A DNA stretch of 64,000 nt from Podarcis bocagei (GCA_964188305.1 OZ076885.1); one strand, 5' to 3'; positions 1 through 64,000 are shown, counted from the first letter of the stretch. Notes: generated by a model from the sequence alone, not told the origin. Program-made: numbers and translations.

Positions 1-482
1 GGTGGTCACTCAAGTGAATATCCAGTGCAGAAAAAGGATCATCCTAATCAAGACAAAATATATAGTACTCAGATATTTCCTCAGTAATGGCGCACTGTTA
101 CTTTTGCAGGAGAAGTAGCTTTTGTTTTGTCATATTTTTTGTGTCCTTCCAGGAAAGGTGGAACCTTCCATATGAATCCTACTATATGAATGAAAACAAA
201 ACTTTCTAGATGTGCAATAAAATAATGTAAAATAAATTCACATGAATTTCTTTTTTTCAAAATTGTTCATAGCTTCTGAGCAAAAAGATGCTAAAACCTA
301 TCACTGTACCATCCATTCTGGAATACTTATAATGGTCTCATTTCCATGGTGTCATATCACTGTATCTTGAATATTAATTAATATCATATTAGCATTGTTC
401 AGGTGGATGCCTATATGCGGGCAGTACAACAGAATTTTGCAAGCCTCAGTTTAGAGAGTGGATTTAGTTATGGCCAACTTAC

Positions 483-563
483 CAGGAATACAACATTTGT
501 GTGTTGGTAGAGAGCCCTTGCCACACTGATCCGCTGGCGTTGACCTCCAGAAAGATTAATGCC
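483..563 (-). CDS. ABCC8: ABCC8 exon 21 (81 nt, ABC signature)
   Basis: [27 protein letters not shown]; cag/GTAAGT. Confidence 0.97.
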
Positions 564-1342
564 CTGGAATAAAAGACAAAACAATTCAGTTTGAAAAGCT
601 ATATAATCAGTTCTGAAGCATCATTGCTCAAATTTTGCTTTAATAAATCTTCATATGGGAGTGACTTTGAAAAAAGATAGAAATACCAAATGCTGTTAAA
701 CAAGGCAGCCAGTACTGTATCTTCATTCACATTCTTCAAAATATTGACCCTATTGTTAACAATTTACAAATCACTTTTAAAATACAAGTGTTTCATCAAT
801 GACTTTCACTACAGCTCCTGAAGTCAATATGAGGAACTATGTCTGCAACAGTTTAAGGAACTTGTGGCTCTCCAGATGTTGCTGAACTCCCATAATTCTG
901 GACCATTGACCATGCTGTCTGGGGTTGATGGGAGCTGGAGTCAAACACCATATCGGTCACAAGTGCCCCATCCCTAGTATGTGGTATAAAGACTTGACTA
1001 AGACACTTATAGAAGGGGTGGGAATTCTATTGCACTCCATATATTGCAGGGGCACAGCTCACATTATCCCTGATAATTGGTCATGCTAGATGGAGGATCA
1101 CAGGTTTCCCATCCCATGAGATATGGATCTGTCTCATGTGTGAAAACCCAACACTTTATCCCATTGTATTTTGACAATGTTATCTCTGAAAACATACACT
1201 GCTACAAGATGAAACCTTGTTTGTGCAGCTCATTTGCAATGCTTTATATTCTTCCTGTCTTATCCTTGGTGTTTCAAGAACACATGACAAGTTTGGGTGC
1301 TTAATTAAAAAACAAACAAACATATTGCATATGGTCACTCAC

Positions 1343-1427
1343 CCTTTCTCCAACTTGTGTTTGGTCTCCATGAGGAAGTATGTCAATATCAGGCTGAAGA
1401 GAGCAAGCATCAATTACTGCTTTGTAC
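1343..1427 (-). CDS. ABCC8: ABCC8 exon 20 (85 nt)
   Basis: [28 protein letters not shown]; cag/GTGAGT. Confidence 0.97.
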
Positions 1428-1914
1428 CTGTGGAAACAGAACTGGTAATTGTCAATTCACCTAGAGACTGCCTCACAAGCACATTTTACCTGCTTTTAAG
1501 AGCAAAATTAATCAGCTGGAGAAGTCACACGCTGGAAAATGCATGTTTGCTAAGCACTAATTGTTCTAATGGGAACTCTGTTCCAGGCAAATAAATACCA
1601 TTTTAGCTAATAATGCACTACAGGTAGTCCAAAGGTTAGAAATAAATGAAGCATTCCCTGGTTCTGTTGCTGGGATCAATCCTCTGAGGAGATGAAGGGC
1701 TTATCCACACATCCTCTTGTCCCACTGCTTTTCCCCAGGGAAAACGGCTCTTTAGCACTCAATAGGAGCAAATGGCAATTGGGTTTTCTGTGGATTATTG
1801 TTTCTTCTGATGAAGAGCTAAAGAGTGGTCTTTTCCTGGGAAAGAAGTGGGGTAAGGGGAAAACTGTGTGGACCTGTGCTTTCTAGGCAAGTGGAAGTGT
1901 GGATGAACCCTAAC

Positions 1915-2245
1915 ATACATCCACAATGCAACCCTTTCTTTCTGATTCATGTGGGTACAAATCATACTGCCAGACACAACCTTCAACATAGCAACATAGC
2001 AAGGGATTATGAGACTTTGAGTAGGAAGCTGTAGGGCCTTGGAGAACAGGTGTTTCTCTCATTACTCCTTCCTGTTGAGCACTGTGGCCCAGAAGGAAAA
2101 TACTGAAAATAAACCACTGGCTGCACAGGTGATGTAGTCAGGAAAAGTTTGGTTTCTTGGACAATGGTCTCTGCTTTCTTGAGGAAGGACTTCTGGCAAG
2201 AGATGGGTTGCACCTCACATAATGCTGGCAAAAAGTCTCCCCACA
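1915..2245 (+). mobile_element. CR1 LINE ORF1 (SGNH esterase) fragment
   Basis: PFFLIHVGTNHTAR...DYETLSRKL...NHWLHR..EKFGFLDNGLCFLEEGLLARDGLHLT, with stops and frameshifts. Confidence 0.75.
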
Positions 2246-2601
2246 CAATTGGACCATGCTATTTAGAAAGCAGCTTCGCATATTGAATCACTTTTGTGAC
2301 ACATCTGCCATGTGGAAATGTTTTTCAGTTGCTTCCTTGTGGGTGATGTAATGCTTAGATTAGTACTCAGTCAAGAAGGTGCAGTCAATACTGAACTTTT
2401 AAGGAAGGATCACTGCTCAATATGATTGAATGTTTTAAATCATTACAGTTCAAAGACCGTCACCTCTGTCATAACAATTCAACATTTTTACTATGTAACC
2501 AGGAGAGGAGTACTGTCAACAGCAATAAAAAACGTTCACTATAAGGGTGGTAAGATAGACTTACTATTATTTGCATTTACAAGGCATTTAAGTACACTAA
2601 C

Positions 2602-2700
2602 CTTTGTGTATTAAAAGGGCTTTCAAAAGTGATATTTTCTTCTACAGTAGCATTTAGCAACCATGGTTTCTGGGAAGCATATGCCACCGATTCTCTTTTC
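2602..2700 (-). CDS. ABCC8: ABCC8 exon 19 (99 nt, Q-loop)
   Basis: [32 protein letters not shown]. Confidence 0.97.
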
Positions 2701-3699
2701 CTGGAAACAAAGAAAGAAAAAACCACAGAAGGACTTTGCTTTATTTTACTGAAACAGACACGGAAATTATTCTTCATTAATGTAGCTTTCAATGTCTTAT
2801 TTTAAATATCAATTAATATTCCATCTCTATCCTTAAAAAAGGTATATTTTCACAAGAGATGTGTCCCTGGTTAAATTGTTACTGTGTTTAAGGTTACAGT
2901 CAGGTTAGTCTGTAATAGCTTTAAATTCAGATTTTTGTATTACAAAAGGCATCTTTTTTGGGGGGTAGCAAAAGCTGTTGTAAGTGGCTCTAGATTAATA
3001 TTACATTGCCCTATAAATATGAAGGATACCCTAGTCAAAAAGGTTTTACCTAACTCATCCTTGAGTTCCCATCTGTTATTGGACTACAACTCCCATCATC
3101 CCTAACTAGCAGGACCAGTGGTCAGAGAAAGGCTGACCCAACTGAAAGGACTTTATTGGACCATGGTTTTTCATCATTTTTTTCTGTTACAGAAAGAGCC
3201 TGAGTTGTTTTCAGAGAGGAAACTTGTATCCATTACCATACTATGTAAGCCGGGTGCACTTGCATTCGGCAGTGCAGTGGGCAACAGATGTTGGGGAGTG
3301 AAGATGCTCCTGAAGAGGTCTAACAAGTGGCCAGATAATATTTTAGCCACCAAAGCAGCTGAAGACTCCTGTGGTGGCAGCTGGGCCTGGAAAAGAGGCC
3401 AAAGTTTTTTGAGCTGGGTTAGGGGTTGTGGTTTTACTCCCCGTGGGGAGCCTCACTGTGGTAGAAAATGGCTCTTACTTGTGCCTGGCATAGGAATCAA
3501 CCTCTAGGGGCTGAGATCCCTCCCTCCCAATAAAATATTTGAGGGAGCCCCCATGTTGATGGGCACTGCCATTTAAATAGTGTGTGCACACTGTGTCTTG
3601 TGACAGATTATAAGGGGTGGGGCTTTCCTGCTCCACCCCAAATAATTTAGATTTGCACCCCTGGTGCATGGAAAAGAGAGCTAAAATGTGAACAGCACT

Positions 3700-4180
3700 T
3701 TTAAGGGATCCTGCGCATGCTACAACAACTTTCTGGGGCCAGTAGCTTTGCCTGGAGGCCAGAGCCTGTATTACTTGATAAGCCCAGGGGGGCATAAACC
3801 TAGCCTGATGCCATGGGTTATACCACATGTTGTACTACATGGGCTGCCAGATGCCCTGGTGATTCAGCTAGACAAGGACGACCTGGTTAGCAGCAAGGGC
3901 ATAGATCTCATTTCACAGCAACCACTGAACTTGAGGCCCTGCATGGGGGACATCCTAAAACGCACTGGCAAGGTGGGCTTGGAGCTCATAGGTGCCTGCC
4001 GTAACCAGAAGAAAGTGAACAAAGCAATGTTCCACACAGTGTCTCACCTGGGGGGCCAGGTAATTCAGCCCCCTAGCATTATGTTCAGTAATGTGGATTT
4101 CTACAGGCCTGATGGCATGCACTTATCACTGATGGACAATGAGGGTTGGCTGCTGGACATCTACTGCGGCCTATGAGATT
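3700..4180 (+). mobile_element. Degenerate SGNH-hydrolase ORF, probably from an Ngaro/DIRS tyrosine-recombinase retroelement
   Basis: PDALVIQLDKDDL (GxND block), FYRPDGMHLS (DxxH block), NEGWLLDI. Confidence 0.55.
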
Positions 4181-4499
4181 GGTTGCAGATGTGAGAGGTA
4201 TGGTGGTGAACAAGCAAGGTGGGGCTGACTCAGGTGGTGCAAAAGGCATTGGACTGGATCGTTAGTCTAGACAAAGGGGGTGGGATGGAGCCCTACCCCC
4301 TTCCTAGCTCAAAGAAACAGCATACCCCTGTAAAAGGATCCAGGAGGAAGGATTCTATCTAAATGCCCAGACGGGGGAGGGGGGTTAACAGGCTGTAGAA
4401 CTCCCCAAATGGCACCCTGGAAGGATCACCACAGCTGGATGTGGATCATAGGGTGATGCATAACCCAGGATTGACCCTGAAGGAATAATTAACTAGTAC

Positions 4500-4535
4500 C
4501 TGGTTTCAGTGTCAACAGCTGTTTCTCTTTCTGGG
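4500..4535 (-). CDS. ABCC8: ABCC8 exon 18 (36-nt microexon)
   Basis: (S)PERETAVDTET, similar to human SPERETATDLDI; cag/GTACTA. Confidence 0.92.
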
Positions 4536-4668
4536 CTGGAGGAAAAGGTACAGTATATTGTAAAATGGCAGTATTAATGCACTTTTGGAAATACTTTAGA
4601 TATGCCTGAGTTCTAAAATCAAGAGAAGTAAATAAATGACATATACATTGACAAATTATATATAGATG

Positions 4669-4820
4669 CAGTCATAGTAAAAAGAAAGTACACTCTCTTT
4701 GAATCTGTAGTTTTACATTTCAAGACATAATAACAATAATCTGTTCCTTAGCAGGTCTTAAATTTAGGTAAATACAACCTCAGGTGAACAACACCACACA
4801 ACTTATTACACCGTGTCATG
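4669..4820 (+). mobile_element. Tc1-family transposon terminal (IR/DR-type) fragment
   Basis: cagtcat..aaaaagaaagtacactctctttgaat...aggtaaatacaacctcag...ttacaccgtgtcat, recalled as a vertebrate Tc1 end. Confidence 0.5.
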
Positions 4821-5848
4821 CATATATCTATACATTTTCATTTCCTATTCTGTTATGACTGTGATTTGACTCCCCCCACTCTACTGTATCAAACATAACA
4901 CAGTCTTCCGACAATCATTTGGATAATAGTTCACTTTGTTGTACAGGTACTTTTATGTTGGTTGATAAGGGGGTGGGAAGGATCTGAATCTAATTCACAC
5001 TTTTAATACCTCTCTTCAGAAAGCAACTTGTAGAATCAAGATGTAATTGTGATAGAGGGCTTGGTACTATATATACATAGATGGTTTTCTTTCTTTCTCC
5101 CCCCCCTTCTTTCTTCCTGTCTTTTTTTTATTGTATCTTTTGTTGAAAACTTGCAAAATTTTAATATATACCGGTACGTTACATTCTGAAGCTTCAATGT
5201 TATGCACACTGCTTTGAAATTAATCTCCATGTTAAGCATGTTTCACATGTGACTTTTTGTGTTTTAGTTTATAGGTGGGGGGAAATCTGATCTAGTGTAT
5301 GATACTATGTATCAAGATATTGAAACTGTCTATTTTGCTGAGCAAAAGTATCTAGATATCATCTCATAACTAGGATAAGCTAGGGAAGAAAACTAATAGA
5401 CATGACAAAAATCCCAGGACCTGGGAAATAAGTAATTATCTATTTCCATCTCTGCAGGAGGTGGTACACGAACACTCTTCAGAAAAGCAGCATGAAGCAG
5501 ATGAGCTACGTCAAAGCAAAGTGTGTACCTTTTGGTATCTTGCCTTTTAGGCTAGAAGACTAAGGAGTGTTATAAGTAAAATAAATAAATAAGTAAAAAC
5601 TATGCCAACACATGTTCATCTGCCCAATAGATACTTTCATTCCATTTGGTTCCATAAAATGGGATGTGTAAATAAGAAAAAAAGAAATGTCAAGAGAGCA
5701 AGAAAAATTAAGTAAAAGCTGAAATGTTTAATAAAGAATCATTTCAGACAGTTAATACTGTAAAGCCAAACTGTACAGTACTTTGTTTCTTCACAACACA
5801 ATAGATTTAGCATAGCATGATGAGCAAGAATCATGTGTATTACTATAC

Positions 5849-5881
5849 CTGACATCTTCCCCTGTCTCACTGTCAGGAATG
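5849..5881 (-). CDS. ABCC8: ABCC8 exon 17 (33-nt microexon)
   Basis: (S)IPDSETGEDV, similar to human SLPDSEIGEDP; cag/GTATAG; phase 2-2. Confidence 0.9.
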
Positions 5882-7547
5882 CTGCATCATCAGTAAAAAA
5901 AAAAAGAAGAATATTGTTCATACAGGTACTTTTGAACCGTTTGCTCACAGGAGGATTAACAATGACATTCTACTTTGCATGTACACTGCAAAATATTTTT
6001 CATAGAGTTGCTTCACATTGAGGCCAACAGCATCTTACTTCAGGCACTTTACAATATTTTAGCAGCCAACCTGATGCAATATGATCAACCAGTGCAAGAC
6101 TCCAGTCACATGGGTTGATTTGCCACCATCTTTCTTGAATGTTTGGTGGTTATGAGAAGCTTATATTTAGTACTTTAAAAATGTTCATGTGAGCTGCAGT
6201 GGAATAAGACTTGCATTAAAGACTTAAAGGTGAACATGAAGGAACCCTCATGAATCCTAAAAGTTTACGTTGCTGAGTTATGCCAATTCTTGGTGGGCTT
6301 GATATATAGTGTGATAGAGCAAACTGAGAATGCAAATTCTATGCTGAAAGTAGGACTTGTCTAAAAGTTATTAGTGTGGGTTCCAACTAATGGACATCAT
6401 ATGGAGAAATTTGGTTGTTAATACCTACATTTAAGTATGCCAGAGCAACATACTGTACTGTATATCCAAATTATGGTTCCATGGTGAAGAATTGTGTAGG
6501 TACCATGTTTTTTTTAATAGGACCCTAACCACAAAGAATCCATACAGGTAAGTCATCTCCCTAGTGCCTGCTGTTACAGGATTTCTCTTTTGTAAATTTA
6601 TTTCAACCAATGTTGAGAAGCATGCTTTTCCATTTTGTAACTCCTACTCCTCAGAGAGTAATTGCTTAATAGCATTTAATAAATAGCATTTGTATATAAA
6701 TATGATCAATAATTTAGTTTTACTCCATTAGTGAGAGCAATGGTGACTGGCTGCACTTCAACCAAAGGCAGGAGCAGAACTGGATGCCTGCCTCTCAAAA
6801 GGTTGCAGCTTGCCTTTTGACCACTAGGTGGAACAACCAACCCACTCTGCTGATTTTCACTGAAAATGGGGGGAAAGCTAACAAAAAGCCATTGGGATGT
6901 ATAAATTATATAAATTACACTTGCTGATTTGGGAAGGACATACACAGGTATTCGAAAGATGCTACCATTGTATAACTTAATAATAGCCATAGCTACACAG
7001 TGGATAGGAACAAATTATAACAGTGGTATGTTTCATGCATACATGATTTTAGAGACACTGTCAAAATCTATATAATAAAATTTATATTTATTGCAAACTG
7101 TCATCAAAAGGAACGTGATAAGGATATATGATTTGGTCACTGGAATGGAGATGTAGCTAAGAAAACAAACTGCAACGTGAACTGCTGGATTCTATAGTGT
7201 GTTTTCTTTCAAAATAACTGAATGTTTTAACAAAAATACTGACAAAGAGAATATTAATTGTGAGGCAATTATTAATAGACCCACACTGATTTAATGATTT
7301 AAGATAGTGTTGATTCTGCATAGAACATACCAGCACAGGCATAGTAAATATAATTTCAAGCCAACAGTTCTGCTTTCTTTATATGTAGTTTCTGTATACG
7401 GCAATTCCCCAGGCTCTTAAAGCGGTATTCTTGTGCTTTGGCTGAAATCAGTAGGGTTTACTTACAAATATATATGTTTAGAATTGGGGGCTGCTTGCAG
7501 TTGCATATACGTGGAAGAGGTAAGTAAGGAAAGCTGATGTTCTTAAC

Positions 7548-7683
7548 CAGGCATAGGCAAACTCGGCCCTCCAGATGTTTTGGGACTACAACACCCACCA
7601 TCCCTAGCTAACAGGACCAGTGGTCAGGGATGATGGGAGTTGTAGTCCCAAAACATCTGGAGGGCTGTGTTTGCCTATGCCTG
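7548..7683. mobile_element. Palindromic hAT MITE
   Basis: TIRs caggcataggcaaac/gtttgcctatgcctg; 8-bp TSD ttcttaac; related copies near 860-975, 3070-3125, 22180-22270, 56107-56172, 62975-63100. Confidence 0.9.
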
Positions 7684-7836
7684 TTCTTAACCACAATATA
7701 AAATATACAGTATAAACATGGTTTGGTCTTCACCAAAACAGTGATTTAATTCACATGCACCAAGAACATAGCTTTGAAGTTAAGTCTGTATCCCTTGCAT
7801 AAACTACACAGTAAATTAAAGTATGAATAAAATTAC

Positions 7837-7942
7837 CTGTTCCAGATTACATTCCCAGATACCTTCTGCATCTCCCCAAGTATCCCTAGCAAGAGGGATG
7901 ACTTACCACAGCCCACCTGTCCCACAATCATTGTTAATTGAC
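7837..7942 (-). CDS. ABCC8: ABCC8 exon 16 (106 nt, Walker A)
   Basis: [35 protein letters not shown]. Confidence 0.97.
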
Positions 7943-8189
7943 CTGCAGTAACAAAAAAGAATTTTATTTGAAGTTTAAATTTACTACAGATAGTGAGCCC
8001 TGATCCAGAAACAGTTGCGCTCAATGAGTAAACATTCAATAATACATTCACACAGGTGCACTAGGTGATATTTCAAAGCTGGGTGTGGAAAGGCATATCC
8101 CTCACCCACACTGTGGAGTGCTGATACAGATATGAATGCACATTGGTATCTGATTCCTGCACAGGAGCATATTTCTGCATGCGGATTTC

Positions 8190-8632
8190 CCTTGCTGGAT
8201 CAGAGTTATTGCAAAAAAGTTTGTTATAATAAAAAGAAGAGTGGCAGATGAAACTAATAGACTATGCGGAATTGGTGACACTGATGGGAAAAACATGGAA
8301 CCAGCAGGACCAGGTTTTCCAGAAAGACTGGAGTAAATTTAGGTTATATTTGAAAGACAAATGTAAACAATTAACATTGCTAGTAGGGTTATAGGAAGCT
8401 TTGTAAGGATAAATTTATTACTTATTGTAGTTAAGTAAGGAAATATATAAGGATAAGATTTAACAGGAATAAGAAATACAGGAAAATGCAATGTATAGAG
8501 ATTAAGTTTGAAAACCATTAATCGGGGAGGAAGGAAGTCACAGGCTCATGGAGCCAAATGTTTTATTTTTGGGAAAAGGTTGTGATGATGTTATGCAAAG
8601 AAAATATATGTAAAAACCAATAAAAATTATTG
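8190..8632 (+). mobile_element. L1 LINE 3' fragment
   Basis: Translates KEEWQMKLIDYAELVTLMGKTWNQQDQVFQKDWSKFRLYL, like the squamate L1 ORF2 end; 3' UTR ends ccaataaaaattatt. Confidence 0.75.
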
Positions 8633-8661
8633 GGGGGGAAATATAATGAGTGGGTTAGTAC

Positions 8662-8737
8662 CTTGAGGGATTCGAATATCAATGCTGGACAATGTTGGAG
8701 AGCCTTCAGGTGTCCAAGTGAAAAATCCATTTGTGAC
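8662..8737 (-). CDS. ABCC8: ABCC8 exon 15 (76 nt, start of NBD1)
   Basis: VTNGFFTWTPEGSPTLSSIDIRIPQ; tag/GTACTA. Confidence 0.95.
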
Positions 8738-10468
8738 CTATGGCAACAATAGCAAAAAAGATAAACAATCCATGCCATTGCAAAATCTCACTCAGACATT
8801 TTCTTTAAAAATTATTTGTAGTTTTCCAATAAGACAGTTTAGCCCCACCCCACTTTGATCTATCTAATTTCTTGCTTACCCTTTTTTTGACCAATTTGAT
8901 TTTCTATGCTTTCATCTGAGTATTATTTTAAGAGATTCTGTGGTATGTGGACTATCTTAAAATGGGCATTCTTGTTTGGCTAGTTTGAGAATTGTTAAGT
9001 TAAGTATTTTTATTATATTAAAAATATATATTTTTGACCACTTTTCTGGGCAAATGTGCATCCAAGATGGCTAGCAATCAAAAATAGATGTAAAAAAAAC
9101 AATAACTGGAAATTTTAAACCTTAAAACTACAACTTGGTAACACCCCACATGCATTCAACCAGATCATCTCCAAGCTAATGATATCTTTTTGTTCTTTAG
9201 TGTGCAAACCACAAACCAACTGGTCTGGTATAACTCCTTCTCCTGTGCCAGGGAAACATGGTGTCCTTGTTCATCAGACCCTAATCAAACTCCAAACTTT
9301 CATAGGAGACAGAAAACTGAGATTACTTCAGTTGGTCATAGTAACTGCAACAGTTCCCAGGCAGGAGTCTCTCTGGTCTCACCATAACCAGATACTGGCA
9401 ACTCCATGGAAATAGATATACCATACTTGTATGTTGCATCAGCACAGTATTGTTTGGGCATCAAATGCAAACTGCCTTACCATTTTTTTTTTTAAATGAA
9501 AAATCTTAATTTACCTCTTGTGGCTTATACAAAGCAAACACAAAACTCCACAATTCTTCCTTTTGAGTTTTATAATTTCCTTCAGAGCTGGTCACAGAGC
9601 CTGTTTACTCAGAAGTAAGTTTCAGTGGCACTCGCTCCCTAATAAATGTGTTGAGGATGAAAGCTCTAATGTGCACATGAAGATATTTCCCATTCTTCTG
9701 AGTAAACATGCACAGGTTTAAAAAAATGCTCAACTTAATCAGAACACATAGCTTAATTAAATATAAACCACACAACTAAAATAGTCATAAACTCAATAAA
9801 CACAATAACTCAATTTCAATTTGGGTAAAGCTTTCTGAGGAGAACTGCTCTCACAATTTGCTCGGAGAAGGAATTCCTGAGCTACAGAAAAACCACTTGT
9901 GCCCTTGTCATTCATATATAATGCAAAGAAGGCATTGTTAAGGGAGCGCAATAGGACATAGGAGTGAAGGTTAGTAAGTGAGGAATCATACAGTTGGAGG
10001 AGGAGATGCTTCTAAAAAAAGTGTCTGCCTGAAAACACTACCCTCTGGACTAGAAGCCTTTCACTCTAGCTTTTGATGTGTAAAGACAATGTCAATAGAA
10101 ATGCAGACTGCGTACTAGCTCAGAGACACTATTATCCACTCTCACACAATATTTTCCAGTGTCAAGCTCTAGCATTAAAAGCAGATACTAGTTTGAGACC
10201 TGACACAAATTATGCCCAAAAACATCTTGAAAGCTGGGCTAAATTAGAACGTTTCAAGAAGATCTATTTCACAAACTGATAACCATGCTACCAAACTATT
10301 TTTATTTCTATCTTCAAGAGGCAGATAAATACCACAATCTTTCAATGAGAACTTACTCCTCGGCAGTCATGTTTTTTTGCTTTCTAAATGCAAATGTGGG
10401 TTTTCCAGGCTCTAGAACTCTGAGCTTATTAGTAACAACATTATTAGAAAGAGTGACCTTATTACCAC

Positions 10469-10579
10469 CTTTACACAATAATCATCTGCTTCTGTGGTGC
10501 TAACAGGTCTTCTTAAAGGAGAGCTGTAATTGTTCCAGTCCTCTCTGGCAGGTCTCTTACGGTTAACAACTTTGAGGGG
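10469..10579 (-). CDS. ABCC8: ABCC8 exon 14 (111 nt; 114 nt if the second donor is used), contains the RKR ER-retention motif
   Basis: PLKVVNRKRPAREDWNNYSSPLRRPVSTTEADDYCVK; 3' boundary ambiguous (AAG|GTG|GTAATA). Confidence 0.92.
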
Positions 10580-11164
10580 CTGTGCAAGATCAGGAAGACA
10601 GAAATACATGGTGAGTGGTGACAGGACTGTGAAAGAATTTTAAGCAAGAGTGGACAATGCCTTGGTTTTCTGGTGCAATCATTAATCATGACTGGGGAGG
10701 GACTGAGGGGCAAAGATACACCAAACCCCTCCTAGAAATGGTGGGTAAGAAGCAGAGGAGACAGGTTTGTGTGTCAATCAGCATTGTGCAACTGTGCAGT
10801 GACTGCCTGGCTAGCAGACCCTACAGACAGCAACCATTGCCTACACTAGGCCCTGGAAGCCAGTAACAAATTGTACATTTGCATGGGACTGGTTGGGTCG
10901 CCTTCAGCCTCTACTGCTACCTCTTAACCATTTCTGGTATGGATGGGCTTTCTCCTCCCCACTTGATTATGATAGTCAGTGCCCCCCCCACTCTATCCAC
11001 TGCTGGCCTTAAACAAAAATAGTTAGAAGCTTAGCTAGCTTTAAGATTTTGCCAACGTAGCTATTAATTAATTACAAGGGAACTGACAAAGTTATTGGGG
11101 TGGTTCACAAGGATTAAAGAACAGGAGGTAAACATTTGGCACGCAATCCAGTATTAGCACTTAC

Positions 11165-11270
11165 AACTGCCTGGTATTTGCTGTGGTTGTCCTTGCATCT
11201 TGGCTCTGCACATTTGTCATGTTCCTCCCCTATTTCTTCACTTGAGAGAAATTCACTTAACTTTTGAACG
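11165..11270 (-). CDS. ABCC8: ABCC8 exon 13 (106 nt)
   Basis: VQKLSEFLSSEEIGEEHDKCAEPRCKDNHSKYQAV; tag/GTAAGT. Confidence 0.95.
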
Positions 11271-11361
11271 CTACAAAAAGAGGGGAAAGGTAGTAAATTG
11301 AGGAATACTTCTACATTGTGCCAGTTACAGTGACAGTGTGCATTTCAGAATTCCCACGGTA

Positions 11362-11587
11362 CAGTGGAACCTTGGTTCTCGAACAGCTTAGGTGATGAAC
11401 AAATTGGCTCCCAAAATGTGAAAACGCGGAAGTGTTCCGGTTTTCGAATGCCGAATGTCCAATGTGGCTGTCAGCTATTGTTTCTGGGCCGCCTGTGCCA
11501 ATCAGAAGCCGCACCTTGGTTTTCGAATGTTCCAGGACTCGAATGGACTTCCAGGATGGATTAAGTTCAAGAACCAAGGTTCTACTG
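11362..11587. mobile_element. Tc1/mariner (Tigger-like) MITE
   Basis: TIRs cagtggaaccttggttct/agaaccaaggttctactg; TA TSD. Confidence 0.85.
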
Positions 11588-11688
11588 TATAGATATTATT
11601 CTCAGAAGAAATCCTATAACTGTGCACAAAGCTGTAATAAAACTGTAAGTACAATCAGTGGGATCAAGGTCTAATGACTTAAACTTTA

Positions 11689-11716
11689 CATCATCATCAT
11701 CATCATCATCATCATC
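11689..11716. repeat. (CAT)n microsatellite
   Basis: Seen directly. Confidence 0.95.
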
Positions 11717-11991
11717 TTGTGGTGATACTACTTTTGTCAAAGGTGTCCTCACATTGATTCTCCCCCTGCACCTCAAAGCATATAATTCTGTATAATTTAT
11801 TGCATGAGCTGGGAATGCAAGAACATAGTGGCTATAGTGGCTGCATATGGGGTGGGGAAACTTACTATGGGATGGCCTTGAAAATCAATGTGTCTAATTA
11901 GAGTGCAAAAGCATTGGATGGATACCACAAGCTCTTAAACACTGCAGTAAGAAGCTTCATATGTAAGACAGAGGCACTCCGGAAACCCTAC

Positions 11992-12137
11992 CTTACAAGA
12001 GCTTTGACTGTGGATCTAACCACACTGGAGAGCAGGAACAGTGGTGTGACAAGGATGTGAAAGAGGGAGAGTGAAGCAAAGGCCACCGAGGGAGAAAAGT
12101 CAGCATTTTCAAACAGGTGGGCATGGACCACAAATGT
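11992..12137 (-). CDS. ABCC8: ABCC8 exon 12 (146 nt)
   Basis: [48 protein letters not shown]; aag/GTAGGG. Confidence 0.96.
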
Positions 12138-12462
12138 CTTTAAAAGAAAAGACAGCAAAACAAATTATTTCAGCCACCTCTTATATTAAAGGTACAAATG
12201 CAGTGAAAATATTTAGCTGCACTTCAAAAGCCCTAATGATCAGGAGGAGACATTATGCAGCTAAGCACTGCAAAATCTGTCAGGCAGACTTAATATACAT
12301 TTAAATATCAGCTATAAATACAACAATTATATAAGAGCTTTCCCCATTATAAAAACAAGTAAAGAAGAAAAGAATGCATATTGAAGAAATAGCATTATGT
12401 CCATCTGAAAGTCCAGAGCAGTATAAAGTTACTCTCAAAGATGCATCTTGGAGCAGAACTTA

Positions 12463-12709
12463 AAGGTAAAGATAAAGGGACCCCTGACCATTAGGTCCAG
12501 TTGTGGCCGACTCTGGGGTTGCGCCGCTCATCTCAATTTATTGGCTGAGGGAGCCGGCATACAGCTTCCGGGTCATGTGGCCAGCATGACTAAGCCGCTT
12601 CTGGCAAAACCAGAGCAGCACACGGAAACGCCATTTACCTTCCCGCCGGAGCGGTACCTATTTATCTACTTGCACTTTGACGTGCTTTTGAACTGCTAGG
12701 TTGGCAGGA
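12463..12709 (-). mobile_element. Sauria SINE, 5'-truncated
   Basis: Sauria body with (ACCTTT)-type tail; 13-bp TSD ggagcagaactta at 12450-12462 and 12710-12722. Confidence 0.9.
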
Positions 12710-12966
12710 GGAGCAGAACTTAGACAAGAGTAATATCGAAGGATGTTTGTGGTTGCCCTAGTACAATCTATGCATGGTAACAAAAGTCTCCAATTGGATT
12801 CCCTTACTGGATTGGCTCCTGCATGCATCAAAATGGTGCCATCTAAAGGAAAGTGTCAGTGGGAATGACCTGAATCCATTTCTTAGGTTCTGTAAGGCCT
12901 GTGTGTTGTAGAATAGAATCAATTACAGGGGAGATACACATCTTGTATGGAGATTACTTTCTAGAG

Positions 12967-13102
12967 GAGGCATCCCCAACCTGCAGCCCTCCAGATGTTT
13001 TGGCCTACAATTCCCATGATCCCTAGCTAACAGGACCAGTGGTCAGGGATGATGGGAATTGTAGTCCAAAACATCTGGAGGGCCGAAGGTTGGGAATGCC
13101 TG
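12967..13102. mobile_element. Palindromic hAT MITE, same family as 7548-7683
   Basis: Near-identical internal sequence (ccagatgttttgg...acaggaccagtggtcagggatgatggg). Confidence 0.85.
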
Positions 13103-13400
13103 TAATCTAGAGCTTTTGAAATAATGTGGTAACTGGTCTGTGTGTACTCAGCCATCATCACTCTGTCAGCTTACATAGTAAGAGGACAGGACATTCTAGA
13201 CTTAAATATACAAGCACAGGAGGATTTTGAGAGAACAGTGATACATGCTGCAAAATGTATCATTGGAGTGATGTCCATATTTAAGATCTAAACAGGCCAC
13301 CGAAGATCTAAACAGCAGTAAGATCTAAATATCAGTAAAGTGATATTACGGACATTCAAGAAAAATCTATTCATACGTAAATTAAGATAAGGTACAACAC

Positions 13401-13403
<3 letters not shown>

Positions 13404-13465
<62 letters not shown>
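13404..13465. repeat. (AC)n(AG)n compound microsatellite
   Basis: Seen directly. Confidence 0.95.
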
Positions 13466-13732
13466 TTCCCAAATAACAAATTGCTCTCCATTGTGATTTA
13501 ACTCTTCATGCTTTCTGTAATTAAACATCATTTTGTGTCACATCTATTTCAGTTTTCAAATGCATCTGTTGAAGGACAAGATAGCAGTACATAAAGTTAA
13601 TATTTTATTAGTAGAGTAATTTAAAATGAACTAGAGAAGGAATAATGCATTTGTAACCGACAGAGGGCTTTGTAGCTACACTCTTCTCTAAATGTTAAAA
13701 TATATCTACATTTTTAACAGTAAAATACTTAC

Positions 13733-13773
13733 TATAAGAACAGCTGCAATAGGTATTGCTGCATTCATGAAAA
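13733..13773 (-). CDS. ABCC8: ABCC8 exon 11 (41 nt)
   Basis: (I)FMNAAIPIAAVLI; cag/GTAAGT. Confidence 0.95.
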
Positions 13774-14216
13774 CTGCAAGTAAAACAAATATATTTTACC
13801 GATTATTTCAATATACTTAGGCTTCATACATCTCTACATGCACTTCACTTTTGTATCTATAACAGTTCTTTCTGGTTTTCTTTTTCTTTTTATCTGCCTA
13901 GGTTTCATCCTGTCTTGTTTGGATGCTGCCCTTTTAGTTAGGATATACTGGAACTGTCATTATAGTGTTTTGAGTTAGTGGGGGATCCCCAGATCCCTGG
14001 GTGTCAGGTCCCCCCCTCCTAGATTCTTGGATGCTGGGGTTTAATCAGAGCTGAAAAGCTGAGCTTGTTTTTCTGTCAGACAGAGGGACAAAGGGAGATG
14101 ATGGCCCTGTCATTAATCCATCTACAAGACAAAAGACCCTGCAGGTAAACAAGGCGGAGGTTGTCAGGGCAATGTGGGTGTGATGCGGCCACACAGAAAA
14201 AGCTGTCCCTTTACAC

Positions 14217-14406
14217 CAGGCATGTCCAAAGTCCATTTCGGGGGCCTAATCCGGTCCGCTGGTCAACTTAATCCGGGGGTAATTTTTTTTTAAAAAAGCT
14301 CAGCAACGTCAATCCTAAAAAAGACTCAACAACTTTGGTCGGCCCTCACGCATGTTCACTTCATCATCAAATCTGGCCCTCTTTGAAAAAAGTTTGGGTA
14401 CCCCTG
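14217..14406. mobile_element. hAT MITE
   Basis: cagg...cctg termini; 8-bp TSD ctttacac. Confidence 0.85.
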
Positions 14407-16533
14407 CTTTACACAGATGGGTTTTTTTTGGCAAGGTTTTATAGGAACAAGGAGGAGGAAATAGGGAGGAGGCTGGGGGCCATAACTTTGGATCCAAGCT
14501 CACTGAAGCTATGAGAGAAGCAATGAGGGACACTCCTGGCATGTAGTGCTCTTCACCCCCTCCACTGAAGGTTCCAGGTGTTTTTGCTGGCATCCATCTG
14601 CCTCAAGAGACAATGGAGTGCACCTCTGGGGCTGAAGTCAAACCACCCTGTTAAAGTGACTGTAAATATGTGTAAACTAAACCAGACATTAGCTCCACAG
14701 TGCCTTGATTCCACAATGGAAACTCAATACAGGGCGAGTGCCTGGTACCTCCTGGAATTTTGCTACCACTCAGCAGAGATTGGGGGGGCATGTAATAATA
14801 CAAATGAAAAATGGCAATAAAATAAAAAGTAGTCATTTCCTGGAAACATTGACCTGACCGTCTGTGTACCCAGAACACAATGGCTTTCCTGCTGTGCCTA
14901 GTCAAATCACTGTAGTGTTTAGAGGTTATTATCCCCAGATGGCTGGGGAATGGAACAAATGCTTTTTTGCCTTGGGTTCACTTTTAAATTTGTCATTAAC
15001 AAAAATTATCTCCTGTAGTGTGACTAATTATTCCTTCATAAGCATTGCCCAAACTTCTTACTAATTTGAGCAAGCAGTAACCATGTCTAATTACTCAATG
15101 TATCTCAACAACACAATGCATTTCTGGCGTTTTGTTTGACTTCTTGGTTCATTCTGTAATCTTGTTGCAGCAGCTAAATATAAACAGGAAATGTTTCAAA
15201 ATTGAGTGAAATTAGCTGCAGATTGTGCAGAATGAGAGATCATCATCAGCAATACAATCCTTCAGTCTTCAGTAATAATATAAACATGAATCTCAATGTC
15301 CTTTGATTTGATTATGTATTATTTTACATGATCATCATCCATAAAATTGGAGTTTCCACATCACTGTTCACACTTACTTGGAAATAAGCCAATTGAACAT
15401 CTGAATAGACATGCATATAGGACTAACTGCACATAAATCAGAGCATGGTGTCAGCCTCTCAGATCAGCTTGCCATCAGTTCAGAGCTGCCAAGCACTCAT
15501 ATTGAAAGCTGGCACCATATGCCCATGTGGATGGTAAGGGTGGGGGCTCTGAATAATTGCTTAATTTGTACTGTCATTTAAACATTATTTATTGTGTATG
15601 GTTTGGGGCAATCTATATGGTAAGAGTAAACTTTATGTGCCCTCGTGTGAACTGGTCCAAATTCTTGTTGGGTGTGTGTGTATTTACATGGTAGCATGGT
15701 TCCAAAGGAAGCTCCTCCTGGCATGCATATACTTTTCAGGACAGGCATATGTGGGCAGACATTTAAATATTGCATCAGGGAAGAGAGTTTCAGCCACCAG
15801 CCGCAGGCATTTAAATTGGCCCTCAGAGGCTTGCCAGGAAATGCAAATCAATTACTGTACTATTAAATGTTTGTCTCCTCGTTTTCACATTATTTCTTTA
15901 AGAACTTGAGATTCTTCCAGACTTGGTTTCACTGGCAAATGCAAAACACAAATGCAAAACCACTATAAATTATGGATTGTAAATGAAACACAATTTACGT
16001 CTATCACTCTATTTATACCTTGTTAAGTGGGGGGAAAACAACTATTTCTGTCTCCCTTACAGTATCAAATTCTGAACTGGTATGAAACCAGTTTTTCCTT
16101 CAGTGACAGTCCTGATTTAAATAAGCAAGTGACACTGACTAGTGACTCAGCTATACAGCTGCAACTAAAAATATATATAAAAATAAAAAAGTTGTCCAGT
16201 AGCACCTTAGAGACCAACTAAGTTTGTTCTTGGTATGAGCTTTCGTGTGCATGCACACTTCTTCAGATACTGACTAAACTAAAGCTGCAACTAAGCTGCT
16301 ACTAAAACATTTTGTGTGTGTTTTAAGTGCAATATACAATGTGACACTGGATGGCAATGGTGAGCATTATGGAAAATTCAATGTGTTTTTAAAAAAGCAC
16401 TCTCATAATGGTTTTTATATGTATGCAGGTTCCACCTAAGTGAGATGCTGCTGGACTAAGGCTGGAGGAAATGTGCTTATAGCTAAAAAATAATGAGGCC
16501 AGTGACTTCATGCTCAAACCTGCCATATGAGTA

Positions 16534-16771
16534 CAGTGGTACCTTGGTTCTCGAACTTAATCCGTTCGAGTCCTGAAACCATTCGAATACCAAGGCGTGT
16601 CTTCCAATTGGCTGCAGGAATTTCCTGCACTCAAGCAGAAACTGTGGAAACCGTGTCAGATGTTCAACTTCCGAAAAACGCTTACGAACCAGAACATTTA
16701 CTTCTGGGTTTGCGGTGTTCGGGAGCTGATTTGTTCGACAACTAAGCCGTTTGGAAACCAAGGTACCACTG
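16534..16771. mobile_element. Tc1/mariner (Tigger-like) MITE
   Basis: TIRs cagtggtaccttggtt/aaccaaggtaccactg; TA TSD. Confidence 0.88.
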
Positions 16772-16944
16772 TATAAATTTTGTTCATAACTTAAGGCTGT
16801 GATCAGGCCCCAAACACAGAGAGAACCATACGCACATACAGTTTGTATGAGGGTGGCCTCTGTTCCTACCTTAAAAGGAAGATGCATATGTCAATGGGCA
16901 TGGCCTACTGCTGTGCTTCTGTTCACAGCCAAACATACTCACTG

Positions 16945-17247
16945 GGGGCTCATCCAGACCTCCTTTTGCACCAGACTTTCTAGGCACATGTCTGAGCTTT
17001 AAAATTCTGTGTCCAAACAGTTTTTTGTTTTGTCCTGGCAGTTTCCCCGGACAACTGGCATTTTATCACTGAATCGGAGCCAATGGCAATCCATAGAAAA
17101 TCGGATTGCCCTTTGCTCTGATTCAGCATTAAAACATGGGTTTTCCTGGCGAAAGGACTAGGACAACAAAACCAAACTAAACCCTGGAGCTTTAAAGCCT
17201 GGGCATGTGCCTAGAAACGTAGCACAAAAGGAAGTCTGGATGAGCCC
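16945..17247. mobile_element. GGG-terminated palindromic MITE (Harbinger-like)
   Basis: gggctcatccagac ... gtctggatgagccc; related copies at 1697-1910 and 30011-30251. Confidence 0.65.
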
Positions 17248-18238
17248 TAGCACTGAGTGGATCAACTGAAAAGGACTTTAATCGTCAAGGCCATAGTGAG
17301 CAGCTCTATACTATTTGTGGCAACCATTTCTGTCTCAGATACACCCATGTTATATGGCACAGAGGCTGGATCTAGACACATCCAAAAAGAGGTTTCAGGA
17401 AAATGTGTTGAAAACCTCATAATGGGAAATCATGTTGGCGAAAGACAGAAGTCTACAGCACCATCTGGTGTCACAGTGTTATAACGCATTTAAAATGCCC
17501 CCCCCCTTTAAACTAATGTAGCTGAGTCCAGACACATAATTGTGACATTTAAAGAATGAGGTAGAAATAATATGTGAAATCTTTAATTTATCATTATGGT
17601 CCCATGTTATATCTTACAAACATTTCTATACTGCCTTCATTAAAAACAATCCCATAAAATAATAACCCCATTAGTATTTTGAATCAAGATTTAGTGTCAT
17701 AAATTTATGACACTTGTGCTACTTCAATATGCTGAAACTTTAAAGCAATGCTTTTCAAAAAGCAGAGACATGTAAGGGCAGTACATTCCAGGAACCTTTA
17801 CCAACTATCCTTTTCTCATGGGAGTCAGCTACATGGATTTATTTTTCCTTCTTTGACCTCAACTGCTCAGAAAGTATTAACTATACTGCAAAGGGCATAG
17901 GAAAGTCAGAGGCTAGGGTATATATATGGTGCTTGGACACGGACCTTTAATTCAGGGGCTGTGCCTGGAGAGAGTGGAGGAAGGGTAAGAATAGATAAAC
18001 CCAAACTCTAGTTCAGACTCTAGTTCCTGCATTCAGTTGCCAGGAGGTTCAATACTTAAATGGACTGCATAAACCTTTTCCAAACACAATAAAATGTATT
18101 TGTGCTACTGGCAGTTCTGTTGGTATATTAGAACTGGAAATAGACTCTAAAAGCTGCAGCACCTTTAAATGGCATGTACACTCATAGTTATACTGAGACA
18201 AAAACTGATACTGGGACAAAGTCAAGCAATATACTTAC

Positions 18239-18401
18239 TTGATATGGAGGTATAGAGAGCAAAAGCTCTGAGGCTAGTCATTTCTTTTTGCCGGGTTTCC
18301 TCCACACTGCTGTGAAATATGTGTTCCCAGGCGTAGAGCTTAAGGAGTTTTATGCCTCGAAGCATTTCATTTGTTTTCTTAAGCCTCTCATTGGAATATT
18401 C
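18239..18401 (-). CDS. ABCC8: ABCC8 exon 10 (163 nt)
   Basis: [29 protein letters not shown]...AFALYTSIS; cag/GTAAGT. Confidence 0.97.
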
Positions 18402-18510
18402 CTGAACCATTGACACAAACATTAATTTAAGGAGGATTATTGCAACACTGCAATACTTATCTAAGGATACACACTATGCTAATACAAATTGACTACAGAT
18501 GTTCTTGCAT

Positions 18511-18759
18511 GCCAGTGTGGTGTAGTTGTTAAGAGCGGTAGTCATGTAATCTGGGGAACCGGGTTCGCGTCTCCACTCCTCCACATGCAGCTGCTGGGTG
18601 ACCTTGGGCCAGTCACACTTCTTTGAAGTCTCTCAGCCTCACTCACCTCACAGAGTGTTTGTTGTGGGGGAGGAAGGGAAAGGAGATTGTTAGCCAATTT
18701 GAGACTCCTGAAGGGGAGTGAAAGGCGGGATATCAAATCCAAACTCTTCTTCTTCTTCT
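18511..18759 (+). mobile_element. tRNA-derived squamate SINE with L2-like 3' end and (TTC)n tail
   Basis: A box tggtgtagttgttaagagc, B box gggttcgcgtctcc, core ctgggtgaccttgggccagtcac, simple-repeat tail. Confidence 0.8.
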
Positions 18760-18908
18760 ATACACAATATAGAACTTGCGTGTTCTGCTTTCCAGTAAAA
18801 CCCATTACTTGCTCTTCAGTTTCACTTTGATATCTCTGGATGGGAGGTTATCCTTGCACATGGAAGTATTTATGTGTACAATTTTAAAGATTTTTATGCT
18901 GCCTTTCA

Positions 18909-19298
<390 letters not shown>

Positions 19299-19759
19299 TT
19301 AAGGGATAGAATTTTAGCAATCCATTAGTCCCAAATCTGACTCAAAAGTCTCATAAACTCCAAATCTTCATTGAGACATTACTACAAACAACACTTTTGG
19401 GGGTGAACTACTGTTAAAAATCAAAATGATTCACTCAATATACAAGATTTTATAGGTTGTGGAGATATTTAGGAAAAGAGTTTGAAATTCCCTGAAGCAA
19501 ATGATGTTGATTTTAAAATCTAAAATTTGCTCTAGATATCAGTCGTAGCAGCAGGCAGCATCTCCTGATTTCATTCATTCAGCTACCCATTAGGATAGGA
19601 GTAACAAAAACAATCTATCATTCAAATGGAACCCTGAGGCTGAGAGATCCAGCTTGCTTCTGAATAGTGAGTGGGAAGCTAAACTATTCCTCCCTGCACA
19701 GCCACCTTCCCTTCAAAACAAAAGTGGCAAACATTTGTTTGAAAGCATGCTTAAGAGCA

Positions 19760-19928
19760 TGTAGTCTGGCTCAGCGGTAGAGCATCTGCCTTGTATGCCG
19801 AAATTTCAGATTCAGTCCCCAGCATCTCCAGGTGGGACTGGGAGAAGCATCTGTCTCAAACTCTGGAGAGCATCTGCCAGTCAGGGTAGACAATACTGAG
19901 CTAGCTGGACAAATGGCCTGACTGTATT
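19760..19928 (+). mobile_element. tRNA-derived SINE (Squam3-like), degraded
   Basis: tggctcagcggtagagcatctg head; ...gtagacaatactgagctagctggac body. Confidence 0.7.
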
Positions 19929-20921
19929 CACCAAAGACAAAAGCATTTTTAGATTGCATGTTCTCAAAAACCACAAGAAGTTCAGATTTTAACTGTCCCA
20001 GTTGACACCTGTCCCATTGTATGTCCATATACATGTACAGTCGTACCTCAGAAGTTGAACGGAATCCATTCTGGAAGTCCGTTCAACGTCTGAAATGTTC
20101 GGAAACCAGTTTCCAAAAGAACGTTCAAAAACTAACACTCACTTCAGGTTTTCGATCGTTTAGGAGCCGGAACAACATTAATAGTTGAAATATAGCAGAC
20201 GTTGGTGAGGTAGCAGAGGCAATGAATAAAAATAGGCAGCTGCCACTTATTGACATCCAAGGGTTAAGGCAGCCACCATATTTTTACCTCTTTCAGACTA
20301 AAAGGGCAATGCAAACCCCAACTACTGAGTGGTGATGTTTTTCAGAACACTGTGGCCACTGCCATATCTGCAGTCCTGCTATCAATGGTGGTTGGGCAAG
20401 AAGAGCAGAGGTAGGACCATCCGTGAGCCATGACTGGACCCAATGCTCTCATGCGATGGCAGCCAAACTGGCTCAGGAGCCAATGGCTCCAAGTCGGGCT
20501 CAACCCCTTCCCCATTCTTTCTTTAGAAGGCCCCATTTGGTGGCTTTCTGCTGGCTGCTGCTGGAAGTGATCCTGCTGGTGGCACTTTCACCCACCCTTT
20601 TGGTGGAAGGCCACCTTAGCCAGGCAGAGGCAATTCTGCTTCAGCTCAGTACAAGGGCTTATTACTGTTACTATTACTATTATTATTACTCTGCAATTTG
20701 ATGACAAGGAGCCACAGCTTTGTTTTTTTCCTCAGGTTATTTTCAATAACAACAATTTTTTTAAATAGATGTGCATTTCCCCAGCAACAATATTTTGAAT
20801 ATCATGAGTCTCTATATCCCAGTCTCTATATCCTACACAAGTACTCTGTTGTGCCACATACTGATACCCTGTAATAACTCTCACACACCAAATTTATCTC
20901 CATTTACATGGACTAAAGTTA

Positions 20922-21098
<177 letters not shown>

Positions 21099-21721
21099 CT
21101 AGAATGAGAAATTTTTTATTTAAGAATTTATAAACCATTTCCCACTTAAATGTTTTTGAACTGGTGTACACATGTTTCATGTGGTAGAATAAGTGGCTTT
21201 TAAGCTTACAAATAAATAATGGTTGCTTATTTGAAATATAGGGTGTTAATGGTGTTTTATTTTTATAGTATAGGAACACAAGCTATGTTTATTAAGTCAG
21301 ATGTCATCTATCAATCACAGAGGACCCATAAGACAGCTGCAGGCTTCTGTAGGAGAAAGCAAGGATATGAAAGATTGTCACATAACCAGGAGACTATAGA
21401 ACAAAGCGAAATAAGACGAACATCCTGGCATGTCAGAAAAATCCTGGCATACCTGGAGATAAGGTGATTTTATGGGATATAGATTATATGACATTTAAAT
21501 TGAAGCATGATTCTATTTTATGCACAAATCAGATACAGTTCATAAGGTTTATTATTTTTTTAAAAAAATGTATTTTTTTTTACCCAAGGTTGTTTAAAGT
21601 TTTCTTTCTTTTTTCCCCTTTTGATTGGTGGCGTTTGTTAGAAACATGCTCCTTTACTCAAAAAGTTAAAGAAGTGATTGTATAGCTCATTAGGTAAAAG
21701 TTTCTGGATTATCTGAAATAC

Positions 21722-21886
21722 CTGTATTGCTCCTCTTAGGTTAATTCCTGTTTCAATGGCAACATAGTACGATGCTTGGAGAAAAGTTCTCTGCAACAGA
21801 AGGGCAAAGAAAAGGAGGACTGCCAATACATAAGCATTGGCCAGGAATTCTTGGGATGAAATGAAGTAAACACCAAGTATTTTGGT
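21722..21886 (-). CDS. ABCC8: ABCC8 exon 7 (165 nt)
   Basis: [55 protein letters not shown]. Confidence 0.97.
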
Positions 21887-24800
21887 CTGTTGGGGGGGGG
21901 GGAGAGAAGAAGGCAATTCAGAATTAATTTTGCTTTTGTATAGTTCTTTATATAAATAGAGTTCTCAAACATTTGAAACTGCAACAATGACTCGAATAAA
22001 ATATTCCAGCGATTCAGACAATCCTTTTATTGAATGAGAGACAATGCTAGGAAGAACCAAAGAGAAAGTCAAGATTGAAGACCAAATGGCAGGTCAGTGT
22101 TGGGGAACCCCAAAGCTCAGACAGATAATGATGTCCAGAAGCCCTCGTATTCTTTCCTGTCCAGGAGGATTCAATGGTCAGCCCGGGTGGGTGGAGTCCA
22201 GGACCTAGGTGGTTCTCCAGATGCTCTTGGACTACAACCCCCACCATCCTTCACCACTGGCCATGCTTGCTGGTATGGATAGGAGCTATAGCTATAGGAG
22301 TTGCAACCTCCAGTCTGGTAGCTCACCATATATGGGACCCACACCAGATCAGAACCTCTGGAAGCTCCTGACATGAGTCCCCAGCCAAGGACTGTCCATA
22401 CTGGGTTGCCACCTCAATAAAGTCAAAATGTGAGTGTTGAGAAGGTGACTATCTGATCATAGCTATGAGATCTTCTTGGCATTCCTAGTCCTTGAACCAT
22501 CTGTCACCAGGGCAGTACAGAGAATAAAATTTAAAGTATATCTCCCTCCCTACATGTATCCAGCAAGGCATCATGTGATAAATAGTCATTATAGAACACA
22601 GTACTGTAAATACTGTAAGTACTGGAGCTCTGAAGTCTCCCTTGGCCTATTCAGAACTATGCAACTTTGCAACCTGAACACAGGTTTAGCCAGACAACCT
22701 ATCAAAGATATCTATCTGCTTGCTTTTCTTAACAAGATACGTGGTATCTTTCAGAAGCATAAAACATAAGCTTTAAATCTGGAGGCAAGAAATTTAGATA
22801 TTCTCAAAATTAAGCCTGTCATGGCAGTTAAAAATGTAGCAGCTCTTTTGATCATTTGATCTTCATAGATGATTTGCAATATAACATGATCACTTGCTGG
22901 TTCCTCAGCAGTAGAAAAGCAATGTTAAACATAGTGAGTGAATGGCAGTGACAGAAGCTTAGCATTTGAGGTTTACTTGTCAAGACTTAAGTAGCTGCCC
23001 TTGAGAGATGCTAAGGAGACTGCATGTGATGTGGTGTTAGTTTTGTGTTACAATACTCTTATCAAGAATAATCTTGAGAAGTAGATATTCAAGAAGACCA
23101 AGTTCTCCAAGATGACTTTGTTTCACTGGCTATTGGAAAATGAGAGAATTCTTTGGAATGTATATACTCAGTCCTGTGCCTGCATTAGAAAGAGGTTTCC
23201 ACAGTGCTCAGCAGTGCACTGTTTCCCTTCCTCCTCCCTCAGCATCCACCTTGGGAACCTTCAATATCTTACTCCAGAGAGGAAGAAAGCAAGAGCTAGA
23301 GAGCAGTAAGGGAACCAAACAATCCCCACAATGACCCAACATCCTTCATGAAGCCGTGTACTTGCACCAAGAGAACAAAGGGGTACACAGCTCTACTGAG
23401 CCCCATGGAAATCTTGTCATGTGTAATTCTTGTGCCCATAGGGGGCTGCACCTTGCTTATAGAATCTGACCAGATAAACTGATGATCCAAATTGCACATA
23501 ATCTCATCAAATTGGGGAAAGATATGTTCAAAACCAAGGTGTTTCATGTTGGGGAATAAAGGACACATAATCCTTTATGACTGGTGGGAAATTATTCAAG
23601 ATGGTGAAATAGACAATTCTGTTAGATCAGATCATAATTCCTTTACAATTTAAATTTACCCATCGAATGAATTTGATTAACCGTCTGAGAAGCTGTTAAC
23701 CCTGGTTTAAATGGTAATGTTATTTACTATATCACTTTTCCTCCCTGAGGTAAAAGTTTGAAAGTTTGTATCCTTTCAAATATATGTTGTTTTGATTTGG
23801 CTAGCAATCAGCTCCTTTGTATCTCAAAATCTATTCCTGAACTACTGACAAATTAAGTGTGATCTATAGATATATGAATGGTATATGCTTTTATTTTAAA
23901 ATGTATTTTGCTTAAATATTTACCTATGCCAGGGGAGAGGTAAGATCCACCACAAATGATGTGATTGAGATTAATACATGTTTAAAAGGCATATGAGAGG
24001 AATGTGACATGCCATCCTCAATATGCAGAAGGTTAGACAAATTACACTGAATGCTGATATCAGAGAATATTTTCTAGGTGGACATTTATAATAATGTGAA
24101 AAGTGCATAACATAGCAGCTATAATAAAATTTCATTTAGTCCAACTCCCTGTGAACACCCCTGACAAGAAGTCATCCAAACCTTTGCTTGAAAACTTCTA
24201 ATAAGTCCACCACCTTCTAAAGTAGCCTGTTTCGTTGTTAAACTGCACATACTAGCATGGAGTTCTTTCTAATACATTGGTACCTCAGGTTAAGAACTTA
24301 ATTTGTTCTGGAGGTCCATTCTTAACCTGAAACTGTTCTTAACCTGAGATACCACTTTACCTAATGGGGCCTCCCGCTGTTGCTGTTGCACCGCCACTGC
24401 GCGATTTCTGTTCTCATCCTGAAGCAAAGTTCTTAACCCAAGGTACTATTTCTGGGTTAACGGAGTCTGTAACCTGAAGCAAGTAGAGTGCAAGTCCCAC
24501 CTGCAATGGTAGTTACATGCACCAAAAAGAACTCCTCCCAGGTAGGTTACCCAACTGTATCTTCTGATCAATTGCATGGAAGAAGGGACAGTTCTATCAC
24601 CTGTGGCTGGATATTGAGATAAAGGGTTTTAGTCCCACACACACTGTAAGCATTAACTAATTTATCAATCCCATAATGTTTGTGTTATCTCTACAATAGC
24701 TTTGTGAATGACTTTTGTTAATAATGTAATTTTCATTGTCTGCACCTTATTCATTTTATTTTCCTCTGACCTCAGTGTTTAGAATCCCAACCTCTGCAAC

Positions 24801-25833
24801 TATGTGCATATATATCGGCAACTTAGGAAAATACTTCATGCATCTGATGGAGATGAAAGCTTTTGTGGCAACAGATAGAACTTAGTCTTTAAGGTGCCAC
24901 AAGGCTCGCTGTTGTTTTTGCTGCAACACACAATCCTTCAGGTAATACGTTTATTTTTCATTATTCAGTAATGAATAATTTCTGGGTCAATATGCTGAAC
25001 TTCAGTTCTTGATGCTTCCCAGCTACAGCATAGAAAAGGTAACCCCTTGAAATGCCTCCAGTAAGTACACTAACATACAGAAGAAAGGATGAAAACAGCA
25101 GCATATTGATTGATTTAGAAACATAAAATTAGTTCTTCATCCTCAGCATAGGATATCCATTTCCATTCCATTATGGCAGCAGATGCAAACCCATTAACAA
25201 CAGTAGAAGTCTTTCAATCAAACTGGCTTGTTTATGAGTCTTTTTAAAGAGACTGCAATGCATTAACTAGCAATAAAAACACACCATGTTGTTAGTACTA
25301 ATTCATAACCACATGCTTGCTTTGGATCTGTATTCTGCAGAAGAACTGCTTCCTCCCCCAATCCCTGCAGGGTACCCCAGAAAATCACAGTCTTCATTTT
25401 TTTTTATTGAATATAATGTCCTGAGATAATAGCATCCCCATGTGTTTTTTTATTTTATCTCTCTAAAGATTCTGATGGAAATTCTTTGTCGCAGTGAAAT
25501 CTGCTTTTTTGTTACTGCTGTTAAAAAGATACTGTTTAGAGCAACTTCCTTTCCATTCTTCAGCTTCTTCAGTATAGAATTATGCAGGTGCTAATCAATA
25601 GAAACCTTCCTTGCTTAAAAACATCCCTGCTCAAGTTAGTCATGTGTTTAACTTGAACACTTGGGCCTACAAAAGCATGGGGTTAACACGGTACAGTTTT
25701 GTTTATGGCTACTCTTTTTTGGCTTAAGTGTCACATTCACCTTTGGCCAACTGTGCAAGAAAGTGAGCTTGACAGTACTATGTTAAGAGAAGGCTAATAA
25801 AGAAGTTAAATAATAACAATACAAAAATAGTAC

Positions 25834-26025
25834 CTTGGGGCGGATGGTGTTGTTGCTGCCTTTTCCAACATGGTGAACAATTCCAGAGATACACAGTGGG
25901 CCAGCAAATCCAAGCAGATCTGCCAGAATACGGAAAGTGCTGCTTAGGACCAGTGGTCTTCCGAAGGCATTACAAAGGGCACGCCAGATAGACTTGGATC
26001 CTTGTGGATTTGGAGTGTTTTTATT
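25834..26025 (-). CDS. ABCC8: ABCC8 exon 6 (192 nt)
   Basis: [50 protein letters not shown]...IRPK; cag/GTACTA. Confidence 0.94.
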
Positions 26026-26545
26026 CTGTCATATATATAATTTAAAGAAAAATTGCTTTGAATGGGAAGAATGTAATATTCCAAAGTGATAAGTGATATT
26101 CACAAATCATTTTCATAAGCCTCTCACTTGACTTATCAATTTATCATTAATTTTTAAAGTACCTAAAATTTACTTAGCACTGCACACAGGTCTACCACCT
26201 AAAAGGCATGGCACAAAAGGAAAAGTGGGAATAAAAAAAACAAGCAAATATGCACCGATGGAATAATTGTGCTGTTACAAGCAGTGCATTTAAAGCTGAG
26301 CCAAAGAAACAAATACTAGTAAAAAATTTCTTACATAAAAGGATTTTAGACACCGAACAGTTTGAGAACATTGTGGGCCAAATTTCCAATCCTTATTCAT
26401 TTTGATAGGTGCTTAAGAGAAGTGAGACAGTTTTCTACTGGACTGTAGGTATGAGCATTCCATTGCATGCATGGAGTTCTTCTGCCTGCATTCGTCATGT
26501 TTAAAGCCAGAAACACAGTTGTGGGTAATCCTTTTCTATTCATAC

Positions 26546-26788
26546 CTTTGGAGATTCAAAGGCCTCATTCAGGCACATGTAATTTGTCAAAGCTCTCATG
26601 GCAATAGGCAGCTTTCCTATGGCTTTCAAGTCTATTGGTTTCTTGTGAGCTGTTTTAATGAATGCATTCATCCACCAGTATGTTCCTTTGGACAACAAAT
26701 TCACAAAAGGTTGCAAGAATCTGACTCCAAGATCCTGAAGGTCCTCAGGAGGCTTAACTTCCTTGGGCGTTTTGAAGAAAACGTATCT
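26546..26788 (-). CDS. ABCC8: ABCC8 exon 5 (243 nt, L0 linker)
   Basis: [41 protein letters not shown]...EAFESPK; tag/GTATGA. Confidence 0.97.
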
Positions 26789-27450
26789 CTAAACAAAGAC
26801 AAAAAGAATCTTAGGCAAGTTAATGGAGAGGGGGGCAGGAATAATAGGATACTGTAATATGTATTGTCCTCTGTCCAGGAGGACCAGGCTGCCATGGATT
26901 TTAAGGCATGTATTTTCAATTGATTCCTCACCTTCCAGTATCTCAATGCTTGACAAGCAGTACAGTATAGATTTGGTAGGACACTGCTGTGTTTCTGGAC
27001 AGAACATATTTCTTAAGCAATATTTTATCCAGGGAGTCAGAATTAAAGGCCATCATGGACAGGATCCAGCAACATTAAACACATTCAAATTGCAATTACA
27101 TCTTAGTAGTGCTGCATACTATAACTTGGTGCTCCTGATGCTCAAGGAGATGGCAGAGGAAGGGGAAAGGAACAATGTCAAAGTAGTTTGTCAATTACTT
27201 GAGCTTAATTATAACTAGCATGTTGGCTTACAAAGCTGTATATGGCCAAATTTATTTTCACCAGGAGGCAAGAAAAAGAACATGACTGAATTGGGACTGA
27301 CTGGATGTCATTCTAATATTCCACCTCCTTCTAAGAAAACCTATATTCATGGGACTTCAGAAATACTAGTACGTTCAAGATGCAGTTACTAATGGACAAC
27401 ATTAACAACTTTGCTTTTAACCACCTAAATTATCAGGAAATGCAACTTAC

Positions 27451-27617
27451 CCTTACCCTGATGACATTAATTTCTACAAGAAGCAACATTCCATAAAGAA
27501 CTACTAAGAATCCTGTGAGGCAGAATCGAAGCTGGAGAGGTCCAATATTATTATCACAAAACTTTACAAATTTGATGGTTTTGGTTATAAAAGCTAAAGT
27601 CCAGTAGACTAGCAAGG
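27451..27617 (-). CDS. ABCC8: ABCC8 exon 4 (167 nt)
   Basis: [19 protein letters not shown]...VEINVIRVR; cag/GTAAGT. Confidence 0.97.
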
Positions 27618-27903
27618 CTGTTGAAAGAAGAATAATGCAATGGTCAGTACAGCACTACAAAGTTAAAGAAGGCAAATAAAATTACAAAATTGTTCAAGGG
27701 ATCTGTCCTGAATATGTAAGTGTTTAGCAAATTAGATTTCTATAATGTTGGAAATTCTGAAGTTTTGACTAAGCTTACAACCACAAAGATAAGTAATCAA
27801 TATAAGCATTCTCAGGCATGGCTACAATAACTGTCTCTGGCATTGATTTGTACCTGCTTTGTACAGTTTCAGTTGAGTATGCCGAATGTACTTGGTGAAA
27901 CTT

Positions 27904-27909
<6 letters not shown>

Positions 27910-27954
<45 letters not shown>

Positions 27955-27970
27955 ATATGTGTGTGTGTGT
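27910..27970. repeat. (AT)n plus (GT)n microsatellite
   Basis: Seen directly. Confidence 0.95.
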
Positions 27971-29159
27971 TTGAGAGAAAGAAATTCTGACTAACTCCTA
28001 CACAAGCTTCCCTGTAAATATTCCCTTGTAAATATTCTCATTCTCTTTCCAAGCCCCATTAACAAGAACATGTTTTTAAATAGCTCCCGGTGACTTCTGC
28101 CTCACACAGCCAAGCCTTCATGTGCTGTACTGTAATTTGCCCTGTAGAGCAGGGAATTTTTGCAATAGCACCAGAACCTGAAAAGAAAAGGTTTAGTGGG
28201 TGTATTGAAAGGCTTGCCACATGGAGGCAATCACCTTGGGGAGGAATGACAAGTGAGTTTGATGTATCAGTCTTCAGTATATTCACTGTAAAATAATTAA
28301 TCAGCAGTCTTATTTAACATCCTTGTGACTGCTACACACGCCCAAGCACAGGCTGTTCTGCTGTTCACAGGAACTACAGGCAGCTAGTAGTTTGCTGTAT
28401 GTGCCAATCAGATCTAAAAACCCAAGCCTTTGGCAGAATTAGAATTGCGAGTTCAAGCTCTTCATTTGAGTGTGGGGCGGACAGAGCCAGGCAAAAAACC
28501 CTACATGAAGCAGTGCTAGTGGGGAACAGTGGACTATGGAGAGAGAGAGCGATCTGGGGAGAGTTATAGGAGCCAGAAAGAAAGACCTGGAGGGCTTTAT
28601 TTCACTGCAGAGCTGAAGTTCTTCACCATATTCTTAGATATCAATGCTATAGAAGAACAAAGTGATCTATCTTTTATTTAGATATTATAACTTCAACGTT
28701 CCAAAGAAAGCACAGCTTCTTGTTCAGCAGATAAGACTAAGTATTGAGTTGTTCAAATAGTTAAATAAATACACATAGGAAGTGCTGGTTTTCTGACATT
28801 CAGTCTCATGAGATTAGACAGGAAAAAATGGTCATTTTCCATTTTCTCAGAGAAACATATGGGCCAAACAACTGTGGAACCATTCACATATGACACAAAT
28901 TTCCTGTCAAGGGATGAAATGACTCCCATAACTATTCCCAAGGAAGCTACATGCATCAACAGTACAAACAAAGACACTATTTGCCAACAATTCCAGGAAC
29001 ATCAATTCTGTGGAGCTATTTTTAAAAAATTCAATTTATGATTGTCAAGAAAAATATCAAAGCAGTATGTGTATGGTGATAATAGCCATGTGGCCTTAAA
29101 GCACTGGTGTTTACAACAAATAGATATTCTGGAATATGAGGTGGGACATAATTCTTAAC

Positions 29160-29281
29160 CATGGGCACAGCCAAAGGGGAGGGGGCAGGGAGGGACAGTT
29201 GCCCCCTCCCAAATCAAGTAAATCAATGAAAATACTAACTGAGGTTCTGCCCCCCTAACATAAATCCTGGCTATGTCCATG
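29160..29281. mobile_element. hAT-like MITE
   Basis: TIRs catgggcacagcca/tggctatgtccatg; imperfect TSD ttcttaac/ttcttatt. Confidence 0.65.
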
Positions 29282-29510
29282 TTCTTATTAAATAATAAAT
29301 GGGGGAGGGGGAGTTCATTTCATCAAAAATACCAATACTTGAAATCAGCTATGTTAGTGGGAAACAGAGGAGAATAGTACCAGTAAGCTTTAGTTAGACA
29401 ATAAAATTTCAGTTTGGGGGGCACTGAAGTGAACCTTCAGCAAGACCTAACAGACTTTCTCCTCATAACATATTCACAATTTCATATTTTTCTGTATTGT
29501 GGGTACATAC

Positions 29511-29632
29511 CTATTAATAACTTTGGAAAATTTGATGTTTCAATGTTGTGATAGTAAACAATTGATGTGATGGCTGCTAAGAACGCCATTCCAGGTGGCA
29601 TGTACAGGTGCAAATGACGAGATTCTGAATCC
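29511..29632 (-). CDS. ABCC8: ABCC8 exon 3 (122 nt)
   Basis: [40 protein letters not shown]; tag/GTATGT. Confidence 0.96.
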
Positions 29633-32254
29633 CTAAGTATAACAAAACACATTAATCAGAAGTACCCTGATGGAGAGTACCATGTTTGCTCTGAAGCCTA
29701 CATGAAGACCCAAAGTTATTTGAACAGAGATTATGATAACACACAAAGGAATGCATGTACGGTTCAGTCACTCCACGTGGTATATGTGTGTGTGTGTGTA
29801 CGTGTGCAAATACACACATAAAGAGTTCCCACTCCTAAGATACAAGGCTGAAGCCCAGTGAGTGGTTCCCCCCCCCAAAAAAAAATACATGCAACAATGT
29901 TAGCTTTCCCATCTTTCTTTTTTAATCAACATGGAATTTATTATGTTCATGATTCATATGAGGACAGAGAAGAAAGGAAAATTTCCACGCATCACTTTAA
30001 TTTTCAGTTAGGGTTCAGCCACACTTGCCCTTGTCCTGCCACTTTCCCCTGGGAAACCTGATCTTTACTGCTTCATCAGAGCAAACATCAATCCGATTTT
30101 CTCTGGATTGACGTTTGCTCCTTTTTCTTTTTTTGCTAAAGAGTGGGTTCTCTTGAGGAAAACATTAGGGGAAAGGGCAAAAGCCCTCAGACATGTGTCT
30201 AGAAAGCACAGGATAGCAAAAAAACACTTGGATCCATGCTGGATGAGCCCCAAACTGAATGGCAGCACATTCCTATACATGTCTCCTCAGAAGTAAGTCC
30301 CATTGAGGGAATGGGTATATCATTGCAGCCTTAATGAATGAATTACTGACCAAAAAGTAAATCAGTGCACATGAAGATTTTATTTCCGTTCATAGTAAAT
30401 TTGTTTAAATGAGAATATGATTGCACTTAGAACAGAAATAGTTTTATAGCTTTATTTGAAATATGTTATACAACAACACTGATTTAAGCGGCTTCCCACC
30501 TCTTTCTCTCCCTCCCCTTGACACACATAAGCAAACATAAACAAACAAACAAACAAACAAACAAACACAATCATAAAATAATTCAAATGTGTCATAAGCA
30601 CTCTGTGCAGAAAGCTCCATTTTCAATTTGATTATCCAGCTGGGCAGAAAATTGTATTAAACAAGATACAATTGTCATAAAGTCAGATTGTGTAGACCTT
30701 TGATTATGTAGCAACTGTCTTGCTAGATCAGATCAAGGGTCTGTGTAGTCCAGTATTAATTAATAAAAATTTAAAATGGTGGACCAAATGCGTTTGGGGA
30801 TTCTCAGAAATACCACGAGCTTTTCTGATGTCAGTACTCCCCAGAGCAGTGTCAGCTTGGCACAATGTATTCTTAAATTGAAAGGGGGGGGGTCTGACAA
30901 AGGTACAAGCCCAGGTACAGTGAGGAAGCCAGCTTTTCACTAGAATTGAATAGAAAGGCTATAAAATTCTATGCAGTGGGTTCATAGTGCATAAAAGAAT
31001 AGACAAGTTTTAAAGGCAGAAACACTATCTTTCATTTAAGCAGATATATGTAGATGAGAAAGGTTTTCCCAAGGATTTGCATTGATTTCTTCAATCTCTG
31101 TTCTAAACCTGCCACCATTTAAACTCCCTTATATTGACTGTAAACACCACCAGAGGCCCAAAAGAGCCCAGAGGAATATTGAAAATTTAACAGTTTGACT
31201 GCTAAAGCTGTGAATATACTATGCAGAAATTTGTCAGGAAGATATGAGCAACAGAAATTTTTATTATGTGATGTTATCTCAAGGACGGCTGGGTGCCAAA
31301 GCCTAACATAACCTTCTGCTGCCAAGCAGACTGTTAAAAAGATAAACTGTTTGGGCTTCAAGAAGCTGTTGTAATACCCTTTTAAATCCACTGAGTTACT
31401 TTCTGTACTGCTGATTGCTCTTCAGATGCAAGTATGTGCTAGCATTTCTTAAGTACAGGACAAGAACTTCGGATAAAAACAGACACTGGCTCTGATACGA
31501 ACTTTATTTCTGTGAATGGATCCAACTTAACAGTCATCTAATGGAGCTTCTCCCCCTTCCCCTTGCAGACCTCTACAGCAGTCTGCAGCCTCTTGCTCCA
31601 GGGAGACCCTTCAAAATGGCATTCCCACAAATGTGAATGGAGGAGCAACTTAGGATCCAAATAAATGTTTGAAATAGCTGCTACTCCAGGTTTGTTTAAG
31701 CAGCAAAACAAAATCAACTGGCATTTCTAGTAATTTTAGCAACATTTCACATAATTTAAAGTATGTCATGATAGTGCTATTGGCTAAAATTATCTGAATC
31801 TCCCAATGCACAACGTATCATGTTGAGTTTTTGTTTTTTTAAGGGGTTTTGATGTAATTTTTATAAGTTTGGGGCTCCCTTTCAGCTGCTCTGCTTGACA
31901 GAACAGTGCAATGAATGCAATGAAGGGTCTCATCTTGTCTCTGACTCTGGATTCCTATGATCTTTTTCATCCATAGAGGATGCAGCAAATTTTCACAAGA
32001 GAGTTGGCAAATGGACAGAATGAACTGGCTAGCTAAAGATAATTTAGAGTGTATGTGTATTTGTACACACACATTCTTGGCGAGGTCTTTGGAATATCTG
32101 ACACAAGTCAGTAGGTTAATCACCTCGAACACAGATTACATTTCTAACAAGCAGAGTTGGCAGTAAACAAACTTGTGTATAGCAAGTTGCGTACAACTGC
32201 ATTAAAAATGGGAAAGTATTGTGAAAATGGAAAAAAATCCAATTATGTACTTAC

Positions 32255-32396
32255 CCATCAGACACTATACCCTCAGCTATTTCACATACCAGCACAAACA
32301 AAAGAATGAAAGTCAAAATCCAGCGTAAATTGTGACCAGGAAAATGAAGCCAAGTACTGTGGTGGATATGAACTTTGGAGCTTTGACTTCCCCATC
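32255..32396 (-). CDS. ABCC8: ABCC8 exon 2 (142 nt)
   Basis: [47 protein letters not shown]; tag/GTAAGT. Confidence 0.97.
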
Positions 32397-33829
32397 CTAA
32401 ATGTAAGAAAGCAAATAATCACAATTATCCTGAGAGTTTTGTGCAGAAAAAAGTGAATAAAAAAATGCATGGCCCTGTCCATTCTGAACTGGAAACAGAA
32501 GTATAGATCTTTTGCTTTTAAACATGAAAGGGAAACAAAGTTAGAAACAAAACATTTGATTAAAACATCATAACTGCATTAAGGGTCTAAAATAAGATAC
32601 AGATGGGATCGAATATCCTTTATATTTAGACTCTTGTAATCTAGTTAAAAACTAAATCAAAGCAAGAACTCTGAATTTGCTCTATAGTTGGAACATCAAT
32701 GTATATATGATTGAGAAACTGAACACTAGGTGCTAGTTCCACGTAAGTCAATAAGAAGGGGCTTTCCACACTATTAGTGTAAACACACCCCAGATTCATT
32801 CCAGCAATGATTAGCATGTTGGTGTTTAATGCAGTGGACTAGTACCTGGGAGACCCATGTTCAAATCACCATTATGTTTTGAAATTCACTGCCTAACCCC
32901 AGTTTGTGCTTCTGTCTAGGCAGGAAGGGTATTGTCAGAATGGGAAGGAAGTGTGGGGGAACCTCACTGGTACACTACTTACAAATATAACACCCACAAC
33001 AAAAAGTGGAAGGTAGCCTGGGGTTATACATCAAATAAGTTCATATGCTCAAAATGAGTAATCAATCTATACATATTAAAACTTCTTTTAAAAACAAAGG
33101 TTTAGAAAATAGTGGTGAGAGGAAAGAGCTATAGCACTCTTTCTAGCAGGTGGATGTAATACTTGCAGAATCAGAGTCCTCACACCATCACTGAATGGAA
33201 AAAAATTCATATTGTCTGAAGTGCTTTGCATGGTCAGACAATATACTTTTTGAAGTAAAAGACTGATTATATGGAAACACTGGGAATTATCAACAAGCCA
33301 GTCCTTTAGCTTTAAGGTGAATAGACATTGCCAAAGGACATCAACAACGGTGCTGAATTTCTGCATTTCTCTTACACAGCTCTTTCAGTATTCCTCTTGA
33401 AAAAGAAGTCTAGAAAATTTATTTGTTTTTTAAAACAGCATTTGTGCCATTATGTGTCCATGACCTAGAACTCTGATTCTATTGATCTTCGGAAGAAGGC
33501 TGGTATAGAAATTGAATAAATAAATAAAATACAAATACATAAATGAATAAACAAATAATGGTTCACGGGCATGACTGGTAGCATGCCAGTTAAAGTTAGA
33601 CTACAAACTACTGCTGGACCAGTAAAAGAAGTGCACACCTAGTTTTAAATTAGGGAACCGATTTTTTTAAAAAACAACCACCCAAAAGGAGGTCCATTGC
33701 AGCAATGCTTTCTTCTTTCCTCTGTTTGACTAAACCCTAATATGTTTAAATCCTCTCCTTTCCATGACCTTCCTTGACTTCATTCAACCCTTTTTCAAGG
33801 CACACACGATCCATGTTCTGACTTATTCA

Positions 33830-34910
<1,081 letters not shown>

Positions 34911-35034
34911 CTGTTTGCAAACATTTCAGATTCTGCCCCCTCTCCTCTGTCTAAGGATTCCCATCATTCCCTTGTCCAGAGGACGCCTAAAAGCCACCCT
35001 TGCTCTAGAAAACTAGAATGAAAACTAGCAGCTG

Positions 35035-35488
35035 AATTATTTATTTTTACCATTTATTAAAGTTGTACACCGCCCTATACCCGCAGGTCTCAGGGCTGTT
35101 CACAGGATAAAAAAATCACAATATAAAATCACGAAATACATAAAATAAAAACAACAACCCAACAATCCCCTCCCCCCATTTTAAAAGGGCATTGGACGTC
35201 AAAGGTCTGGTGAAAGAGAAATGTTTTTGCCTGGTGCCTAAAGGTGCCTAATGAAGGTGCCAGGCAAATCCCCCTGGTGAGAGCATTCCACAAATGGGGG
35301 GGGGGGGCACTGCAGAAAAGCCCCGTTCTCATGTTGCCACGCTCCAGACTTCTTGTGGAGAGGGCACACAAAGAAGGGCTTCAGAAGATGATCTCAGGGT
35401 AGGTTCATATGGAAAGAGGCAGTCCTTGAGGTATTGAAGTCCTGAGCCATTTATAGGTCAAAGCCAGCACTCTGAATTGGGCCCAGAG
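35035..35488 (-). mobile_element. L2 LINE 3' fragment just upstream of the ABCC8 promoter
   Basis: Minus-strand ORF ...PHLWNALTRGICLAPSLGTFRHQAKTFLF (L2 ORF2 end); (TAA)-rich tail. Confidence 0.8.
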
Positions 35489-35694
35489 CAGAGCTTTCCA
35501 AACTGTGGGTTGTGACACGTTATTGTGTCTGCTGCAGTGTGTAGGTGTGTCATGCGAATGCTCCCCGTGCTCTTCCCGGGGCTGGAAAGCGGTTAGTTTA
35601 ACCTCCGGTTTGCTAGTAAAACTGAATTATTGTGTCGTGAAATGATGCATGTCTAAAAAGTGTGTCACCAACATGAAAAATTTGGAAAGCTCTG
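35489..35694. mobile_element. hAT MITE inserted at the L2 fragment
   Basis: TIRs cagagctttccaaa/tttggaaagctctg; 8-bp TSD gcccagag. Confidence 0.88.
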
Positions 35695-37391
35695 GCCCAG
35701 AGTATTGGAGCTGGAGTATTATGACATACACAGGGCTGATCCAAGACATTTGGGTACCTGAGGCCAATCACAAGATCGCTCTTTCCCTCCCAGCTAGGGA
35801 AGAAGGAGTGAGTGAAGATCTACATCAGGAGCAAGAGGGAAGTAAAGATCTACATCCTGATCTGCTGCACCTCTCAGTCCGGCCCTGGAAACGAACACGG
35901 CTCCCTTGTCCTTTGCTCTGCTAGCCTGCCCTCTGCTCTGTTGCTGTTATTGCTAAATGCCTGATCAGGCCATAAGAAGACCACAACAATCCATTGTTTG
36001 GAAGAATCTTATCTGGCTTGCGTCACTGAAATTTGGGGTGGATGAGCTGGGTTTACCTAGTTACTCAGTTCTGCACCAGCCGGGGCAGTGTGTCCTGTTT
36101 CACTCTGCCCTGCTGCCAAAGCTGCTGCATTTGCTCAGTGGAGTAGCGGCTGCCTTGGCACAAAATTCTGAGAAATTCTGAGCAGGATTTACTTTTTCTT
36201 GGTGCAGAATCTTATTACCCAGGTGCAGAATTTAAAGGTTTTGGCGTGAAGCAACCACAGTCCTTAAGTATGTCATGCTATTTATAGTCCTGGAGTATTT
36301 ATGAGAATAGTCTTCTCTTCTTTCTGCAACTCTGTTCCTACAGTGTTAACAAGCTGCTGTGACAACTATCAAGACTGGAGTTTGTAGGAGGTAGCTGCCA
36401 AATAAGTTATACTTTCAATAATACGAAGACATAAGAAACTTCACAGACTTTATTGGTTTTGTACTTTTAAGAACCTTTCAAAGAGCATGAAATATGAGGA
36501 TCTGATTCTGTTCTATTAAAGTCAAATAAAGCTATCAACAACTTTAGAGGGTTCAGATCAAATGCTGTGGGTGCTGCAAATTCATCTGGTCACATATCTT
36601 GTAAAAATTCAGCACAAAGGTCAGCTCCTTATAAGCAATTTCATTCCCTTCACATCACTCATACCATACCTAGTACAGTCAGTAACCTAATTCAGTTGTG
36701 GATAGAAGGCAGAACAGGAAGAACTCATAGATCTCCGAGTGGTGGTTTGAAGCAATTTGGCAAAGATTCCCGACTCCCAATTGTTTAGCAATGGTTGCAA
36801 CAAAGTAACTCTCTCTACCCCCATATTACAGTGTTGAAATGAAGAAAGGGTTTTTGAAGGGGTGGGGCATAACAAGGAGAAGATTTTTTTTTTTTTAGTG
36901 TGGAAGGATTGTGAGCTCCATTCAGTTCTAGTTGTTGTAAAAACAGGTTCCTGGAGTCATAATTATTTAATTCTGCGGTCTAATTTCAACTAAAGAGTTG
37001 CACTAGTGACAACCATCACAACAATCTTGGTAGAGCGATGAGGCTTCTTGCCCCCACTGCTTCTTCTGCATGCCCCATGCCCCATAGATCAGCTCTGGGG
37101 GTTGGGAGAACCTTCATAATAGCACACAGGGGGAGGGGAGGTCATTCCATCTGGCAAGCAATACAAATTATTGTATTGACCAAATGATCATATTAACACA
37201 ACACTGTACATAAATGTCTTTTGCACTGGATTCCATATTATGGTCTCAGGATTCTGGTAAAAACCAGAGTATATTCCACAAGCTTGGTGTCTGCCAAGCT
37301 CTGACTTACCCTCCCTTATTCCCCTACTTGAGTCATAATTTCGCTGCCGAGCAGTGGCTGGGGCAACCCAATCAGATGAGCAGGGTACAAT

Positions 37392-37412
37392 TACTACTAC
37401 TACTACTACTAC

Positions 37413-37473
<61 letters not shown>
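37392..37473. repeat. (TAC)n(TGT)n compound microsatellite
   Basis: Seen directly. Confidence 0.95.
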
Positions 37474-40400
37474 ATCTCTTTAGAGAAGAACAGGGATCAC
37501 TGATTAGCTAAAGACTGACGTCTCTATTCGAAATTCCCATGAGTAGGATTTGCTCAGGGGATACTCTTGCTAGTGGGGAGGGGGAAGTGATTTCTAGTAA
37601 TCCTTTCTGCCCCCTGCAGGCTCCTATGCCACACGAAAATGTCTCCAGAAGATTGAAAGAATCTTCCAGCATTAGCAAAAATTGCCCCTCCCTTTCCAAC
37701 AACAGAAGCTTCTCCTGGATCAGGGTCCCTTCAATGAATGGATGAATAGCCCAGGATTCAGGTCAGAAAGAGACGTTCATTTTGGCAAAGAATGGGAACA
37801 ATTAATGCATAGAATTTTCTTGCTTTAGGTAAGGGCAATTGTGCTCCAACCTTTTGAACCCAGTAAGCTCTAGCTGGTGGTAGTACATTTTTCTTCTCAG
37901 GCAGCAGAATTGGGTGGCTGTGTTCTCCCTTGTCAGGTATAACATCACATCACAGTCATTTTTAAGGGGGATCTGGCTTCCAGGAAAACTCCACAGAAAG
38001 CAAATGAAGCACAGAATTGTTGTAAGAATACTGTACATCTTCATGAAACTGTGGTATCAAGCAAGTCCATGATGCAGAGAACTTGGATATGTGTTAACAT
38101 AGTATAGCAACAAGAAATTAAATATGTGCAGTTTTCAAACAAGATGGTGCTTTCCAAGCAGTTTTAATGAACAGCTATGTTATTGACAGCTCACACCTCT
38201 AGGACTAGGATGAATGTACTAATTTTACATGTAAATATATATATCACTTGCCTATTTATCCACAGAAAGTAGCCGTTTGTTCACTTTTAACAAGAATATG
38301 CCTAGTACTGTATACACTTGTTTTGGAGTAGCTTTTGCATTTCGTTCAAACGCTATAGTAGTGATAAAAGATTATTACCTATGACAAATACATGATAATC
38401 CAAAATAACAGGTCTTCACTTGATGTCATTTTGACATCAAGTGAAGACCAGAGTGTTGCTTCTTACTATTGCCTTTCATACAACAGCTCCTGAAAAATCA
38501 CTGTAATAGGAGTGCCTTTTGTGGCTGATGAAAATGTTCATAAATTTCATCCTCACTCAGTTCACTCCTGTTTACTGGTAAATGCATTTTTCTGTGTTTT
38601 AATGTAATTGAAATTGAATTCTATTGTAAGATGCATCGAGTGCTTTTTTAAAAATGGCATTTAAGTGGTGTAAATAAGAAATGGGAGCACACATGAAACA
38701 CTTCTCGTTTATTCATTATTCAGATTCTTCAAATGTGTTATAGATAACTAATAGAGGCTTCCCATTTGTACCAAAACCCACCCAAAAGTAGTCTTCTTTC
38801 TAACTTCCATCAGGACAGAGTAATTGCCTTGATCTGGATTCAGATGGTGACACCCAAGGTTGCTTGTTTAGCTGTGCCTAAAAGAAAAAAGCCCATCTGC
38901 GTAATGTTCTTAATCAGTTCCAGAGCTTGGGTTTAACTCCAAGGATAGAACGGAGCTGTTTTGTTTATAAAATTAACAAGGCACTGCACTTATTAAAGAG
39001 TTGGATTTCTGATAACAATGTGATGACACAAGGGTTAGTGGAAATTTACTACAGAACCATGTTTAGAAGCATATATATGAAAAGAGGCCATATCTATTGC
39101 TGAACAAGTTTTGCTTTCATACTGTCTCTGTTCTGCTTCTCATCCACGCTGTCATTATTAGGAGGTGTGAACAAACTCAATCACACTGTGTCCAGATGGA
39201 AAGCAACACATGGAATGATTACTCTCTGACATGTGAGCCAGAAGCATTCCTTGTAGAACTAAGCATTTTGTTGTTGCTTAGAACATTTGTATCTCTGCTT
39301 CTGAGCCAGGTTATGGAAGGGAGAAGTACAGAACTCATGTAAGTCTTGTACAGTCCCCTAAATATGTATGGCTGCCAATATTAATCCCTGTTGCTTTCAG
39401 ATCCAAACAAATATGAGACAGCATACCACTTATTTCCTCAAATGCAGTTCTGACTGTGATCCAGTTCCATAAGATTGTGCACTGGTAGTGACTAACTTTA
39501 TAAACATATGGAAGTTTTACTCTCACTTGGTCCCTAAACAAAAACATGTGTTCCCTAAACTTTAAAGCTGGCGTCTCTTTGCTTTGGTCTCTGAAGAGCT
39601 GGTGTTTAGCCTGAAGTGACTTTTGCCTGCTGCAAGTCTTCAGAGGATAATCTGAAAGGTATAATTTGTTCCATTATCACCCTCTAAGGGAAGGGAAAAT
39701 AGCAAATAGTTGGGTCCTAGAGATCCTCTTTGCCTTTTCTGCTCTTTCAAAAGTCATGTTAGCCAGCACATACATCTGTGTAAAATTGGTGGCATAATTA
39801 TCTTAAAAGTCATTGCACTGAAATGAAGTTTTCTTAAGCAATGAGTGTCTGCTAATCTCACATTCCAGTTAAACAATTTATTCTCTGTTTGGCCCTAGTT
39901 GATCATGTGCTTTATTCCTGGGGAAATGTCTCTGTACTAATTGACAGTTGAAGAATCCTACTTATTTTAAATATGAAAATATTTATATTGTGATGAGGCT
40001 TTTTTTTTTTTAACAAGTTGTTCTGTATAGTTCCTCAACTTAAAATTTTCAATTTGTGGTAGTAGAACATACTATTTTTGCTTTTTTAAAAAAGTGAGGG
40101 AATCAAATAGAAAGTTTTAAAAAGGACCTTCAAAATGGTGGCAAGATGTCTTTTTTAAAAAACTAAACTTTTGTTTTCTTCTTGTCTTATTAAATGTCAT
40201 GTCAATATAAATGCCAGATTGTCCGTTGTACAGTATGTTTACATGGGAAAAAGCTCTTCTTTCCCATTTAAATTTCCTGTTAAGCCGTAAGTAAACAAGA
40301 ACCTATTAAAGTTAGGGGAGGATGAAGAGGTCAGTGATCCCCAGAATGGGAAACAGTAGAGGAAAAGAGGAAAGAGTAGAAGTGGGGAAAAGAAGATTGA

Positions 40401-41238
40401 AGCCAAGCAAAAGTTAACATCTTTCTTTTCGGGACATGTTTGCACACTTTGTGGAGAAGATGATTGTGAGCATTTTAGGAACATGCCCTATGGCTTCTCA
40501 TTGTATTTTGGGGATAAATGCAGCACTTGGAAGCCAGAAGTCCCCTTTTGCTACTGGAAAACCTCTTCTACTCACAGGCTAATGGAAGACTGCTGCATAA
40601 CACCCCAAAGCCAGATAAATTATTTCATAAGATATTATTTCCCACTAGAATTTATACATTGCAGCCTGTATCTTCCTTACTCGCCATTACTTCTCATACT
40701 GTAATGCTGCACTGTGGGAATAATTGAATTTCACAGCACATGAATGGTTTGATACATTAAATATTTACCAATGATGGGACTAAGATTGATCTGGAAAAGC
40801 TCTCTTTCACTCTCGGCTCCCCTTAAAACTGGATACTCTTAACAAAGAACAAACGGCAAGTAAGTGAGAGACGTTTTCTCCAGACAAAAATAATCCTCTC
40901 ATCTTGTATTTGCTGTCATAGGGAACTTGCTTTTGATGCTAAAAGGACCCCACAATCTAGAAGTTAAAAGTACAACAAGTATTTTAGTGAGTCAGACAAT
41001 TGGTGCTTCTAGACTAGATCATCTCTAACACAGGCCTGTCCACATGTAGAGGCTCTGGCAGACATCTTTCCTAGCCATGCCCCAACAGAACTTATTGTGA
41101 ATTTTAATTATGTATTGATTTTATCCTTGTAAACCACTTAGAAGCCATCTTGCCATATACATGATAGATAGATAAGTAAGTAAGTAAGTAAGTAAACAAT
41201 GTTATCTGAGATCCTTCCTAGTAGGGATGCTTGGAACC

Positions 41239-41423
41239 AGGGATGCCAACCTGAATAAAATATTGTGGGGACCCAGGTAAGCCCCACCCCACATAATCAC
41301 ATGATGCAGTGCATATACCCCATCCAAATGGAAATGCCCATCAACTTTGTGGGGGCCTGCCCCCCTCAAATATTTTATCGTGGGGGACGAAGCTCCCAAG
41401 ACCCCTAGGAGTTGGATCCTATG
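41239..41423. mobile_element. Non-autonomous DNA-transposon-like repeat; an opposite-orientation copy lies at ~3489-3664
   Basis: Shared reverse-complement blocks (aaatatttgaggg, gttgatgggca, ggggtggggctt). Confidence 0.6.
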
Positions 41424-41653
41424 CTCAGAACTGAAGCTGGGGCTTCTACATTCAGGGCATGTGCTATACTACCAAGTTATGGATCCCTATCTCCCAACAC
41501 ACCTGGAGTGGGAGTAAATGGTTGTACTGTACCTCCTCAAAGTGTTTTTTTATTATTTTGAAACAAGCCAAGAATTTGGCAGATTTACCAACAACCACAA
41601 GTTATCAGAATCCTGTTAAAAGACACAGTAACTCAGTGTCTGGGAATTACCAT

Positions 41654-41659
41654 TTTATT
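41654..41659 (-). terminator. Candidate USH1C poly(A) signal (AATAAA)
   Basis: AATAAA ~630 nt after the stop with GT/T-rich sequence downstream; another hexamer lies at 41549-41554. Confidence 0.35.
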
Positions 41660-42286
41660 TTCAAAATACACTATTGCATTAAAAGGCAGTTTAGAAATTA
41701 TGCTGTATATTTGGACATCTTGGCACACTGGAACAACAGCAGATGTGAAACATAAAAACAAAAATCATTTTTTGAATATAGAGTAATTAAGAAAATGTAA
41801 ATGCTGTATCTGTAAAGATTCAAAATAGCAATTCAGAACTGCATTAAGCATTGAGTTATTTATATCATCAGTATCCTCGCTGAATTCTCCCCTATCTTCT
41901 GTGCTTTAAGTATTAGTATGTGAGAAAATTACTCATGTATAGGATTGTGCTATTTCTTCCTTTGAGAAAGGATCGAACTCTCCTAAACAATTTCACCTGT
42001 AGTGTACTCAGGACAGTTTCAAAATTGGCCCCTGGCTCTTTTTATCATCTCCAATGAATTATTCAGCTGTTGGCAGTTATAAGCAACCACAAACCATGGT
42101 TTATGAGAGGAAATAAAATGACATGTTGCTCTGAGAGTTCAAACACAAGGCCGTGAATGATTTGCAGAATCTCATGTTCATCTTATTCACACTTCTTGAC
42201 TGATAGAAGTCTGATTTGATAAAAGTAACTTGATACCTATACATTGGTAGATTTCTTCAGAATGCTTATGTTTTGTTTCTCCCATC

Positions 42287-42299
42287 TTAAAAAAATGTC
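42287..42299 (-). CDS. USH1C: USH1C last exon coding part: (M)TFF* PDZ-binding motif
   Basis: ttttttcctcccctattacag|G ACA TTT TTT TAA gives EYDDEMTFF*. Confidence 0.93.
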
Positions 42300-42859
42300 C
42301 TGTAATAGGGGAGGAAAAAATGGTTAATGTCCATCTCTGTCAAGGTGGGAAACAACTTGAGTAAGCAAAACCGAATCATATGATAAAATAAGATAAAATT
42401 AGCGTTTACAGTGCTTAACCCTTCAGAGCATGATCACAAAAGACTCATGCACATCAACAGGACAAATGAAGAAGCCTAAAACACTTACTGATGGCAAGCA
42501 TAGCCTCTATTTTTCCAGGAGGCTTAGGAAAGGTTAGGAAACGTGTGTGTGTTTGTGTTTGTGTGTGTGTTTGTGTGTGTGATGGTGGACAGGAATGTGG
42601 AATGAGTCACACTTTTTCTTTTTGTGCTTCCCTGTGAAGAGATGCATGTACTGTTTCTGCATCTGCAGCTCATACATCAGGTTGTAGTGGAATTGTTAGT
42701 GGAGTGTTGTAGTGTGAGTTCCCCACAGAACATTGCCCCAGAAGCTCAAAAAGAGGAAGCATGACTCACTTGCAATTTCTCTCCATGACTTGTAAAGGGT
42801 AAAAATCTCCTTCATTTATAAGCAGCTTTAGGATTGGAATTGATAAGCTTTACCTAGAC

Positions 42860-42996
42860 CAGGTATGGGAAAACTGGGCCCTCCAGATATTGCTGGACTC
42901 CAACTCTCATCAGCCCCAAACACCATGGTCAATAGTGAGAGATTATGGGAGTTGTAGTTCAACAATATCTGGAGGGCCACAGCTTTCCTATATGCC
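42860..42996. mobile_element. Palindromic hAT MITE, older related copy
   Basis: ccctccagatattgctggact...agttcaacaatatctggagggcc. Confidence 0.75.
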
Positions 42997-43699
42997 TTTT
43001 TAGAAACCATGAGTGCAAGCCTATGTGCACATTCACTCGGATGCAAGCTCCATTGAATTTTAATGACATCAGAAGATTCTAAGTCACTCTGTAATAAAAA
43101 AAGCAAAGTGTCAACACCAAGAATGAACAAAAACATGTGTTCCTTTGGCAAGCTTGATTATAAGTTTAAATATTCAATTTGATGTTAATAGGATTTAAAG
43201 AACAAGTAGTTTTGTGTACTGCACACATCCCTGTAAATTCTGAAAAGAGAAGTGTTATTCTTTAAGATTTTGCTAATTGTACAAGCAGTGGAAGTTGATG
43301 TTTTTGTATGACAGAGTTGGTTGGATCCAATCTTCTAAAGTTCTGAATGCATTTTTTTTGAGGGAGCTATTAGTTACTTAGCTAATACAGAGTGAAAAAG
43401 AACTGAAGAAAAATGATTTTTTTTTTAGTCTCTACCAATTTTTTCCCCAAACACATCACATTGGAAGCAGTTATAGAAAAAATAATACTACATGATACAT
43501 GAATATTCTTGTTACAGGGTCCACAGTTTTAGCACTAATTGAAGAAAATGAGAAATACCAATTCCAAAGAACATTCTGCAAAGCTTTTAAGCGGCATGCA
43601 AAGTATAGGCAGGCGCATGCATCGCAATGTACACATTTGCACAAAAACATAATATGTGCACCCAGCTTTGCTATTCACCATGAGGGAACACTGCAGTGG

Positions 43700-43796
43700 T
43701 TACAGCTGCAGAAGAAACCCTTGTCTGTACACTGCAGCACTGCCTTCAAAAACCTTTCTGTTTATGTTGGGGATGACAGATGACGAAGGAATAGGG
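43700..43796 (-). CDS. USH1C: USH1C alternative exon ~27 (b-type C-terminus) ending in TAA
   Basis: (I)PIPSSSVIPNINRKVFEGSAAVYRQGFLLQL*, resembles human b3 ...RKLLEDRAAVHRHGFLLQL; phase compatible with exon 26. Confidence 0.85.
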
Positions 43797-45339
43797 CTAA
43801 ATATATAGGATATGAAAACACACAATAAGTATGGAAGTTACTCCTCTGCTTGCTTGCACTCCTCAATGTCTCAACTAATAACTACTAACACCAGCTATTT
43901 TGAAACTACCCAAGCTTTACAGCTTGTTTTGTAGGCTGTATTTTTTGGTTTGTGAATACTATGGACAGGGCTTGGTCAGTGGTGGTACCACAGTTGTAGA
44001 ATGCCCTTTCTACTGAAATCCAACAAATTCATTTCCTTCTAAGTTTGGGCAGGTGGTTAACACTTTTTTATTATTTAGAAAGCCTTTTTATTGCTTAACT
44101 TCTGGCTGTTTGAATAGTCTCTGCTGCTGCTGTTATTCTTCTACTTCTGCTGTTTTATTGATTCCCCCATTTGTGGAGATGGTTTCTCATTAAGCTAGAG
44201 ATATGCATTGGAGGCAGAAACAAATTTCCATATGCATTGGAATTAGGCTGATCATTTCAGGCTGCCATTAGAGCAGTTAAGTATTATAAAATATCCAGGT
44301 TTCATTAAGGATGTTTAATAATACATGGTAGATAATTTGTTGAATGACAAAAAAATTAGGATGATTTCATGGGTTTTAGGCCATTTAAAACTTTAACTTC
44401 TTGCCATTCCCTTAGTAGCCCTGATAAGCAATCAAGCTCTCTGCGTACAGCAACTCACTGCTAGGTCCTACTAAATATTTGGTCACAATTGTGTTCTATA
44501 AGGTTCCAAGGATCCTCAGAGCTCCAGCTTGTGTTTTCCTGTCAGAAACTGCCTAATGGGATCTTCACCACTTAGGCTTAGGTCTCCTTCTCATTACTTG
44601 ACTTATAAAATAGCTTATTTTCTGAAGTGAAGCACTTGCTACCTAAGATACTTGGTGTAATAATGACCCCCATCCCCAACCCTTGCACATCTCTTCCGCC
44701 ACCCCTGGTGAAAATCAATCAATATCCACCCAGGACTCGGCTACATTGGTAAAGAAAATACGCTTTATACGTGTTGTTTATGCATTCTAACACTGTGACA
44801 CCAGATGGCTCTGTGGAGCTCTATTTTTGCTAACCCAATTTCTCATACAAAGTTTGCAACGCATTTAACTGAAACACTTCTTGATGTGTCTAGAATCCAG
44901 CCCCATTCTCCCTTCCTCTCTCCCTCCCCTCCCACTTTCTCCACTGCTGCTGCATTCTGCCTTTTATGCAGATGCTGGGAGCGGGAGGTGGGTCTTTCAG
45001 TGTTGCTGCTGTCCTGTTGCATCACTTCCAGGATAATTGTTTCTTCATCTGGTCAGGCCAGGAAAGAGAAGGTAAGCAGCAATGAAGGCAGCAACAGCTT
45101 CCACATCCTCCTGACAATTCTTCACCCTAGGCCTATTTTAAAAAAACATTTCCCTAGGTTCTAAATTGCTTAGCATTTAATCTGCTTTTGTTGACACCCC
45201 TTCATTTCGTTGACATTCTTCTTAAAATGTGGTCACTAATGTTTGAGCCTACATCTAAGGACTCTAGCTGAAGTCAAATAAGAGAGACGTCTAGTTTATT
45301 TCTGTGAACTAATATATAACTATAGAAGTGAAACCTTAC

Positions 45340-45395
45340 ATTTCATCATCATATTCCTTGGGAGGAGACACAGCAATGACCAAATCAATCCAATC
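45340..45395 (-). CDS. USH1C: USH1C exon ~26 (56 nt)
   Basis: DWIDLVIAVSPPKEYDDE; cag/GTAAGG. Confidence 0.96.
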
Positions 45396-46193
45396 CTGCA
45401 AGAGAAAAGTTGCATAAATATTAAATCTAAATCACCAGTGGCTAATCAGGATAAAGTCAAATGCAGTTAATACTCTTTCACTATGTGCATTTTTCGATAT
45501 GGCAGGCAACACACCTAAGCTTCATGCCTGTTAACATAAAGGAAGCAAGTAACGTAGAGCCACAAGCCAGCTCTAATATTCAGGCTTCCAACCCACCCAA
45601 TATCAATGGAAAATCTTGCCAGATGAACATAAACTTTATGTGCCTATCTATTTTTTAAAATTGCTCTCAGAAACCTATCTAATGTCAGTATTGACCTAAT
45701 GTCAGTATTTACCGGTATGTATGGCTATTATTCTATGTTTATTGTACTAGGTCTGTACCAAATGTTTGTGCAGTTCCAACAGTAGGATTTTCCTCCAAGA
45801 AAATATTAGGAAGATTGCTGCTCTAATATATATATATTCACACACATATATTATATATGCATATGTATGTGATATATACACATCATGATCAAGCTGTACT
45901 TTAAACCAATGTCTATCTGGTCTGTATATATTATGTAAGAATCTGATTACTTGGCATGCAATTCTTCAGACAACATTTTAAAATGAAATGATATTACTCT
46001 TTGTCCAGTATTTTCTTACTGCTTGTTTTTGCACACTGGATGGTGTAGAAACGGCTGGTCAAAAGACCACTGGATGCAGAATAAGTGCTGCTCTGCCAGC
46101 ACAGAGGGGGGCCTAATTGGTGGGCAGCACTTATGCCACCAGGGCCCCCGTACACCTGTGGAAAGCTCCATGGCCAAAGATAACCAATACAAT

Positions 46194-46218
46194 TACTACT
46201 ACTACTACTACTACTACT
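46194..46218. repeat. (TAC)n microsatellite
   Basis: Seen directly. Confidence 0.9.
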
Positions 46219-46710
46219 GCCACTGCTAATTTATTATTTATATGCCTTCCATCTGACTAGGTTGCCCCAGCCACTCTGGGTACCTTCCAACAAATTAAAA
46301 CACAGTAAGTGTTCCTAAGTACCCAACAGCCACCCATTGGTGGTGTTCTGTTAGCAACATGCATGTGTGGAAATGGGGCATTCAGGGTGTGTGTGTGTGT
46401 CAGGATGGTTGAAGACCCACAAGACACAACTCCTTCCCTAAATCTCAATGTGCTAATAGCATCCATGTTCAGTAATGAAGTTGTGTATTACTATGTATTG
46501 TATAACACAATTGCTTAAGTTTATAATACATTTTCCAGTGTGGGATCCCTAGACCTTCTTCACTTCTATTTCATGATAGGGCACATATGTTGTTTTTAAC
46601 TTTATGTTTACCAATACTTTTGAAAATTATCTACTGTTTTTCATAAGGAGAGCAGGAAACATGAATATCTGATATGTAAAATGTAGATCAGGAAATACAG
46701 GCTAACTTAC

Positions 46711-46820
46711 CCCACCCATGTTCCAGGCTTTTGCAAGAGTCGCCTGAGCTTCATCCAGTTTAACATCCAACAATATCTTGCCATTCACAGCCATGATTTC
46801 ATCCCCTTTCACAATGCCTC
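46711..46820 (-). CDS. USH1C: USH1C exon ~25 (110 nt, PDZ3)
   Basis: [36 protein letters not shown]. Confidence 0.97.
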
Positions 46821-48062
46821 CTGAAAAAGAAAATACAAAGCAAATGAACAAGAACATTTCTGGCTTAATTACAGAAGCATTTACTACTCAGCAATGTGGA
46901 AGATCAAACTAGAGAATTTAATGAAGGCAGCAATTTTGGGTAGGGGAAACTATGCCATACCATACCAAAATAATGTTACAGGATCGGGGGGCTGATGCCT
47001 GTGGATCCCAACCAAGTCTGTGATTAAGTATCTATAATATTCTAGTGTACACTAGAAGGAACTGCTAAATTGTTTAAACCAGTTTGCTAAGTTAATGGCC
47101 CTAGCTTGGCCTGTAAGCATTCTATCGGCATGGCTAAATAGTTGGCCATGTTGCTATGTAAGCAAGTAGCTGGTGATACCTTTCCAGGAATAGTAATGTT
47201 CCCCTCCCATTACCTGGCTAGATGCCGTGTCATCTTGGGGGGTAGGAGAACAATAGGCTAGGGAGCTTTTAAGCTGAAAACTTTAAAAGAGCCACAGAGG
47301 CTTGATTTGCTCTGTGTGCTGAATCCAAAGCAGTGCTGCCGAGTTGCGCCCAACATTGGGGTGTGTGTGTGTGTGTGAGCGTTGCGTGTGCATGATGTCA
47401 CATGAACAATGCCCCCCCATCCACCCAGGCCAACACAGCCCACCATCCTCCACCTACCCACTGCCAGCTGTCTTACCTTGTGTAAGGGATATGTGGGGCA
47501 AAGATGCTTTGCCCTGCACGTTCCCGGCAGAGACCACCAACGCACCTTTAGCCAAATTCACACAGGGCTGACTTGGGGAGGGTGGCGTGAGCAGTGTGCC
47601 CCCCACCCAAAGTGCACCCAGGGCAATCGCCCTGGTTTCAGCCCCCACACTACACTCCTGATGAGAAGGCATATAATTTTTGCCAATTCCCCCCTCTCTG
47701 TTAAAGCCCTACGAATCATCTTCAGAGAGTTGGTGAACCCTCTGGAACAGCATGGGTGGTGGCATGGGGAGAAGGTTGCAGAAGCAGAGGGAAATTTGTA
47801 AAAATAGCTTCCCTCCCCACTGTAAAAAGAGAAAGCCTCAGTTCCTTCAGCAGAGGAATGCTACTGAATACAAACACAACTATTAACAAAGTATTTATAC
47901 ATTTCCAACAAGTAAATAATAGATATCTGCCTCAAGAATTCCATTGCTTAAAAATGAGCTTTGTAAGGTTTGAAAGATTGCAAAAAAATGTCAGCGTAAC
48001 TGTTTAATCAAATGAGTGACATGATTTCATCTTTTCTCTTGTTCTCGATCAAAGCTACCCAC

Positions 48063-48162
48063 CATGCTTGTCTGCAGCACCACCTTCATAAATAGCAGAA
48101 ACCACTATTTTTCCAATTGGTGAATTGATGCCTCCTTCTACTGCAAGATCTAATGATCCTTC
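48063..48162 (-). CDS. USH1C: USH1C exon ~24 (100 nt, PDZ3)
   Basis: [33 protein letters not shown]. Confidence 0.97.
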
Positions 48163-48511
48163 CTGTTAAGAAAAATGTAATTCAGAAAAGATGAAAGAAA
48201 AGCACCTTTGTGAAAAGGAACGTATTGTTCAGCCTTTAAGAGTTTTCAGAAGTAAAGCCAGTATCTACTTAAATAAATAAACAAATCAATAGCACTGATG
48301 GAAGTGGTTTTTGGGCATGGGCCAAATCCTTCAATAACATCTGGTGTTGGGAGAAGAAATTTTGGGTCATTCAGTGTGAGAGAGTGACTGTTGAACTTCA
48401 TCACCAGCAAGTTTCATTTTAAAACGAGCACTGGTGCCACATTGCATATCCCAACAAAGAAACTGCCTCCTAAAGTTTTACCAGTTATCATTCTTCCATC
48501 ACAAACATTAC

Positions 48512-48565
48512 CTTCTTTATGCGCAGAAGTCGCACATCTTTCCCCATAATCTGATCAGGTGAAAA
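48512..48565 (-). CDS. USH1C: USH1C exon ~23 (54 nt, start of PDZ3)
   Basis: FSPDQIMGKDVRLLRIKK. Confidence 0.96.
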
Positions 48566-48597
48566 CTAGCAGAAAATCAAGAAACACGAGTTAGTCA

Positions 48598-49150
48598 TCA
48601 AAATTAAAAGACGCCTGCTTCTTGAGAGAAAAGCAATGACAAACCTAGGCAGCATCTTAAAAAGCAGAGACATCACCTTGCTGACAAAGGTCTGTATAGT
48701 TAAAGCTATGGTTTTCCCAGTAGTGATGTATGGAAGTGAAAGCTGGACCATAAAGAAGGCTGATCGCCGAAGAATTGATGCTTTTGAATTATGGTGCTGG
48801 AGGAGACTCTTGAGAGTCCTGTGGACTGCAAGAAGATCAAACCTATCCATTCTTAAGGAAATCAGCCCTGAGTGCTCACTGGAAGGACAGATCCTGAAGC
48901 TGAGGCTCCAATACTTTGGCCACATCATGAGAAGAGAAGACTCCCTGGAAAAGACCCTGATGTTGAAAAAGATTGAGGGCACAAGGAGAAGGGGACGACA
49001 GAGGACAAAATGGTTGGATGGTGTTCTTGAAGCTACCAACATGAGTTTGACCAAACTGCAGGAGGCAGTGGAAGACAGGAGTGCCTGGTGTGCTCTGTTC
49101 CATGGGGTCACAAAGAGTCGGACACGACTAAATGACTAAACAACAACAAC
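48598..49150 (+). mobile_element. Bov-B (RTE) LINE, 5'-truncated 3' fragment
   Basis: ORF 48636-49139 is the Bov-B C-terminus (KAMVFPVVMYGSESWTIKKADRRRIDAFELWCWRRLLRV...); (CAA)n tail. Confidence 0.95.
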
Positions 49151-49325
49151 TTTTTCAAATGCAAAAGACAAATTACTTAATGTGAAGCATGCATCTTAAA
49201 ACAGAATGTAGGCACTTCTAGATATAATCAATGCAGAACATGCCCTTTGTAGGTCTCTGCATTAGTTTCTGCCTTAGTTCAGAAAGCTAAAAATGGTACC
49301 TGTGTCAAAAGGCAGCGCAAAGCAT

Positions 49326-49811
49326 GTTGTTGTTATTGTTGGACCAGAGCACGCCAGGCACTCCTGTCTTCCACTGCCTCCCGCAGTTTGGTCAAACTCA
49401 TGCTGGTAGCTTCGAGAACACTGTCCAACCATCTCGTCCTCTGTCGTCCCCTTCTCCTTGTGCCCTCCATCTTTCCTAACATCAGGGTCTTTTCCAGGGA
49501 GTCTTCTCTTCTCATGAGATGGCCAAAGCTTCACGATCTGTCCTTCCAGTGAGCACTCAGGGCTGATTTCCTTAAGAATGGATAGGTTTGATCTTCTTGC
49601 AGTCCACAGGACTCTCAAGAGTCTCCTCCAGCACCATAATTCAAAAGCATCAATTATTCGGCGATCAGCCTTCTTTATGGTCCAGCTTTCACTTCCATAC
49701 ATCACTACTGGGAAAACCATAGCTTTTACTATACGGACCTTTGTTGGCAAGGTGATTTCTCTACTCTTTAAGATGCTATCTAGGTTTGTCATTGCTTTTC
49801 TCCCAAGAAAA
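49326..49811 (-). mobile_element. Bov-B (RTE) LINE 3' fragment, inverted relative to the neighbouring copy
   Basis: Same protein motifs on the minus strand, (CAA)n tail, TSD gcaaagcat at 49317-49325 and 49812-49820. Confidence 0.95.
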
Positions 49812-49861
49812 GCAAAGCATAAGAGATATCAAATGGCCTATACTAGTAAACGTCTCCTTAC

Positions 49862-49903
49862 CATTGTGTAGGGATCAAAGTCTTCCACATACTTCTGGAA
49901 GCC
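49862..49903 (-). CDS. USH1C: USH1C exon ~22 (42 nt)
   Basis: GFQKYVEDFDPYTM; cag/GTAAGG. Confidence 0.93.
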
Positions 49904-52190
49904 CTGCAAATAAAACTGGTAATCAAATACATGCATAGGAAACAGTAAATGGGGAGAGGGTGCTCCTAGATGAGCAAAGCCAGAAAAGAAATGAGATGGT
50001 GACATATCAGACAGTTTGTTAACGTTCCTCCTGACAGTCAGAAGACATACAGAGAGATTCCAACTGTTTAGGATGTAATAGTCAAATAAAATTGTTCTAG
50101 AGAAGTTTCCTTAGTCTTAGCTATTGACAGGTTACTTTTGTCTATGGATAGTGAAGGCTACATGCAGATGACGTATTTTGCTGAACTCCACTAGCATAAT
50201 TAAGGGAGAGTTGCAGGCTCTCGGCAGAGGTTCAGCAATATACGGAAGGAGTAAAGCTAAGATGGAACTGGCAAGTTGGCTGCTACAAAGCAGAAAAACA
50301 AAATAAAGAAGAAAACATTCCTTTAAAGTTTTTATTTAATTGAACATGCATCCACATTCATCTCTTCAGTGCATGCATAACTTTTTAACTGCCTGTCTAA
50401 AGCAAATCCAGCTCATTTTACTGCACATCAAGACTGCTCCTCTTAAACAACAGGGGGGGGGGTGGTGAGACTGTATGGCTTTGGTTGTCTTCTGGTCTAA
50501 CCTTGTCTAGAATCCATGTGCCCGTTTCACACACATCTAACACTGATCCACAATGGACATGCTTACATGTATTAAAATCAAGCACATATACCAGTGATTA
50601 ACTCACCCTAGTGGGATGATAAGCATGATAAATAGGATGGTAAACACATTGGGATAGTCCTATTTTATTAATTTCAGTGTAGTTTTAGGCATGTCAAACC
50701 TTCTCATTGTTGACCCCGCTCCCTTTATTAACTCATTTGGGCCAGTTTTAGATTTCTGGTTTCAGGGATCACAGATTCTAAATTTGTTGTTTGGGGAATA
50801 GCTATGTTCACAAAGCACTTTACTTGCAAATAGTACAACTCTGACATAATATGGTTTATAAAAATGAATTCTGTAAAGAAGATAAAAATGAAAGTGATCT
50901 GGGCAGTCTTTATATATTAGAAAGAAATATTCTGAACAAATGTCTTAGAACTGGGAGTTGTAATTTGAGTGGAACCACTGATTCATGGTGTGATTTAAAG
51001 CAAATCACTTCATCTTCCTTAACCTCAGTGTCAGTTTCATAACAAACAGATGTTGTCCCTGAAGAATACTTTCCTGGGAAAATATGTTTTAAGAAAGAGT
51101 AAATACAATACCTTTAAACAAACACAGGCTGGATCCAATAAACAAATCATTACCACTCCAGAATAAACACTGTGAAATGCATTTAGTGTTTCTGGGAAAA
51201 GTGTCACCAAACTGTTTTCATTGTGTACTACTAACAGGTGCACAACCACTGGGCATTGCTACATTAAAATTTAAATTGCAGATCTGGTACTGTACTTCTG
51301 CCTCATGGTGAAAGGAGAGAACATTAGCAGACTGGTTCCAAGTAGGAAGGCAACAACTTTATTCTCATATTTTAAAACCACATCATTTGGCCCTGTGAGT
51401 TTGTTTGTTTTAATAAACCAAAACAAATAATCAGCATGGGTAGGGTGGGGGAAAGCAAGGTCAGGACTGTGGAGTGGGGGAAGAGGTGCTTTAACCCTTT
51501 GCCAAATCAGGGCCAATAAAGCTCCCATTGATGTCTTAAAATATCATCAGTATTTTTAGTGCTTGTAATTAGAACCAAACTACACAAGGTGTTTTTCATG
51601 TACTTTGGCCTTTAGTGCAAACTTTTTTCTTTCACTAATTACCACTGTAGGGATCCCCAGTCCAGACTGGTACTTTGGTGCAGGGTTTGGGGGCCGTTAA
51701 GCTTTATCCTGCAGCTCTAGTCCCAACCTGGACTGGGCCTCTCTTCACCCGCAATCTGTATCAGGGCATGGAGCTCCCATTTGTTTAAATTGGAGCTTTT
51801 TCTCCCAATGCAAATTGCAGGTGCAGGGGCTCTGATCAGAACTACAGAAGGGGGCAAAGGGTTGGATGCCACATCATGGTCTTAACGCGTAATCCTCCCC
51901 AGAGTGGTGATTTGTGATAGAAGCAGCTTTCACTTGGGAACAAACTACATGATAAACATTATGTATGACCCCTAGTTTCTTAATATGCTAGCAGGAGTTG
52001 GATGCATTCATCAAGAGAGTATAAAGCTTGACTAAGATAATAATCTTAATCCATTATTATTTTAGAAAGCTATACTGTGTCCTTATTCCAAATGACAACG
52101 GGGGGGGGGGATAAAGAGAGGGAGAATGCTAGTATCAAAGCACAACTGAAACACCAAAATGCCACACAAACAAAGAAATTGTTATTTTAC

Positions 52191-52253
52191 TTGTTTTTTG
52201 TTATTTTTAAATGATGAATTGTAAACCACCATCCTTTTAAACATTTCTTGAGG
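52191..52253 (-). CDS. USH1C: USH1C exon ~21 (b-specific, 63 nt)
   Basis: PQEMFKRMVVYNSSFKNNKKQ; cag/GTAAAA. Confidence 0.88.
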
Positions 52254-53029
52254 CTGAAAAAAAGATAGAAACAAATTGCCAAGTGTGCAATTAGTTATCC
52301 TACAAATACATCAACAAGAGCAAGGCTACTTTTGTACATGTACAAACTTCTTCTGCATTGAAGGCACAGTTAACTATATGTTGTATCATGGATCAGTTGC
52401 ACTTCAAATAGACACTGCCTATCTGGACTATCTGGACTCCCTCTCACAGAAGGAGAGGGAATAAGATGTGGAAATGAGAGGCAATGAAGGGATAGTTAAA
52501 TAGTTAGGATAACTTAAGGAGACGACTCAGCTGTGTTAGGTTAAGATACTAGAACTTATTTTAGTACCCTATAAAAATTACAACTACTTCTAGGTATTGC
52601 TTTTTATAGATAAATATGTTTACTGTTTTAACTGTGTTCTGGCCTGGCTGGATTATAAAGGTCAGTATCTCTCATCCCATATATCCTGTGTGGATATACT
52701 CAGTTAAGTGTACAGGAGAAGAGTCCTATGGTCTCTTAACTCACTAGGGATTGACAGCAGGTAGGTATTGTGAAGACTATTAATGGAAAGCAGTAGCTGA
52801 GTGGCTGATCTATTTGACCTCCAGGGGCCAGGGTCTTGTAAGAAACCCTAGGAATGCCATCCATTTTAAGAGCTTAAGATCTGTCACACATCACAATATA
52901 TCTGACATGTTCAGTTTTCATTCTGAGTTAGAACTCAGAAGGAATGGTGGGCACCAATCGTGAGCAGATCACTTGACATGCAATACCCAACACACTTGCA
53001 GCATGCAAATTATATAGGATTAATCTTAC

Positions 53030-53149
53030 CAGGGCTTCTGATTTGATTGCTGGTCTGACCATGATATTGTGGTCAGGATGCAGCATGACAGGTTTGGAGA
53101 CTATAGGTACAGCTGGGCGACGCAGGGCAGGAGGGCTTGGAGAAAACTG
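53030..53149 (-). CDS. USH1C: USH1C exon ~20 (b-specific, 120 or 117 nt)
   Basis: (Q)FSPSPPALRRPAVPIVSKPVMLHPDHNIMVRPAIKSEAL; tagCAG acceptor, donor GTAAGA. Confidence 0.93.
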
Positions 53150-54409
53150 CTATGGAGGTGCAATTTAAGAATATTACAGAAAACACCTGTGTGTTTCACG
53201 CATTCTAAATGTAATTCAGATACTTCATCAACTTCTATCAAGTCCCATGAAACTCATACGAAGGTAACCCACACCACCCACAATACCAACCAATGCACTA
53301 TAGGGGTGGGGTGGCGATGGGCGTGGGTGGGGAATTTTATAGTTGGAACAACAATTTAAGCACCAAGCAATACTAGACTCAGGGCCATTTGGATACTTCA
53401 TTTAGAATGCTTGCTTTTCCACTGATAGCTAGGACCATAAAACTAGGCATTTCATAAATAAAGCAATTCGTTTCTTCTGAGATCTGAAAGTCTTATGGTA
53501 TTATGTTGGAAGGCTATCACATTTTCTTTATTTATTAAATATATATATATCACATACCAATGGGCTGCCTGATGCAGACGACATTTTGCTGAGGTGACTT
53601 GTATTTCGTGCAACCTAAATGACAACAGGTTTCATATGGGGTATGATGACTTATGGTTTTGACATACCACACAACCAATAATCATTTGAAAAACAAATTG
53701 GCTTATGACAGAAAGAAGAATAACATGTGGGTGACAAGATATGTACTTCTTTTGAAGCAAGCGTGACAACCTTCAGATATTTTGACCCTTCAAAGAGCTG
53801 TCTTACTTTAAAACAGGATAAAAAAATTATAATGATAGATAACTTTCTCGTTTTAAATATTCTTAGCCCTTTATGGGTTTCCTCAACCCTTTTGTATTAA
53901 TTAAAACAGCAATACTGTACAGTTAACTAAGATTAAACCCTGCTGAACTCAATGTGGTTCAACTACATATATGTGTATAGGATTGTGCCATATATTAAAG
54001 TGGTCAATGACTAATACATTCCTTCCTTCATTGAAACAAGCATGCAAATATTTGTGAACACATACTAATCCCTACAATATGATTTAAAGCACTCTTATCT
54101 TATTTATAAACACTGAAATCAACTTATGAAACAGAAACAAGCTAAACTATTAAAAACATGAACACTAGCATTTCCACCTGGATGGAGAACTGGTATTAAA
54201 ATCTTCATGTACGAAAACCAGAAACCAGAGAAAGCCTTTTGAAGCAACAAAGCATCACAAGCAGACAGAAAGAACATGCAGTTTGGGAGGACCAAGGATG
54301 GTCTTTGGTAGAAATCTGCAAAGAAGGTGCACCATTAGAGATCCCCATTGTGGTTAACAGATAGTAGAGTGCAGAGTGAGCTATCAGTAGCTCAACAGCA
54401 AATTTAGTA

Positions 54410-54749
54410 AAAAGGTAAAGATAAAGGGACCCCTGATTGTTAAGTCCAGTCGTGGACGACTCTGGGGTTGTGGTGCTCATATCGCTTTACTGGCCAAGGG
54501 AGCCGGTGTTTTGTCTGTAAACAGTTTTCCGGGTCATGTGGCCAGCATGATTAAGCCACTTCTGGCGAACCAGAGAAGCACACGGAAATGCCGTTGACCT
54601 TCCTGCTGGTTTATCTACTTGCACTTTGACGGGTGGCGGTGTGGTCTAAACCACTGAGCCTAGGGATTGCCAATCAGAAGGTTGGTGGTTTGAATCTCTG
54701 CGATGGAGTGAGCTCCCGTTGCTTGGTCCCAGCTCCTGCCAACCTAGCA
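54410..54749. mobile_element. Sauria SINE with an inverted 5' segment
   Basis: 3' body on minus (54410-54630), tRNA-like head on plus (54628-54749), one 13-bp TSD agcaaatttagta flanking both. Confidence 0.9.
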
Positions 54750-55173
54750 AATTTAGTAGTTGATCATTAATGTGCTACTCAGAAGCACATTCATGTTTGA
54801 TTCTCAGATGTTATGAACATTTGCTCAAGCAGCCACCCTTTTTCTTACACAAATATGTAGCAGAAAAACACACACTCAGTTGACTAATATAAGCTGTACA
54901 AATGTCTCCATGAAGCACAATAGGATTTCCAGAAATGTGCAAAAGACCACACTGGGGCGGGGGGGGGGGGCGGAAGAGGACAAGCATGATAAGACCATGT
55001 TCTAAAATGGGCTTATCTTTTCTTTTGTGGGGGAGTGGGGATGCTGCAGTACAATATCATGCAGAGCAAAACTCACAGTGGAATATGTATATTTTCTGTT
55101 GACAAACTCAAACAGAAGCAGGAGGTGGTTGGGTTTGCCACAGATGCAAAACATATTCCATACTATGTCATAC

Positions 55174-55680
55174 CTTTGGATTGGATAAATAGGTCTGCTC
55201 ACTGGTCTGAGAACTAATTGGACTAAAGCTCCTTCCCTTGTAGCTTTTCATTTCCCAGTCATTCATTGAGTCTGCTGGCCCATTAGGCTGATAGCTGTGG
55301 CTGCCCATCCTTTCTTCCAAGTGAGTAGGCACAGGATGGAGAGTTGGAGCAGGAGGGGATGGGGGAGAAGATGGGGGTGACAGGGAAGGAGGTGCAGCGT
55401 GCACCCAGGAAGGAGGAGGCAATGTAACCCATGATGCTGCAGGAGAGGGCATTGGAGGCGGTCCCCTAGGAGCTGGGACACTTGGTGGAGGAGGTGGGTA
55501 AGTGCCTGGGAATACAGGAGTTGCATGGGGCAACGGAGGCGGAGGTGCTGGGCGTTTTGGAGGCTTGCCAACATCATCTAAGCTGATATCGTCAAGGTCA
55601 GTGGTGTGGAGCTGCAAACCACCAGCAAACCTCCGCACAGATGTAGCAGAAGGAGAAACAGCGGGACGTACACCTGTTGT
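55174..55680 (-). CDS. USH1C: USH1C exon ~19 (b-specific PST domain, 507 nt)
   Basis: TTGVRPAVSPSATSVRRFAGGLQLHTTDLDD...proline-rich...NPK; tag/GTATGA. Confidence 0.94.
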
Positions 55681-56462
55681 CTAATAACAAAAAAATCTGT
55701 TTTAACGTAGCACTTGCTTAAAACTACCTGAATACATCCTCACTAAGAGCAAGCAACGGAGCACAAGGCCGCCTGCTGCTATAAGAACATTTCATTTCCA
55801 CGCAGTGCCAATTGTCCGATTGGCCCACATATCAATACGTCACAATTCAGGTCAAAGGGAACCAGTATTTGTGACAGCAAATCCTACAGCTGAAAGAGAC
55901 ATTTCAAGAAGGTAAGAGCAATCCGTGGAAGCAAAATTAAAAGAAAAAACCTGGCTTCCCAACAGATATTTATATTGCAAGTGGTATAATTTAAGACTCC
56001 ACACTCACACGGTTGCATACATGTTTATAAATTAGAAGGGATAGAAGACATTGCAAAAACTTATACTGTTCATTTATTTGTGGTAAAATTGCGGGAAAGT
56101 ATCTCCAGCAGTGGTCAGAGATGATGGGAATTGTAGTCCCAAAACACCTGGAGGGCCGAGTTTGCCTATCCCTGTTTTAAAGGACTAAGTATCAGTAGAA
56201 GTTACTGCTGGGAAGCTAGGCTTTTGTTCCAATTCTGCTTCACTTGAGTGCCTTTACCTTCTTAAAATGTCTTTCCTTAGAGAAAGGGCATCTATTTCTT
56301 TGAATGAATTTGAAACTCTCCCCACCATGTAAACTGAACGAGTGAGACTACTAGAGACAATACTGCTAACTGCATCTGTAAAATAGTTTGTTGATCAAAA
56401 AAAGAAAACAAAGACAGGCATTTTGGATATCTCAATAGGTGAGGATCAGAGCATGATTTTAC

Positions 56463-56579
56463 CTCAGGAGAATCATTCTCCACAGAGGAGATTTGTTCTA
56501 AACGTGTTTGACAAAGCCTTTCCACCCAGTGCTGAGTTTTTTCTGATTCCGTTAAATCTTCTCGTTCAGTCTCAGATAC
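56463..56579 (-). CDS. USH1C: USH1C exon ~18 (b-specific, 117 nt)
   Basis: VSETEREDLTESEKTQHWVERLCQTRLEQISSVENDSPE. Confidence 0.96.
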
Positions 56580-57068
56580 CTGAGTCATATCACAGTTGCA
56601 GAAGAAAGTGTAAAGCTATTGTTACAGATATATAATTCATATTCAATTGCGCAAAATGAATTTCCCTGTTAAAAATGTTGTGCACAGATAAAAACATTAT
56701 TGTAATTCATCTCCTTTTCCAATCTCTATAGTCTCTGTGCAAAAGGCATCATGTATTAAAAGTTACAGGCATGCAGTCCTAGAAAGCATAAACACATGAC
56801 CAGTTGTGTCTGTTCACTACATCTGGAGGGCAGAGTTTGCCTATGCCTGGCATAGTGCCATTAGCCAATCAAAGAGGACCAAAGCTAAGCTTTTAAATTA
56901 TGATAATCACTTTTTGCTGTCTAGCTTGAGTTCTTGAACTACACTGTTGATGTGATTTTTAAAATTTTCATATATCTGAAGTTATTTGCCTATGTAAATA
57001 CTCAAATACCACCCATATTTCCTCCCCCCCAGGAATAAATGGCATCAGAACATGTTAAAAGAACATAC

Positions 57069-57221
57069 CTCTTGTACAAGCCGGTTGATTTTCAGCTGCT
57101 TTTCTCTTTCTAGCTTCTCTTCCTTTTCCTTGAGAAGCTTTAGCTCAAACTCCAGCTGCATTTTGCTCTTTTTCTGCTCACTGAGACTGTCACTTTTGGA
57201 TTTCTTTCTTTCTTTGCCTTT
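57069..57221 (-). CDS. USH1C: USH1C exon ~17 (b-specific, CC2, 153 nt)
   Basis: KGKERKKSKSDSLSEQKKSKMQLEFELKLLKEKEEKLEREKQLKINRLVQE. Confidence 0.95.
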
Positions 57222-59166
57222 CTATGTGGTTTTTATTATATTTACATACATTTAGAAAACATATACATTGCAGGGGTTGAAAATGTACTACTTCAATAAT
57301 CTGAAATTATATATACAAAAGCAGGTGTCCTAGAAAAATGGACTCTATGAATATACACATGCAACCATTCACAGTGATTGCTGAGGCTGGGCATGAAGAA
57401 ACAGCAGCCGCATAATGAATTTAATTTTAACTAAACCTCGTTGGAAGGGCGAGATATTGAAAAGCTGGAGGCAAAATGTCAACGCTTTCACAATGTGTGC
57501 AGATGCCTTTGATACAGATTAACTGAAGACTACATCCCTTTTAAAATATTACATAAACTGTGGTCTCTCTACAAATGAAGCAAGTACGTGCTTAGATTAT
57601 GGCTTTTACATAATAGGAGGCTGCATATGAAGTAGCAGTAATTATTCTACTGTGCAAGAAAATATTTCAGTACTTCACACTCAAAACATTGTGCAACATA
57701 TTGCCAAAACAACACAGCAAACAACTGCAAAGGGTGGAAATGCAGAAAACTGTGGAGAACCAAACTGTTTCTTTGGAATTGTACAAGCAAAAACTGCCTT
57801 TCAGCTATTGGATTAATGTTAATAATCCAGGGCTTTGTGTTTCCTAAAGAAAAGCCACAAAAATCAGGTATTGTATCTTTAGCAATTGTAAACAAACGAT
57901 TCAGCTTCAGTCACTTGAAGCTGGTTGACAGTGGATCTGAATCTTACTTCAACATTGGGATAGTGTCTCTGCTGAAGATGAGGGCAGCCTGCTAGTTTAG
58001 GAGGTGCAAGGCAGGTCAGGTCACATCACACACTTATCTGGAAGTCAGGTCTATTGAACTCAATAGGACTTACTTCTGAGTAGGCATGCACAGGACTGCA
58101 GTACTAACAGCACAGACATCTAAACATAATTTGCACTGGTGCTCTGGTTATATTAAATATGAATTTTATTTCTGATATGAACTTAAAGAAAAGCTGCCAA
58201 ATCTAGCCAGTTCATTCAAGCAGGCTTTTGAAACAAACATTGCAGATCACACTGGGATGGGACTGTGTTTGGCTGCTACTGCTAAGTAGCAACCAAGGGG
58301 AAATGAAGCCCATACCCATATTGGCGGGGCAGTGTCAGGTGGCAGCAGAGACAACAACAGACATGGACCAATGGCATCAGTAGGGCCGGCACAGAGCACT
58401 ACTGGGCAGTCAGCACAAGACTAACTCTGAGTTTCCTTCATCAGCTTGCAATGCCCATGAGTAGGGGCATGAGGTACCCCTCAACCTCATCCTTTTTCAG
58501 CAATGGTAGGTAAGTAGTACCTGACTGCACTAACTGGCTATACCTGTAATTGATCATTTATAGTTAAGGATGATGTTCTTAAACATAATTTGTGATTTAG
58601 AAATGGGCCGACAAAGAATTTACCTGCTGTCAGAAAAGTATTTTGCAAAGTGGAGTTGCTTAAGTTAAAAACATCCATATATCCACAATTGTCTTGATGA
58701 CTGCTCCATCAAGGCTTTAAATCACTTCTTCCAGAGTCCAACATACATCAGTCCAATTCTGGAATATGCTGCTGAGCTTTCCAAGCTTATGCATATAGAT
58801 TGCAATTCTGTGCATAGTTACTGATGCATGTCCCATGGGAGAAAATAAAACTTACAGACTCGTAATATAGGGTAGGGTGAGATTACATCTTTTACCATGT
58901 GTTCTTAAAGCTATTACTCCAGCATACTCCATGTTTAAATAGCATGGAGTGGAACTGCAGGTATCGGGAGTGGCACAAATCCTGAACTCATGCAAGGCAT
59001 CTTTCTTTGCATCTAAGTCACTGCGACGTAAGCAAACTTGCCCTGAATTTCATGCTCATCAATAAATTTACATGAGTATACAATTTATTGGGGAAAATAC
59101 AGAATGGCTTAGAATGTACTTTCCACAGCAAACCTTCTCAACATTCACACTCAACATTCTTTGTAC

Positions 59167-59216
59167 CTTGCGAATTGTGGGAAATTTTCCTTCATACCGA
59201 TAAAACCACCCAAAAG
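59167..59216 (-). CDS. USH1C: USH1C exon ~16 (b-specific, 50 nt)
   Basis: (T)FGWFYRYEGKFPTIRK. Confidence 0.95.
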
Positions 59217-60690
59217 CTATAAATAGGTAAAGGAGAAATATATAACAGAGAGCAATATATTACAGATATACAGTACAAAAAGGTAGAGGTATGCAGCTGT
59301 TTAAAAGGGGGGGGGGGAGGCACTCCAATGGGATCACACATTGTAGAGAATGCAGTATCTTAGCCACACTTTTATTTTAACTTTGAACTAGCTATTGATC
59401 ACAAATAATAGCACTCCATCATTTTTCACCGTTCTACTTATTTATACAATCATTTTGGCTCAAGTGCCTCAATCTAGTGAACACAATTCAAGGGTTCAGA
59501 AGTGCACATGACTACCCACTTTCAAAATTTCACTGCTCATCTCAATAGAGAACACAATTGTTTAGAGCTGTGTGAACAAGGAAACACAAACACACAGGAG
59601 CTTTGTGCCCATTGAGAGTTCTATTAAACATTATTCACACTCAGAGTAGGCACATTAAAATTAATGGCTATAGCTAATTTGGGCCCATTAATTTCAATTG
59701 GTGTACTCTGAGTAGAATTTAGTTCAATATAAACCAAAGCCCTGAACCCAAGTATAAATAAAAGCCCACAATGATTTGATGGTTGTTTCACGACATGCAA
59801 CTTTCTGTAAATAGGAATAATTAAGCTACATTTTTTCAATAAAAATAGTGTGCAATAATAATGCAAAGTGTGCAAATTGAAATAGTTATATGCCTACTGA
59901 AACAACACAATTCTGTTCATATAGTCACTATATATATTGCAGATTTCTCTAGCAATTAACTGCAATTTATGTAATGAATTTTAGCAGCTAGCCAGTTTTA
60001 CTTTCACTGGTTCTAGATCAGCTCAACACCAGCTACACTAATTTTTGTTGTGTTTAAATATTGTACGCACACACACACGATCACAGTGGCATCTGTTCCC
60101 CTTTCTTTTAGACATCCAGATAACCAACAGCCAAGGATGTTAGTTAAGAATGCAATTTCCCTTTTATTTTTCTTCTTTGCCCAGAAAAGCTTATAACATT
60201 CAAAAGCTATTAGACAAATTTACTGAATCAGAATTAATTTAACAAACTATTTCATTTTTATGAATTCTGTTTTGCTGATTCTATAGGCTTTACATCCTGA
60301 TGTACTGTGGTCAATGAACATTTAGTGAAAATGTAACAGGCTAGTTTCTTAACTTACTCCTGGTTTCTCACAGCATGAGTTGAGCCACCCCCAGAACACT
60401 GTTGTAGTTTCCTGTGTTAGAAAACAGGACCCATAAAAAATCCGTTGCTGGGCGAATCCAGTATTATTTCCTGTCTTGTTCAAAGATCATGCACGACATT
60501 CCTTACTTGCTCCATATTTATATATACGTGTCTAGCATAGCAAGTTAATATAAGTAGTGTCCCTAAGAAGATAATTGTGGGATAAGGAAGATAAGTGTAG
60601 GCCAGTCCATCATTAAGACTGACTGTCAGGAGGAAGAGGAGTGCAGGAAGCATCAAAGTCAAGATAGGAAGCCAAGGTGTTACAGCAAAC

Positions 60691-60764
60691 CTGTTGACTC
60701 TCTTTCGACTTCATTCCAGCCATATCACCTGCTGCAGAATGGTCAAGTGCAGTTTCATCTACAT
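60691..60764 (-). CDS. USH1C: USH1C exon ~15, isoform-a-type linker exon (74 nt; 77 nt with the upstream TAG)
   Basis: Polypyrimidine tract, tagTAG acceptor, VDETALDHSAAGDMAGMKSKESQQ, donor GTTTGC; phase 1-0 fits joining exon 14 to exon 22; weak sequence similarity. Confidence 0.75.
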
Positions 60765-61443
60765 CTACTAGAGAAACAGAGGAAGAAAGAAACAGAGGGG
60801 AAAAAGAAATGATAATACTTTGGGTGTTCCACACCGCCAATGAATTGGAAAGAATTGACACAAAGGGAGAGTCCCTGAAGAAGTTAAGCATGTTTTCTTC
60901 TGATTTAATTTTTGAGGAAGCTGAAGAAGCTTTCAATAGCTAAAGAAGAGAAGGGACTTACTGACAACTGACATCTCTGTATCATCCCATCTTATGTTTT
61001 AATTCATCAAGGCAGTGGAGGATTAAATTCAGTGCAAGTCACTTCCTTGTTCTCTCCATCCCTAGCCTTAGAGATACTACGCTAGTATTGGAAACTGTAA
61101 TCAGTATAATGAAATTGTGAGAGAAGAGTGGTCTCTTTACAAGTGCTATTTTGGAACACATATACCTAAATAGAGCTGAACAGAGACAGCTACACTGGTG
61201 TAATATGGAAGGAGAGCTGTGGCGGATTCATATAATGGAGCAAGCTGATTGATTCACTGGCTATATATTTGACAATCAGATGAACTCTATGGTTCAAGCA
61301 AGAACACTTATTTTTAAACACATATTCTATTCAAAAGGGACTGGGCATTATAGTGCTGTTTTGCAAACGAACCCCCTATTTCTGGACTCTGAAGGATTGG
61401 GCAGAAAGGATTCTGCAATGCTATTCTAGAATGAATTGAAATG

Positions 61444-61494
61444 CCATCCATCCATCCATCCATCCATCCATCCATCCATCCATCCATCCATCCA
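61444..61494. repeat. (CCAT)n microsatellite
   Basis: Seen directly. Confidence 0.95.
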
Positions 61495-61573
61495 TTACAG
61501 CCAGAAGCCACAACACAGCAGTGAAAATGATTCTATAATGATTCTGACTGTCCAAACAGTCAGGCAACCAGAA

Positions 61574-61822
61574 CAGTCATACCTTGGAAGTAAAACAGAA
61601 TCCGTTCCAGAAGTCCGTTCGACTTCCGAAACGTTCAGAAACCAAAGTGCGGCTTCTGATTGGTTGCAGGAGCTTCCTGCAGCCAACGGAAGCCGCGGAA
61701 GCCCTGTTAGACGTTCGGCTTCCAAAAATAGCTCGCAAACTTGAACAGTCACTTCTGGGTTTGCGGCGTTCGGGAGCCAAAACGTTCGAGAACTAAGCTG
61801 TTCAAAAACCAAGGTACAACTG
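61574..61822. mobile_element. Tc1/mariner (Tigger-like) MITE
   Basis: Same family as 11362 and 16534; partial relatives at ~20038-20170 and ~24275-24480. Confidence 0.82.
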
Positions 61823-62114
61823 TACTGATCTCTTGGAACTAGTCCTTGTTTTGGTGTGTTGTGTGGAACTGAATTCTACTTTTTCTTCCTCAGTTCATTT
61901 TTATCTTCCTTCTTATTAAAAGCTCCCCTGAAACTGTAACACTTAATCAAGTTAATAGAAAGAGGAAAAGAATCAATGACTACACCAGGCACTCATTTCC
62001 ACAGCCCAAAGGCATTAGCTTCTCACCAAGCAGATGTTTTGTGAGAAATACAGAGTAGTAAGTTGTAGTTAATGATCTTCTAACATTGTCTTGGATGAAT
62101 ATTTTTTTACTTAC

Positions 62115-62239
62115 TTCGATGTTTATGATGAGGAGGCCTATGTACTTCTGCAACTACAGTTTTGGAAGGCTTTGATTGCTCTTTATGACCCCAGTCTTCT
62201 TCCCATTGCTTTTTAAATTTCTCCTCTTCTGCCTTTATC
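62115..62239 (-). CDS. USH1C: USH1C exon ~14 (125 nt)
   Basis: [41 protein letters not shown]; cag/GTAAGT. Confidence 0.95.
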
Positions 62240-64000
62240 CTGAAAAGGAGTATAAAGTATTCAGTTGGATTTCTTTTTTTAAATGGCCCAGTTCACATGT
62301 ACGACTAAGCATAGCTGAGCAAGAGTGTGGCATACATGGCAAAAAACATGGCCACTTCCCTTCTTCACTTAGTCCTACTACACTACCTGAAGCAAAACCA
62401 TAGTTTTGTTTATCATTATGTGTGAACCCAGCTTAGTGTTTCATCTCCTCTAAACAAACCTCCAGTGGTAAGCAAAAAAACACTTTCAGTTCATGGTTTG
62501 TTTGAAGCAAGACAAACCATGAGCCTAGGTTTCCATGCAATAGTAGCCCAAACCATGGCTTAGTTACAAGCAGTGCACAGTAGGACCACAGGAGGAGTGA
62601 AGCAACCATGATTTTTGCTCTGGGTACCAGCATGCTTTCTTGCTGACACTAAGCCATAGTTTGGCTTAGTTTTACATGGGAACACTTGAGTTTGCTTATT
62701 TTATCTTTCATCACTTACGCTTTAAAAATATCCAGACCTTTCAACTGCATATTAAAATGAAGTGTGAGTCAGCCAAAGTTAAGTACTCTGAAATCCTATT
62801 TATTTCAGCTGAAGAAATGAGTTTTTTCCATTGAAATAAATGTAGCTAAAAAATTTATAACTTTGGCTAGATCTAGTGTTGCTACTGAACAAAAAATAAT
62901 CACCCTAGTCTTTTACTTTTGGGCCAGCTTCTGGAACCCAGTTACCTCATATTTTTACGTTGTATACCAGATATGAGAGACCCGTAATCCTGTATATGTT
63001 GTTGGGCTTTAATTCCCAACAGTATCTGCCAGCATGGCCAAAGGTAAGGGATGAAATTAAATGTAATTCACAAAACATCTGGAGGATCACTGATTCCCCA
63101 TTCCTGCTGTACATTTTAGGATCTCCTGGACCAACTCCAGTGACATGAGTCCAAACCCTGGAACCACTTAAAAACAAAGCCCCAACTGCTGCACAAGTGT
63201 TACATGCACACATAAAAACCAGTTTTCAGATCTCTTAAAATGCAAAAGCAACAGGAGGAGAAGAATGACACGGTGCAAACTAATACACGCTTAACACTAC
63301 AAAATGGTATCGGTAAGGCAATAGTTACATAACTTTAGCAAGCCTGACCATGAGTTTCATCATGATTTTGAGATGGTTAATATCTCAACCTGCTCATAAT
63401 TTATGGGTAAAATGCACAAGAAAGAGCCATAGAGCCTCATGCTCTATGTTTTTGTTTGTTTGTTTACTTTAGGAACTGGAGTTAGAACAGGATCCAAATA
63501 TTTCCAATAATCTGGTTTATACTTAAGTATCTCAGCTTAGAATAAGCAATGTGAGTGAACTGCACCAGCGCATTTGCTTCCAGCAAAGCTTCCAGTTAAT
63601 CTTTTGGCACCACCCCTAGTTCCCATGCCCTACTGTAACTTAGTCTGTAAGATCCAAGTCACATGCAGCTGAGACAGCTGCATATTCCTTCCCAGTTTAC
63701 CCCACCTCTACTATCTTCCACCTCCTCTGTTGTTTTCCTCTGTGCTAAATTTCAGACTGTAAACACCATGTGGCAGGTTAATTACCATGGAGCCCTGCCC
63801 TCTATATAATCTGATATGTAAACAAGCAAACAATAAAGCTGGCAGGTAAGCTAAACATGGATTAAATCCATGATCCAGTGATCTGAATGGAATTGGCTTG
63901 TCAGGTGGCACTAAGCCTCTACATTATCTTCCCAACAGGGAGTCAATGTTGCATACTGGGAGGGGGAGAAGAGAGGCAACAGGAAGACCCCAGCAATCCT

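What the first reader, a model, noticed from the sequence alone, without database searches (positions are those of the whole stretch)
48566..49861. One USH1C intron almost entirely filled by an inverted Bov-B pair, predicting a ~480-bp pre-mRNA hairpin at the branch point
Seen: in transcript order, the 1.3-kb intron between the 42-nt and 54-nt exons consists of ~50 nt after the donor, a Bov-B copy (49811-49326), a ~175-nt spacer, an opposite-orientation Bov-B copy (49150-48598) and ~30 nt before the acceptor. A consensus-like branch point, TGACTAAC (minus, 48597-48590), abuts the element end. The two copies cover nearly the same part of Bov-B, look highly similar by eye, and are 5'-truncated within ~20 nt of each other. 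One has its own TSD, so it inserted independently. Inference: the pre-mRNA folds into a long duplex that brings donor and branch point together and is an ADAR substrate, a lizard analogue of inverted Alu pairs. Inverted arms may also drive gene conversion or deletion.
Basis: partly seen in the sequence, partly recalled or inferred. Interest (0 to 1): 0.7.

Follow-up and report, generated by a model that had tools for sequence, protein, structure and literature searches.

The report
Inverted Bov-B pair fills harmonin intron
Two copies of the same jumping-gene fragment sit head-to-head in one short intron of a lizard's USH1C (harmonin) gene and should fold the pre-mRNA into a ~470-bp double-stranded hairpin. 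A close relative lacks one copy, so this is a young, ordinary by-product of transposon insertion rather than a built-in splicing device.

Summary
The 1,296-nt USH1C intron (49861-48566, minus strand) holds a sense Bov-B 3' fragment (arm A, 49811-49326), a 175-nt spacer and an antisense Bov-B fragment (arm B, 49150-48601). TGACTAAC lies 3 nt beyond arm B and 25 nt before the acceptor.

- **Arms and fold:** the arms match at 94% over about 470 nt. Predicted MFE is -957 kcal/mol, against -375 +/- 7 for shuffles.
- **Independent insertion, shown directly:** arm A has a 9-bp target-site duplication. A DNA contig from a sample under a different organism code joins 49813 to 49317, which is the exact empty site, yet still carries arm B's tail. 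Another coded organism has both junctions.
- **Consequence:** the hairpin is lineage-specific and not conserved.
- **Likely gene conversion:** mismatches between the arms avoid a central 192 nt (1/192 against 26/278, P about 1e-5), while two lacertid paralogs diverge normally there.
- **Editing and splicing untested:** two RNA runs gave zero depth on the USH1C exons, spacer and flanks.

The kind is known (same-intron inverted Alus as in RABL5; hyper-edited LINE 3' fragments in chicken and lizard). The scan has noted other intronic inverted pairs in this genome (NFE2L1, ATGL, FKBP6), all unchecked.

The parts
49862..49903 (-). 42-nt USH1C (harmonin) exon, GFQKYVEDFDPYTM
   Evidence: Sequence read. 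Aligns to human harmonin chain 5mv8_B residues 6-20 (weak E because it is short, but contiguous with the next exon).
48566..49861 (-). The 1,296-nt intron (GT at 49861-49860, AG at 48567-48566)
   Evidence: MFE -957 kcal/mol against -375 +/- 7 for shuffles.
49812..49820 (-). Upstream copy of arm A's target-site duplication, ATGCTTTGC. It starts with A, is preceded by T, and has TTT 11-13 nt upstream.
   Evidence: The signature matches the Bov-B 'Tn-TA' pattern described in PMC13295347.
49326..49811 (-). Arm A: 5'-truncated Bov-B 3' fragment (486 nt), sense in the transcript, (CAA)n-like tail. It lacks about 34-38 nt of the canonical 3' end and 14 nt internally.
   Evidence: Paralog reads carry the missing 3' end at 49340 (table 7). 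The whole arm is absent in organism C: contig record 4 joins 49813 to 49317 (table 8).
49317..49325 (-). Downstream copy of arm A's TSD, ATGCTTTGC
   Evidence: Only one copy is left in the empty-site contig of X15.
49151..49316 (-). Unique spacer. Together with the TSD copy it makes the 175 nt between the arms, and it forms most of the 237-nt hairpin loop.
   Evidence: Unique-level depth in the DNA runs and zero depth in the RNA runs.
48601..49150 (+). Arm B: 5'-truncated Bov-B 3' fragment (550 nt), sense on the + strand and so antisense in the transcript. It keeps an open 180-aa ORF2 C-terminus (48597-49136) and a (CAA)3 tail.
   Evidence: 8,000 protein relatives; the best named ones are Podarcis and Zootoca RT-domain proteins at 86-89%. 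Its junctions are seen in organism D (5' end) and organism C (3' tail).
48619..49102 (.). Paired part of arm B. 48619-48906 pairs with 49522-49809, and 48914-49102 pairs with 49340-49528, with a 14-nt bulge near 48900-48913.
48702..48893 (.). Central near-identical tract of arm B (partner 49535-49726 in arm A). It has 1 mismatch in 192 nt and a longest perfect run of 121 bp. Candidate gene-conversion tract.
   Evidence: Permutation P = 2.8e-4. Fisher P = 1e-5 against the flanks. Paralogs L001 and L002 diverge 4.7-8.3% here. The arms share derived bases at 48740 and 48820/21.
48590..48597 (-). Branch-point-like TGACTAAC in unique flank DNA, 3 nt from arm B. The putative branch A is at 48591, 25 nt from the AG and 28 nt from the stem base.
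   Evidence: Motif only; not mapped experimentally.
48512..48565 (-). 54-nt USH1C exon, FSPDQIMGKDVRLLRIKK (in frame, 18 codons)
   Evidence: Aligns to harmonin chains 5xbf_B, 5mv8_B and 1v6b_A, E = 5e-5.
48058..48165 (-). Open segment holding the next exon (start of harmonin PDZ3); context for naming the gene
   Evidence: E = 8.8e-15 to 1v6b harmonin.

Best explanation
Two separate retrotransposition events put 5'-truncated 3' fragments of the lacertid Bov-B (RTE-clade) LINE into the same short USH1C intron, in opposite orientations. Arm B, antisense and 35 nt from the 54-nt exon, came first. Arm A, in the sense orientation, came later and is missing from a closely related sample.

After both were present, a stretch of at least 192 nt in the middle was probably homogenised by gene conversion between the arms.

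Once the pre-mRNA is transcribed through arm B, it is expected to snap into a hairpin of about 470 bp (94% paired, perfect core of 121 bp, 237-nt loop). By analogy with same-intron inverted Alus, this hairpin should be bound by dsRNA-binding proteins and hyper-edited by ADAR. It would leave only about 50 nt at each end of the intron single-stranded.

It is most likely a near-neutral by-product, not a selected splicing element.

Shown: the anatomy, arm similarity, predicted fold, TSD, presence/absence in relatives, and the non-uniform mismatch pattern. Inferred: folding in vivo, editing, any effect on splicing, and conversion as the cause of the central tract.
For: - Anatomy and splice sites. 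Exon identity.
- Arm similarity.
- Fold: -957 against -375 +/- 7 for shuffles; each arm alone only -124 and -131.
- Bov-B identity: ORF2 C-terminus with 8,000 relatives, best named in Podarcis and Zootoca. The (CAA)n tails and A-first TSD with an upstream T run match Bov-B_PMu in PMC13295347.
- Independent, later insertion of arm A: 9-bp TSD, plus X15 contig record 4 (585 nt, depth 21, the same depth as the neighbouring unique contig). That contig joins 49813 directly to 49317 and runs on to 49128, inside arm B's tail.
- X17 contigs start 26 nt inside arm A and reach 30 nt into arm B (table 8).
- Arm B is further from the paralog majority than arm A, mostly through CpG transitions.
- Conversion: 1/192 against 26/278 mismatches, normal paralog divergence in that part, and shared derived bases.
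- ADAR plausibility: 122,793 hyper-editing sites in lizard brain, about half of hyper-edited loci lie in long dsRNA formed with sequence within +/-2 kb, and LINE 3' fragments behave like SINEs (PMC5625713). 3.1% of cattle editing sites lie in BovB (PMC6380278).
Against: - There is no RNA evidence at all. Two bulk RNA runs (about 12% of each read) gave zero depth on the exons, spacer and flanks, so expression, folding and editing are untested.
- Helicases of the DHX9 type and co-transcriptional protein loading may keep the arms apart.
- The organism labels are coded. Flank divergence of X15 and X17 from the window is only about 0.5-1.5%, so 'related species' could be population polymorphism.
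- Arm B's 5' junction was not seen in X15; only 23 nt of its tail were.
- The central tract was defined after looking at the data. Only two lacertid paralogs were available as controls, and homogenisation during assembly polishing cannot be excluded.
Confidence: 0.72

Rival explanations
1. The hairpin is a functional splicing element. It loops out about 1.2 kb so that the donor and branch point lie about 80 nt apart. Alternatively, as with RABL5 Alu1 and Alu2, sense arm A was kept because it neutralises an exon-suppressing antisense element (arm B) sitting 35 nt upstream of the small 54-nt exon, and it masks cryptic splice-like motifs in arm B.
For: - Geometry: 52 nt from donor to stem, 28 nt from stem to branch A.
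- The topology is the same as in RABL5 intron 2: sense Alu1 upstream, antisense Alu2 24 nt from the exon. There the antisense copy alone causes exon skipping and the sense copy antagonises it, with the effect lost beyond about 68 nt (PMC2533698).
- Same-intron pairing favours linear splicing (PMC11263572).
- Arm B antisense carries pyrimidine-rich AG sites near 48957 and 48945 and a GTGAG at 48879.
Against: - A close relative carries the intron without arm A, so USH1C works without the pairing.
- There is no conservation or covariation to point to.
- A 1.3-kb vertebrate intron needs no looping.
- There are no RNA data.
- Insertion of a second Bov-B nearby is expected by chance at this copy density (52,041 hits per 1,511 Mb in P. 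muralis, PMC13295347).
Confidence: 0.1
2. The duplex does not form to any meaningful extent in vivo. Co-transcriptional packaging, helicases and fast splicing keep the arms apart, so the pair has no molecular consequence.
For: No RNA signal of any kind could be obtained. DHX9 is reported to destabilise intronic inverted Alus (PMC11263572).
Against: The energy gain is huge relative to local folds: -957 against about -255 for the two arms folded alone. Far weaker inverted Alu pairs are demonstrably edited in introns (PMC2533698), and lizard transcripts are heavily hyper-edited at loci that pair with sequence within +/-2 kb (PMC5625713).
Confidence: 0.2
3. The two arms are not independent insertions. 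They arose by inverted duplication, twin priming or an assembly artefact.
For: The 5' ends are nearly coincident (16-18 nt apart). These are the only two copies in 64 kb and they lie side by side.
Against: - Arm A has its own 9-bp TSD and its own tail, and there is a precise empty site in X15.
- The arms differ at 8-12% of bases in their flanks and carry different indels.
- Twin priming inverts adjacent parts of an element, not the same part.
- Independent contigs from two other samples reproduce three of the four element junctions.
Confidence: 0.03
4. The central near-identity is not gene conversion. It reflects both arms descending from one subfamily whose source copies were identical there, or lower mutability of that stretch.
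For: The arms' bases at 48740 and 48820 are carried by roughly 20-30% of the paralog contig depth in the DNA runs, so a sizeable subfamily has them. This stretch encodes the best-conserved part of the ORF2 C-terminus.
Against: Arm B has lost many CpGs in its 3' part but shows no private change in the central 192 nt. Lacertid paralog pairs diverge 4.7-8.3% there, as in their flanks (odds ratios 0.63-1.2, against 0.05 for A-B). The amino-acid differences between the arms look neutral (16 replacements from about 30 changes).
Confidence: 0.35

Closest known systems
Same-intron inverted Alu pair of human RABL5 intron 2 (Lev-Maor et al. 2008, PMC2533698)
   Same: A sense copy upstream and an antisense copy a few tens of nt before the downstream exon (24 nt there, 35 nt here), in one intron, able to base-pair. 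The pair arose by two independent lineage-specific insertions.
   Different: The elements are LINE 3' fragments of about 500 nt, not 300-nt SINEs. The duplex is longer and better matched (94%, perfect core of 121 bp). Editing and a splicing effect were shown for RABL5 and are untested here. The antisense strand of Bov-B has a (GUU)n end, not a U-run.
Hyper-edited dsRNA from oppositely oriented LINE 3' fragments (chicken CR1, lizard Penelope; Porath et al. 2017, PMC5625713) and BovB/Bov-tA editing in cattle (PMC6380278)
   Same: 5'-truncated LINE copies share their 3' part, so neighbouring inverted copies pair like SINEs. They are intronic and are ADAR substrates in reptiles and ruminants.
   Different: Those are genome-wide statistics with RNA evidence. 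This is one locus without RNA evidence. The paper names Penelope and SINEs as the main edited repeats in lizard (Penelope over 40,000 unique sites, all SINEs 8,663); Bov-B is not mentioned there.
Intron looping by complementary segments that shorten the donor to branch-point distance (yeast RP51B-type structures; from my own knowledge, not checked in a paper here)
   Same: Complementary blocks sit next to the 5' splice site and the branch point and would loop out the intron interior.
   Different: Those structures are short, conserved and required. This one is 470 bp, transposon-made and absent in a close relative.
Non-allelic gene conversion between neighbouring repeat copies (neighbouring Alus, palindrome arms; from my own knowledge)
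   Same: A tract of near identity with shared derived bases, bounded by diverged flanks, between two copies less than 1 kb apart.
   Different: Only two sequences and two paralog controls are available. The direction is unknown and there is no outgroup copy.

Membership tests
Bov-B (RTE-clade) LINE, 5'-truncated 3' fragments | Homology to the ORF2 C-terminal region of the LINE | tested here: met
   The 180-aa open frame of arm B finds 8,000 relatives. The best named ones are 'reverse transcriptase domain-containing' proteins of Podarcis muralis and P. lilfordi and a Zootoca protein at 86-89%; some hits carry PF00078. Pfam itself has no model for this C-terminal part. The name Bov-B rests on my knowledge of its ORF2 end and 3' terminus, and on the features in PMC13295347.
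Bov-B (RTE-clade) LINE, 5'-truncated 3' fragments | (CAA)n microsatellite-like 3' tail, as in lacertid Bov-B | tested here: met
   Both arms end in CAA repeats. Bov-B_PMu has (CAA)2-6 (PMC13295347).
Bov-B (RTE-clade) LINE, 5'-truncated 3' fragments | TSD that starts with A after a T, with a T run about 10 nt upstream | tested here: met
   Met for arm A: ATGCTTTGC, preceded by T, with TTT 11-13 nt upstream. Arm B has only an imperfect 12/15 direct repeat (48598-48612 and 49155-49169) that overlaps its 5' end.
Intronic inverted-repeat dsRNA / ADAR hyper-editing substrate (inverted-Alu-like) | Two copies in opposite orientation in one transcript, within about 2 kb, with long high complementarity | tested here: met
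   470 nt at 94%, 237 nt between the paired parts, all within one intron.
Intronic inverted-repeat dsRNA / ADAR hyper-editing substrate (inverted-Alu-like) | Clusters of A-to-G changes in RNA that are absent from DNA | tested here: inconclusive
   Two RNA runs gave zero depth on the exons, spacer and flanks. All listed differences on the arms either also occur in the DNA runs or equal the other arm's base, so they come from paralog reads.
Intronic inverted-repeat dsRNA / ADAR hyper-editing substrate (inverted-Alu-like) | Binding by dsRNA-binding proteins, or a dsRNA antibody signal | not testable with these tools
   Needs J2 or ADAR immunoprecipitation.
Structure-assisted splicing element (selected intron looping) | Complementary blocks adjacent to the 5' splice site and the branch point | tested here: met
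   52 nt from donor to stem and 28 nt from stem to the putative branch A.
Structure-assisted splicing element (selected intron looping) | Pairing conserved across related species | tested here: not met
   Organism C (X15) carries the exact empty site for arm A at unique-sequence depth (table 8).
Structure-assisted splicing element (selected intron looping) | Splicing depends on the pairing | not testable with these tools
   Needs minigenes, or RNA from carriers and non-carriers.
Non-allelic gene conversion between neighbouring repeats | A tract of near identity bounded by diverged flanks, beyond what paralogs show | tested here: met
   1/192 against 26/278 mismatches. Permutation P = 2.8e-4 and Fisher P = 1e-5. 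Five other paralog pairs give odds ratios of 0.63-1.2. The region was chosen after looking at the data.
Non-allelic gene conversion between neighbouring repeats | An unconverted state seen in an outgroup or in an animal lacking the partner copy | not testable with these tools
   Arm B's interior in organism C cannot be told apart from paralog contigs.

The most novel reading that the evidence does not exclude
The younger sense arm is a compensatory insertion. Antisense arm B, 35 nt upstream, weakens recognition of the in-frame 54-nt exon. Arm A's arrival sequesters arm B in a duplex (a RABL5-like antagonism). Gene conversion between the arms then keeps a perfect core of 121-192 bp. In that case carriers and non-carriers would differ in harmonin exon inclusion, giving a natural test of transposon-against-transposon rescue of splicing.
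Probability: 0.07. Interest if true: 0.55.

Novelty: new member of a known kind. Interest (0 to 1): 0.3.

Why it matters
This is a clean, well-dated example of two LINE 3' fragments turning an ordinary intron into a long, nearly perfect dsRNA hairpin. It lies in a conserved deafness and blindness gene, and close relatives with and without one arm give a natural "one arm deleted" control. That makes the effect of a large intronic duplex on ADAR editing and on a small neighbouring exon testable in lizards. It also gives a compact case for studying sequence exchange between inverted repeats. It does not reveal a new mechanism. From the published Bov-B copy number (about 1 per 29 kb in P. muralis) and assuming random placement, I estimate some hundreds to a thousand such close inverted pairs per genome. 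This is my own rough estimate.

Tried and rejected
1. **Rfam scan of 48300-50100:** only a sub-threshold snoZ118 match in the spacer (23.7 bits against a gathering score of 48, E = 0.25). Taken as chance.
2. **Pfam on the arm A open frames:** nothing real. This part lies C-terminal to the RT domain.
3. **RNA test for editing:** USH1C was not covered in either bulk RNA run.
   - The A>G and T>C excess on the arms is paralog variation. It is also seen in the DNA contigs, or it equals the other arm's base.
   - The RNA joints (49522 to 49702 with 17 extra letters; opposite-strand joints 48726/49522 and 48920/49702) must come from another expressed, rearranged Bov-B copy, because this locus has no unique coverage.
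4. **Origin by twin priming, inverted duplication or assembly artefact:** rejected, see the rival explanations.
5. **Orthologous USH1C introns from lacertid assemblies:**
Protein look-ups need an exact full product.
   - The length window of the word search excludes full harmonin.
   - P0004 was not on record.
6. **Larger paralog panel:** only two usable lacertid copies were obtained (L001, L002). L003 is a 77% relative in a metagenome contig.
7. **Clean TSD for arm B:** none found, only a 12/15 imperfect repeat.

Full report
**What is there**

On the minus strand the window carries the 3' half of USH1C (harmonin), followed by ABCC8 exons at lower coordinates.

- Three consecutive exon-bearing open segments align without a gap to solved human harmonin chains. 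The 42-nt exon (49903-49862) aligns to 5mv8_B residues 6-20. The 54-nt exon (48565-48512) aligns to residues 21-38 (E = 5e-5). The next exon aligns to residues 38-73 (E = 9e-15 to 1v6b).
- I searched these exon by exon.
- The intron between the first two exons runs 49861-48566 (1,296 nt), with GTAAGG at its start and a pyrimidine-rich CTAG at its end.

**Anatomy of the intron, in transcript order**

- 50 nt of unique sequence ending in ATGCTTTGC (49820-49812).
- Arm A (49811-49326, 486 nt): a Bov-B 3' fragment in the sense orientation with a CAA-type tail.
- The same 9-mer again (49325-49317), then the rest of a 175-nt spacer.
- Arm B (49150-48601, 550 nt): the same part of Bov-B in antisense.
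- 35 nt of unique sequence that begins, 3 nt after arm B, with TGACTAAC (48597-48590). Its putative branch A lies 25 nt before the AG.

Arm B's 5' end is fixed by paralog reads whose sequence continues past 48601 where the window's does not. Arm A's missing 3' terminus is shown the same way at 49340 (table 7).

**Are the arms alike beyond chance?**

- The repeat finder gives 288 nt at 95% plus 189 nt at 92%. blastn gives 443/484 with one 14-nt gap. A global alignment gives 454 matches and 32 mismatches.
- This is the only inverted pair of 80 nt or more within 5 kb in the 64-kb window, and the only two copies of this Bov-B part in the window.
- The intron folds to -957 kcal/mol with both arms zipped end to end. 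By comparison, 25 dinucleotide shuffles give -375 +/- 7, the arms alone give -124 and -131, and the intron without arm A gives -197.
- If the stem forms, it leaves 52 nt after the donor and 28 nt before the putative branch A.

**What the repeats are**

- Arm B still has an open 180-codon frame ending at the natural stop. A word search with it found 8,000 relatives. The best named ones are Podarcis lilfordi, P. muralis and Zootoca vivipara proteins at 86-89% identity, called reverse transcriptase domain-containing by their sources.
- The CAA tails and arm A's TSD match what PMC13295347 reports for Podarcis Bov-B. The TSD's first base is A, it is preceded by T, and there is a TTT 11-13 nt upstream.
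- The name Bov-B also rests on my own knowledge of its ORF2 end. Pfam has no model for this part.

**Origin and age**

I laid two DNA contig sets from differently coded organisms on 48400-50000 (table 8).

- **X15 (organism C).** One 585-nt contig at depth 21, the same depth as the neighbouring unique contig, matches 50000-49813. Its very next base matches 49317, and it continues to 49128. Exactly arm A plus one TSD copy (495 nt) is missing. This is the pre-insertion empty site. The contig then runs through the spacer into the last 23 nt of arm B.
- **X17 (organism D).** One contig starts 26 nt inside arm A and runs out through the TSD into the exon flank. Another runs from the 54-nt exon side 30 nt into arm B.

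So arm B was there first, and arm A is a later, independent insertion that is not shared by all close relatives.

- Flank divergence of both samples from the window is only about 0.5-1.5%. This may be between-species difference or polymorphism, and the labels are coded.
- In line with this order, arm B differs from the paralog majority at more places than arm A, mostly by CpG transitions.
- Twin priming, inverted duplication and assembly artefact are therefore rejected.

**An unexpected pattern: probable gene conversion**

- The 27 mismatches in the paired core are not spread evenly. 48702-48893 has 1 in 192 nt, while the flanks have 26 in 278. The longest perfect run is 121 nt.
- Random placement gives a stretch of 192 nt or longer containing at most one mismatch with P = 2.8e-4. 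Fisher's test gives P = 1e-5 (the region was chosen after looking at the data).
- The stretch is not intrinsically invariant. Against two lacertid paralogs fetched from public assemblies (L001 Zootoca, L002 P. lilfordi), each arm differs by 4.7-7.3% there, and the two paralogs differ from each other by 8.3%. This is much as in the flanks (odds ratios 0.63-1.2 against 0.05).
- Inside the tract the arms share bases that differ from both paralogs and from most paralog reads (48740; 48820/21, one CpG decayed to TG in the arms and CA elsewhere).
- I read this as a conversion tract between the arms, at about 60%. The alternative is a shared subfamily.
- Two controls are few. The direction cannot be told, and homogenisation by assembly polishing is not excluded.

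**Does it fold, get edited or affect splicing?**

This could not be tested.

- The two bulk RNA runs of organism A (about 12% of each read) put thousands of reads on the arms but none on the exons, spacer or flanks (table 2). So USH1C is not seen in these samples.
- Every listed base difference on the arms is also present in the DNA contigs or equals the other arm's base. These are reads of other Bov-B copies.
- The RNA joints listed belong to some other rearranged, expressed copy.

The inference therefore rests on precedent:

- Lizard brain has 122,793 hyper-editing sites (98% A-to-G), and about half of hyper-edited loci pair with sequence within +/-2 kb.
- 5'-truncated LINE 3' fragments such as chicken CR1 behave like SINEs in forming dsRNA (PMC5625713).
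- In cattle, 3.1% of editing sites lie in BovB (PMC6380278).
- Pairs within one intron favour linear splicing (PMC11263572).

**Closest known case**

Human RABL5 intron 2 has the same topology: a sense Alu upstream and an antisense Alu 24 nt before the exon. There the pair is edited. The antisense copy alone causes exon skipping, the sense copy counteracts it, and the effect fades when the antisense copy is moved more than about 68 nt away (PMC2533698).

By analogy, arm B (35 nt from an in-frame 54-nt exon) might weaken that exon and arm A might relieve it. I give this 7-10%. It is speculation until RNA from carriers and non-carriers is compared.

**Verdict**

The structure, the independent insertion and probably the conversion hold. 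Editing and splicing effects are plausible but untested, and a selected function is unlikely because the pairing is absent in a close relative.
- The kind is known, so this is a new member of it.
- With about one Bov-B hit per 29 kb in P. muralis (PMC13295347), close inverted pairs should be common genome-wide (my rough estimate). The scan has noted other intronic inverted pairs in this genome (s1-345303, s1-359668, s1-340379), all unchecked.

Noticed in passing
window 1-20000 (minus strand), e.g. 7836-8060 and 471-620: Open segments with ABC-transporter Walker A and signature-like motifs (GQVGCGKSS; [14 protein letters not shown]) lie downstream of USH1C. This looks like ABCC8 (SUR1), the same gene order as human 11p15.1. 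The identification is from memory of the motifs and was not checked with a tool.
   Followed up: no
window 55171-55680, 56295-56615, 57048-57221 (minus strand): Open segments that look like the harmonin isoform-b-specific parts: a proline-rich PST stretch and a lysine/glutamate-rich coiled-coil stretch.
   Followed up: no
window 49194-49293 (minus strand): A sub-threshold Rfam match to the C/D-box snoRNA family snoZ118 in the hairpin loop (23.7 bits against a gathering score of 48, E = 0.25). Most likely chance.
   Followed up: partly
window 48598-48612 and 49155-49169: An imperfect 12/15 direct repeat brackets arm B and overlaps its first 12 nt. It may be a degraded TSD with microhomology at the 5' junction of the truncated insertion.
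   Followed up: partly
window 49522 / 49702 and 48726 / 48920 (reads of X23 and X24): RNA reads show a 179-nt skip with 17 extra letters (95 reads in X23, one direction only) and opposite-strand joints. With no coverage of this locus's unique parts, they must come from another expressed, rearranged Bov-B copy elsewhere in organism A.
   Followed up: no
window 49656: Nearly all RNA reads of organism A carry C where the window has A (+ strand), while no DNA contig of organisms C or D does. This is either a private change of arm A or a Bov-B variant specific to organism A.
   Followed up: no
window 61317-61576 (minus strand): A tetranucleotide microsatellite that reads as repeated MDGW in translation, in a USH1C intron.
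   Followed up: no
L003:9966-10965: A 51-kb contig of an ENA metagenome assembly carries Bov-B-like sequence at 77-81% identity to the lizard arms. This is presumably host (animal) DNA in a metagenome. Thousands of 'ena' protein hits at about 75% identity look the same.
   Followed up: no
window 48879-48957 (minus strand, inside arm B antisense): Pyrimidine-rich AG sites near 48957 and 48945 and a GTGAG at 48879 could define a 65- or 77-nt cryptic exon. In the hairpin these motifs would be buried in the duplex.
   Followed up: no
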